Source: Azolla caroliniana (taxonomy: Eukaryota > Plantae > Polypodiophyta). From it: a stretch of 64,000 nt of DNA. Of this stretch, positions 1 to 64,000 are shown in pieces. A program made the translations under genes and the position numbers. The DNA lies in contig JBHGNT010000004.1 in the NCBI GenBank assembly GCA_043228905.1, positions 14,694,001-14,758,000 on the forward strand. The letters are read 5' to 3'. The first letter of the stretch is position 1. Each line of letters begins with the position of its first letter. Under the pieces are notes generated by a model. It had not been told where the DNA came from. It saw only the letters and a list, made by a program, of their open reading frames with translations, and did no database searches.

Positions 1-1268
1 GCCAAGCAATCGGTGCACTTCTCAAGATGCACATCTTTCACCTCCGGAATGAGATTATATTCCGCAAGTTTTTTCATCCCCTTTGGGCTCATATGACACA
101 TTCTCCTATGCCACAGCTCACTAGCATTGTCAGATGCTACATTCACCTCTTCCCAACATATCCGGGCGTGCATCAGGTACAACGTGTTGATCTTCCGGGA
201 TCGAACCACGATCAGGCTTCCTTTGTTGAATTTCATTACTCCATTCCGGATGCTACCCGTGTAGCCTTCATCATCTAGCCGACCGGTTGATATCATGTTC
301 AACCAAACCTCTAGAACGTGTCGAATATCCTTCAGCAACAAGTTGCACCTGGTTGATGTCATCAACCACACATCTCCTATGCCGACAATTTGGCATGAAC
401 CTTCATTCCCCATCTGGACACAACCGAGATTGCCGACTCTGTAGGATGAGAAGCATTTCCAGTCCGGTGTCAGGTGGAACGAGGCTCCGGAATCGACAAC
501 CCACGTTGTCTCATCGCCGACAAGGTTTAACTCATTCTCCTCGATGATGAGCAAAAAAATTTCTTCACTTGTCGCAATTGCCGACGTTCCTTTTTGATCC
601 GGACCTCTCCAGTCCGAACCATTTTGGTTCGAACTTTTCTTTGAATCGGTGGTGTCGACCCCTTTCTCTTTCCGGAAATGCCGACAGTTCTTTTGGAAGT
701 GCCCCAGCTTCCCACAATAGAAGCAAGTAGGCCTTCCCCTTGACTTTGATCTCGTCCCCGATTTGTCCCGGTTTTGGGGACTCCGATTTCGGCCTCTTCC
801 CCGGTTTTGGTCATCTTCCGTAACCAATGCCTTCAGGTCGGTTCCAGATTCCCGATCCTTCCGGCGAGCTTCTTCATCTAGCAAGCTTGGTTTTACCCGT
901 GCTAGGGACAACTGCTTTCCTTCCGTCCCGGCATTGTCCAAAGTGACAGCTAGTGTCTCCCAAGTGTTCAGGAGGGAATTGAGCAGAAGAAATGCAAGTA
1001 CCTCGTCGTCCAGAGGTACTTCAAGCGAAGTAGTTTGATTTATGAGCCCCTAGAATGCATTCATGTGCTCCGCCATGCTGGATTCGTCTTGGTACCGGAG
1101 TCTCACTAACTTCCCGAATACCGAAACCTGATTTACAACGCTTTTGCTCTCCAACATGGTGCCGATTTTCTCCCAGAGCACATGAGCCTTACTTTCTTCA
1201 TTGAAGTTGTTGTACAGGCTCATGTCAATGAAGCACCGTTTGTATGTCGTCGTCTTCATGTGCATCAA
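1..1268 (-). mobile_element. Tnt1/Tork-like Ty1/Copia fragment (gag, zinc knuckle, protease, pre-integrase), degenerate, runs off the window
   Basis: Minus-strand translation MHMKTT..CFIDMSLYNNFNEESKAH and CFYCGKLGHFQKNC. Collinear with the copy at 50754-52106. Confidence 0.9.
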
Positions 1269-3145
1269 CTTGTGCCATAAGTCGATGTCCGACTCGACTT
1301 TTTGTCCCTTCGCGAACATTGCGGTGCCACCGTCAGTAGAGTCGAGAATGAACATCCTCCCATCTCTGTGCCCTTGTGCAATAACACGACCTTCTTCCTC
1401 AATGAAGCACCCGAGGTGTGTAAACCATACTTGCATCCCCTGGTCGACGATCTGCCCGACCGAAACCAGATTCTTCGTGATTGTCGAGACGTGTAATACG
1501 TTCATAAGTTTCCCTTTCTACCCAACATGGCTCAAGGGAACTTCACCGACATTCGCGATCGGATGCGGAGTGTTGTCTCCAGTTGCGACTACTCCTGGTT
1601 GCGTCGGTTTCTCAAGGTATGAAAACCACTCCTCGTGGCACGTCATGTGGTTTGACGCGTCGGAGTTGACGTACCACACCTCGTCTGATTTCGGGGCGGA
1701 TTGCTTCATTGAGTTTGCTTCGTGTCTCGTCACGAAGACTGACCCTTTTCCGGCTTCTCCGGATCCTTTGGCATAGTGCCATCGTTGCCAATTTCCTTTG
1801 TCGGTCTGTCCAGAACATGTTCCGGACTCGGCTCTCTCCGAATCGGCACGCTTTTTCTAGCACTCGCTCTCCCTATGGCCTTTCTTGCCATAGTACCAGC
1901 ATCTGCGGCGGATTTCCCTTGCCGGTTCCGAAGGGTCCAGAATTGCTGTTGGCATCACTTTGGTGCCTTCTTCCTTGATCCCGTCGGCTGCCTCCATTGT
2001 GTACCGACTCGCCTCGTCCGCCACGACCACGGGGCCTCTCTCCCTCTATGTACAACATCTTGCTGTCGGCATCACTTTGGTGCCTTCTTCCTTGATCCCG
2101 TTGGCTGCCTCCATTGTGTACCGACTCGCCTCGTCCGCCACGACCACGGGGCCTCTCTCCCTCTATGTACAACATCTTGCTGTCGGCATGCGTGCTTGTC
2201 GACGCACCCGCGTGGTTCTCCTTTATAAGGAGCATCGACTGTAAGTCGAAAAACGATGGCGTATTCTCCCAGGTGCAGTTCGGAACGCTCCGAACTTTGA
2301 TGCCAAACCCCCGAGACAGACCTGGACCATCTTGCTTTCCTCGATGTTCACATCGATGGAAGCTAAGGAGTTGCATATTTCCTTGATCTTCGAGGTATAG
2401 TCAGTCACCGACAAATCGCGTTGTCGTAGGTTGCTCAACTCCTGTCGAAGCTGAAGCTTCCTGGCTGTGGTGCTCGCGGCAAAGATCTTCTTCAGATTTT
2501 CCCACACACCCTTCGGCGTTTTTGCATCCCGAACGTAGCTTAACAGTAGTTCGCCAACACAAGACGCGAAACGGTACAGCACTCTGCTCGCCGATTGTTC
2601 CCACGCCGGGAAGTCTTTGTGTGTCGAATCGAGTGCTGTGTCATTTGCTCCATCGACATAGCTCCAGTAATCATGTCCGAGCAGGTACTGGTGCATCTTG
2701 TAGGACCAAGATGTGTAGTTGGTTCTGTCGAGCTTCTCCGTTGCAAGCGAGCTAGCCATTCCTTTGTCCATCGGTTTTCTTGTTCTTCTTCGTTGGTTTT
2801 TCCTTCAAGCAAAGTCGGATGTAGAGGTTCTCAACCCTCGCGCTCTGATACCATGGAAAGAATGGCGTGCGGAAGCAATATAGGAAACCGAACAACAGAA
2901 AACGTAGGTTTAATGGAAAGCTTAGGTTTTCACAGTACGCACAGGAGAGACAAAGAGAGAGTAAACACAAGAACTTAATTCAAAAACTAATACTCGATCT
3001 GTACATACATCATGCTCAGTGAGCACCTTTTACACAAGCCCTGACAATCGGGCTGACACAAGTACTGACAGTACTTGACTGCTCATAAATAAGCCTCGAC
3101 ACTCACTCCCAAAATTATTCATTTAAGAGGAATATCTCTCTAACG
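1269..3145 (-). mobile_element. 5' half of a Ty1/Copia element: 5' LTR ~2854-3145, PBS, gag, protease; truncated and fused to the Tork fragment
   Basis: PBS TGGTATCAGAGCG at 2853-2841 (tRNA-iMet). gag KLDRTNYTSWSYKMHQYL (2223-2771), protease-like WYVNSDASNHM, ESDIDLWHK. Same internal family as 52107-57845. Confidence 0.9.
1943..2189. repeat. 117-bp tandem duplication (39 codons, in frame) in Copia gag
   Basis: TTGCTGTYGGCAT recurs at 1943, 2060 and 2177. Peptide ADSKMLYIEGERPRGRGGRG..HQSD occurs twice. Confidence 0.95.
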
Positions 3146-3190
3146 ACCTTTCGGTTTACGCACCGATACGGCCTCTCATTACACACCGGT

Positions 3191-3742
3191 TTGCATACCG
3201 GTTTACGCATCCGTTTTACGCACCGGTCCTCGGCTTGCTCAGCCGATCCGGCCAATGTTGAGCTTGTCTCTCAACACGAAGTACAAGCAATGCAAGGGGA
3301 GGTCAAGGCCCAACAAGTGATAGCAGCGAAGACGAAAAAGGCGGCAACCAATGCCGAGATAAAGGTCAATCGGCTTCGAGCGAAACTTTGACAATCGTCG
3401 AAAAGAGAAATGAGCATTCGGGCCACCGCATGGAAAAGCCTGAAGGAGCTTCAAGATAAGCTGAATGCTCTGGTTATGGCTCACACCCAGCCCATCGCCA
3501 CCCTCGACGAACAGAAACAAGCAATAGCACGGGTGAAAGAGACAATCCAAAACCAACGAGAGACCACCAAAAAGAAAAAAGAGTGGTACGAGGAGCAGAT
3601 GACGGCCAAACGACAATTAGCAGAGGAAATACAACTCCGAATGCAAAACGAGATGGCATGTATGGAAGAGTTGCACGACAAAGAATTAAAAATCTTGCAG
3701 ACAAACATCAGGCTCATTCAAGACCTCTATGCTCATGAATGA
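3191..3742 (+). pseudogene. Coiled-coil-rich reading frame with one internal stop, origin unknown (probably TE-associated)
   Basis: ORFs 3191-3391 and 3410-3742 share a frame and are separated by one TGA. E/K/Q/A-rich, heptad-like composition. Confidence 0.4.
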
Positions 3743-3814
3743 GCATGACACTAACTCGACCCATAATATTCCTATTTACTAGCATAGGAATGTAGGCCCC
3801 TAATGCTATAACTA

Positions 3815-6245
3815 TGCATAGAAGCAGGGGATCAACTATGATGAGACCTTTGCACTAGTGACAAAGATGACGATCGTCCGTGTGGTGCTAGTCGTAACGA
3901 CGACGAAGGGGATCTCCATCAAATGGATGTGAAGAATGTGTTCCTACAAGGCGATCTTGAGGAACAAGTTTACATGGTACAACCACTCGGATTTCAGTTT
4001 GAAATGAACAAGTCAGTGTTGTGCCAACTAAACACGTCACTTTACAGCCTCAATCAAACCCCTCGATCTTGGAAAGCCAAAATCATGAAACGATTGCGTA
4101 AGACAGGGTTCATCTGGAAAGGTTAACAAAGCCCGATATGCATATTGCTATACGTGGATGATTTCGTCATCATCGACGCTAACGTAACCGAAATCGGCCA
4201 CATGAAGTCTCAACTATTGGCCGCATTTGAGATGAAGGACCTTGGGGACCTTCATTACTTCCTTGGGATCGAAGTGATCTGAACCCCTGACAGCATATTG
4301 TTGAAAGAGAGGCATTATGTTCTAAATATGCTGTATAAATTCGGCATGATAGATTGCCAATCCGTCACAACTCCTCTTAATCAAAAGCTTTGCCACGAGT
4401 CAGCGCCGACTTGTGATGAGAAACAGTTCTAACAAATTGTTGAAAGCCCCATCTATATTTGACGATCACCCGACCATACCTCAGCTATCTAGTCGACATG
4501 ATCAACCAATTCATATAGAAGCCGACGGTCGAGCATCTTTAGTGCATGCACAAGATATTGAGCTATGTCAATAGCACAAAGGATCGTGGGTTGCTTGTTA
4601 CGGGCATGACCATATAATATCCCGTGGTGAGAATTTACTGTAATATTCTATACACATGGATAAAGTGTGAGGGTTAAACGAGAGTATAAAGAAGGGAAGG
4701 ATTACTTTTAATCCTCGGGATTGAGACAACCCGTTAGGCCAAGTGTGAACTTGTCTGGGGGCCCTAGGTCTGGCTATAAATATGAGGCCTCGCTACCCTC
4801 ATTTGACACATTATCGACTATGTCGAGACCTTGACATTGTAGTGGGGCAACACTTGTAGCGAGCGCATCAACACCAGGTACGACTCGACGCCACAACGGT
4901 GGTATGGGACGCCAATCGAGGCTCGAGTCCGTCTCGATCCCTTCGCTCGGGGGGTGGTCGGGTGAATCGACACCCTTCTTTCTCTCTCTCCTTTCTTATT
5001 TATCTATCTTTTATCCTTATCATATGTTGACATTCGATCATCATTCTAACATTGTTGTATCGACATGACATAGCCGAACAGTTGATTGGCTATACATATG
5101 CCAATTGGGCCGTAAACGCCATGGATCGCTGATTGACATCGGGTTTTACGTTCTCCCTTGATCGCGTGGAGCAGCAAGAAGCAACGGATAGTGGCACTAT
5201 CGAGCATCGAGGCTGATATATCGAGGAGCGGCCGTCACAACGTGTGAGGCCATATGGCTCAAACGACTGTTGTAGGATCTACAAGTAGAAGTTGCCGACC
5301 TGATCCCAATCTACTATGACAATATCAGTAGTATGCAACTAGCGAAGAACCCTATCTTCCATGCTCACACAAAACACATAGAAGTGCATTACCACTTCGT
5401 GTGCGAGTGCGTATTCAGTGGTGAGGTTGAATTGAGGTATTTTCAGACCGATTGAAAAGTAGCTGATATTTTCACCAAGGCACTTGAATTGGACAAGTTA
5501 TGACACTTTTCAGAGATACTTGGACTACAACATCTCGACGTGCCGCACTTGAGGGGGAGAACTGAAGGAAGCATGACTAGGGTGAAGACCAACAAACAAG
5601 GGGAGATTGGACGAGAGCAACGGAGCGGACAAGCCGGAGCCGGCCGAACTAGGTAGGGGAGAACCCAATGGAGCAACGAATCAGAGATAACCGATTCAGA
5701 CAATGTGGACAAGCCGAATGGACGGGTCGAAGTGCATGATCCAAGAGAAGAGCTGGCAGTAGGAGTCAGGGTGGAGAACTGGGAGAGTAGATGGAGCGAG
5801 ACTTAAGGGGGGGTATTGAGTGACAAGCTCAACATGAAGCCGGATCGATTGAAGAAGTCGAAAGTCGAATCGACTAGTAGGATCGGTTGAGAGCTGAAAA
5901 AGGGCCATAGGGCTTGATCAGTTGGAGAAGCTGTTATGACCTATATTCCTATTTTAGTAGTAGGAATATTATAGATTGATTTGTTGGCAGAGCTCATAAG
6001 TGAGCATTTAGTACCCGAGTCAACCTATTGTTAAAGGCTTGTATATAAAGTGCTCTGTGAACACATTGTAAGTACTGAGTGATATTTGGTAATAGAATTT
6101 TGTTGTTGTCTGCTTACTTAATCTCTCTCTCACTCTATAATCCATTCTCCATTCTCTGTGTTTACCTAATTGTTTGTCATACAGTGTTGTCTGGCTCAAC
6201 CGATTGTGTTTGTTTTCTACAAGCTTCCGCACGTAAATATTTACA
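3815..6245 (+). mobile_element. 3' half of a degenerate Ty1/Copia element (RT, RNase H, PPT, 3' LTR ~5814-6245)
   Basis: MDVKNVFLQGDLEE, LYVDD and HTKHIEVHYHF motifs. A G-rich PPT precedes TATTGAG..TTACA. Confidence 0.9.
4596..5051 (+). mobile_element. Solo LTR (456 bp) inserted in Copia RT
   Basis: TGTTA...TAACA ends and TSD TTGCT/TTGTT. Removing it restores DRGLLYR. Same family as the LTR at 28033-28486. Confidence 0.92.
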
Positions 6246-6828
6246 TGCTCCAAACAATCTCAATTGGAACGCGGCCCCGAAGTGAGTTGGGATGGACTCA
6301 AGAAGTCCCAAAACGAGTTGGGACAAACCCAAGGAGTCCTGATCGAGGTGGGCACGAGCATAAGGAGTTGGGACCCAAGAACGGAACCAATCCCTACTAG
6401 TCCCAATCCGAGTTGGCACTCATGAAAGACCTAGTCATAGACCCTGCTTCAAAAGCAGCACCTCCTTGGGTAGGGAAAACCTATCCCAATGTCCCAATAC
6501 CAACGAACAACTGGAGGGGAGCCCAATAGTCACCCCTCTTGGGCTAATGCCAATGGAGCCCAATAGCCACCTCTTGGCATAATGGCTAGGGTAGCCCAAC
6601 AACCACCACCCCTTGGCCTGTATATTGAGGAGCTTCTCCTCATTTTTGATCATTCCCTAATTTGCAAACTCTCTCCTCCCACTTTCATTAATTATAGTAG
6701 CTCTAAGGAGCTTGTAACTAATCATCTTTGTAATCGTGCTTAAGTTATGTTAATGAGACCTCTCTTTTGCCTACTACCTCTTTTCCCAACCATGTTTTGG
6801 GCTTGTGCCATGTTTTTGGTTCATCACA
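6246..6828 (+). mobile_element. Possible LTR-like remnant
   Basis: Repeated GAGTTGGGAC-like motifs, a TATA-like tract, a T-rich U5-like end and a terminal CA. No TSD seen. Confidence 0.35.
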
Positions 6829-7057
6829 ATATGATAGTCCATGGGATATATACAGGTAGGCACAAGTGGATCAATTCCCTAGGAACAACAATGTGAGTGA
6901 GGAGGGATGATGGATTTGGTTCACATCCCATCCCAACAAATACCAATCCCATCGTCCATAATGTGTATTACTATCATGTATGTATGTTGTTAATGTGTGT
7001 GTGTATGTACAATATATGTACATGATTTGTCAAAGAATAATTTGAAAGTGAGAAAGG

Positions 7058-7210
7058 AGAGAGAGAGAGAGACACACACACACACACACACACACGGACT
7101 TCTTCCCCTGTTCCTTCTCTCCCGCCATCGACCTAAACACTCAGAAGCTTCCTTCGCCAAACCCAAACACACACACACACACACACACACACAGAGACAG
7201 ACAGACAGAC
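7058..7210 (+). repeat. (GA)n/(CA)n/(GACA)n microsatellites in the POLD2 promoter or 5' UTR
   Basis: Directly visible at 7058-7095 and 7167-7210. Confidence 0.95.
7118..7161. promoter_or_regulatory. Two near-consensus E2F sites upstream of POLD2
   Basis: TCTCCCGCC at 7118-7126 and TTTGGCGA on the minus strand (7161-7154). Each is one mismatch from TTTSSCGS. Replication genes are typical E2F targets. Confidence 0.45.
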
Positions 7211-7213
7211 AAG

Positions 7214-10200
7214 ATGGTGCGAGAGGATCAACCTCTCTCGAGGAAACAGGCCGTTTACATACCCCAGGTTTATTTGAATACACGACTTCTCTTTCTCTTT
7301 CTTTTGCCCAAATTTTCTTGTTAAAAAACTTCGTGCTCTTTTGTTGTTGGTTGTTAGGATGAATGCTTTGATCTGCGATCTCAGAAGTATAAAGGACAAC
7401 AGTACAGCCATCTCTATTTCTGTCGTCTCCACAAATTCAGAGAGATTCTCACTCCTCTTGCCATGCAAAGATGGCCTCATTCACGTGGTATGAATCTATT
7501 CTCTCTACACCTTAAAACCTTCAAATGTACTATCTTTGCTTTGCCATAAAACATCATTGTACCTTAAAATTCAATATATGATATTTTCTAAACCCCAAAC
7601 ATGGACCAGGTGCAATGGTTTAAGATTTACCATGCTCCTTATAATAGCTGGGGAAAACCATCTTTCCAAAAAGCAGTTTGCAGCAACTTGTTTACAGCAG
7701 TTAGTCTTCAGATGATCAGTCTTTTTCTGTTATTGTGTTTAACTTCCAGCTAGTTAAACAACCGGTATCCTGATTCGAAATCTGCAAAATCAAGTTTACA
7801 CTAGCATGAATGATTGAATTTGGGAGATGTATTTGGATTACCCAAATTGTTTGCACCATCATGAATGGTGGAACTATGGTGATACATTGAGTTTTTTTGT
7901 CCCCTCTTCATCCTAAAATAAACATTTTTCCAGGGTCCCAACAGAAACATTATTTATTATTAATTGTTTGATGCATAGCCTTAGATGTGTATATGGTGAA
8001 GTATTAATCCATTTGCTATATTGAGCATTGTCTTTCTGTTGCTATGTGGAATTTGGATTATATGTGATCAGTTTGGATTTGGCAGTTCGAACCATCTTGG
8101 GCTTAGAGGGAGGTGAGGATTGTGTTGTGATTGGCACTTTATACAAGCAGATGCAGTTGAAACCATCAGTTCTCGATGAATATGCAAAAGAGGTGCACGT
8201 CCCTATGAACTCTTTCCTCTGGAAATTGTAAAGACAAGAATTCTTTCAAATGGTTTCATTTGACTATTACGAATATGTGAATAATTTTGTTTTATCTGAT
8301 ATATACAGCGGTCAGTTATTCCTCTGGTATCTCCACTGAACTTCATGCATCCTAATGATCATCTGATTCTTGAGGACGAGAGTGGGCGCGTGAAATTAGT
8401 AGGGGAGGATGTGTGTGCAAAATCCTATGTAACTGGTATGCTCAGTCAGAATGAATAGTAACAAGTTGTAAATTGATGTTTTCTAGCACACAACTAGATG
8501 ATGATTGCTATATGTGCAAGCTTCCTTTTTAGAAGTTGGCCATCATGGCACCTAGACATGAAATTGGATTTATTTTTTATGTAAGGAGAGACATTGGGAA
8601 TTCTAAAATATGTTAGAAGTTTAGACAATGTTGACAAAGGATTTTCAGGACACAACTGGATCTGTTTTTTGAACTACCCAACTGTCTGATGCTTCTCATT
8701 ATCATGATATGTACCTGTCTAAATGAATATCATTGACTCTTTCTCCATTTGCATTGCTTTTCTTGAATGTTGTCATGTTGCTAGTTGAAGCCTTAATTCA
8801 TATTTATTGTGTGTGGGCTTGTACCGCAAGGAATTGACTTCTCAGCTTGATTTCAGTTCTTCATAACTCTCGTATGTTTTTTGGATTTGTTTAAGCTTTG
8901 CCTATATTGGCTTTAGATTTCTGTGATTGAAAAGGCTGTATTGAATCTTCATGACATGGTTGTTGTTTGATTGATGACAATAATAGCTTCACAAGTAATT
9001 CCTTTGAATACATATACATTGGAAATTAAAGGTGGAAGCATATCTATGACGATCTTTTTGGCAAACTTCCCTTCATAAACTCTACTAAAACGAAACTTAA
9101 TTCTCAGGAATAGTTGTTGCTGTCTATGGACATGAAGGTAGTGATGGGGAATTTTTGGTCCAACACATTCTAGAGCCAGGTCTTCCTCCTCTAAGGCCAC
9201 TACCTTCAGCAGGTTTTAATTTCCATCTGATGTTTCCTGGAATAGTATGCAGTCTTCAGCGTGAATATTTAATAGCATTTGGTTTGTGGCTGTAGTTGAA
9301 GACAAGTATGTTGCATTATTGTCTGGACTGCGAATTTGTGCAAATGAAGCTAATCCCCTTCAGTTTCAGCTCCTTGTGGACTATCTGACTGGTTATTTGG
9401 GGGATAAACAAGTATTATGCTTTTCTTTTGTGTTCTCCCAAGCAATGAGGAGGATCTGTTGTATTTCTAGTTGAGCAATATTTTTATGTATTCTTGCAGG
9501 ATCAAAGTTCTGTGGCTGAAGTTGTTCATGTTATTATTTCTGGAGATTCTCTTCATATGCAGTATAACTTGCTATCCGGACAGGTACACATCTGATTGTG
9601 AAATGACTTCATAAATGTATAGTTGTTCAATGTCTTAGTGACTCTTTTGTAGTCAATCTCTTCAAAAGATCAAAACAAGCTGGTTGAACCAGTTAAGGAG
9701 CTTGATCTAGCATTAACACAGGTGGAATATTTAAATCATCAAAGTTATGTGAATATAGTTTCTACCAATGGCATCTTACCCTTCATATGATCAGCTAGCA
9801 GCAGCTGTGCCCGTGGATATAATGCCGGGTCCAAATGATCCTGCCAACTTCTCTCTTCCTCAGCAGGTTACAAAGAAACATTCTACCATTGGAATTTGTA
9901 TGACTTTTTGCGTCTATATTCCCTATAAATGTTTTGTATCTTCTTGAATTTTATTAGCCCTTGCACACGTGCCTCTTTCCAGGAGCTTCAGCCTACAACT
10001 CATTCCACTCTGCAACAAACCCCCATTGCTTTGAACTAGATGGTGTTCGGTACATAATCCGCTTATTCTGAGTCGATAAGGGTCTTTTTTTTGTTTTCTC
10101 ATACATTCAATATCTACTTGTTATCAAAGTTCTAATGTCGATATGCATTAAATGACAGATTCCTTGGAACTTCAGGTCAAAATATTGATGATCTGAACAA

Positions 10201-10948
10201 GTATTCTTATGCTAATGACCAGTTAGATTTCATGGAAAGAACACTCAAATGGAGGCATATTGCTCCTACTGCCCCTGACACCTTAGGTATTCTGTTGATT
10301 ATAATCATTTGATGCTGTTAATGGGACACTCTTTGTCTTAGAATGAAGACACCAATGTTACAAATTCCATCATGTCTTAAAGCATCCGAGAATTGATGCA
10401 TGCGTTTTAGTTGTATGCTGGACGCTGTGCATAGTGTTCTATGGCTCAACCTACTCTGTTTTGTTATACATTTGTTGTGAATAGCTATCAATATTTTGTT
10501 GCTTCAGGCTGCTCATTTGGAATTACAAGGCATGCTTATTCATTATAAATTGCACGCAGGCTGCTATCCTTATACAGACAAAGATCCATTTGTTATTGAC
10601 ACTTGCCCACATGTTTACTTCTGTGCCAATCAAGATAAATTTGCCTCTCGGTTGTTAAAAGGTAAGTGGGGCAATGAACATCACGTTGATGAATGTATTG
10701 CTCTCAAGTTGATCTGTACGGGATCATTGGTTTGACAGGTCCAACTGGGCAACTAGTGCGGCTTATATGTGTTCCACGCTTTTACGATACTGGAGTAGCA
10801 GTGCTTGTGAGTAGTTAATTCTTCATAGATGTTGTCCCCAAAGTAAACTAATTTAGTTCAGTGCAATCGCTGATATATTCATGTGGTGTAGGTGAACTTG
10901 AGAGATCTCAATTGTCATGTCGTGAGCCTTTCAACATCTTTACTATAA
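7214..10948 (+). CDS. POLD2: DNA polymerase delta small (B) subunit, 14 exons, ~436 aa, intact
   Basis: Exons 7214-7267, 7358-7487, 8086-8192, 8309-8435, 9108-9212, 9296-9411, 9500-9583, 9653-9721, 9795-9866, 9958-10049, 10159-10286, 10560-10661, 10739-10806 and 10892-10948. All introns are GT-AG and the 1311 nt stay in frame. Motifs [62 protein letters not shown] and CPHVYF. Confidence 0.97.
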
Positions 10949-11490
10949 AGCAATGGAGCTTAAGCAAGTGAAGTTACAAAATTTTCTTAAATGCTCTTGA
11001 ATCAGTAATTTGTGGTGACATTTATCATGTATAATTTTATGTACTGCTGAGAAATTATGGATTTTTTAGTTGTATTAAAGAAAGATTCAACTTGCCATGT
11101 GAAATTATCAGGACCACGGTTACTGTAATATATGGAGAGATGTGCTTTGTTTGCTCCTTTAGTGACTTCCAAAAATGTCTTCTAAACATTTAACTTGGCT
11201 ATATGTATGAGATATCCTCCCTCCTAGGAAGAGCATTGAGACATCTGATTAGATGGTGAAGACATGACCTCAACGAACCTCAATAATTATTGATGCTTTA
11301 AGTATCTCTTGTGTAAGTCATGTCAGATCTTTAAACTGTTAGGGTTCAATTATTGCTCATGTAAAGTAGCTCTTGCATGTGTCATGACTTCATATGTTAG
11401 TAAATATAATAATCCTAACTATGTCAACGGAATGGTTATTCTCATGTTGTTCAGTTGCTCCCACATGTGTTATAAAGTGATATGTTAAAA

Positions 11491-11846
11491 TGTTGAGAAT
11501 CAAACTCAACTTCCCTAGTGTGGGAACACAACTTAGTAATACCCAAGTGTGAACATCTCACCTCCTTGTATCATAAACTAAGTGTCAGAAGATAAGTCCT
11601 ATGACACATTTAGTAGGTAGTTTAGTCTACCTCTTTTCCAGGTAGTGGTTTTAATGAGAGAACATAGAGAGAAGGTGACTACATAAGCAACTTCTCCTCT
11701 TTAATTGTTGGTTCATCTTGCTCCTTGTTAATATAGTTTTCTTGATTTTGTGCATACCTTGTGTGTTTCTCTTTCTCTCTCTCTCTCTCTCTCATGCACA
11801 CACATAGATCACTTTCGCTGCACAAAATCACACTCGAATCTTTACA
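11491..11846 (+). mobile_element. Copia solo LTR (356 bp)
   Basis: TGTTGAGAATC...TTTACA. Flanks TAAAA/TTAAA form an imperfect TSD. Homologous to the LTR at ~38694-39040. Confidence 0.8.
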
Positions 11847-12249
11847 TTAAATATAAAATCATTCAAACTATTTGAACACATGATTATGCTCATGGTGTCA
11901 AGTATCATGAACGATGAGAATCTATTACCTAATGATGCCAAATACTTATGCATCTTTCTTAAGCAAGTTATGATGTAATACATTCCTTTTAAAGAAATGA
12001 ATTGTTAAATCAAGGTGAGGGTGAGTTTGAAATTGGTTGTGAGACATAAAGGTGTGAGACAAAATAGACCCCAATAAAAGAGAATTTTGTAGTGTCAAAG
12101 TTGAGACAAAAGGGATATTGGACAAATCAATGGTGCACGACTCAATTGTCATGTCATATATTCGAGATAAACATACAAAAATGTGGGACATTGCTCTATT
12201 AGGTAGGCAAATCTATTCTATGCTTTGTATGATATGGTTCATGGCATAA

Positions 12250-12560
12250 ACGGATGACACAATGATTATGGTCCACTATTAGAGGGCATTTGTAACTATC
12301 CACTAAGAAAAATGCATGCATCACAACTATAGGTAAAATCCATCTTGCCCAACACCAATCATATTTCAAGAAAATTGAGGTTTAGGAAGTTCTTCAATTG
12401 TTGCTCAAAGCCTTTCCAACAACTCTCTGGACTACTCTCTATACTTTTTGCTCTTTGGTCTAACTATTTTGTTTGAGGGGTTAATTTCATCAAATAGCTC
12501 AAGTGCCATAGTGTTAAAGCGTGTCAAAGACCTTCCATCTCATCACAAAATGTTAACATC
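12250..12560 (-). mobile_element. Very degenerate Copia pre-integrase-like remnant
   Basis: Minus strand gives TLWHL.. followed by a G-K-M-like segment. Weak evidence. Confidence 0.3.
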
Positions 12561-13424
12561 TTGTCTTTAGGTTTATAGCTTTATCTTACTGATTATTGGC
12601 TCGATCTATTTTAGGGAATGTCATGCTTATCTCTTGAATGAGTTCTTGTTTCCAATTGAAATCTCATGAAGTTCTTCTCCTTGTTTATGCTGATAAACAT
12701 TTTACTGTTGTCATGATATTTCCGTTGCCACGAAGTGAGAGAGATCTCACTTATTCCTACTAGGCAGAAAGAAAGGAAGGAAAAAGCTCTTGGAGGTGAA
12801 GCACCCACCAACTATCCTCTCATCTCACCTCACATGGGCACCAACCAATTTGGTAGATGGGTTAGCTAGCCGTTTCTTTTTTGTTTTGGGAGGGGGGGGG
12901 GGGGCTACTAACCACCTTTCTTGTGCTATTTACATGAAACTGAATACATTTGAAAATTAGCTCTCAACCCATCCATTGACTAGTATATGCTCGCTTAGAA
13001 GAACAATCTTGTTGTATTAATTTAATTTTAACCCACTAGTGTAAATGTACTCTCTCTAGCACTCTGATAGTGTTTGTTTGTGCATCATCTCCTTTTCAAC
13101 ACAATCTAAGGTAGTAATATTAGAGAAAGAGGTTGGAAACTTATTACTTCTGACGAGTTATAGATGAGAAGATAGATTGTAACAAATTGGTTAAGTTATA
13201 CAACGTCATTAAAGACAATGGCACCAACAAGTACAGGTGGGAACAAGATTCTTTGTTGTGCACCTTTTGGAGAGCAAGAGTCTTGGTTCTTTCATACGTT
13301 CATTTACAATGTCCGCCTACTGGAATAGGTCTACAACACCTCCAAAAGGACTCTTGATCCCCAATTGCAAACAAGATCTGATTGATTCGAGGTTTGTAGA
13401 AGTGTTAAGGATGAGGTAATTCAC

Positions 13425-13770
13425 TATGGGTTAATTAGTACCTAATTATGTGGTTACGCAACAAAAGATTATGTGAATACAAAAATACCCACAATGAGGT
13501 AGGTATATATACATCTCATGTGCAAAGGTACACATGTGTGAGTAGAATATAGGTACAAAGGTGTAAGTCCTATATTAAATGAGCATGGGAGTGGAGGATC
13601 TACAATGTATCCCACTCAAGTACAAAATCCTTTTCGGCACACTAACTAGATTCTATCTAGGTAACTACTTACTTTAAGGTCAACGCACTAACTAGATTCT
13701 ATCTAGGTAACTACTTACTTTAAGGTCAACACACTAACTAGATTCTATCTAGGTAATTACTAAGTTACGT
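13425..13770 (-). mobile_element. Truncated Copia LTR with a 46-bp triplication
   Basis: Matches the LTR at 35655-36088. The unit CACTAACTAGATTCTATCTAGGTAACTACTTACTTTAAGGTCAA is present about 2.7 times at 13638-13762. Confidence 0.85.
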
Positions 13771-14606
13771 GTCTTGCACGTGCCCATTTGGCAAATCGGC
13801 AACGTTCCATTCGACAACGACGACCAAAACAATTGCATCAAGAATGTCTTGCATGTGGTGCCCCACAATGACAAAGAATTTGGTCTCGGTTGGCCAAATT
13901 GTGGAGCAAGGCATGCAAGTTCGTTTCAACAATGAAGGATGCTTCATAGAAAAAGATGGCCGACTCATCGCTAAGGGATGAAGAGACGGTCGAATGTTTA
14001 TTCTCGATTCAAACAAGGTAAAATCGACCATGTATGCCAAAGGTATCAAAACCGACACCCACATTGAGTTGTGGCACAACAGAGTCGGCTATATCAACCT
14101 CGAACGGCTCTGAGCTATGCAATCAAAGGGAGTCGTAATCGGACTTCTGGCATTTGAGTCGAAACAAGTCGACCGAGTGTGTGAAGCATGCCAACTTGGC
14201 AAACAATATCGATTCCCATTCCGAAAGGATAGCTACGTAAGCATAGGCCTCCTCGACGTCATACATTCGGATGTATGGGGACCCCCTCAAATGCCGAAGA
14301 TCGGCGGATGTCAATACTACGTCACCTTCATCGACGACTACTCCTGCTACACGTGGATCTTCCCGATGAAGAAGAAGAGCGAAGTGCTCTCCCACTTCCA
14401 AAAGCTCAAGTGCCAAGTCGAAAAAGAAATCAGTCGGCACATTCGATGCGTATGATCGAATGGAGGCAATGAGTACTTCTCTGACGAATTCATCTCCTAC
14501 CTCCAAGGTGAAGGCATTCAAAGAGAATTCTCATGCCGACACACCTCCCAACAAAATGGAGTAGCCGAAAGGAAGAATTGGTACATACTCGAGGTAGCAT
14601 GCGCCA
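13771..14606 (+). mobile_element. Copia protease-integrase fragment, degenerate
   Basis: KNLVSVGQIVEQG, CEACQLGKQ, IHSDVWGP, FIDDYS and PQQNGVAERKN. Confidence 0.9.
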
Positions 14607-15139
14607 TGCTGTAGTGTTAAAAAAGTAGATATCCCACATACAAAGGTTATTTCACGCATATTTTCTAGGAAAAAACTTTAGTTAGAAGAAAACGTATGAT
14701 CGAAAAGCTATTCTTGCACACCTCAGGTGTGCATGAACACTATTATTAGAAGAAAAAGCGATAAAATGATGCATGTACATTTAGTGTGCATGATCACTTT
14801 AGAAAAAACATGATGCTTACCATTTGGTATACTATACTTAACCAATAGGTTTTTGATTCTTGGGTTTTATTAATATTTCTAAATTATGATCTAATTGATT
14901 ATATTCGTGTGATCCACAATTTTCAATATATCTTTTCTAATCTATTCCAATTTACTATTAGGATTCTAACGGTTGATTAATCTAATACAATACACTCGTG
15001 GGATTCGCGAGGTTTCTATATCTTTTTCTTACAATATATTCTCATTCTTATTCGTCTCAAATTCCCCATCCTTCTAGTCCAAAACCCTAGCGGTTCCCAC
15101 CCGACTCACGCAACTATCCGACGTCAAAAGGCATGATGA
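14607..15139 (+). mobile_element. Gypsy solo LTR without TSD (family of the LTR at 61990-62922)
   Basis: Starts TGCTGTAGTG. Its 3' ~150 bp match the reverse complement of 61990-62140. The two flanks belong to different elements. Confidence 0.75.
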
Positions 15140-15927
15140 CGTTTCCGAGCGAATTGCGACTGCTTAGTCCCTGACGCTCCAGGTTTGTTATGGTCCTTCT
15201 TCGAAGTGCATTGATAACGAAGAACTATTTCAATGGCTTCTTTGAAGGATTTTGGATCCTTATCGTGTACTATCTAGTGATAGTCCGAATTGGGGATGCC
15301 ATTGACAAAACAAGCTATTAACCAATTGTCCCCTTCTAGACCCGATTTTCGACTTTGGGTTTTAGCATGGTGAACATAGTCTTCTAGCGAGGAAAATTTC
15401 TAGCTAGAGAGGTTCATCAAAGTTTGTGCTGCCTCGGTTCGAGATGGAGGTTGCAGAAATTGACCCTTGAAAACTGTGACAAAGTCTATCCAGGTATTGT
15501 CATGAACAGTACTGAGACAGAGAAGGAATTAGTACTAAACGAAGGATTAGTACTATGAGAGGTGTGGAACTTCTTCGAGAGAAGGAAGAAGTGAGCAAGA
15601 CAGAGAGAAAGAGAGAGATTGAGAGAGAGAGAGAGAGTGATGATAAGAAAGATATGTATTATATGAAGAGAATATACAATGGTGGCTAAAAGGCTTAAGA
15701 CTGGCGTTGAACCAATTTGGTTCAACATAATGCCTAGTGCCCTCTTTTATAGTGTTTTCAGGAGTAATCTTGAAGCTTCTAGAATGTTCCAGAGAAATCT
15801 GGAATATACACTAATTTCCTATAATAAAATGTAAATGAAAATAATATCCTACGTATTACAATAGATGATCTAATGGTCAAGAGCTCGACCCATATAACCT
15901 AAGGTCATGAGTTCGAGTCTTGCCATA

Positions 15928-18900
15928 TCATGACACTATCCCCCCTTTAAAACGACGAGTGTCACGAGTCGTCTTGGATTGAGGACCTGGTTTGTGTGGA
16001 TATTGACGATGGAAGTCTTCAAGAAGAGCACGAGCATTGGTCACATTCTCGATCGGTTCCCAAGTACGTTCACTGGGGCTATAGCCTAGCCAATCGACTA
16101 GATAGTAGAGCTTGTTGCGAACAATCTTGGAATCAAGGATGGCGGCAACCTCGTACTCCGGCCCATCTTCAAGCTCGATCGGGGGTGGAGGTTGGATAAG
16201 ACGTCCTGGGATGGTGCTCTCGTGGTAGGGTTCGAGGAGAGAACTATGAAACACCGGATGTATCCGAAGTTTAGAAGGTAGATCGAGACGAAAAGCGACA
16301 TCATTAATTTGTCCAATAATACGGAAAGGACCTAATCGCCGATAATCTAACTTCTCACATGGACGAGTAGTCTTGATGTGTCGTCGTAGCAGCCACACCC
16401 GATCTCCAATATTAAAACTGGATGGAAGTCAATGACGATTTGCGTAGACCTTGTGTGTTTGTTGAGCTTGCTGGAGATGAGTAGATAAATCCGCTTGTAT
16501 CTTGCGTAACTGCTCCAAACGATCCTCCGCGCACGGATTTGTGGACACCTTTGGGGTTTCAAGTACACTCCATCGGGGGTGACATCCCGTATAAGCATAA
16601 AATGACGTAACTTTAGTGGATGTGTGGATAGAGTTGTTATAGGCAAATTCGGTGAAGTGGAGAATATTTGCCCAGTCATCTTGATGATAGCTGAGAAAGC
16701 ACCGTAGATACTGCTCCAACGTTTGATTTGTTCGTTCAGCTTGGCCGTCAGTTTGTGGGTGGTAGCCGGAGGAGAGGTTACAAGTGACCTTGAGCATGTT
16801 AAAAAGGTGCTTCCAGAATTTTGACACGAACTGGGGTCCACGGTCGCTGATGATACTATCAGGAAGTCTATGATGCCGACATACTTCACGCATGACAACT
16901 TCGGCAGTGTCTTCACTGGAGATCTCCTTAGTACATGGCAAGAAATGAGCCATCTTCGTATATCGATCGACCACCGTTAGAATCACATTGAACCCCTTAG
17001 AGACTGGAAGATCTGTGATGAAGTCTAGAGCAATGGATTACCACGGCTTGCTTGGAATTGGTAATGGTTCTAATAAACCATATGGATGATGCCTTGGCAT
17101 TTTCGCTCTGCAACATGTATCACAAGTCCGAACAAAATCCTCGACAAATTGTCGCATACAGGGCCACCAGAATGTTCGTTGTACTAAATGTAATGTTTTA
17201 GTACTACCAAAATGCCCAGCTGTATATGTGTCATGACAGTTTTGTACTACTCGAAGGCGGCAAGAACCATTAGGAACATACAAAAGTTCTTTAAAGAAGA
17301 GTAATCCATCATGGTATTTGAATTGCCGATAGTCCGTACCTGGTGGTTGCGACTATGAACACGACGCTCGAGAGGGACCAATTTGTGCTAGTATAGCTTG
17401 GGCGAACGCATCTGTCTTCAAGTCTTCACGTATGGTATCGATAACGCGGGAATCCATAGGCATGTCAAAGATTTGTGTTGCTTGTAGTCGTGCCGGTCCC
17501 AAGATGACTTGTTTTTGGTTATCGAAAGCTGGCTCGCCGGGACGGGGTGCTAGATACGAACGCCGTGATAATGCATCTGCCTTCCCTTGGTGCCTCCCCG
17601 GACGATATGTAATTTTGAAGTCGAAACGCGTGAGGAAGTGGGCCCACCGAGCTTGACGTCGATTCAACACACGAGCATCCTGAAAGTAGGCAAGATTCTT
17701 GTGGTCACTAAATACGGTGACTGGATGAGAGGATCCCTCCAGAAAATGCCTCCATTGCATAAAAGAATCCACTATTGCCAATAGCTCCTTATCATGAATT
17801 TCGTAGTTGATTTCGGCGGCGTCAAACTTGCGTGAGTGAAAAGCCACAGGATGTAGCTTCTCATCATTCCCCTGTTGTGATAGAATGCTCCCCAATGCAA
17901 AATCCGATGCGTCAGCTTCGATAATGAATGGTTTTTCCGGATCGACATGAGCTAGAATTGGAGCCGATGTAAATGCCTTTTTAAGACTCTCGAAAGCCAT
18001 GTCCATTTCTTCAGACCAGATGAACGGTTGTCCCTTCCTGGTAAGTTGTGTGAGAGGTAGAACGATCTTTGAGTAATCTTGTATGAACTTCCGGTAAAAA
18101 TTGGCAAAGCCTAAGAAGCATTGCACATCCCGCACCGAACGCGGAGTCTGCCATTCTACCACCATTTTGACCTTAGCTGGGTCCATGGAGATGCCTTCTG
18201 ACGAAATGATGTAGCCGAGAAATTCCACTTGGTTGCACCCGAAACTAAATTTTTCCGGCTTTGCATACAGACCATGTTCTCGAAGTCGTTTTAGTACTAA
18301 TAGTACATGAGAATCATGTTCTTCTTGGGTCTTTGAATAAACCAGTAGATCATCCAAATAGATGATCAAACAATCATCCAATAGATCTCGGAATATATCA
18401 TTAGCCATGTGCTGGAAGACTGCCGGCGCATTAGTGAGGCCGAACGGCATGACCGTATACTCGAAGTGCCCATATCTGGTACGAAACGCGGTCTTCCATT
18501 CGTCTCCTGGTCAGATCCGTACGAGGTTATATGCTCCCCGTAAGTCGATCTTTGTGAAGAAGCTGGCACCATTGATCCATTCTAAAAGACTTGAGATAAG
18601 GGGAAGAGCATACCTATTCCTGATTGTAACCTTATTCAAGCCACGGTAATCTACAATGAGACGAAGCGATCCATCTTTTTTTTTGACGAAGAAAATGGGC
18701 GCGCCGGTTGGAGATTTCGAATGCCGAATGAAACCATTTTCCAAATTCTCCTCTATATAGGCCCGAAGGACTTCCAGCTCGGTTGGTGACAAATTGTAGA
18801 TCGGTCCCCGTGGCGGCTCTTTTCCCGGTTGTAAATCGATGGGGCAATCGTACGGTCGATGATGAGGAAGTGTGTTGGCTTGTACTTTATCGAACACATC

Positions 18901-19520
18901 GGCGTAATGACGATACTTCTCAGGAAGTTGAACAGTGGATTCTTCTTTAGTGGTGTTGGAGGGGTTTACTGATATTGCAAAGAGGAACATTTCCTCCTTG
19001 CGCCCTTCTTTACGCAACTGACGTAGCGAAATGGTTGCCATCTTCTGAGTTGACCCTTGGGTTTGTCGACACCGGATTTCTCTTGTTCTCCAATCTATGT
19101 CTGGGTTATGTCACTCGAACCACGGTAATCCTAAAACTATAGGATGTTCTGGGATACTAATAATATTAAATGATACTACACATGCTAAGTTATCTAGGAC
19201 AATATTAATGGGCTCTGACTCTTCTATGATATTTCCGGAAGCAATGGGACGTCCATCAATGACTACTACAGAGGTTGGACACTGGAGTTTTCTTAGGGAT
19301 ATCTTATGAGCTTGAGCAAATTTCTTATCCATAAAGCAAGAGTTAGCTCTGGAATCTAGGAGTGCTAGGACATGTACTGGAGGGGTACTTTTAGTACTAA
19401 CAATTACTTGGGCTACGAACACATCACTAACTTGCTTAGAGGGAATGGAACCACTAATGGGCTGCACAGATCTAGGGCTGTCCAACCAAACGACTCCTAT
19501 TTTGGCTGGACTTAGTCGTT
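15928..19520 (-). pseudogene. Chromovirus pol (PR, RT, RNase H, INT, chromodomain) with several stops or frameshifts
   Basis: LLDSRA (mutated DSG), MPFGLTNAP, YLDD, EADASDF, HPQTDGQAER, GPFRI and YEVAAILDSK..YYLVDWLGY..TWEP. Confidence 0.93.
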
Positions 19521-20669
19521 TAACTCTTCTTCTAACTGACTAAGGACATCAAATTTGTTTGCTAGATCTGGGATATTAGTACTATTAGTAGTATTAGGAC
19601 TATCAGATATCCCTACTGAAATAGGCTCAGATTTAGTACAATTAGAACTAGCGACTATTTGGTTTACCTGTCTTCTTGGCCTATGGGGGCAATTTATTGC
19701 GATATGTCCTGGTCCACCGCAGTAAAGACATAGTCGATTTGCACGGCGTCGCTGCTTTTCTTCTTCGGATAATGGCCCTCGACGACGTGTAGTGTCAATC
19801 TCTATCGGAGTCGGAGTATTCGCTGGAGGCGCATTATATGACTCCCTCGGAAAAGGTCTTGCTACCACTGAGGTGTAGGTGGGCTCTGATCTTGCCCTCG
19901 GCATCTGTAGCTGTCGTTCCGAACGTCGCTCAAAGAGGCGGTTGTCACATCTCACCGCGCGACTGATTGTTTTTGTTAAGGACTTTGGCTCTTCGGGGAA
20001 GGTCAATAGTAAATCCTTGACGTCGTTGCGTAAACCATAACGGAATTGCTCCATCAACGCTTGATCATCCCAAGGGATATCGGCGGCGAGTAGGCGAAAA
20101 TCTGCAGCGTATGCGGAGGTTGGACAGTCACCTTGGCGTAATCGCCGGATTTTGTTGATTGCGGTCCTGATGCTGTCAGTATCTCCGAAACATGCTTTAA
20201 ACTCACCTAGAAACTCTTCAAAATTGTTGAGTAACGGAGATTCCTTTTCTAATAGTGGAGCGAACCATGACAACACTGAGCCACTTAACAAAGTGCCTAC
20301 TAAACCCACTCGTGATGCATCGGTGGGATATTGGGAAGGATGCATTTGAATAACTAATCGTACCTGGTTAAGGAACCCTCTAAACTGCGATCACGTTCCA
20401 TCGAACTTCGTGGGAAGGCCAATCTTGGGTTCTTTATGAATCCCTTGTGTTCCGGGCCCTTGTTGTTGCATCGCTACGATGGTTGCTTCGAGTTGTTGCA
20501 CGCGTAACGCAAGTTCCCCATGTTGTTGCGTTTGCTGCTTTTCTAAGGAGATTTGCTGAAGATCCCCCAGCAACCGTTGGTTTTCTTGTTCCAAAGCATG
20601 GAACTTCTCCTTCAAGCATTGAAATTCCGAGAAAACAGATTGATATTCTTCAGCGCTAACAGTGGCCAT
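19512..20669 (-). pseudogene. Chromovirus gag (PEG10-like capsid plus CCHC knuckle), one premature stop
   Basis: ATG at 20669, TGA at 20393-20391, CLYCGGPGHIAINC. Confidence 0.9.
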
Positions 20670-21112
20670 GGGATGAAAGAAAAGAGGAATAAAAGATTAG
20701 TAGGAAATGAGAGAGACAGAAGGTAGACAAATTGGTTCAAACTGTCATGAACAGTACTGAGACAGAGAAGGAATTAGTACTAAACGAAGGATTAGTACTA
20801 TGAGAGGTGTGGAACTTCTTCGAGAGAAGGAAGAAGTGAGCGAGACAGAGAGAAAGAGAGAGATTGAGAGAGAGAGAGAGAGAGTGATGATAAGAAAGAT
20901 ATGTATTATATGAAGAGAATATACAATGGTGGCTAAAAGGCTTAAGACTGGCGTTGAACCAATTTGGTTCAACATAATGCCTAGTGCCCTCTTTTATAGT
21001 GTTTTCAGGAGTAATCTTGAAGCTTCTAGAATGTTCCAGAGAAATCTGGAATATACACTAATTTCCTATAATAAAATGTAAATGAAAATAATATCTTACG
21101 TATTACAATAGA

Positions 21113-21172
21113 TGATCTAATGGTCAAGAGCTCGACCCATATAACCTAAGGTCATGGGTTCGAGTCTTGCCA
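21113..21172 (+). other. tRNA-like A-box/B-box module in the chromovirus LTR U3 (second copy ~15866-15925)
   Basis: TGATCTAATGG ... GGTTCGAGTC, with 45 nt between the T8 and G53 equivalents. Confidence 0.6.
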
Positions 21173-22179
21173 TATCATGACAGGTATCAAGCAATTTCCC
21201 CGTAGTGCGGAGCCCACGCTACAAGGCGGCAACCTTACCCCTTAGTTCTCAACCAACACATGCAATCTTCGTACTATTTGGCTTGGGATAGAGGTCAAAA
21301 TGAGACTCCCATCGGCCCAGCTATGTGCAGATTGCTTCTTTCGTTCTTTCTTTTTTATCTCCCGTAAATGGCTTTACGACAAACGATTGTTCACCTTGAC
21401 GCTCATCGGGTCTATTAGTATCATGTTGTATACTAATGACATGTGCCTCAAAAGCACAATGAGATTGCCGAAGTTCGGAAATCTCATGCAAGGTAGAATT
21501 AAGGATATTTTGTATTTATAAAAAATACGACTCAATGGGGATTGGCCCAAGAGGATTTCCTTGAAAATTCCTTCCACTTGAGCAGATGACATCGGGTCGT
21601 TATTATGAGCCATTGAATAATAATTGTTGGCATAGAAATAAGATAAGGTCAGACAAATAGTCATAACATCATGTTGTGATGTAAACATATCATGGACAAA
21701 CATTAATCGATATCATGATCTCACATCAATGCCCCTCTAGATGTATGAGATGAGGTTCAAGATTAGGTGACTATGGTAACACAAAGGTGTTTTAAAAACC
21801 ACGGGGGTGACAAATGAATGTCTTTCCTTGATCTCTAGATCGATTTTTTCATGGCGGCTCCTCGAGGCTCAACCGTGTATGTTCGCTTCATGAATAGTTT
21901 ATACACGAAAAAATGTTAACAATAAACTATGTCTCTATGCCCACCCATGTGGTTTTGGGGTTTTAAGTCCTATTACGTTAGAACTAAAGTCTAAACATGT
22001 TTTATAGGCATATGTATCAACAAGGTTGTATGGTCTTAGTCATATTTGAACTTGAGACCTCGAGAACAAATACATTAAACACTTGAGCTAACCAAATGGT
22101 TTGGTCCTTTTGAATGTTTAATGTTTATGCGTATGAGAGATATGTGAAGGCATTTGCCAATATGTTTTTTAAATGAAAA

Positions 22180-25100
22180 TGTTGAGAATTAAGCTCAACA
22201 TAGTGCAACATGCGAACACACCTTTTGAGAGTCTATGATTACTCAAAGGTCAAGAGTCACACCACTACTCTCTACACATTAACTATGTGTCATAGAATCA
22301 TATTCTATGACACATAACTAATAAGTTACATATTCCCCATGACTATGAGTCTTCACATTCCCCAAGAGAGAGTGGTTGTTGTAGTTAGTTAATGAAGAGA
22401 GAGGGTGACTATATATAAAGCACCCTCCTCATACTTCATATTAAGTCGGTTGGGACTCCTTGTAATGCTACATTTTTGTATCTCTTATTTTACTTGTGAA
22501 TATACATCTTGTTCTTCTTGAGTACGTACTACATTGTGTTCACATTCTATCTAATCTATCTTGTGTTTCTCTTCACTTCTCTCTTTCCTCTCACACATAC
22601 ACATAACACACATCTCTTCCGCTACACAAGAATCATACCCAATTCTTTACATGGTATCAGAGTGGTTTGGTAGCTCGATCTAGCCCATCCGTGTGTGTTG
22701 TGTTCTACGCTGACGTTCGAGAATAACCGGTCCATCGCTATCATAGTGCGACTAAATAGCTCGTATTCGAGAGAGAAGGAAAAGAAAAGAAGGAAGAAAT
22801 CTTCATCGACAATGAATACTCAAATGGGGAGCACTCTCCCTAGCGAGAAGCTAGATCGAAACAACTTTGCATCTTGGGAGTACAAGATGCACCAATACCT
22901 TGTCGGCCAAGGCTATTGGGGTTACATCAAAGGAGCACAAGAAAATTGACCCGATCCAAAAGACGCCGACTATGCAACATGGGAGCAAGCGGCATGTCGA
23001 GTGATGTATTTCTTGGCGACATGTGTGCACGACCACATGCTCAACCACATTCGAGAAGCCAAGACGCCAAAGGAAGCGTGGGAGAATCTACGAAAGATTT
23101 TCGCCGCTAACACAACCGTGAGAAAGCTTCAACTCCGCCAAGAGTTGAACAACATCCAACAAAGGGATATGTCCATCACGAGCTACACCTTGAAGATCAA
23201 GGAGCTTTATGACTCGCTCAACTCGATAAACGTCAATGTGGACGATGATGAGATGGTGCAAATATGCCTCGACGGCCTTGTACCATGGTTCAACGCGATG
23301 AGGACCGCCGTATTAACATGGGAAAATCCACCCTCCTTCTTCGATCTTCAATCCATGTTGTTGGTCGAAGAAAATCATGTTCGAACAAGGAGCAACGCCT
23401 CGGAAGGCCACATGCTTTACTCACACTCGGACGGAGGAAGAGGATGTGGCCGTGCAAGAAGAGGCTGATTCAGCCAAGGGTGAGGCGGACGCGGCCCGAC
23501 TTACAAAAACAACTCGCAATTTTGGCATCAAGACGGAAGCCATCGAGGAACCTTCGGAAGAAGGGGGAACTTCCATTCTGGTCCGAGCCGACAAAACTCG
23601 GTCGAATGCGTATATTGCGGAAAAATCGGTCAGCACGAAGAAGAGTGCCGTAAGAAGATGCACGAGTTGGCTTCCACAAGCCGATAACTCACCAATTACG
23701 CCACCAACTCTGACTATGACGATCGTGGCAGAATGTTCGTGATGAGACATAGAGAAAATTCTATGTCAGCTTCTACTTCAACTAGTGCCTCCGGTCCGGA
23801 AGACGTATGGTTCATCGACTCCGGTGCCGTGACCCATATGACGTCTCAACAAGAATGGTTTTGAGAACTTCGAGAGCTGGAATGACCCGGGTATGTCGAA
23901 ACCGGAGACGACACGGCGCATCCAATTTGACACATTGGCAATGTCCCATTCGGCAAAGAAGGTAACCAAACTTTTATTAAGAATGTCTTGCACGTACCAA
24001 CCATTACGAAGAATTTAGTCTCCGTCGGCCAAATTGTTGAGCAAGGGATGCAAGTATGATTTAATCAAGGTGGTTGCTTCATTGAAAAAGAGGGCCGACT
24101 CATCGCTCGTGGACGAAGAAAGGACCGAGTGTTCATTCTCGACTCACACGACATGAAATCGGCCATGTACGCAAAGGGCACGAAAGCCGATTCTGACATA
24201 GAGTTATGGCACAAGCGGATTGGCCATATCAACCTCCAAAAGCTCAAGGCAATGCAATCGAAAAGAGTCATCATTGGGCTCCCAACATTCAAGGAGAAAG
24301 AGATTGAAGTCATGTGTGCCGCTTGCCAATTCGGCAAGCAACATCGGCACTGTATCCTCGTAGGATACTCATTGGAGCAAAAGGGGTACAACTGCTATAA
24401 CCCCTCAATTCGAAAACCTCGAGTAAGTCGAGATGTTGTTTTTGACGAGTCCGCATCTTGGTACGCACCAGAGACAACTTCGACTCCGATTCCGCTCAAC
24501 CCGGAATCCGCCGAAATAGAGATAGAAGTCGGAGATTGGCTCACGTGCATGTTCAAAGAAAGCCCGATTACGACAAGGCTTAGCGGGCCACAAGAGCCTC
24601 CGAGCGGTCAAAGCACATCTCGGCCAAGTCCGAAGCTAGACAAAGGGAAGAAGAAAATGCTGGAGTATGAAGACGATCACTTCGACGGAAATGAATCGAC
24701 TCACTCCCTCGATAGTGAGTTCAAAGGCCTTGACATCTAGAAAAATGGAGCGAAGAAAGCCTTAGTATCCGCAAACGAGAAGCTTCGCCGATCCACCCGT
24801 GAAAAGAACCCTATAAGCCGATTCGGCTACAATGATTATATGGCATACCATTACGCCTTTATGATGAAGGTAGCGACAGTATGGGCACCGGAAACATTTT
24901 CCGAAGCTGTGAAGGACCCTAGATGGGTTGAAACAATGAATGAGGAGATCCAAGCACTCTCCAAAAACAAGACATGGGATCTTGTCCCCCACTCACCGCA
25001 CACAAGAAGGAGATCGACTGCAAATGGATCTACAAGGTGAAGTATAACGCCGATGGCTCCGTAAACCGCTACAAAGCTCGATTCATAGCAAAAGGATACA

Positions 25101-26932
25101 CATAGACACATGAAGTCGGCTATGAAGAGACATTTGCTCCGGTGGCAAAGATGACGACTGTGCGGACTGTGATTGCACTTGCAATGACGAAATGGTAGTA
25201 CCTCCACCAAATGGACGTCAAGAATGTCTTTCTTCAAGGCGAATTAGAAGAGGTGTACATGGTACGACCACCCAGCGTCGAATCCAACATTCATTCAAAA
25301 GCCGTATGCCAACTCAAGAAGCCTCTCTACGGTCTCAAGCAAGCACCGCGTGCTTGGCATTTCAAGATTACACAATATCTTCATCAAATCGACTTTCGAA
25401 TGTCAAAATCTGACAACTCCCTCTACGTACAAAACGACTCTAGAAGCTCGATTGTCATCATCCTATACGTGGATGATCTGGTCATTGGAGGAGAAAGTTT
25501 AGTCGACATCAACAAGGTGAAATCCCTCCTCTCCAACAAATTTGAGATGACGGACATGAAGGAACTTTATTACTTCCTAGGCATCGAAGTAATTCGGATT
25601 CCAGCTAGCATTATGATCTCTCAACGACACTACATTCTCAACTTATCAAGCCCGGGATGATAGAGTGCAAATCTGTGGCAACCCCTCTCGATCGAAACCT
25701 CAAACTAGATGTCGACTCCGGCACAGACGAGTGCGAGCTGACTCAATATCGACAACTGATTGAGAGCCTCATCTATCTCACGATGACGCAACCCAACCTC
25801 AACTATCCGGTCGGCCTCCTTAGCCAATTCATGAAAACTTCGCTAGATATCCATTTCGATTGCGCTAAGCGAGTATTACGATACATGAGCGGCACAATGG
25901 ATTACGACATCCTTTACGCATCGGCCCCACACCAATTTGACTCGAAGGGTACACGAATGCCGATTGGGCTGACTACAAAGCTGATCGACGATCAACCTCT
26001 GGTTTTGTCTTCTCACTTGACAGCGGAGCAATTTCGTGGAGTAGCAAGAAGCAACCAACCATAGCTCTTTCGAGTATGGCTCAAGAGGATTTTGAAGGAT
26101 CTCGGCGTTCCCATCAAGGACCCGACTCCCATTTACTGCGACAACATGAGTAGTATATATCTGGCTCAGAACCTGGTGTTCCACGCACACACAAAGCATA
26201 TCGAAGTGCACTACCACTTCATTCGAGAGCGTGTTCAGGCCGGAGATGTTGATCTTCTACACATAAACACGAATCTTCAAACAACCGACATCTTCAACAC
26301 GAATCTTCACACAACAATTCATGTCAGACCTTGGATTGACGATCCCTAACTTGCCATGCTTGAGGGGGAGTACAAGCGATAATCGGATACCGTCCGAACC
26401 GGGTACGAACCGAAGCGGACACTAGAGATCGTCTGAACCGAATACCAGCCGAAGTGGACATCAATAAAGAGGAACTGACCTGAGTTGAGCTTCAGGGGGC
26501 ATGTTGAGAATCAAGCTCAACATAGTGCAACATGTGAACACACCTTTTGAGAATCTATGATTACTCAAAGGTCAAGAGTCACACCATTACTCTCTACACA
26601 TTAACTATGTGTCATAAAATCATATTCTATGACACATAACTAATGAGTTACACATTCCCCAAGAGAGAGTGGTTGTTGTAGTTAGTTAATGAAGAGAGAG
26701 GGTGACTATATATAAAGCACCCTCCTCATACTTCATATTAAGTCGTATGTGACTCCTTGTAAGGCTACATTTTTTTACTTGTGAATATACATCTTGTTCT
26801 TCTTGAGTACTACATTGTGTTCCCATTCTATCTAATCTATCTTGTGTTTCTCTTCACTTCTCTCTTTCCTCTCACACATACACATAACACACATCTCTTC
26901 CGCTACACAAGAATCATACCCGATTCTTTACA
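22180..26932 (+). mobile_element. Ty1/Copia element with both LTRs, integrase core deleted
   Basis: LTRs 22180-22651 and 26502-26932, TSD GAAAA, PBS TGGTATCAGAG at 22652, gag from 22812, RT YVDD, RNase H. Junction KQHR|HCILVGY near 24349. Confidence 0.96.
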
Positions 26933-27526
26933 GAAAACATATGTGGTGAGAAACCTTATTTCCCCCTCGTTAACAAGAAAACTATGTTGGTAAGTTACCC
27001 AACCTCAAGGCTTATCATTATGATGACATACCCCAAAGTGCAACCTAATGGTCAAGCCACACGAGCCCTCTTTTCATAGTAGGCCCACATGGCCCATCAC
27101 ATGGTTACATCATTACGAATGCCTTTCATAATGATGCTCTCATGGTGGCATTGTAACCATGTAACGAGGGAGAGATGTTGGATGTGTGTATGATAGGAGC
27201 GACCTCACTTGAAGTGGGTCAAGTCGTATGCTCTCAACATCATTGTGGCTATGATCATTTCGTTATAACGTGTAATAAGATGGAAGTGACCAACGAGGAT
27301 GACAACAAAAAAATTTGTTGAAAAAGGATGGTGACTATGCCATTCTCACAAAAATGTGAGGATGGCCACCAAGATCCTTCCCCCGAAAAGGACAACGTTC
27401 GATTAAACACTATACCAAATTACGTAATAAACACTAATATACACATATTTATGTTTATGACATATATACGATTAAATATGTATACATGTGATTACATATA
27501 TGCATATAACAACGAATGATGTAATC

Positions 27527-27770
27527 GAGGCATATAGCCTCTATGCACACGAAATATCCAAAAATAAGGGTGAATGTAATACGCAATCGAGGTATTCACC
27601 TCTTACACATACGACATAGATCACATATCAAATACATAGTAATTAAGGTATTGACCTCATATGCATACGTAACATATGCATGTGAACCTAATACGCAATT
27701 GAGGTATTGACCTCGTACGCATACGACACAAATCACATATCAATTATATGTCAATTGAGGTATTGACCTC
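27527..27770. repeat. Five palindromic GAGGTATTGACCTC-type motifs with a ~56-bp period
   Basis: Copies at 27527, 27589, 27645, 27701 and 27757. Alternate spacers are similar, giving a 112-bp higher-order unit. Confidence 0.85.
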
Positions 27771-28486
27771 ATACACATATGTAAACGTTTTATACAACCA
27801 ATTAATTACCATGACAACATCATTGAATCAATGAAAAAAAACATCTACAATCTATACATGATTAAATTGGGAGATGAAAGAATAGAAAAAAAGAAAGAAA
27901 GAGTTACCGAAGTTCCTTTGTTCATAGCTATCTGGATCAAGCTCGATCGCACATCGATCGATCACCATCCATCAAGAAGAAGAAAAAACAATCAACAAAA
28001 GAAACATTAGAATGAAAAGCTTGGATACCAATTGTTAGAGCTAGCTACTAATGTAAGCATATGATAAGGATAATATAAATAGAAAATAAGAGCGAAGAGA
28101 GAAAAAGAAGGGTGCTGATCCACCCGACCACCCCCCAACGAAGGGATCGAGACGAACTTGAGCCTCTATCGGTGTCCCATACCACCGCAGTGGCGTCGAG
28201 TCATACTTGGTGCTGGCGCGCTCGCTAAAAGAGTTGACCCACCACCATGAAGAAGTCTCAACGTAGTCGATAATGTATCAAATGAGGGTAGTTAGGCCTC
28301 ATATTTATAGCTAGACCTAAGGCCCCCAGGCAATTTCACACTTGACCTAATGGGTTGTCCCAATCCCAAGGATGAAAAGTAATCATTTCCTTCTTTACAC
28401 TCTCATTTAACCCTCACACTTTATCCAGTGTATAGAATACTATAGTAAAACTTACCACGGGATATTATATGGTCATGCACGTAACA

Positions 28487-28880
28487 ATATCACAACCCGT
28501 AAAAGCATCAACATTAGAGGAGGTCAACGTCAACATGATCAAGGAACCATGACTGGTGAACGTGGCTAAGGAGATACCATCGGAAGAGAAGACAACAATG
28601 GTTGGGTTGGTGAAGGAATTTAAAGATGTCTTCGCCCAGTCGTACGGGGATATGGGGGGGGGGGGGGTTGAATCCGAAACTGTACCAACACCAAATCCAC
28701 CTCAGTGAGGACGTTTTGGGCTACCGGATGAACCTAAACTATGCGCTGAAGGTCAAGGAGGAAATTGATAAATTGCTAAGAGTGGGCTTTATTCGGCCGG
28801 TGAAGCAGGCAATGTGGCAGAGTTCAATTGTTGTAGTACCCAAGAAAAATGGAAAGATCCAGTGCCGTGGATTTCCACGT
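28487..28880 (+). mobile_element. Gypsy (Tat/Athila-like) RT N-terminal fragment
   Basis: KEFKDVFA, YRMNLNYALKVKEEIDKLLRVGFIRPV and VVVPKKNGKI. Confidence 0.85.
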
Positions 28881-28885
28881 ATATG

Positions 28886-29717
28886 TGTTGAAATGGGACG
28901 CGGCCACGGGGATCTTGGACCAAGGAGCTGCTAAGAGTAGGAAGGTCGTCCGGAAATCGTCACTAGATCGGTTACCAGTCACGTATCTAGTCCGGATCGG
29001 TTCCAAGATGCCGAACAGGAGTGCATGGGTTCAAAGACGTGTGTTGCTCCGTACCGGTCGTTCGATAACAAGCAATGAGCACACGAGTTCAAAACTCAAG
29101 TAAACGCAAGCGATAGACGAAGACAGAATGGAGATTCGTACTCAACACAGAGAAAGCAATCGGATATAATGAAATGAACTAGATTAAACAAGGGAGGAAT
29201 ACAATCGGACTCAACCGGTATCAGAGCTACGCGCTCTCAAAACACAAACACACACATAGAAACACATAATGATGAAACTCTGGTTGGGAGCTCATGGGTT
29301 TCTTGCGCGAGCAAAGGCTTCACCTCCTTCCTCTAATCAATACAAAGCACAAGACAAAGAGAGAGCTCTGAACTCAAACCAACAACACTTCGTCTTCCCA
29401 ATCGTGGATCCCTAAAACAGTCTCAAACCTCCCCTTTTATAGAAGAAAGGGGAGGCTGTTACATGACCAAAAAAGACAACCACTTTCGGGCAGAGATTTC
29501 CCTCGATTCTCTCCATCAGATATTATTATTATTCTTTATGCGTGGGACATAAGTACCCATTAACTATTCTACCTAGTGCTCTAAATATTCTACACAAATT
29601 TACATTTCTTGTAGTCTGATCCTTGTGGTCTGTGCCTACTTGCACAACCCTCGTTCACGCGCCGATCTGTTCGGTCTTTCTCCTCGTGCCGGGACCCTCG
29701 TTCTCATGCGTCTGACA
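28886..29717 (-). mobile_element. Probable LTR (~830 bp) without TSD
   Basis: TGTTG...TGACA termini, minus-strand TATAAAA near 29440, non-coding. Confidence 0.5.
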
Positions 29718-29728
29718 CCTTTTCTCCA

Positions 29729-32165
29729 TGTAACCGAAACTATAATACCATTATTGATTTATTATATTGTATTATTCAATAGTCAATATTAGTTAATGAT
29801 AAAGGTAATTGCATGTCATAATATATGCATGCAAAAGTGGTGTGCATGCAGAAAAGCATGTCTAACAAGTGGTGTTCATGTAAAAGTTCTTCACTAGTAT
29901 AAAAGAAGGCTATAGAGTTTTGAGTGTAGAAGAATCATATATGTAAGAACTCTTCCTCCCTATATTGTATACATATCTTTTCATTCTTATACTATGATAG
30001 ATTGAACCTTTCCTCTATATCTACATCATTTGTTAATGTCTATGTTTCTATCTCTATACATGTATGTTATTTGTTGATCTTGGAAGACTACTGCGTGTTT
30101 CCTTGTGCATGTAGAGTTCTCAAAACTCTAACAATTGGTATCAGAGCTTAGAAAAGCCTAGCTTATTTTGTGTAATATGGTTGGCATATCATCTCAAATT
30201 GAGAAGTTAGACAAGAATAATTATCATCCATGGATGTTTCGTATGAAGAACTACTTGATAGGCAAAAATCTATGGGGATATGTGTCAGGGGCAATTGTGA
30301 AGCCATCCTTACCAACCCGAGAAGCAACTGATGAGCAACGTGAAGTTTTTATGCAATGGAACGAGAAAGATAAGATGGTAATTTTTGTTTTGTCACAAAA
30401 TATTTCAAATTCAATGATTGGTCATATTCAATAGTTAGAAACTTCTGAGGAAGTTTGGAATTGTTTAGAAAGTTTATATACATCCTCTACAAAAGCACGA
30501 AAAATTCAACTAAAGAATGAGTTGAATAATATTAAAAAAACTCCCTCAATGTCTGTGAATGATTATGTCTTGAAAATCAAGGATTTGATAGATGCGTTAG
30601 GATCAATTGGAAGTCCCGTAGATAATGATGATAAAGTTGCATTCTGTTTAAATGGTTTAAGGGACGATGATAAATGGAAATCATTCATTACATTAGTATA
30701 TGTTAGAGATAGTATGCCTGATTTTGATCAGTTGGTTGCTCTAATGGTAATAGAGGAAATGAACTTGCAAGGTTCAACCTCTAGTTCAAATCAGTCTCAA
30801 GTGTTCTATGTAGGAAATAGAGGAAGAGGAAGATATAATCGAAGTCGTGGCAGATGAAGAAGATTTCGACCACAGTTTCAAGAACAAAGTCAACAAAATC
30901 AAAGTAAAGAGAATATAAGAGGCAGAAGAGGTGGAAGTACAAATACTCAAAGAGGTAGATATGGAGCTAGGAAAGGTACTGTCATGTGTTATGTGTGCGG
31001 AAAACAAGGTCATTATGCACATCAATGCTAGCATAGAAGTCAAGGTAACAATAATTATGCTTCTACAGCTAAAAGTCAAGACAATTCAGAAAATTTGCTT
31101 GTTATGAATCATGTGTCGAGTAATAACCATAAAAATATTGATCATAATTGGTATATAGACAATGGATGTAGTAACCATGTCATATAATAAGGAAGTGTTT
31201 GAGAATTTGCATGCTCCAAATGTGTTTGGTTATGTACAAACTGAGGATGATACTAGGCATAGTGTTGAATTGGTTGGGCAAATATCATTACAAGCTGCGT
31301 GTGGTACTACAAATCAGTTGATTGATGTGTTGCATGTACCCACGATCACAAAGAATTTGATTTCTATAGGACAAATGGTGGAGAAAGGATTACAAGTAAA
31401 ATTTAATTATAAAGGTTGTTTTATAGAAGATCTTAAGAAAGGATATAAGGTGATTGCTAAACGAAAAAAGAGGGAAGGATGTTTACTATGGATATTATGA
31501 AAGATGATAGAACATACTTTGCACTTGGAAATGAAAAGATTGTTAATTGATTTTTGGCATAAGAGGATTGGTCATGTGAATTTACAAAAGTGAAAAAGTA
31601 TGTAGTTGAATGAATTAGTGTTTGGTTTGCCTCATTTTAAGAATAAAGAGATGCATTATGTATGTGAAGCTTGTCAATTTGGAAAACAAGCTAGGTTGCC
31701 GTTTAAGAAAGAAAGATTCACGAGCTCTCATGTGTTACAACAAATACATACTGATGTTTGGGGTCCGTCAAAATAAGTATCACATGGAGGAAGCAAGTAT
31801 TATGTGACCTTTATTGATGATTATTCAAGAAAGGTTTGGGTGTACTTTATGAAAAATAAGTAAGATGTTTTTTATTATTTTAAGATATTTAAGAATCAAG
31901 TAGAAAATGAAGCAAATGCTAAGATAAAAATATTAAGGTCACATGGAGGGGGAGAATATTTTTCTCATGAATTTTCAAAATTTTTATATGATTGTGGAAT
32001 AAAAATATAATATACATGTAGATACACACCTCAACAAAATGGCGTTGCTGAGAGAAAGAATAGGACCATTCTTGAAGTTGCAAGGTCAATGCTTAATGAA
32101 AAGTGTATGCCTCATTCATTTTGGGCTGATGTTGTTCATACTGCGGTGTACTTGATCAATAGATA
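29729..32165 (+). mobile_element. AT-rich degenerate Copia 5' half (LTR to 30133, PBS, gag, PR, INT)
   Basis: PBS TGGTATCAGAGC at 30136-30147. EKLDKNNYHPWMFRMKNYL, HTDVWGP and PQQNGVAERKNRT. The LTR start is uncertain. Confidence 0.88.
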
Positions 32166-34890
32166 CGTTGATGAGGAACTCGGGAAATGGCCAACTCGGG
32201 AGACTATATTTGTAAATAGTCTTAGTGTACGCCCCATGAGGGCTACGTATGTAAATAACCAGAAAGTTACGTAAGTATATATGCAACTAGGGCAAACATG
32301 TTGTAGCAAAGATGTAGGAGCAAAAGTAAAACGATTGAGCGTGAGAGATGAACAGAACGTGAGAGAGTGAGAGAGAAGAAGCGTGAGCTGTGCCATAACT
32401 GTGTTGTAATAGTAGACACGAAGAGCCCTGCGTGGCTGTTACACTCGACAGAGTGTTGTAACCTTCTTAGTGGTGTATATCCACTATTTGTATAGTGAAG
32501 ATCTGTTCCTGTGGTTTTTCCTTGTTTTAGGGTTTCCACGTAAATCTCTGTGTATAGTCGTCTATCTTGTCTTTCTCGCATTAGACTGTGATTCGTATTT
32601 TAGCACGTAGTTCGATTATTGTGATTAATTCCGCAATGATTTCTCACCAATCTGGTATCAGAGCTTGAGGTGCAAGCATGGAAGGAAGTGTTAGCGAATT
32701 CCCAGGTATGATAGTTCTCAATTCACAGAACTATGCAGACTGGAAGATAAAGATGGAAGACCTTCTCATTGTCAAATACCTGTACGATCCAATCGACAGA
32801 GCAAAAATACCCAAGGGGGTATTGGAGTCAGACTGGAAGCTTCTGAATAGGAAGGCGGTGGCCAGAATCTGACAATGTGTCGATGTAAGTGTCCTTCAGC
32901 ATGTGGTGTGGTAGAAGTTGTCCTTCAGAACGACACGAATGCCCACGAGATGTGGTAGAAGTTGTCGGGTCTGTACGAGAGGAAGAACGCGCTAAACAGA
33001 ACCTCACTGATGAGAAAAATCGTACGACTGAAATATAGAGACAGTGAGAGCATCGTCGAACACATCAACAAATTCATGGGGTATGTGAATCAACTTCCTG
33101 CGACCAAGTTTCCCTTGGATGATGCAATGCAGGCCATCCTACTGATGTGCACACTACTGGAAAGCTGGGAGAACTTGGTGGTTACTCTCAGCACCTCCTG
33201 TCAAGAAGAGAACTTGTCTTTACAGACGGTGAAGACAAGCATCCTAAACTAGGAGGCAAGAAGGAAAGACAAAGGAGTTCTGTCCCAAACGGAGTCGAAT
33301 CTGACTCAACACATGGACAGAGGTAGAGATCGACAAAGAAGAAGTCCGCAGCGAATGGAAAAATTCCACACCAGATCGAAGTCTAGAAGTAAGCTGGTGT
33401 GCTTTTATTGTGGAAAACCTGGACACTTCCAGAAGGATTGCCGACACCTGAGAAAAGACAAGAGTGTCAGGAATAATGTTGAACCCCGGAAGATTCTGGA
33501 TGAAAAGAACACTTCGGCCATTGCTACGAGCAATGAGGAACTTCTGTTCATCTGTGAACAGACAAGTGCAAATCTTGCAAGCGAAGAGTGCACTTGGGTG
33601 ATCGACTCCGACGCATCCTTTCACATTACTCCGTCGAGAGAGTACTTCTCGACTTACATAGCTGGGGATCATGGCTATGTAAAGATGGGTGATAGTGGAG
33701 AGTGCAAGATAACCAGAGTTGGAAGTGTGTGCTTAACGAAGTCGACAGGGTGTCGACTGACGTTGAAGGATGTTCGACACGTCCCCGATATAAGATTGAA
33801 TCTGATATCGACTGGAAGGCTTGATGACGACGACTACAGTGGTAGCTTTCAGAATGGCAAGTGGAAGTTCTACCGAGGAAATCTCATAGCAGCCCGAGCA
33901 TAGAAAGAATGCACATTGTATACAATGCATGCCCGACTGTGCAAATCGGAAGTAAATGTGGCAGCCAACTCGGCAGGGGAGATATGGCATAAGAGGCAAG
34001 GGCACATGAGCGAGAAGGGAATGCACCTTTTAGCAGACCAGAAACTTCTACCAGAAGTCAAGGGAGTGCACCTGGAGAAGTGTGTCGACTGCTTAGCCAG
34101 AAAGCAGAATAGGGCGGCATTCCACACAAGACCACCAAGGAGAAGAGATGTTGCACTGGAACTAGTGCACACGGATGTGTGCTATGTGGATGCTCCATCG
34201 CATCGAGGAGGACAATACTTTGTAACTTTTATTGACGACTGCAGTTGGAAAACATGGGCCTTCGTACTGAAGTTAAAGGATCAAGTACTGTCGGTTTTCA
34301 AAGAGTTCCAGGCAAGAACCGAAAGAGAGTCGGGTTGGAAACTGAAGGTTGTCCGAACCGACAACGGTGGCGAGTACAAAGGGCAGTTCGAGGAGTACTG
34401 CAAGTGCCAAGGTATTCAAATCGAATACACAGTGCCAAAGACCCCAGAATTAAACGGTCTTGCAGAGAGGATGAATCGAACAATCATGGAGAGAGTAAGG
34501 AGCATGCTCTCTCATGCGAAACTGCCAAAATCCTATTGGGCTGAGGCGATGTACACAACTATTTATCTAATCAACAAGTCTCCCTCAATGCCATTAAAGG
34601 GTGATGTCCCATAGACGGTGTGGACAGGGAAGGATGTCTCCTACCAGCACCTGAGGGTGTTTGGATGTTTGGCATATATGCATGTACCAAAGGATCAGAG
34701 ATCAAAGCTCGATAGCAAGTCGAAAGCATGCATATTCATGGGATACTTGGAAGAGGAGTTCGGCTATAGATTGTGGGACTTAGTCGACAAGAAGGTAGTG
34801 AGAAGTCGGGATGTAGTTTTTCTAGAAGACAAGACAATTGAAGACTGGAAGCAATAGAAGTCGAAACCGACTCCCTAGTCAATCTCGACT
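32166..34890 (+). mobile_element. Tork/Tnt1-like Copia 5' half (LTR to ~32649, PBS, gag, PR, INT), truncated
   Basis: PBS at 32653-32664. ORFs 32678-34857 with CFYCGKPGHFQKDC, WVIDSDAS, LELVHTDVC and TPELNGLAERMNRT. Confidence 0.92.
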
Positions 34891-35654
34891 AAGTTCTCTT
34901 CTTTTAGAGAGTTCATAAATCATTCTAAATATGGTGTACATTTTTGAGATATTTCTTGAGCTAATTTCCAAACATATGAGAAGGCATGCCAAGGAACTAT
35001 ATGAACAAAACGGAAAGTCACTTAAAATATCTATATTCAATTTATTTTAGCCATGCTTTTTGTAAGAAAACAACATATACATGATCTTAACACAAAGATT
35101 ACCCAAAAATTGAGAAACTAAGAGAAAGTGATGTGAAGGCATCCCAAAAATAATTTGCACAATCTCACCACAAATTGTATCTCAAGACTCAACCCTCTAC
35201 TTCATGAGGAATACAAATAAATCCTCTCTTTTCTTTCTTTCTATTAATCAATGTGTGTGGAAACACACGATTTTATTAATCAATGTGTGTGAAAACACCA
35301 TAACAATAACACAATTGAGTGTGTCACAACTACATGGGTAGTGGAACATGTTGAATCTCCAATAGGCAAGACAATCACTCCACTAACTCCATGAAAGAAA
35401 CACTTTTCACCTGAATGTATAAACAAAATTGTTACATCTATACTCTTGTCAACGCTCATAGTAATATTGTCACTCTATGCCTATCGTTAACTACAAAAGC
35501 ATTACGCATATCCTAGTAATGATGCAACCCCCAATATCTCAAAAAGAGGAAAACAATCTCCATCTTTGATCTCGCGTCAAATTGCATAAATTGTGCAAAC
35601 ATCCACCATCTTGGTGTCAAGTAACATAACAATACTTGCAATATATAAGAAATG

Positions 35655-38000
35655 TGTTACGAATTAGGTAATTAAGCCAGGGTTAATTAGCGACTAATTA
35701 TGTGATTAAGTTAAGCGGAAGATTAAGTGATATGTGTGTGTATGTGTGTGTGAGGAAGAGAGAGAGGAAGATACACTTATGAACAATAATGTAAATGGGG
35801 AATGATTAACTATATTAAAAAACATCATCAAATACAAAAATACCCACAATGAGGTATATATACATCTCATGTGCAAAGGTGTACAAGTGTGAGTGGAATA
35901 TAGGTACAAATGTGTAAGTCCTATATTAAATGAATATGGGAGTGGAGGATCTACAATGTATCCAACTCAAGTATGAAATTCTATTTAAGGTTTTAAGGTC
36001 AATACACTAACTAGATTCTATCGAGGTAACTACTAAGTTACGTGTGTTGACTAACTAGCTAAATCTAGTAGAGCTTGATATCTCAACACACCCCCTCAAG
36101 TTCAAGTGTGAGGCGCTCGATGTCCGCTTTGTCTTTCATCGGCTTCGTCACCCTCCGTCTGGCCTTCGGTTTTCTTTGGCCTTTCCAAGGACATTTCAGT
36201 AGTTTCGGTTCCTCCCCCTCAATCCTGTGACGAAGGCTTGGGTCGACTACTTTCACCCATCGTGGGTCACGAGCCACTTTTGTAGAGCTCTCGGGCTCTT
36301 GTTTGGCCTCTACCTTCATCGCGAAGGCATAATGATGGGCCATGTACTCGTTGTAGCTAAGCCGAGTTACAGGGTTCTTTTCTCTAGATGAGCGTTGAAG
36401 TTTTTCGCTCGCCGATGTGAGCTCCTTCTTTACTCCGGGTGTCCACATGATAGGAACACCAAAATCACTGTCTAGTGAGCGAGCCGACACATCCGAATCA
36501 CTGTCGTCGGGTTGATCGACTTCACATTCGAGCATCTTAACTTTGCCGTTGTCCAAGGTCGTACTTGACCGCGACGTGCTTGGAATGCTTGAAGGCTCAG
36601 GTGGGTTTGGATTGGCCTTTGGTAGAGGAGTTGTCTGAATATCGTCCTTCGAGTTGACGTTCAACTCTTCCTCGGTCGGGTCGGGTGGAGCCGAATCGGG
36701 CTTATACCAAGATGCCGATTCGTCGAAGACTAGGTCTCGACTCACCCGAATCGCTTGGGTCAAAGGGTTATAGCACTTTTATGCCTTCTTCTCGGATGAG
36801 TATCGTACGAGGATACATTTCTCCGACTTCGTGTCGGGCTTCTGTCAATTTTCGTTCGGGATTCCTACATTCGTAATGCTTCTGAACACCTTGAGTTGCA
36901 ACAAGATTGGTTTCCTTCCGACAAGGAGCTCATATGGAGTTACCTCATGTACTCCATTAGTAGTGCACTGGTTCGTCAGATAGATGGCCGTGGATGCCGC
37001 TTCGGCCCAATAGAAGTTTGGCATGTGCTTCTCATGCATCATGGTGCGTGCTACCTAAAGTATGTGCCGATTTTTCCTTTCGGCTACTCCATTTTGTTGG
37101 GGTGTGTGTCAGCACGAAAACTCTCTTTGAATGCCTTCACCTTGGAGGTACGAGATGAATTCATTGAATGCGCTGACCGATATCTTTTTCGACTTGACCC
37201 TTGAGCTTTTGGAAGTGAGAGAGAACTTCGCTCTTCTTCTTCATCGGGAAGATCCATGTGTAGCGCGAGTAGTCATCGATGAAGGTGACATAGTATCGAC
37301 ATCCGCCGATTGTCGGCGTTTGAGCCGGTCCCCATACATCTGAATGTATGATGTCAAGGATGCCTTTGCTTGCATAGCTCTCATTCAGAAATGGGAGTCG
37401 ATGTTGTTTGCTGAGTTGGCATGCTTCACATACTCGGTCGACTCGATTGCCGGAAGTCTGATGACGACTGCCTTTGATTGCATCACTCGGAGCCGTTGGA
37501 GGTTGATGTGGCCGATTCTCTTGTGCCACAACTCGATGCTTGTCTCGGTTTTGAGACATTTGGCATACATGGCCGATTTTACCTCATTCGAAATCGAGGA
37601 TGAACATTCGGCTGTCTCTTCGTCCTCTAGGTATGAGTCAACCATCTTTCTCGATGAAGCATCCTTCGTTGTTCAAAAGAACTTGCATGTGTTGCTCCAC
37701 GATTTTGTTGACCAAGAACAAATTCTTTGTTATTGTGGGCACATCCAAGACATTCTTGATGCAATTGTTTTGGTCATCATTGCCGAATGGAACGTTGCCA
37801 ATGTGCTGAATGGGATGTGTGGTGTCGTTTCTTGTCTCTATGAAGCTGGGTCGATTGGGTTTGCACAAATCACTGAACCACTGTTCATGGGATGTCATGT
37901 AATATGAGGTGCCGGAATGGAAGAACCATAGGTCTTTCGAGTTGGAGGTGCTTGTGGAGTCGGAGGTTGAAATAGAGTTCGCTCTATGTCTCATTACTAA
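35655..38000 (-). mobile_element. Copia deletion derivative: PR-INT remnant, RT/RNase H deleted, PPT, 3' LTR 35655-36088
   Basis: IHSDVWGP and FYWAEAASTA. EPES..DPRWVK is joined near 36245 to the 3' end. PPT TTGAGGGGGTG. Confidence 0.88.
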
Positions 38001-38009
38001 TAATCCACC

Positions 38010-38592
38010 ATAGAGTTCGCAAGTAGTTAGAAGGAAAGAAGTTATAATCATTTTTGTTGTACAGTTATTGTGTGTAGTTGCCTTTGTAATTGAGTGAGAG
38101 ATAGACACAAAGAGTGAGAGTTGTAACTCCGCCGCCGTCTATTAAACAAAGACGAGCTTGAGGTCATTGCCTCTGAGTCTCCTTCTATTCCTCTCCATAT
38201 ACTTACTGATTCTAGTCTTCGGATTCGTGGACCCCCGTGGTTTTATCCCTTTCGGGTTTCCCACATAAAACATCATGTGCCTTTGTGATTGAGTAAGAGA
38301 CAGACACAAAGAGTGAGAGTTGTAACTCCGCCGCCGTCTGTTACACGAAGACGAGCTCGAGTTCATTGCCTCTAAGTCTCCTTGTATTCCTCTCCATATA
38401 CTTACTGATTCTATTCCTGGGATTCGTGGACCCCTGTGGTTTTTTCCCTTTCGAGTTTCCCACATAAAACATCATGTGCCTTTGTAATTTCTGTACTTCT
38501 CTTCTCGTTTTGTCTATGCACTATCTTTCTTGATCTTTGCACCCGAATACGAAAGCATATTGACCGGTTGAGGTCGGCTACATATCCTAACA
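38010..38592 (+). mobile_element. Tork-type LTR 3' portion with a 199-bp tandem duplication
   Basis: TGCCTTTGTRATT at 38079, 38278 and 38477. CCGTGGTTTT..GGGTTTCCCAC motif typical of the Tork LTRs in this window. Ends TAACA. Confidence 0.8.
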
Positions 38593-38693
38593 GATGTCAT
38601 AACCTCCTCACGAACCAGCTCCACCATTTAATTCAACTTGCCTATGTTTTTTAACACAAATTACATCTGCTTGAGAAGAGGTAATATAGTTCC

Positions 38694-40493
38694 TATAGAG
38701 AATCAATGATTATTCTATGCAGTGGAAGAACTGAGTGTCTGTATGGAGAGAGAGAGAGAGGGTGTTACCGAAAAATCAAAATTTGTATTAACAAGGACAC
38801 TAGAATGGCCATCTACAAGGAGAAGGAGGAGGTGCTTATATAATAACCTTCACTCTAAGTTCTCTTACTAGTACCGCCTCTTGGGAAAGAGATCGTGTCT
38901 TAACTACCTAAGGAATATGTGTCATAGAACATTAACTTCTATGACACTCTAGTTACTATACAAGGAGGTGGGGTGTTCACACACTTAAGTATCCTAAAGT
39001 GTGTTCCCACACATGAGAGAGTTGAGTTCGATTCTCAACAAGCCCCTTCAAATGAAACTTCCGGAAACCAAAAAGTTGGTTTGGTTCAATCTTCGAGGTT
39101 CTTGCTTACTCCCCCTCAACCTCGGTTGGTTGACGATCGAAAGACCCAAGTTCGTCATGAACTGCCGCAACTTGTTGACTCCCAAGGCCTTGGTGAAGAT
39201 GTTAGTCGTCTGCAGATTCATGTTGAGGGGTTGCAGGTTGACATGTTCAGCTAGAACACGGTCTTGGATGAAGTGATAGTGCACTTCAATGTGCTTGGTC
39301 CGAGCATGGGAGACAGGGTTCCAAGCTAGGTGAATGTTGCTCATATTGTCTCAGTAGAGGAGAATCGGATCCTTGATAGGAACGCCCAGGTCCTTCAATA
39401 TTCTCTTGAGCCAAACAACTTCACATGCGGCTACAATCGTGACCTTGTACTCGGCTTCAGTGCGACTATCAGTTGTTTCTTAATACTCCACGATATGGCG
39501 CTGCTGGCGAGACAGAAAACAAATCCGGATGTCGATCATCGGTTGGCTCTATAGTCGGCCCAGTCGGCATTGGTATACCATTTGACTTGAATCGGTGTGG
39601 CCGATTTGTAGAGGATGTTGAAATCCATGGTTCCACTCACATACCTTAGCACTCTCTTATGTCGAGATGGATGTCTCGTGGAGTTTGCATGAACTGGCTA
39701 AGGAGGCCGACCGGGTAACTCAGGTTAGATCGGGTAATTGTGAGGTAGATGAGGCTTCCGACTTGTTGACGATAGAGCATTGGCTCGCACTCTCTAGTCC
39801 CGGAGTCAGCATCTAGATTTAGATTTCAATCGAGAGGAACCCGTAGTGATGGGCTTACACTGTGTCATCCCAAACTTATAAAGAAGATTGAGGATATAGT
39901 GCCTTTGTGAAATCATGAAGACGTCAGGAGTCTGAATTACTTCTATTCCTAGAAGGTAATGGAACTCCTTCATGTCTTTCATTTCAAATCGGTTGGAGAG
40001 GAGCTTCTTGATGTGCTCTATATCTGCTAGATGCTCTCCTCATATGACCAAGTCATCCACATAAATGATGATAAATACATGTCCTCGGGAGTCGCTCCGG
40101 ATGAACAAAGAGTTGTCGAACTTGGACATGTTGAAGCCGATCTGATGAAGATATTGTGTGATCTTCGAATGTCATGACCTCAGTGGCTGCTTGAGATCGT
40201 AGAGAGGCTTTTTGAGTCGGCAGCTAGTAGTCGGATGTGTAGTCGACTCGAATCCAGTTGGTTGTAACATGTACACCTCTTCTTCTAACTCGCCTTGGAG
40301 AAATGTGTTCTTTATGTCCATTTAGTGGAGGTGTCACCCTTTTGCTGTTGCAAGCGTGATCACAGTTCAAATTGTAGCCATCTTTGCTATTGGGCAAAGT
40401 TCTCTTCATAGTCGACATCGTGCGTTTATGCGTAGCCCTTCGCCACAAGCCGGGCCTTGTACCGATTGACATTGCTGTCGACGTTGTGCTTCA
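38694..40493 (-). mobile_element. Degenerate Copia 3' half (RT, RNase H, PPT, 3' LTR ~38694-39040)
   Basis: IYVDDL and HARTKHIEVHYHF. The LTR is homologous to 11491-11846. Confidence 0.88.
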
Positions 40494-42444
40494 TGTTGAG
40501 ATATCAAGCTCAACTAGATTTAGCTAGTAACTTAGTCAACACACGTAACTTAGTAGTTACCTAGATAGAATCTAGTTAGTATGTTGACATTAAAGCCTTA
40601 AATAGGATTTGGTACTTGAATGGGATACATTGTAGATCCTCCACTACCATGTTCATTTAATATAGGACTTACACCTTTGTACCTATATTCGACTCACACA
40701 TGTGCACCTTTGCACATGAGATGTATGTATACCTCATTTAATATAGGACTTACACCTTTGTACCTATATTCGACTCACATATGTGCACCTTTGCACATGA
40801 GATGTATGTATACCTCATTGTGGGTATTTTTGTATTTGATGATGCTTTTTAATATAGTTAATCATCCCCCATCTTGTCTTGTTGTTCATAAGTGTTCTTT
40901 CTCTCTTCCTCTCACACTCTCACATATATACACACACATCACATAATCTTTTGTTGCTTAATCACATAATTAGGTACTAATTAATCCTTAGTTAATTACC
41001 TAATTCTTAACATGGTATCAGAGCGTGTGGTTTAGCATATCTGCTAAGCCCACCCGACTCTTCGTGATTGTGTGTTCGAAAAGCCGACGACAAATTCTAG
41101 TTATTCGATACCATAGTGCCACTATGTAGCGCGTGTAAGTGATTGAAGGAAGAAAAGCAACAAAAAAACAAAACAAAAGGGAAGACTTTACAACAACATG
41201 AACACACCAATGGGTAGCTCGCTCCCTAGTGAAAAGCTAGACCGGAGCAATTATTCATCTTGGGAGTACAAAATCAACCATATACCTTGTCACCCAAGGG
41301 TATTGGAGCTACATCAACGGCACGCTCGAGAACAAACCCGACATCACAAACGCCAACTACCCAACTTGGGAGCAAGGAGTGAGTCGGGTAATGTATTGCT
41401 TGGCAACATGTGTCCACGACCACATTTTTAGCCACATTCAAGATGTCAAGATGCCTAAAGAAGCGTGAGAGAACTTGAAGAAGATGTTCGCCACCAACAT
41501 GACTGCCCGAAAGCTTCAAATCCAACAAGAGTTGAACAACATTTAGCAAAAAGAAATGCTTGTGTCGGACTACACCGCCAAGATCAGGAGCATTTGCAAA
41601 TCTCTTCGCTCCATCAACATAATCGTCGACGAAGATGAGCTGGTTCAAGTATTCTCGGGCCTCCTTGCACAACGATTCGACTTATTAAGGACGGAAATCT
41701 TGACAAGGAAAAACCCTCATTCATTTGTCGGCATTCAATCAATGCTATTGGTCGAAGAGAACCACGTCCGAACCAAAAGCAAGACATCGGAAGGACAAAT
41801 GTTCTTCTCGAATTTGGATGGTGGCAGAGGACGAGGTTAAGACGGTACAAGAGGTCGATTTGACCAATCTCATTGAGGAAGACGACCAAATTATTGAGCA
41901 AGGGCACCGAGATTGGAGGATGTTCATCCTCAACACCAATGACGTAGGCACCGCTTTGCTCGCAAAAGGACAGAAGATCGAGTCGGATATCGATCTATGG
42001 CGCAAGTGGATCGTCCATGTCAATTACATGAGCCTTCAGGACCTGCAATCAAAATAGGTTGTTTTCGGATTGCCGAAATTCAATGGCCGGAAGGCCCAAA
42101 TATGTGAACCATGCTAGCTCGGGAACCAACACCAACTTCCATTCCCCACCGAAAGAAACTGGAGCCGTAACAAGCTCGACTTGATACATTCAAATATTTG
42201 GGGACAGGCACACAACGTTAGTCTTGGCGGGAGCCGATATCTCGTCTCTTTCATCGACGACTACAGTTGCCACACATGGATCTACCTAATCGAAAGGAAA
42301 AGGCGAAGTTTTCAATTGTTTCCGGAACTTGCAAAGTCTTGTAGAATGGGAAACAAAGAGGAAGATCAAGTGCTTGCAGTCGGATGGTGGAAAAGAATAT
42401 TTTTCCGGCCAATTCAACAGTTATCTACAGTAGAAAGGAATTCA
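40494..42444 (+). mobile_element. Copia 5' half (LTR 40494-41012 with an 81-bp duplication, PBS, gag, protease deleted, INT start)
   Basis: PBS at 41013, MNTPMGSSLPSEKLDRSNY. gag is joined near 41870 to EEDDQIIEQG. Confidence 0.9.
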
Positions 42445-42920
42445 TGTTAGGATCTCGGTCCCTCCGGATGGGATACGAAGGCAACGGAAGACCCGGTGAG
42501 AACCAGATGACGAGGCCCGGCATCGGAAGACCCAATGAGAATCTAATGTGGAGTACCCGGCAACGGAAGACCCGGTGAGAACCGGATGACGAATACCCGG
42601 CAACGGAAGACCGGGTGAGAATCAGATGTGGAGTACCCAGAACCGGATGACGAGTACCTAGCAAGGAAGACCCGGTGAGAACCGGATGACGAGTACCCGG
42701 CAAGGAAGACCCAGTGAGAACCGGATGTTGCAGGCCCGGTGAGAACCTCTCACCGGATGAAGGGACATATATGTATATATGTTTCTGAGAGCCCATTGGG
42801 GCTATATCTATAAATAGTCCTAATGTCATATTAGTATAAATGTGACCTAGGGCAAACAATGTGATATTATTATAGTTGCTATTATTATCTTTATATAGGA
42901 TCATTGGTGTAACGACTGTA

Positions 42921-42968
<48 letters not shown>

Positions 42969-43421
42969 TACAGAGCATGTCTCTGTTGTAACCGCCACCA
43001 GGCAAAGATTGTGAGCAAGAGGTCGTTGCCTCTGTGCTCCTTGTTGTACTCCCTGACATAGTGATAGCTTGGAGTTTGTGGACTCCCGTGGTTTTTCCCT
43101 CTCAGGGTTTTCCACACTAACATCCTGTGTATTCTCTTTCTGTTTGTGTCCTTACCTACATTCCCATTTCTTCTGTGTTTGATTGTCATCAAGTGATCTA
43201 CACTTCAGTTGTGGCCGGAGATTATTCCGCATATTTCTCATCAAATTGGTATCAGAGCAAAACGACACAGAAAAATGGACAATTCGTTGGGAGGAATGTT
43301 CAAGCTCACCGGCTCCAACTACTCAGTGTGGAAGTTGAAGATGAGGGAAAAGTCGGGGAAAAGTCGGGGACACGGTCAAAGTCAAGGGGGAGGCCTACTT
43401 GTTTCTATTGCGGCAAGCCGG
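42445..43421 (+). mobile_element. Tork-like 5' LTR (42445-43243), PBS and internally deleted gag
   Basis: TGTTAG...TCA, ~40-bp U3 subrepeats 42481-42745, (GA)n 42924-42965, PBS at 43247, MDNSLGGMFKLTG. Confidence 0.9.
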
Positions 43422-43603
43422 TGTCGTGAAGTACGAAAGCTTCACATTAAAAGTCTACAATAAGATAAATACGTAACTAAAATAACATTTAATAATGTTT
43501 TATATATATAGATAATATTAACAACACATATGATAATATTATATATATGTAAAGAAAAATAATATATATACATATAGATAAATATATTATATTACACGAA
43601 CAA

Positions 43604-43661
43604 AAGAGGACTTGAACCAATAACCCCACCCTATGACTCTCAAATCTTACCATTTATTCTA
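43604..43661 (-). other. tRNA-like module 1 in the Gypsy LTR U3
   Basis: TAGAATAAATGG A-box, D-stem GAAT/ATTT, T-CAT-A at the anticodon position, GGTTCAAGTCC B-box, 44-nt spacing. Confidence 0.6.
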
Positions 43662-43737
43662 TACTTGTAATATACATAAAATAAAGCATTTGCTTCATGA
43701 TATAAAAATAAAGTTGTATGTTGTATTCAATAGCATC

Positions 43738-43794
43738 TTGAGAATGAAACCCACAACCTCATACACCAAAGTCAACACACCTACCATTAGGCTA
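43738..43794 (-). other. tRNA-like module 2 in the Gypsy LTR U3
   Basis: TAGCCTAATGG A-box, D-stem GCCT/AGGT, CT-TTG loop, degenerate B-box GGTTTCATTC, 44-nt spacing. Confidence 0.55.
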
Positions 43795-44558
43795 GGCCCT
43801 TTCTCTTTAAAATTATATTTTCATGTTTATTGTTATTGCATATATTGTTTCATACATAAAAGCTCAAATGAGCGAGATGTTTATCATGCATCACATGCAT
43901 TTCATGCACTACATGCATGACTTGTACCCTCCAATGCATCATATGCATGGGGGCACCTATTTAAATGGTGAAAGAGAAGATCAAAAAGAGATATGGATGA
44001 GATATCAATCAAATTATGTATTACATAAGAGATACCACAAAAATAGATAAAGAAGGGAAGAAGTTTAACATAAAGGTGGAGCTTTAGCTTGGCGGTCGTG
44101 GTGGTCAACTCTCAACAAGAGGGAGGCGGTTTGAGCCTTATCTTCATCAAAATATTGAAGTGAAGATTGTAGTGGTCTATGTTCAAGAAAGAGAAGAGCG
44201 ATTACCTTGCAAGACAAAGTTCGGAGGTTCAACGACGTGTACAATCATTTTGTAACTCTTTCATGAAAATGATTATAAATTTCATACACTTTCTCATATA
44301 TTATTTTATATCTTATCTTGTCTTATCTTATATTCCTTAAAAATCCTATTTTGTCATATCTTATTGATCTCTATTCACTCCATCTCTACTCTTTCGTCTC
44401 TTCCGTCCATAATCCCAGTGATTCCTTCCTCACTTTCACGTTATCCTTTGTGTGCGCAATGCTACACTTCGAGGCGAGCCACGTCACGGCACAACTTGGT
44501 GAACCCGATGTGAAACGGGGAAGTAGAAGAGACATCTAAAGTAAAGATCAACATCAAC

Positions 44559-46733
44559 ATGGAAAGTACGAGTACAATGGATCTGGTAATGTTGTTTATT
44601 GAAAAGTTGAATCAAGATCGATTATTTCATGCCTTACGAGAAGTCCGAGAGAAGATTGGTATGTTTGAAGGTACAAATATTTCAAAGTATGTCAATATAT
44701 ATTATGATGAAATGGAAATGTTTGGTGTGAATGATGTCAATATGATAGCAAACTTTTATAAACTAGTGGAAATGGAATTAAGAGATAGAATTCGTGAAAT
44801 ACAAGCATTGCATAGTTTGGATTGGAATGCATTCAAAGAAGCGCTTGTGACTGAATATTCTCGTGAAGATTTCTCTCGAGTTACTATGCGTTCATTTCAT
44901 GAATGGATCTTAAAAGAAGATAAAGGGTTGTCTGTGGCTGACATAAAAAAAGAGTTTGATAGGATGTATGGACACTTAAAGCCAGAAGAAAGAAATTCTT
45001 TGTCTTGGCAAAAGGTTGCTTTATTTTTGCAGGTAGTTGACAAGAGATATAGAAAAGAATTGGAATTTATGCTTGAAGTGCCAAATACTGAGGATGGTAT
45101 AACGGCCGATTGGAATGAGGTAACAAATGCTTGTAATAAATTTATGAAAAGAATGCAACGGAATGGTGTAATGCTACAAATACTACATATGGGAATCATG
45201 AATTGGCTTGATCAAAACATCGAAGTTCAAAGACATGATCGAGAACCATCACACGAAATGGTCCATCAACCACGCGAAATGATTGAAACTAAGAGTGAGT
45301 CTTTGCTTGATGATTTAGTTCAAAGTATGAAAGATCTAACAATTAAAGTGGCAAAGCTTGAGAATGGTCATACTTCGAGGTCAAGGGAACCATTTCGACC
45401 TCGATGCATGTGGTGTGATAGTCTCGAACATCAATTACGTGATTGTGCGGAATATAAAGACATGGAAAATCGAGACTTGGTGTATTGGAAAAATGGTAAC
45501 ATTTATTTAATTGAAACTAGAAGTCCACTTACAAAGAACTTTGGTGATGGTGGTGTTAAGGTTAAATTTGAAGAAGCTGAAGCAAAGAAGGCTTCCACAA
45601 TGTATTACTCGGCAATGGCAGGAATGCGCCTCGATGACATGCCATCTCGATCATCATTCTGGGAGAAGGTTGTAAGTACCGCACAAAAGCAAAAGATGAA
45701 GATGGAAGACCTTCGTGTTGCCGGAGATTCTGTGAGGAAAAACACTGGATGGGATGTTCTAGTAGATGTTATGACAGTCTATGCTCAAATGGCAGAACAC
45801 CAAGAGCATGAGGTGATAGTGGAAGAAAAAAGGAAAAGATCGGATGATGAGATTGGCTCAACCAAAAAGCATGAAACAAGAGAAAGCAAAAGAAAAGAGA
45901 TGGACACAAAAGTTGAAAAAGGTAAATCTGGTCCTTCATTCAAATTAATGTCTGATATTGAAAAGGATACAGATTTAAAGAAAGTTTTAGAAACAAGAAT
46001 ACTAGACAGTCGAGTAGAATTTACACTAAGAGAAGTGTTAGGTATTGCAAAAAAGGAATTTCATGATGAAATAATTGATATTGTGCGAAGAAAGAAGCAA
46101 GTAAATGAGCAGGTTAAAGAGACAAATCCGAAGGTGGCATATGCAGTGGTGAGCAACGAGTCAAACAATATCGTTGTTGACTCTCAACATGCATCAACCT
46201 CAATGATAAATTCAACAGATGTAAGAAGCCATTACTCTGGCAAATGTTGGGCAAGAGCCACTACTGAGCATCATGTGAAGATTGGAAATGTTCCAGACCC
46301 CGTGATGGCACTTATTGATCATGGTTCTGAAATAAATATAATGAGTGCTGATTTTTACAGGAAAGGTAGATGGCCAATTGATACTCAACATGGTTGGCGA
46401 GTAAAAGCTGCCACATCAGTCACGGAAGATTTATTTGGTGCATGCCCAAATGTAAAGGTTATTATTGGTGATATAGAGGTAGATCAACATTTCTTTGTGC
46501 AGGAAGGATCTACCTATCCAATAATCTTGGGGCAACCATACATTACAGCGGTACGGATGGAGACCAAAGTCCTCGACAATGGTTCTGCCTATGCGAAAAT
46601 CCGTAGCCAAGATGGACGACGAGCTGTACAATTTATGACAGTTCGCCCAAATCATGAGAGGAACAAGCAAGAGCTTCGTGATCATTCAATACCAAAAGAT
46701 TGTGATGATTTTGATAATCAGGTTTTTGACTAG
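44559..46733 (+). CDS. Gypsy gag-protease ORF (724 aa)
   Basis: Uninterrupted ORF with CMWCDSLEHQLRDC knuckle, ALIDHGSEINIM protease site and ILGQPY. Confidence 0.92.
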   Translation: MESTSTMDLVMLFIEKLNQDRLFHALREVREKIGMFEGTNISKYVNIYYDEMEMFGVNDVNMIANFYKLVEMELRDRIREIQALHSLDWNAFKEALVTEYSREDFSRVTMRSFHEWILKEDKGLSVADIKKEFDRMYGHLKPEERNSLSWQKVALFLQVVDKRYRKELEFMLEVPNTEDGITADWNEVTNACNKFMKRMQRNGVMLQILHMGIMNWLDQNIEVQRHDREPSHEMVHQPREMIETKSESLLDDLVQSMKDLTIKVAKLENGHTSRSREPFRPRCMWCDSLEHQLRDCAEYKDMENRDLVYWKNGNIYLIETRSPLTKNFGDGGVKVKFEEAEAKKASTMYYSAMAGMRLDDMPSRSSFWEKVVSTAQKQKMKMEDLRVAGDSVRKNTGWDVLVDVMTVYAQMAEHQEHEVIVEEKRKRSDDEIGSTKKHETRESKRKEMDTKVEKGKSGPSFKLMSDIEKDTDLKKVLETRILDSRVEFTLREVLGIAKKEFHDEIIDIVRRKKQVNEQVKETNPKVAYAVVSNESNNIVVDSQHASTSMINSTDVRSHYSGKCWARATTEHHVKIGNVPDPVMALIDHGSEINIMSADFYRKGRWPIDTQHGWRVKAATSVTEDLFGACPNVKVIIGDIEVDQHFFVQEGSTYPIILGQPYITAVRMETKVLDNGSAYAKIRSQDGRRAVQFMTVRPNHERNKQELRDHSIPKDCDDFDNQVFD

Positions 46734-49700
46734 GACTGTTGCGAGTGAGGGTTGCAATAGTTCCATTATTAAAAGACCCTCATATAGGGCATTACAACAT
46801 ATGAATAAGTCATTTCATGTTTCTGAAAGTGGTGCTATATGTGTGACTAGGATGTATGAATGCAAGAGGAACTTGAAAAAGAATGCTAATCTGTTTCAAT
46901 AGGCATTGAAGGATAATGGAGTACTTGAAATGGAAGAGCAGATTGAAAGTGTTATGGAAGAAATTTCTTTTGCAAATACTTTAGAAGAGTTAGAAATGTA
47001 TTTGAAAGAAGATGATGAGAATGTTAGAAAGATACATGTAAACTCAATTGATATGTATTATGAGATTGATAGGTATAATTGTAAATATGAAGAAGTAGAA
47101 AGTTTATGTAATACAAAATACAAAACAATAGATAAAAAGGTCAAACCTGCTGCAGTACCATTACCTATTGGTAGTGAAGAGAAGATGGAGGCAGCAGCAA
47201 CCGAGCCTATGCTTCGACCAATAGAGAAGATCGGACATCACTTCACTTTGGAGACAATAAATAACTTGAGAATCGGAAGGGGTGAATTTCTTCTGCAATC
47301 AGAGATCGCGACTTTCAAAGAAATGATCTTTAGGCATGGGAAAGCGTTCACATTCAAAGCTAAGGAGATTGGTTGTGTAAATCCAAAGGTGGTGATGCCA
47401 ATGGTAATATTTACTATCCCTCATATTCCTTGGAATTTTAAACCTATTGCAGTACCGAGAGCTCGATTACCTCAATTGTTGGAGTTAGTGAAGGATAAAG
47501 TCAAGATGAAGATTTTAGAGCCTTCAAATGCACCATACTCCAATAGATGGTTCACAGTTCCAAAGAAAGATGGTTCTCTAAGATTCATTCAAGATCTACA
47601 ACCAGTCAACAAAGTTACAATCCGAAATGCGGGAATCGGACCGATCGTTGATGAATTTGCGGAAGCGTTTGCTGGAAGAGTGATTTACTCTATGGGAGAC
47701 CTATATTCAGGATACGACCAATTTCAACTAGCAATTGATAGTCACAATATCACAACAATGAAAACACCAATTGGGTTGGTTCGAATGTGCACTCTACCTC
47801 AAGGTGCGACGAATTCGGTTGCTCATATGATGAATGCAATGAACAAAGTTCTACATGAATACATCCCAAAGGTAACTATGCCATTTTTAGATGATATTCC
47901 TATTAAGGGATGCTTAGAAAGAGAGAAAGATGAGACTATGGTTGGAAATGGTTGTAGAAAGTTTGTGATGGATCACATTAATGACTGTAAAAGTATTTTA
48001 AATAAGCTTGAGCAGGTACATTTGACACTATCAGGAACAAAGTCTTGCTTTGGGCAAAACGAAGTTCTAATAGTTGGTCATATGTGTGGGTGGTATGGGA
48101 GGAAGCCTTCACCGATCAAAATTAACGCAATACAAAATATGAAGGAAGTTTGCGATTCGGTAACAGAGGTGAGAAGATTTTTGGGTGCATGTGTGTTTTA
48201 TCATATTTGGTTACCACACTTTGCACATGTCTCAGATCCTCTCTACCAACTTTTAAGAAAAGGAAAGAAGTTTATTTGGACTGATGAACATACGCAAGTT
48301 GTTCAACAGCTGAAAGAAGCATTACTGAAAGCACCAGTTCTTCGTCAACCAGACTACAAAGGTGAAAGACCAATTATAGTAACAGTTGATACTAGCCCAA
48401 TCAGAATCGGTTGGGTTATCAACCAAGAAGATGAAGACCAACATCGATATGCTATTAGATTTGGAGCAAAGATATTAAATGAAAGACAAAGAAACTATGC
48501 ACAAGTTAAACGAGAATTGTGGGGTTTGCTTACTGCATTAAAAACAGATAGAGATTACTTGATTGGAGCAGATGTAGTGGTTGAAACAGATTGTTTGCCA
48601 CTCATTGGAATGATAGCAAGTTGCACGACACCAGATATTGCAATGCTTCGATGGATTGTATACATCAGAACCATGAACCCAGAATTGCGGCATATAAAGG
48701 GAAAAGACAACCCAGTTGCAGATATGCTGTCAAGGGCAAGGTTCATAAATGAAAAGGTGATGCAAACTGAATATAAGAAGTGGGCAACTACAAGCCATCA
48801 ATTTGCTCATCAAGAATCTATTATGCGTCATGATGAGTTTAATGTAAGTATAATGTTCAAAGACACAGAGTATGAAGGTCAATGGTTAGAAATAGGAAAT
48901 TTTCTAAAGACTCAAGAAGCCAACCCATCATGGTCGAAGAAACAATTAAATGAATTTCGAAGACGAGCATTCAAGTATTTTTTACATGAAGGGCATTTAT
49001 GGAGGCGTCCAAAAAGGCCAACCGAAAATCCTCTTCGAGTCATTTGTAAGGATGACATTAAGAGAAAATTAATTAATGAATTCCATGATAGTTTGTGGGC
49101 AGGACATAGAGGCATATGGGCGACATTTATGAAGTTGAAAGAAAAGTATTGGTGGCCACATATGTATAAAGATGTAACGAAATTTGTGGAAACCTGTGAG
49201 GTTTGCCAAAGGTATTCAACTATCCAGTATCGAGATGAGCTAAAACCAACATATTCATCATCAATGCATTATAAATGGATGGTTGATCTAGTGACAATGC
49301 CACTTGGGGAAGGTCAAATGCGATATTTAGTACTAGCAAGAGAAGACCTTACAAACCAAGTAGAAGGAAGACCACTACGACAAAAAACAACTAGAGCTGT
49401 ATGTAAATTTTTGTTAGAAGATGTAATATGTTGTTATGGGTGTGTTGGTAAAATAATTGCAGATAGAGGAGAACTTGACTCTGATGAAGCTAGAGAATTC
49501 TTGAGCCGAATAGGGGTCAAATTATCACTTACAACTGCGTATAATCCAGAAGCCAATGGAAAGATTGAAAGAGGACATAGCCCAATAGTTAAGGCGATTG
49601 TGAATAGCTATAAAGGTAAAATAAGAGATTGGCCATACATGCTACCTTATGCACTATGGGCGGATCGAACAACTCATAGTTCAGTAACAGGATACATGCC

Positions 49701-50184
49701 AACTGAATTTATACTTGGCCAAAACCCCATCATGCCGATAGAAGAATCAATTATGTCATGGATATCTATTCCATGGAGAGAAGAGGTGAGCAGAGAAGAA
49801 TTGCTTGCTTTGCGAATTCAACAATTAGAGCGTCGACCTAAAGATATAGAAATAGCAGCCCAACGATTGAAGGAGGCTCGACTAAAGAATAAAATTCGTT
49901 TTGATAAAACTCATAGAATTCGACATAAGAAAATAGAAGAAGGAGATTGGGTGCTCGTGTATGATAGCAGTTTAGATAATCAACATAGCACCGTCCGCAA
50001 GTTCGCTGAAAGATGGTTTGGGCCTTATATAGTAAGAAAAGTATATGATAACTTTACTTATAAGCTTAGTGAATTGGATGGGACACTAATCCTAAACGTG
50101 GTAGCTGGAAAGAGGATAAAAGTATTTAAGAAAAGGTTTGAGCTTGAACCTCCTCCAATAGATCAACATGAAGATGAAAGATAG
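46734..50184 (+). CDS. Gypsy pol (RT, RNase H, integrase), one in-frame stop at 46900-46902
   Basis: 1092-aa ORF with LPQGATN, FLDD, VDTS, H-H-C-C zinc finger, YNPEANGKIERGH and WFGPY. Confidence 0.93.
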
Positions 50185-50583
50185 TGGCACATGCCGGAGG
50201 ATGTGCAGGTCTAGAGGGGGTGGATGTCGTGAAGTACGAAAGCCTCACATTAAAAATCTACAATAAGATAAATACGTAACTAAAATAACATTTGATAATG
50301 TTTTATATATAAAGATAATATTAACAACACATATGATAATATTAGATATATATGTAAAGAAAAATAATATATATATACACTTTCTCATATATTATTTTAT
50401 ATCTTATCTTGTCTTATCTTAAATTCCTTAAAAATCCTATTTTTTTCATATCTTATTGATCTCTATTCACTCCATCTCTACTCTTTCGTCTCTTCCGTCC
50501 ATAATCCTAGTGATTCCTTCCTCACTTTCACGTTATCCTTTGTGTGCGCAACGCTACGCTTCTAGGCGAGCCACGTCACGACA

Positions 50584-53500
50584 CCGTGTTTGGGTTTTGC
50601 ACGTAAACATCCTGTGTACTCTTCTCTCCATTGTGTTGTGCATTCTTTCCCCGTTTTTTGTGTTTGATTCTAAGCTAAGTTGTGGCCGAGCGTTGTTTAT
50701 CGGGAGCGTGTAGTTCCTGTCAAAGTGGTATCAGAGCGAAACGACACAGAAAAATGGATGAATCGTTGGGAGGCATGTTCAAGCTCACCGGCTCCAACTA
50801 TTCCGTGTGGAAGTCGAAGATGAGGGACATGCTTGTGGTTAAAGATCTTTGGTTGCCGGTTCAGTTCGGGGACAAGAGATCGGACAAAATCGACGTCACG
50901 ATATGGGAGGTGATGCACATGAAGACAACGGCTTACATACGGTGCTTCATCGACATGAGTCTATACAACAACTTCAATGAAGAGAGCAAGGCTCATGAGG
51001 TCTAGGAGAAGATTGACATTATGTTTCAAAACAAAAATGATGTTAATCAGGTTTCGGTATTTTGGAAGCTAGTAAGACTCCGGTACCAAGATGGCTCCAG
51101 CATGGCGGAGCACATGAATGCCTTCTAGGGGCTGATCCACCAGGCAACAACATTGGAAGTACCTCTCGCCGATGAGGTACTAGCGCTACTCCTGCTTGGT
51201 TCCCTCCCAGATAGCTAGGAAACGTTGGTTGTCACTTTGGGCAACACCGGGCCGGAAGGGAAACGGTTATCCCTAGCAAGAATGAAGTCAAGCTTGCTAG
51301 ATGAGGAGGCGTGTCAGAAAGATAAGGATACGAGTTCCAACTCCAAAGCTCTCCTTACCGAATCGGAACGCGGAAGACAAAGGAACCGTAGCCCCCAGAA
51401 CCGGGAAAAGTCGGGGACACGGCCAAAGTCAAGGGGGAGGCCTACTTGCTTCTATTGCGGCAAGCCGGGACACTTCCAAAAGAACTGTCGGCACCTCCGA
51501 AAAGACAAGGAAACCGACGGTACCGATTCGAAGCGGACACCGGACCGGAACGGTAATGATTGGAGGGGGCCAGACCGGAAGGGAACGGCGGCTATCGCGG
51601 CAAGTGAAGAAGAGTTGATGCTCATCACTGAGGAGAGTGAGCTAAACCTTGCCGGCGACGAGATGACCTGGGTGGTCGACTCCGGAGCGTCGTTCCACCT
51701 TACCCCGGACCGGAAATGCTTCTCATCCTACTCAACCGGTGATCACGGCTGTGTCCGGATGGGGAATGAAGGTACATGCCGAATTGTCGGCATAGGAGAC
51801 GTGTGATTGACAACACCAACCGGATGCAAGCTGCTGCTGAAGGATGTCCGACACGTTTCGGAGGTTCGTCTGAACCTGATATCAGTCGGTCGGCTAGATG
51901 ATGAAGGCTACCTGGGTAGCATCCGGAACGGTGTTATGAAGTTCAGCAAAGGAAGCCTGATTGTGGCTCGGGCCCGGAAGGTAAACACGTTGTACCTGAT
52001 GAATGCCCGATTATGCCTGGAGGAACTAAACGTGGCATCCAACACTGCCGGTGAGATGTGGCACAAGAGGCTGTGTCACATGAGCGAGAAGGGGATGAAG
52101 AGGCTTTGTTGAGCGACAAGCTCAACCGGAGCTGGATCGGCTGAATAAGCCTGAGCCGGTAAGTAGTAAGGACCAGTAAGCAAGAGGAGCCGATATGCCG
52201 GATCCAATCCGTAACCGGAAGCCTAGTATAGGTTAGACTACTAGGCACTTATAGTCTCATAGTTAGTGTCAGATGCTTGTGTGAGCATTGAAGTACACCG
52301 TACTTCTAACAGTCCTGTGTGGACTTGTATAAATAGCGCTGATGAGCGCGTTGTAGATACAGAGCACAGAGGTTTCATATAATTTTGAAAATAGTGTGTT
52401 TTGCTGTCTCTGTCTCTCCCTCGTACTCTCTCTCTCTCTCTCTGTGTATTGTTCTTTCTAACACTTTTGCAAGCAATCTTTCACATGGTATCAGAGCGCG
52501 TGGGTTGAGAACCTCTGATGTAGACATCTACGCTTGTGAAGGAAACCCTAACAGATCGGAAAACAGACACAAAAGGAGAAATGGACAGAGGTATGGCTAC
52601 GTCGCTCCCGGTGGAGAAGCTCGACAGAACCAACTACGCAACTTGGTCATACAAGATGCACCAGTACTTGCTTGGGCATGACTACTGGAGTTATGTCGAC
52701 GGAGTGAACGACTCAGCACCGGAGACGACACACAAGGACTTCCCAGTGTGGGAACAGGCGGCAAGCAGGGTGATGTACTGCTTTACGTCCAGTGTCGGAG
52801 ACTAGTTGCTCAGCCATATCCGTGACGCCAAGACACCGAAGGATGCTTGGGGAAACCTAAAAAAGGTTTTCGCCGCAAGCACCACTGCCCGGAAGCTGCA
52901 AATCAGACAGGAGTTGAGCAATGTTCGACAGAAGAACATGTCTGTGGGAGATTACACAGACCGGATCAAAGGGATCTGTGACTCGCTTGCCTTTATTAAC
53001 ATCACCGTAGAGGAAGAAGAGATGGTGCAGGTCTGTCTTGGAGGCTTGGCGTCCAAGTTCGGAGCTTTCCGGACTACGGTTTGTACAAGGGAGAATACGC
53101 CCTCATTTTTCGACTTACAGTCGATGCTCCTTGTAGAGGAGAACCACGCCGGTGCATTTACTAGTGCACCCCCAGACAACCGGATGCTGTACATGGGAGT
53201 GGATCGGTCCCGCGGGTGTGGTGGACGAGGCAGGTCGGCACGCAATGGAGGCGGCCGGCAGGAGCAGGAACGAAGGCACAGTGAGCGTGCCAACAGCAGT
53301 TCCGGGACTCAAGGTGGTGCCGGAGGCCGGCAAGAAAAATCCGCTACGGAATGCTGGTACTGTGGCAAAAAGGGCCACAGGGAAAGCGAGTGCTGGAGAA
53401 AGCGTGCTGATTCGGACAAATCCGGATCCGGCAAGACCGGTAAGGAAGGCCGGCAAAGCTCGCACTACGCATACGGATCGGGAGGATCAAAGAACGGTAA

Positions 53501-56500
53501 GGGGCCAGCCTTGGTGATGAAGCACAAGGCAAACTCAATGAAGAAGAGCAATTCCAAATCGGAGGAAGTGTGGTACGTTGACTCCGGCGCATCGAACCAC
53601 ATGAAGAGCCATGGGGAGTGGTTGTCCTTTTTGGAGAAGCCGGATCAACCGGGAGTTGTCGAAACCGAAGACGACACTCCCCACCCGATCATGCACATCG
53701 GAGAAGTCCCTTTGAGCCATGTCGGACAGAGGGGGAAGCTGATGAATGTATTACATGTTCCGACGATCACGAAGAACCTGGTGTCGGTCAGACAGAACGT
53801 CGACCAGGGGATGCAGGTGCAGTTTACGCACCTCGGCTGCTTCATTGAGGATGAAGGCGAAGTTATTGCGCAAGGGCGCAGAGATGGGAGGATGTTTATC
53901 CTCTACACCAATGACGTTGGCACCGCACTGTTCGCCAAAGGACAGAAGGTCAAGTCGGATATCGACTTGTGGCACAAGCGGATCGGCCACGTCAACTACC
54001 AGAGGCTTCAAGACCTGCAAACGGAACAAGTCGTTTTTGGTTTGCTGAAGTTTAGCGGCCGGAGAGCCCAGATTTGTGAAGCTTTCCAACTCGGGAAGCA
54101 ACACCGGCTTCCATTCCCCACCGAAAGAAATCGAAGCTGTAACAAGCTCGATCTTATCCATTCGGATGTGTGGGGACCGGCACAAAATGTCAGCATTGGC
54201 GGGAGTTGATATTTCGTCTCCTTCATCGACGACTACACGCGGCATACGTGGATCTACCTCATTGAGCGGAAGAGTGAAGTTTTTGAGTGTTTTCGAAGCC
54301 TCTAGAAGATGGTGGAATGAGAATCGGAGAGGAAGATCAAATGCCTACGGTCGGATGGCAGAAAAGAGTACTTTTCTGGCCAATTCAACAGCTATCTGCA
54401 ACAGAAAGGAATTGAGCGAGAATTCAGCTGCAGATACACATCGCAACAGAACAGTGTAGCCGAAAGGAAGAATCGGTAGCTGATTGACGCGGCTAGGGCA
54501 ATGCTAGAGGAAAAGAGCATGCCCAAGTTCTATTGGGCGGAGGTGGTCCAAATGGTCGTTTACATCCAGAACCGGATCGGGGACAAGGTGTCAGCTCATG
54601 AGTTGTATTTCGGGTGCAAGCCGAATTTGAGACACCTCTGGATATTTGGCAGCATAGCCTATGTACATGTTCCGGATGAGAAGCGGAGAAAGCTGGATGA
54701 AAAATCGGAAAATTGCATCCTAGTCGGCTATGCTCAAGAGCAAAAGGGGTATAAGTGTTATAACCCCCGAACGAAGTAGGTCTGAGTCAGCCGAGATGTC
54801 GATTTTGATGAATCGGCATCGTGGTATTCCTTACCGACTATGACTTTCGATCCCGACCCGATGTCGGAGGATGGGGCTAGTGAGCCCGAACCGGCCCAAG
54901 TAGAGAAAGATGAAGCCGGGACTCAAGATGAGAGTCCGGAATCGTTTCGGTTAAGCGGACCGAATGAGAGACTGGATCAGTCCAACCAGTCGGATGATGA
55001 GACGACGAGTAGTGGAGACTCTGTCGTGCTCTCCCCGTGCAAGGAACCGAGGAGACGATTCACACGCAAAGAGAAAGGGAAGCAGAAGATGTCGGAATTC
55101 GAGACCGGCAATGATGAGTCGGATCGGTGCGTATCTGACTTCGACAAGGACATAGGTAGATCTTCGGGAACGAAGACCGAACCGGCCAAGAAGGGACTCA
55201 TACAGGGTAACGGTGAGTTATGCTAGTCCACCCGCCAGAAGGATCTCGTTAAACGGTACGAGTATAACGAGTACATGGCGCATCATTATGCGTACATGAC
55301 CAAGGTGGCGGAAGTGTGTGAGCCGGAGAGCTACGCAGAAGCGACAAAGGACGCAAATTGGCGCGCCGCTATGGAGGAAGAAATGCGGGCGCTGGATGCC
55401 AACGGAACTTGGGACCTGGTTGACCTTCCCCGTCACTGTAAACCGATCGGATGCAAGTGGGTGTACAAGATAAAGTACAATGCCGACGGTACAATTAACC
55501 GGTACAAGGCCTTGTTAGTGGCGAAGGGATATGCGCAGACCCACGGAATCGACTACGACGAGAACTTCGCTCCTGTAGCGAAGATGACGACAGTTCGTGT
55601 GGTACTGGCGGTTGCTGCGGCAAGGGGGTGGCATCTTCATCAGATGGATGTGAAGAATGCCTTCCTTCAAGGAGATCTTGAAGAAGAAGTCTTTATGACT
55701 CAGGCCCCCGGATTTCAGTCGGAGATGAACAAGTCGGCGGTATGTTGGCTGAGGAAGTCGTTGTACGGCTTGAAGCAAGCCCCCCGTGCTTGGAATGTTA
55801 AGATCACGCGCCGGTTGCGAAAGATGGGGTTTGTTGCCTCTAAGTCAGACTCTTCCCTGTTCATCCGTCAAGGCTCAAACGGTCTGGTATGTATCTTACT
55901 CTATGTTGATGATTTAGTCATCACCGGCCTAGGTCTTCCGGAAATCAACCGCGTCAAGTCCCAGTTGTCAGACGCATTCAATATGAAGGATTTGGTGGAC
56001 CTTCATTATTTTTTGGGGATCGAGGTGATCCGCACCCCCGATGGCATATTGCTTTCTCAATGCCATTATGTGTTAAATATGCTGTACAAGTTCGGCATGA
56101 CAGAATGCCGACCTGTCTCCACACCCCTGGACCGGAATCAGAAGATCCGCCCCAACTCCGGACCAACCTGCGATGAGAAACGGTTCCGACAAATAGTCGG
56201 AAGCCTGATCTACTTGACCATCACCCGACCCGACATTAGCTATCTGGTCGGAGTGGTAAGCCAATTCATGCAGAAGCCGACCGTGGAGCACCTTCTGTGC
56301 GCGCAACGAATACTGAGGTATGTAAGCGGCACTAAGGACCGGGGGCTCTTATACCGGAAAGGTATAACCGAAGAGCTTGTCGGCTACACGGATGCCAATT
56401 GGGTTGGCGATGCAACGGATCGTTGCTCAACTTCCGGCTTTATGTTTTCTCTTGGGAGTGCGGCTGTTGTGTGGAGCAGCAAAAAGCAGCCAACAGTGGC

Positions 56501-59500
56501 TCTATCCAGCACTGAGGCTGAATACCGGGGCGTGACCGTTGCCACCTGCGAAGCCATTTGGCTTCGGCGACTACTGCAAGACCTGCGGATCGAGGTACCG
56601 ATCCCGATCCTGATCTACTGCGATAACCTTAGCAGCATGCAGCTGGCCAAGAACCCTGTGTTCCATGCTTGCACAAATCACATAGAAGTGCATTATCACT
56701 TCGTGCGTGAGCGGGTCTTGAGCGGTGAAGTTGAACTACGGTATGTTCACATGGATCGGCAAGTTGCCGACATCTTCACCAAGCCGCTCGGGTCGGACAA
56801 GTTGCAGCACTTTGCCAAAATGCTTGGTGTTCAGCATCTCGACGTGCCGCACTTGAGGGGGAGATGCAAGGGCAAAGACACTACCGAAACGGGCAAAGGC
56901 AAAAGAACTGTTGAACCCGTAGGTAAGAGAAGATCCGGTAGAGGTGGAGACAAGAAGAAAAATGAAGCCGAATCGACGAAGGAAGTCGGCACATCCGAAC
57001 AAGTCGGTGAACCGGCTGAAGAAGCCAAGGGAAGTACAGAGAAGGCCAAGACCCGGACGTGGTCTGATGTGGTGAGAGGCTTGAAGCCGAAAATCTAATC
57101 GGAGGATACCGATTCGGACAAGAGCTGGAACGAGTCAGAGACAACCGATTTGGATCAATAGACGGATCCGGATGTGTCCGATCAACGAAAGGCCAAGGAG
57201 ACACGGATGCAGCGGAAGTCAATGCCAGCGCGGTGGAACCGACGGATCGGCAAACGCCGGAGTCATAGCAGCGAAGGAGCTGAGATGGGCCTATTGAGCA
57301 TACATGCCGAAGGTTGAGGCGCGTAGAACCAAAGGGGTCGTGGCAAACGGAACCGGACCGGACAAGGAGCGCGAGCAAGGCGAAGCGACGCCAGGAGAAG
57401 TCGGTTGGAAGAACCAGCTACCACAGAGGTTGACACTACGACCCTACCTCAGGTTGAGCTTGAGGGGGAGTGTTGAGTGGCAAGCTCAACCGGAGCCGGA
57501 TCAGCTGAATAAGCCTGAGCTGGTAAGCAGTAAGGACCGATAAGCAAGAGGAGCCGATATGCCGGATCCAATCCGTAACCGGAAGCCTAGTATAGGTTAG
57601 ACTACTAGGCAGTTATAGTCTCGTAGTTAGTGTCAGATGCTCGTGTGAGCATTGAAGTACACCGTACTTCTAACAGTCCCGTGTGGACTTGTATAAATAG
57701 CGTTGATGAGCACTTTGTAGATACAGAGCACACAGGATTCATATAATTTTGAAAATAGTGTGTTTTACTCGCTGTGTCTCTCCCTCGTACTCTCTCTCTC
57801 TCTCTGTATTGTTCTTTCTAACGCTTCCGCAATCAATCTTTCACAGGCTTGCAGCAGACAACCTCATTCTAGTGAAGAACGTGCACTTGGAGAAGTGCAC
57901 TGATTGTCTGGCCGGTAAACAAAACCGGACCTCCTTTCGATTGAGGCCACCAATGAGACGTAATGCACCACTGGAGTTGGTGCATACTGATGTATGTTAA
58001 GAGGACACGAAGTCACATGCCGGATCGCAGTACTTCGTGATGTTCATAGATGACCACAGCCGGAAGCTGTGGGCCACACCGTTAAAGACAAAGGATCAGG
58101 TGCTATCCGTCTTCAAAGATCTCCACGCGAGAGTGGAAAGAGAAACCGGCCGGAAGCTGAAGGCGGTTCGAGCTGATAACGGAGGTGAATACCGGGGGCA
58201 GTTCGAGGAGTATTGTCGCTCGAAGGGAATCTAGCTCGAATTTACCGTGCCGAAGACGCCGGAACTAAATGGGCTAGCCGAGATGATGAACCGGACCATA
58301 ATGGAGAGGGTCCGGAGTATATGCTGGCACATGCAAAACTACCCAAGAAGTTTTGGGCTGAGGCACTATCGACGGCAACATATGTGATAAACAGATCACC
58401 CTTAGTACCCTTGGACCGAGACACGCCACAGAGAGTCTGGACCGGTAAGGAAGTTTCCTACCGGCATCTGAAGGTATTTGGGTGTCTTGCGTATGTGCAT
58501 GTAGCTAAGGACCAGAGAGGAAAACTAGATCCGAGGACCCGACCATGCATATTCCTCGGTTACGACGACGATGAGTTTGGCTACCGAGTGTGGGACCCGG
58601 TCGACAAGAAGGTATTCCAGAGTCGAGATATTATCTTCATGGAGGACAAGAAGCTCGCCGACTGGGAGTCGGAGAAGAAGATAATGAACCCCGAGTCGAC
58701 CAGTAAGGATCTATTCTACGATGAGCAGAACCAACCGGCAAGAGACCGGTTAGCACTCGAGGAACCAGCCGGTTACGGTGAGGATATTGAACCGGCAGAA
58801 GAAGAAGTAGAGGAAGCTGAAACCGGAACCGGCCAAGACCCCGAATCGGATTCAGATGAAGAGCAAATGGAGGAGCCGGTTATCGAAGCCCAAAGACGGA
58901 GATATCCTCTTAGAGAGAGAAGGCCCGTCCGGAGATTTCCGGATGTAGAGCATGTGCTGCTAACCGATGAGGGGGAGCCAGAGAGCTTCGAAGAAGCGAA
59001 GGATGACACCCATAACCGCAAATGGTTAAGTGCCATGCAGGATGAGATGGATTCCTTGCATGAGAACCATATGTACGAATTGTTGGAGTTGCCGAAAGGA
59101 AAGTGGGCACTCCGAAAAAAGTGGGTGTACAAGTTGAAACCGGGAGATGCCGGCAACCCCCCGAGATACAAAGCCAGGATCGTGGTGAAGGGGTTCCAGC
59201 AGAAGAAGGGCGTGGACTTCAACGAGATATTTGCCCCGGTAGTAAAGATGACCTCCATCCGGACGGTGCTGAGTATAGCGGCAAGCATGGACGTTGAGGT
59301 AGAGCAGCTAGACGTGAAGACGACATTCCTTCACGGTGACCTCGAAGAGGAGATCTACATGCAGCAACCGGAAGGATTCGTGGAGAAAGGGAAGGAGCAC
59401 CTGGTATGCCAGTTGAAGAAGAGCCTGTATGGACTGAAGCAGGCTCCTCGACAATGGTACCGGAAGTTCGACTCCTTCATGACCGATCAAGGGTACCACA

Positions 59501-61163
59501 AGACACAGGCCAATCACTGCGTGTTTGTGAAGAAGTTCGAAGGAGGCGACTTCCTGATACTCCTCTTGTACGTGGATGACATCTTGATCATCGGACGGGA
59601 CCAAGCTAGAATACCAACCGAACTTTTGCAATGAAAGACTTGGGTCCGGCAAGACAGATGCTGGGGATGCATATCATCCGGAATTGGCCAACGAAGCAAT
59701 TGTGGCTGTCACAAGAGAAGTACGTGACAAAGGTGCTTCAGCGGTTCAACATGTTAGAAGCGAAACCGGTCGGTTCGACACTCCCGGCAAACTGCAGATT
59801 ATCCAGTAAGCCCAAAGACGAAAGCAGAGAAGGCTGATATGATGAAGGTTCCATATGCCTCTGCCGTCGGGAGCTTAATGTACGCAATGGTGTGTACCCG
59901 ACCGGATATAGGATACGCAGTCGGAGTGGTGAGCTAGTTTATGAGCAATCCCGGCAAGGAGCACTGGAACGCGGTCAAATGGATACTCCGGTACTTGAAG
60001 GGCACTTCAAATATGTGCCTTCGATTCGGCTCCGGAAAACCTCAACTTGACGGTTTTATCGATTCGAAAATGTCGGCTGATGTGGATACCAGCCGGTCTA
60101 CATCCAGGCATGTAATGACATATGCAGGGGGAGTTGTTTCGTGGCAGTCGAGGCTGCAGAAGACGGTTGCGTTGTCAACCACGGAGGTGGAGTACATGGC
60201 GGCTGTGGAAGCCGGCAAGGAAATACTATGGATGAAGGACTTCATCGGAGAGCTCGGTATCCGGCAAGATGAATACCGGCTCTATTGCGATAGTCAAAGT
60301 GCCATCCACCTTGTCAAGAATGCGGCCTACCATTCCCGGACGAAGCATATCCAGCGAAGGTATCACTGGATCCGGGAAAGAGTAGATGACCAGGAGTTCG
60401 CGTTGACGAAGATCCACATGGCCGAGAACGGGTCAGATATGCTGACCAAAGTACTGATACCTGACAAGCTGGATGCATGTCGGAAGCGGATCGGACTAGT
60501 AAGCGGATCGGACAAGGGGGAGTTTGTTAGGAAACAGGCCCCTCCGGATGGGAAGTGCAAAGAACAGAGATGATGAGTACTCGGCAATGGAAGACCCGGT
60601 GAGAACCGGATGTGGAGTACCCGGCAACGGAAGACCCGGTGAGAACCGGATGACGTGTGCCTGGCAAGCACCGGATGATGCAGGCCCGGTGAGGAGTGCT
60701 CATCGGATGAAGGGACATATTCGTAAATATGTTTCTGAGAGTCCATTGGGGCTATATTTGTAAATAGCCGAAAAGTCATATTAGTATACATATGACTTGG
60801 GGCAAACTTAGTATAGTCTTTTTTTTGTGTTGTTGTCATTCTTGTTGGCGCAAGATTAGAGCGCAACAGTGTACAAAGAGAGAAAGAGACGAAGAGTACG
60901 TATCTCTGTTGTAACCGCCGCTTGTGGCGAAGACAGTGAACAAGAGGTTGTTGACTTTGTGTTCATCTATTGTATATTGTTACATAGTGATAGTTAGCAG
61001 TCAGTGGACTGCCGTGGTTTTTCCCCGTGTTTGGGTTTTCCACGTAAACATCCTGTGTACTCTTCTCTCCATTGTGTCGTGCATTCTTTCCCCGTTTTCT
61101 GTGTTTGATTCTAAGCTAGGTTGTGGCCGAGCGTTGTTCATCGGGAGCGTGTAGTTCCTGTTA
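50584..61163 (+). mobile_element. Tnt1/Tork-like Copia, 5' LTR truncated (50584-50722), interrupted by a nested Copia
   Basis: PBS at 50726, gag from 50754, WVVDSGAS, INT/RT/RH 57851-60573, PPT AAGGGGGAG, 3' LTR 60525-61163. Confidence 0.95.
52107..57845 (+). mobile_element. Full-length nested Ty1/Copia element with several stops
   Basis: LTRs 52107-52485 and 57471-57845, TSD GGCTT, PBS at 52486, gag-PR 52580-54209, RT-RH ORF 55275-57098 (YVDD). Confidence 0.97.
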
Positions 61164-61989
61164 GAAACCATCTCCACGATGAAGGGAGAGTGCGAGTCGA
61201 TTACGGAAGTCCGGAGGTTCTTGGGAGCTTGCGCGTTCTACCACATCTGGATCCCGCATTATGCCCACATCGCGGAGCCACTCTACAGGTTGTTGAAGAA
61301 AGGGCGCAAATTCGAGTGGAGCGTGGAGCATACGGTGTCGGTCCGAAAAATGAAGGAAGCGCTTGCCGCGGCACTGGCGCTCCGGAAAGCGGTTTACTGA
61401 AAGGATGTTATGATTTCTGTAACCGTAGATAAGAGTCCGATCAGGATAGGATGGGTGATCAACCAGGAGGATGAGAACAGTGCAGGGTTCCCCATCCGGT
61501 TCGGTGTAAAAGTACTCAGCGAGCGACAACGAGGATACGCCCAGGTTAAATGCGAACTCTGGGGTATGATTTCGGCGGTCAAGGCCGATAGAGAGAACCT
61601 GATCGGGAGAGAGGTGATAATAGAGACGGACTGCATACCAATCCTCGGTATGGTTTCCGGATGCGCGACGCCGGACCTGGCGATGCTCCGTGGATCGTGT
61701 ACATTAATTACCTGAAACTGGATATATGACACATTTCTGGGAAGGACAACGCCATGGACAATATGCTTTCGAGAGCGAGGTTTGATGGTTTCAGAGGACG
61801 AGGAAGTCGGCGTGGACTTCTTCGAGAAAACTTACGTGACGACGAGAAATGGGAGCACTCCGGCGCTTAACGAGTTCGACGAGGGTAGGTACGACGGGGA
61901 GTGACTCTAGATCGGCAGGTTCCTGAAGACGATGATGCGGGATGCGGCGTGGACAAAGGAAGAGGCTAACCGGATCTGGAAGAAAGCGT
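61164..61989 (+). mobile_element. Degenerate Gypsy RT-end/RNase H fragment (GC-rich relative of 43422-50583)
   Basis: ITEVRRFLGACAFYHIWIPH, IGWVINQEDE and IETDCIPILGM. Confidence 0.9.
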
Positions 61990-64000
61990 TGTCGTGCCTT
62001 TCGGCTCCAGATCGTTGCATGAGTCGGGTGGGAACCACTTGGGTTTTGGACTAGGAGGAAAGAAAATTCTAAGGCAATTAAGAATGTGAAATATATTGTA
62101 AGAAAGAAAGATATGAAAATTTCGTGAATCCCACGAGTATAGTGTATTAGTGAGTACTCAAATTAAGAGAGAAAAAATAGTTAGCAAATTCGTGGATCCC
62201 ACGATTATATTAATCAACCCTTGTAAAATAATCAACAACCCCTATACATCTTTCTCTCTTCCTTATATAGTGTTGGAAGAGTCTAAGTTTATCACATGCC
62301 AGCATAATGCTTTTCCTACTTTTAGTTTCATGCACACTGCATGTGCATGATTAGCTTCCTATCTCGTCTTTTCTTTTAACTCGAGTGTCTATGCATGAAT
62401 AACTTTTTGTACCATGCATGTCTAGAAATTTTACATGGGATAAAGTTTACTATAACTTTAAAATTCATAATACGCTAGTACAATGATAAGGCTTAACATT
62501 ATTAACATGGAGGTGCAAGGTTCGAATCTTGCCGTATGCATGTAATATATAATTTTATACTTTCTTCTATTTACAAATATGTCTCTTCATCTAGTGAGAG
62601 ACTCTCACAGACCTTCTTCATCCGGCTCTTGCCGGTTTTGCTTTATCCGGTTCTCGCCGGTTTTCTTTATCCGGTTCTTACCAGATCCTCCTTACCGGTC
62701 CTCTTCGTCCGTTTGTCACCGACTCTCACCGGCCTTCTTCATCCAGCTCTTGCCGGTTCTGCTTCATCCAGTTCTCGCCGGTTTTCTTTATTCGGTCCTT
62801 ACTGGATCCTTCTTACCGGTCCTCACCGGTTCTTCCTTCCGGTTCTCACTGGGTACTACATATCCTATCCGGAGAAACCAAAAATGTAATTTTTCACGTA
62901 GTGTGCGAATTACACTACAACACTCGCCCCCTCCGAACCTGCAGATCCTCCGGTATGTGCCGAAGTCCCCGATGCTTGCTATTCACCTTCATCCGAAGCT
63001 TCCTCCAATTCTCCCCTTAAGTCGACTATGAGTTGTAATCCACTTTCCTCGCTTTCCGCATCACCGCGATCTTCGTCCGATTGCTCCTTCTTGTCGGTCT
63101 TGTCTAGGATCACATAGGGTTCTTCTTCAGTCCGCTTCTTGAAAATCTTGACCCGTTTCCCGGCTATAGGCACTCGTAGCGTCGTTCCATCTAACTTGCA
63201 TAGTTGGTAAGTTCCGTTATCAAAAACTTTCCGAACCTCATATGGACCGAACCACCTTTTCGCGAACTTCCGCATCATTGTATGTTGATGATCCAAACTA
63301 CTATCGTAGACAATCACCCAATCTCCTTCTTCAATCTTCCGCAGTCGTAGTCAGTGCTTTGTGTCGAACCGGCTTTTATTCCGGAATAGCGCTTCTTGTT
63401 GTCGGCGTATTGCTTCCGCTATGTCTTCCGGTCTTCCCTCCAGTTGTCGTATCCGGACCGCTAGTAGTTCTTTCCGGCTCATCTCTTCCTTGCATGGTAG
63501 CATTGTCCATGCCGCGATTGCGGTTTCCGTCGGCATTACCGATGCTTGTCCGGTCATAAGTTCTGCCGGCATGTAACCGGTTATGGAGCTATGCGTTGTC
63601 CGATCCGCCCATAATGCATACGGAAGCCTCTGCGGCCAATCCTTCACCCTTCCATCGCACACCTTCACAAGTGCTTTTACAGTCGGACTATGTCCTCGTT
63701 CGATCTTCCCGTTGGCTTCCGGATTGTATGCCGTTGTCAGTGTTAACCGAACTCCATGTTTAGTGAAGAATTCCTTAGCTTTATCAGATTCGAGTTCTCC
63801 CCGATCCGCAATCACTTGTCCTACGCACCTGTACCTGCAAAACACTTCTTCCAAAAGGAATTGGCATACCGTAGAACACGTTTTCCTCTGTAGCGCTCGA
63901 CCTTCTACATGGTTTGTGAGATCTTCCCGAGCTAACACGAAGTACTTCTTTTGTCCGATCCCGGTTGGCATGGCTACAATGTCGACCATCCATTTGAAGT
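61990..64000 (-). mobile_element. 3' end of a Gypsy element: integrase, PPT, 3' LTR 61990-62922
   Basis: ADRGEL, YNPEANGKIERGH and WFGPY. PPT GGAGGGGGCGAG abuts TGTTGTAGTG. Confidence 0.93.
62469..62538 (+). other. tRNA-like module in the Gypsy LTR U3
   Basis: TAGTACAATG A-box-like, GGTTCGAATC B-box, GCAAG/CTTGC stem, ATACG/CGTAT acceptor-like stem, 44-nt spacing. Confidence 0.6.

What the first reader, a model, noticed from the sequence alone, without database searches (positions are those of the whole stretch)
43604..43794. Two tandem antisense tRNA-like (Pol III A/B-box) modules in a Gypsy LTR U3, a pattern repeated in three LTR families
Seen: the minus strand reads TAGAATAAATGGTAAG..TCATA..GGTTCAAGTCC (43661-43608) and TAGCCTAATGGTAGGT..CTTTG..GGGTTTCATTC (43794-43742). 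Both have 4-bp D-stems and 44 nt between the T8 and G53 equivalents (canonical tRNA spacing is about 45). Equivalent modules lie in two other, dissimilar Gypsy LTRs (21113-21172 and 62469-62538). All four are antisense to their element and upstream of the LTR TATA box. Known: Cassandra TRIMs carry 5S-derived Pol III promoters in their LTRs, and TFIIIC-bound B-boxes act as heterochromatin barriers in yeasts. Inference: these Gypsy LTRs may carry pseudo-tRNA modules as a TFIIIC insulator or anti-silencing device, or as outward-facing Pol III promoters. I do not know of a description of this, but I cannot exclude one.
Basis: partly seen in the sequence, partly recalled or inferred. Interest (0 to 1): 0.8.

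Follow-up and report, generated by a model that had tools for sequence, protein, structure and literature searches.

The report
tRNA promoter boxes in Gypsy LTRs
Several families of full-size, protein-coding jumping genes in a non-seed land plant carry in their end repeats the promoter boxes of a tRNA gene at exact tRNA spacing but without the tRNA fold, which likely lets them recruit the host's tRNA-gene factor TFIIIC next to their own promoter, a step not yet tested.

Summary
The modules are real and tRNA-derived, but not always antisense. A generic tRNA-box score ranks them high in the window without beating shuffles. Relatives settle it: in 81 loci of related Gypsy elements, hits of 18 bits or more number 19 in 56 kb of LTR against 2 in 358 kb elsewhere, and the unscored tRNA variable-loop motif AGGT sits in place in 21 of 36 LTR hits against 2 of 60 others. 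A model built only from outside copies returns the four named modules plus one sister-LTR copy as its top five window hits (E 3e-8 to 1.5e-4). Boxes and 44-45 nt spacing are kept; cloverleaf stems are not. They are family-wide, with no SINE tail or duplication. Of 37 modules 24 are antisense and 13 sense; a decayed sense copy at 44085 was missed. Only 13 of 37 longer LTRs carry one. Likely TFIIIC sites; binding and function untested. Closest known: Helenus TRIMs. This scan noted a similar LTR-borne tRNA promoter in gut-fungus genomes.

The parts
43422..44493 (+). 5' LTR of element A (Phygy-like Gypsy), TG...CA, 1072 bp
43608..43661 (-). Module A1: A box from 43661, B box 43618-43608, spacing 44, antisense, 296 nt upstream of the TATA-like motif
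   Evidence: Rfam tRNA 13.5 bits, cut-off 29; E 1.5e-5
43741..43794 (-). Module A2: A box from 43794, AGGT variable-loop motif, decayed B box 43751-43741, spacing 44, antisense, 163 nt upstream of the TATA-like motif
   Evidence: (E 3.2e-8); family copies mostly read other letters at 43744, 43737, 43734
43957..43965 (+). TATA-like motif of LTR A (motif match only)
44085..44138 (+).
   Evidence: 15.3 bits, 24.7, alignment; only 5 bits (E 2.5) with model R1
44497..44514 (+). Primer-binding site, tRNA-Trp type (tRNA identity recalled)
44514..50184 (+). gag-like and pol frames of element A (RT, RNase H, integrase; no chromodomain hit)
50225..50583 (+). 3' LTR of element A, lacking about 715 bp (43571-44285 equivalent) with all three modules and the TATA-like motif; short shared sequence at the junction
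20743..21182 (-). 5' LTR of element B (Tcn1-like chromovirus, self-priming, 5-bp duplication GGTAT)
21113..21167 (+). Module B, spacing 45, antisense, at the very start of U3, 114 nt upstream of the TATA-like motif
   Evidence: 31.2 bits with no Tcn1 sequence in training; E 6.9e-5
15498..15935 (-). 3' LTR of element B, 98.9% identical to the 5' LTR
15866..15920 (+). Second copy of module B in the 3' LTR
   Evidence: E 1.5e-4
61990..62922 (-). 3' LTR of element C (Phygy-like)
62476..62529 (+). Module C, spacing 44, antisense, about 206 nt upstream of the TATA-like motif
   Evidence: (E 1.2e-7)

Best explanation
The LTRs of many autonomous Phygy-like and Tcn1-like Gypsy elements carry tRNA-derived A box, variable-loop and B box motifs at tRNA spacing, kept as DNA sequence while the tRNA stems have decayed, and these likely act as binding sites for TFIIIC that would keep the LTR's own Pol II promoter open or shielded from neighbouring silent chromatin. 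Shown: the motifs, their tRNA origin, LTR enrichment, family-wide presence, loss of pairing, both orientations. Inferred: that selection keeps them (from boxes surviving as the only alignable U3 islands between families). Untested: TFIIIC binding, any effect on chromatin or on element transcription. The genomic RNA itself would still be made by Pol II.
For: LTR enrichment 19 hits in 56 kb against 2 in 358 kb at 18 bits, one of the 2 being in an LTR as well. Unscored AGGT in 21 of 36 LTR hits, 2 of 60 other hits, 0 of 109 hits in shuffled LTRs. With spacing left free (25-75), the best A box lies at 44-45 for 20 of 35 B-box hits scored with real-tRNA matrices. Between 17 unrelated module clusters identity is 0.78 at AGGT, 0.70 at the B box, 0.51 at the A box and 0.28-0.34 in spacer and flanks. 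No pairing above shuffles and no consensus fold. The module is the only alignable U3 stretch in pairs such as L021/L027, L007/L027, L035/L027, L035/L044. In family B, public contigs of four runs show variants at 36 positions of 20950-21146 and at most one in 21147-21182, which holds AGGT, the B box and the LTR end. Either orientation occurs and the TATA-nearest antisense module lies 114-242 nt upstream, mostly 155-206. Two lineages with different priming carry it. TFIIIC/TFIIIB limit silent-chromatin spread in yeast (PMC9540200, passages).
Against: No binding, expression or methylation data. Patchy: 13 of 37 longer 3' LTR stretches carry a module (12 without L061), sisters often have a wholly different U3 without one, so it is dispensable for many lineages. 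Two window LTR copies have lost it by deletion (50225-50583; 14611-15142). A- and B-box conservation between clusters is partly built in by the search, and the 33 modules were hand-picked. The 5' half of the A box varies within family B (7 of 7 positions 21113-21119 listed). Rigid 44-45 spacing is tighter than TFIIIC is recalled to need. A few modules lie outside LTRs (L022, L037, L046). Loci are metagenome contigs that may merge copies. tDNA or TFIIIC barrier function was not reported for plants in the passages read (PMC9540200).
Confidence: 0.5

Rival explanations
1. The modules are working Pol III promoters that make short RNAs (antisense over U3 in most families, sense in others), and the transcripts or the act of transcription regulate the element.
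For: Both boxes at exact tRNA spacing; a run of four T within 40 nt after the B box in 21 of 34 modules against 160 of 485 background U3 windows; Cassandra is transcribed this way (PMC10886601).
Against: The T runs are no more than local composition gives (shuffle mean 18.4, p 0.19); no fixed upstream TATA and a CAA in 6 of 35, though such signals are weak in non-flowering plants (PMC13578239 section 20); A-box 5' half variable; the downstream sense modules have no near T run.
Confidence: 0.22
2. They are passengers: heads of tRNA-derived SINEs or tRNA pseudogenes that fell into AT-rich U3 regions and are copied along with the elements without benefit.
For: Patchy distribution and both orientations; similar modules occur in non-LTR plant DNA at low density (window 22090); Kojima proposes SINE insertion as the origin of Helenus (PMC10886601); SINE heads would already have lost their stems.
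Against: No shared body or tail (identity at background past the B box); no flanking 8-nt direct repeat for 4 of 5 window modules, only an AT-rich one for A1; family-wide in four runs each; none in 9 of 9 stretches upstream of tRNA-iMet primer sites, mostly Copia LTRs (best 14.9 bits); boxes outlast spacers between families.
Confidence: 0.15
3. The modules are landing pads or decoys for retrotransposons that integrate upstream of Pol III genes, as Ty3 does.
For: Earlier notes of this scan describe that for chromovirus LTRs in gut-fungus genomes (e1-10420520, e1-10420559; unchecked AI notes).
Against: No nested insertion sits upstream of any of the six window modules. It gives no clear benefit to the carrier.
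Confidence: 0.05
4. The antisense tRNA-like stretch pairs, in the element's RNA, with the primer tRNA and helps strand transfer, as reported for a tRNA-Lys3-like sequence in HIV-1 U3-R.
For: 24 of 37 modules are antisense in U3; precedent cited in PMC6468702 (passage and reference title read).
Against: Modules match the primer end implied by the PBS at only 4-7 of 14 positions; element B is self-priming yet has one; sense modules could not pair; only tRNA-generic promoter positions are kept.
Confidence: 0.05
5. Chance motifs in AT-rich LTR DNA.
For: Window-only scores are within the shuffle range; ARAGORN finds 0 genes and Rfam gives no hit over its cut-off.
Confidence: 0.01

Closest known systems
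Helenus / TRIMp3 (Kojima 2024, PMC10886601; parts 1-5 of 6 of the text and supplement passages read)
   Same: tRNA-derived sequence inside LTRs, conservation centred on boxes A and B, not a working tRNA; one plant family in Selaginella.
   Different: Helenus are non-coding TRIMs of 311-1263 bp whose sense tRNA promoter is thought to make the genomic RNA (Helenus-1_SMo reads sense). Here the carriers are 5.7-7 kb gag-pol elements with TATA-like motifs, most modules are antisense in U3, and up to three occur per LTR. Kojima notes that 'not a few LTRs' in Repbase resemble part of a tRNA but analysed only TRIMs under 1000 bp, and argues autonomous elements must use Pol II.
Cassandra TRIM (as described in PMC10886601; PMC7215508 seen in a search listing only)
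   Same: Pol III internal promoter in a plant LTR.
   Different: 5S-derived, sense, non-autonomous, shown to be transcribed; no 5S match here.
tDNA and extra-TFIIIC barrier sites of yeasts (PMC9540200 passages; Noma 2006 and Simms 2008 seen as reference titles only)
   Same: B-box sites proposed to act through TFIIIC binding on DNA.
   Different: Those are host loci with measured binding; here they ride on retrotransposons, keep A box and tRNA spacing, and binding is unmeasured.
tRNA-derived SINE heads (general knowledge)
   Same: A and B boxes without a cloverleaf.
   Different: No body, tail or target duplication found; fixed parts of LTR families.
tRNA-Lys3-like sequence in HIV-1 U3-R (via PMC6468702 passage and reference title)
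   Same: tRNA-like sequence in U3 of an autonomous LTR element.
   Different: That one matches the element's own primer and acts by RNA pairing; these modules do not match the primer and occur in a self-priming lineage.

Membership tests
Helenus (TRIMp3) | tRNA-derived A/B-box sequence in the LTR | tested here: met
Helenus (TRIMp3) | short non-coding TRIM | tested here: not met
   gag-pol frames of 739 and 1093 aa in A; gag, RT, integrase and chromodomain in B
Helenus (TRIMp3) | sense promoter able to make the genomic RNA | tested here: not met
   24 of 37 modules antisense; transcription itself not measured
Cassandra | 5S rRNA-derived sequence in the LTR | tested here: not met
   no 5S hit in Rfam scans
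tRNA gene | cloverleaf with paired stems, above ARAGORN or Rfam cut-off | tested here: not met
   0 genes; best 13.5 bits against 29; pairing at shuffle level
tRNA-derived SINE insertion | shared body or tail downstream of the head | tested here: not met
   identity 0.28-0.30 past the B box between clusters
tRNA-derived SINE insertion | own target-site duplication, copy-specific | tested here: not met
   family-wide cover; both LTRs of B carry it
TFIIIC barrier site | B-box consensus | tested here: met
   G53, T55, C61 invariant, A58 97%, C56 88% in 33 modules (partly by selection of hits)
TFIIIC barrier site | TFIIIC occupancy and barrier activity | not testable with these tools
   needs ChIP and reporter assays
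Pol III transcription unit | upstream AT/CAA signals and T-run terminator | tested here: inconclusive
Phygy (Neumann 2019, PMC6317226) | non-chromovirus Gypsy with tRNA-Trp primer site | tested here: met
   no chromodomain hit; PBS at 44497 (tRNA-Trp identity recalled); Phygy 81% Trp
Phygy (Neumann 2019, PMC6317226) | 4-bp NCGN target duplication | tested here: inconclusive
   flanks CCGG and CCGT fit NCGN but differ
Phygy (Neumann 2019, PMC6317226) | placement in the REXdb protein tree | not tested
   no REXdb sequences at hand
Tcn1 chromovirus (Neumann 2019) | chromodomain and self-priming instead of a tRNA primer site | tested here: met
   Chromo PF00385; sequence after the 5' LTR is complementary to a stretch just downstream of the TATA-like motif
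Tcn1 chromovirus (Neumann 2019) | placement in the REXdb protein tree | not tested
   nearest named relatives are fish, amphibian and fungal elements

The most novel reading that the evidence does not exclude
Autonomous Gypsy retrotransposons of non-seed plants have repeatedly captured tRNA-gene promoters and use them as portable TFIIIC insulators, placed about one nucleosome upstream of their Pol II TATA box, to resist silencing inside retrotransposon nests; tens of thousands of such sites would then shape the host's chromatin and compete with real tRNA genes for TFIIIC.
Probability: 0.3. Interest if true: 0.85.

Novelty: new variant of a known kind. Interest (0 to 1): 0.6.

Why it matters
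tRNA- or 5S-derived promoters in LTRs are described for tiny non-coding elements that need Pol III to copy themselves. Full-size elements have no such need, so keeping the boxes, in either orientation and in two unrelated lineages, points to another use. If it is TFIIIC binding, it gives a mobile, high-copy test case for the open question whether tRNA-type sites act as chromatin barriers in plants, with natural plus and minus variants among sister LTRs. It also warns that standard tRNA and SINE finders miss these sites altogether.

Tried and rejected
No whole genome is held for the window, so no genome-wide orientation, copy or insertion-site count. ARAGORN at default finds 0 genes; lowered thresholds give 40-238 unselective calls. 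Rfam over the window and over 10 module-bearing loci gives no tRNA hit; local scans give one sub-threshold hit for A1 and none for A2, B or C. The window-only box score is not significant. The first pair count had the D stem one column off and was redone. No RNA holder listed among public runs, so nothing on expression. No Phygy relative in viral contigs; 10 distant Gypsy loci from there have no module. No Tcn1 loci could be fetched, so family B rests on the two window LTRs and laid contigs. Cluster look-up gave no organism names; host lineage stays moss-or-fern-like. The tree is the quick version; the careful search did not finish. Terminator and upstream-signal tests were inconclusive. Rejected: chance, real tRNA genes, copy-specific SINEs, strict antisense rule, primer pairing.

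Full report
Setting. The window is a nest of LTR retrotransposons. Named relatives of the main pol protein are from a liverwort (Riccia, 55-70% identity) and a fern (Adiantum, 70% over 76% of the query); the closest (96%) are unnamed metagenome proteins. The host is a non-seed land plant; moss or fern is not settled. Element A (43422-50583, plus) is a non-chromodomain Gypsy with a tRNA-Trp-type primer site, Phygy-like by the features in PMC6317226 (passages and one supplement row read). Element C (3' LTR 61990-62922, minus) falls in the same lineage, about 67% alike in integrase DNA. Element B (15498-21182, minus) has a chromodomain, 98.9% identical LTRs, a 5-bp duplication and a self-priming site, so it is Tcn1-like.

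Observation. The quoted strings and spacings are correct. Standard tools do not call them: ARAGORN 0 genes; Rfam gives A1 13.5 bits against a cut-off of 29 and nothing for A2, B or C. I built A- and B-box matrices from 34 distinct real bacterial tRNAs. In the window the four named modules rank 1, 2, 5 and 17, but 7 hits of 14 bits or more compare with a shuffle mean of 3.8 and maximum of 9, and a look-alike lies in a Copia gag frame at 30736. The window alone therefore does not prove the claim.

Relatives do. Eighty metagenome loci and one MAG contig encoding related integrases were fetched. With the same matrices, hits of 18 bits or more number 19 in 56,464 bases of LTR stretches and 2 in the remaining 357,657; the best scores 31.8, in the range of real tRNAs. 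One of the 2 outside hits (L011) is in an LTR beyond my cut. Per LTR stretch, 15 of 65 beat shuffles on the antisense strand and 21 of 65 on the sense strand at p 0.05 or less. Three checks are free of the scoring. First, the tRNA variable-loop motif AGGT (positions 44-47), never scored, is in place in 21 of all 36 LTR hits of 12 bits or more, in 2 of 60 hits outside and in 0 of 109 hits in shuffled LTRs. Second, with spacing free from 25 to 75, the best A box falls at 44-45 for 20 of 35 B-box hits. Third, a sequence-only Infernal model from 22 modules outside the window returns A2, C, A1, B and the second B copy as its top five of 22 window hits, E 3.2e-8 to 1.5e-4, the next being 0.07; relatives of A and C were in training, of B none. 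A second-round matrix gives six window hits of 24.7 bits or more, all in Gypsy LTRs, against none at 22 bits in 40 shuffles.

Family feature. Public contigs of four runs cover the A modules at summed depths like the rest of the LTR, and family B at very high summed depth in four runs of four organism labels; no listed piece spans a whole LTR and depth is not a copy number. In B, 36 positions of 20950-21146 show variants of 10% or more and at most one in 21147-21182, which holds AGGT, the B box and the integrase end; the first seven A-box positions vary, AATGGT does not. No flanking 8-nt direct repeat was found for 4 of 5 window modules, and only an AT-rich one for A1; identity between module clusters falls to background past the B box. 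These are not copy-specific SINEs.

What is kept. Among 17 clusters from 33 hand-picked modules (5 from the window, 28 from loci; exact duplicates and one-box or off-spacing hits dropped, three added from below or outside the cut), identity is 0.78 at AGGT, 0.70 at the B box, 0.51 at the A box, 0.34 in the spacer and 0.28-0.33 in flanks. Cloverleaf pairing in 22 aligned modules is 49.2% against 49.1% in shuffles, and no consensus fold is predicted (same result on 33 modules). In several pairs of families the module is the only alignable part of U3. So promoter positions and spacing persist and RNA structure does not.

Orientation is mixed: 24 antisense and 13 sense among 37 distinct modules of 20 bits or more (the L061 case lies in an inverted piece of another LTR). 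Sense modules occur upstream of the TATA-like motif (L005, L006, L011, L036, L007) and about 129 nt downstream (L001, L002). LTR A itself has the downstream one at 44085, collinear with L001 and L002, scoring 15.3 and 24.7 bits on the two matrices but only 5 bits on the Infernal model. The trait is patchy: 13 of 37 longer 3' LTR stretches have it, scattered over a quick tree of 83 integrase rows; sisters without it share only the first 30-80 bases of U3. LTR A's U3 259-542 resembles L009, L019 and L032 (75%) rather than its 94%-identical protein relatives L001 and L002, yet both versions hold two antisense modules at similar places. None of 9 stretches upstream of tRNA-iMet primer sites, mostly Copia LTRs, reaches 15 bits. 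A few modules occur in non-LTR flanks.

Mechanism. A Pol III promoter cannot plausibly make a 5-7 kb genomic RNA (Kojima argues the same, PMC10886601), and antisense modules point out of the element. Keeping boxes without stems, in either orientation, with the TATA-nearest antisense module 114-242 nt upstream of the TATA-like motif (motif calls only) fits a DNA-bound factor. TFIIIC reads these boxes (PMC13578239 section 20) and limits silent chromatin in yeast (PMC9540200 passages). I put a TFIIIC site that helps keep the LTR promoter open at 0.5; working Pol III promoters for short RNAs at 0.22 (T runs after 21 of 34 modules, not above local composition); passenger SINE-head relics at 0.15; landing pad and primer pairing at 0.05 each. 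Every functional step is inference; nothing here measures binding, transcription or chromatin.

Known work. Closest is Helenus (PMC10886601): tRNA-like LTRs in non-coding TRIMs, one in Selaginella; these elements fail that family's size and coding criteria but resemble it in what is conserved. That paper remarks that many Repbase LTRs resemble part of a tRNA, without analysing the long ones. Ten full-text searches found no description of such modules in autonomous plant Gypsy LTRs; the library lacks most subscription papers and Repbase reports, so this is not proof of absence. Earlier notes of this scan report LTR-borne tRNA promoters in gut-fungus chromoviruses; the look-ups by sequence, by words and within this genome (first 8 rows shown of 45 and of 20) showed no note on this feature.

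Verdict. Real, tRNA-derived, conserved at the DNA level, present in two Gypsy lineages, orientation-mixed and dispensable. New variant of a known kind; interest 0.6.

Noticed in passing
window 22044-22090, minus: Weak tRNA-like relic outside any LTR (spacing 39, 13.4 bits; E 0.11), 89 bp from the start of the Copia LTR at 22179.
   Followed up: partly
window 14611-15142, plus: LTR remnant of the element-C family that lacks the U3 stretch holding the module; homology to L027 starts at LTR position 329.
   Followed up: partly
window 43418-43421 and 50584-50587: Element A's flanks differ (CCGG, CCGT) and lie in different parts of one Copia family, so A may be a recombinant of two insertions.
   Followed up: partly
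window 43680-43965: U3 of LTR A resembles LTRs of distant Phygy-like families (L009, L019, L032) more than those of its nearest protein relatives: U3 swapping between families.
   Followed up: partly
window 30736-30782, plus: Chance A/B-box look-alike inside a Copia gag reading frame; useful negative control.
   Followed up: yes
window 42480-42780, 60561-60730 and 62568-62824: A similar roughly 40-bp tandem repeat (GAACCGG-rich) occurs in Copia LTRs and in the U3 of Gypsy element C (68-75% alike).
   Followed up: no
window 43870-43950 and L001, L002 LTR positions 449-517: TGCATG-rich palindromic stretch just upstream of the TATA-like motif, at high cover in public contigs.
   Followed up: no
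L002:3289-3390: Tandem duplication of the 3' half of a module (AGGT plus B box) within one LTR.
   Followed up: no
L019:4776-4833 against L019:11088-11730: The two LTRs of one contig have different U3 regions, one with and one without the module; real recombinant or assembly merge.
   Followed up: no
L081 (G001): A plant Phygy-like retrotransposon contig sits in a cyanobacterial MAG, probably plant DNA carried into the bin.
   Followed up: no
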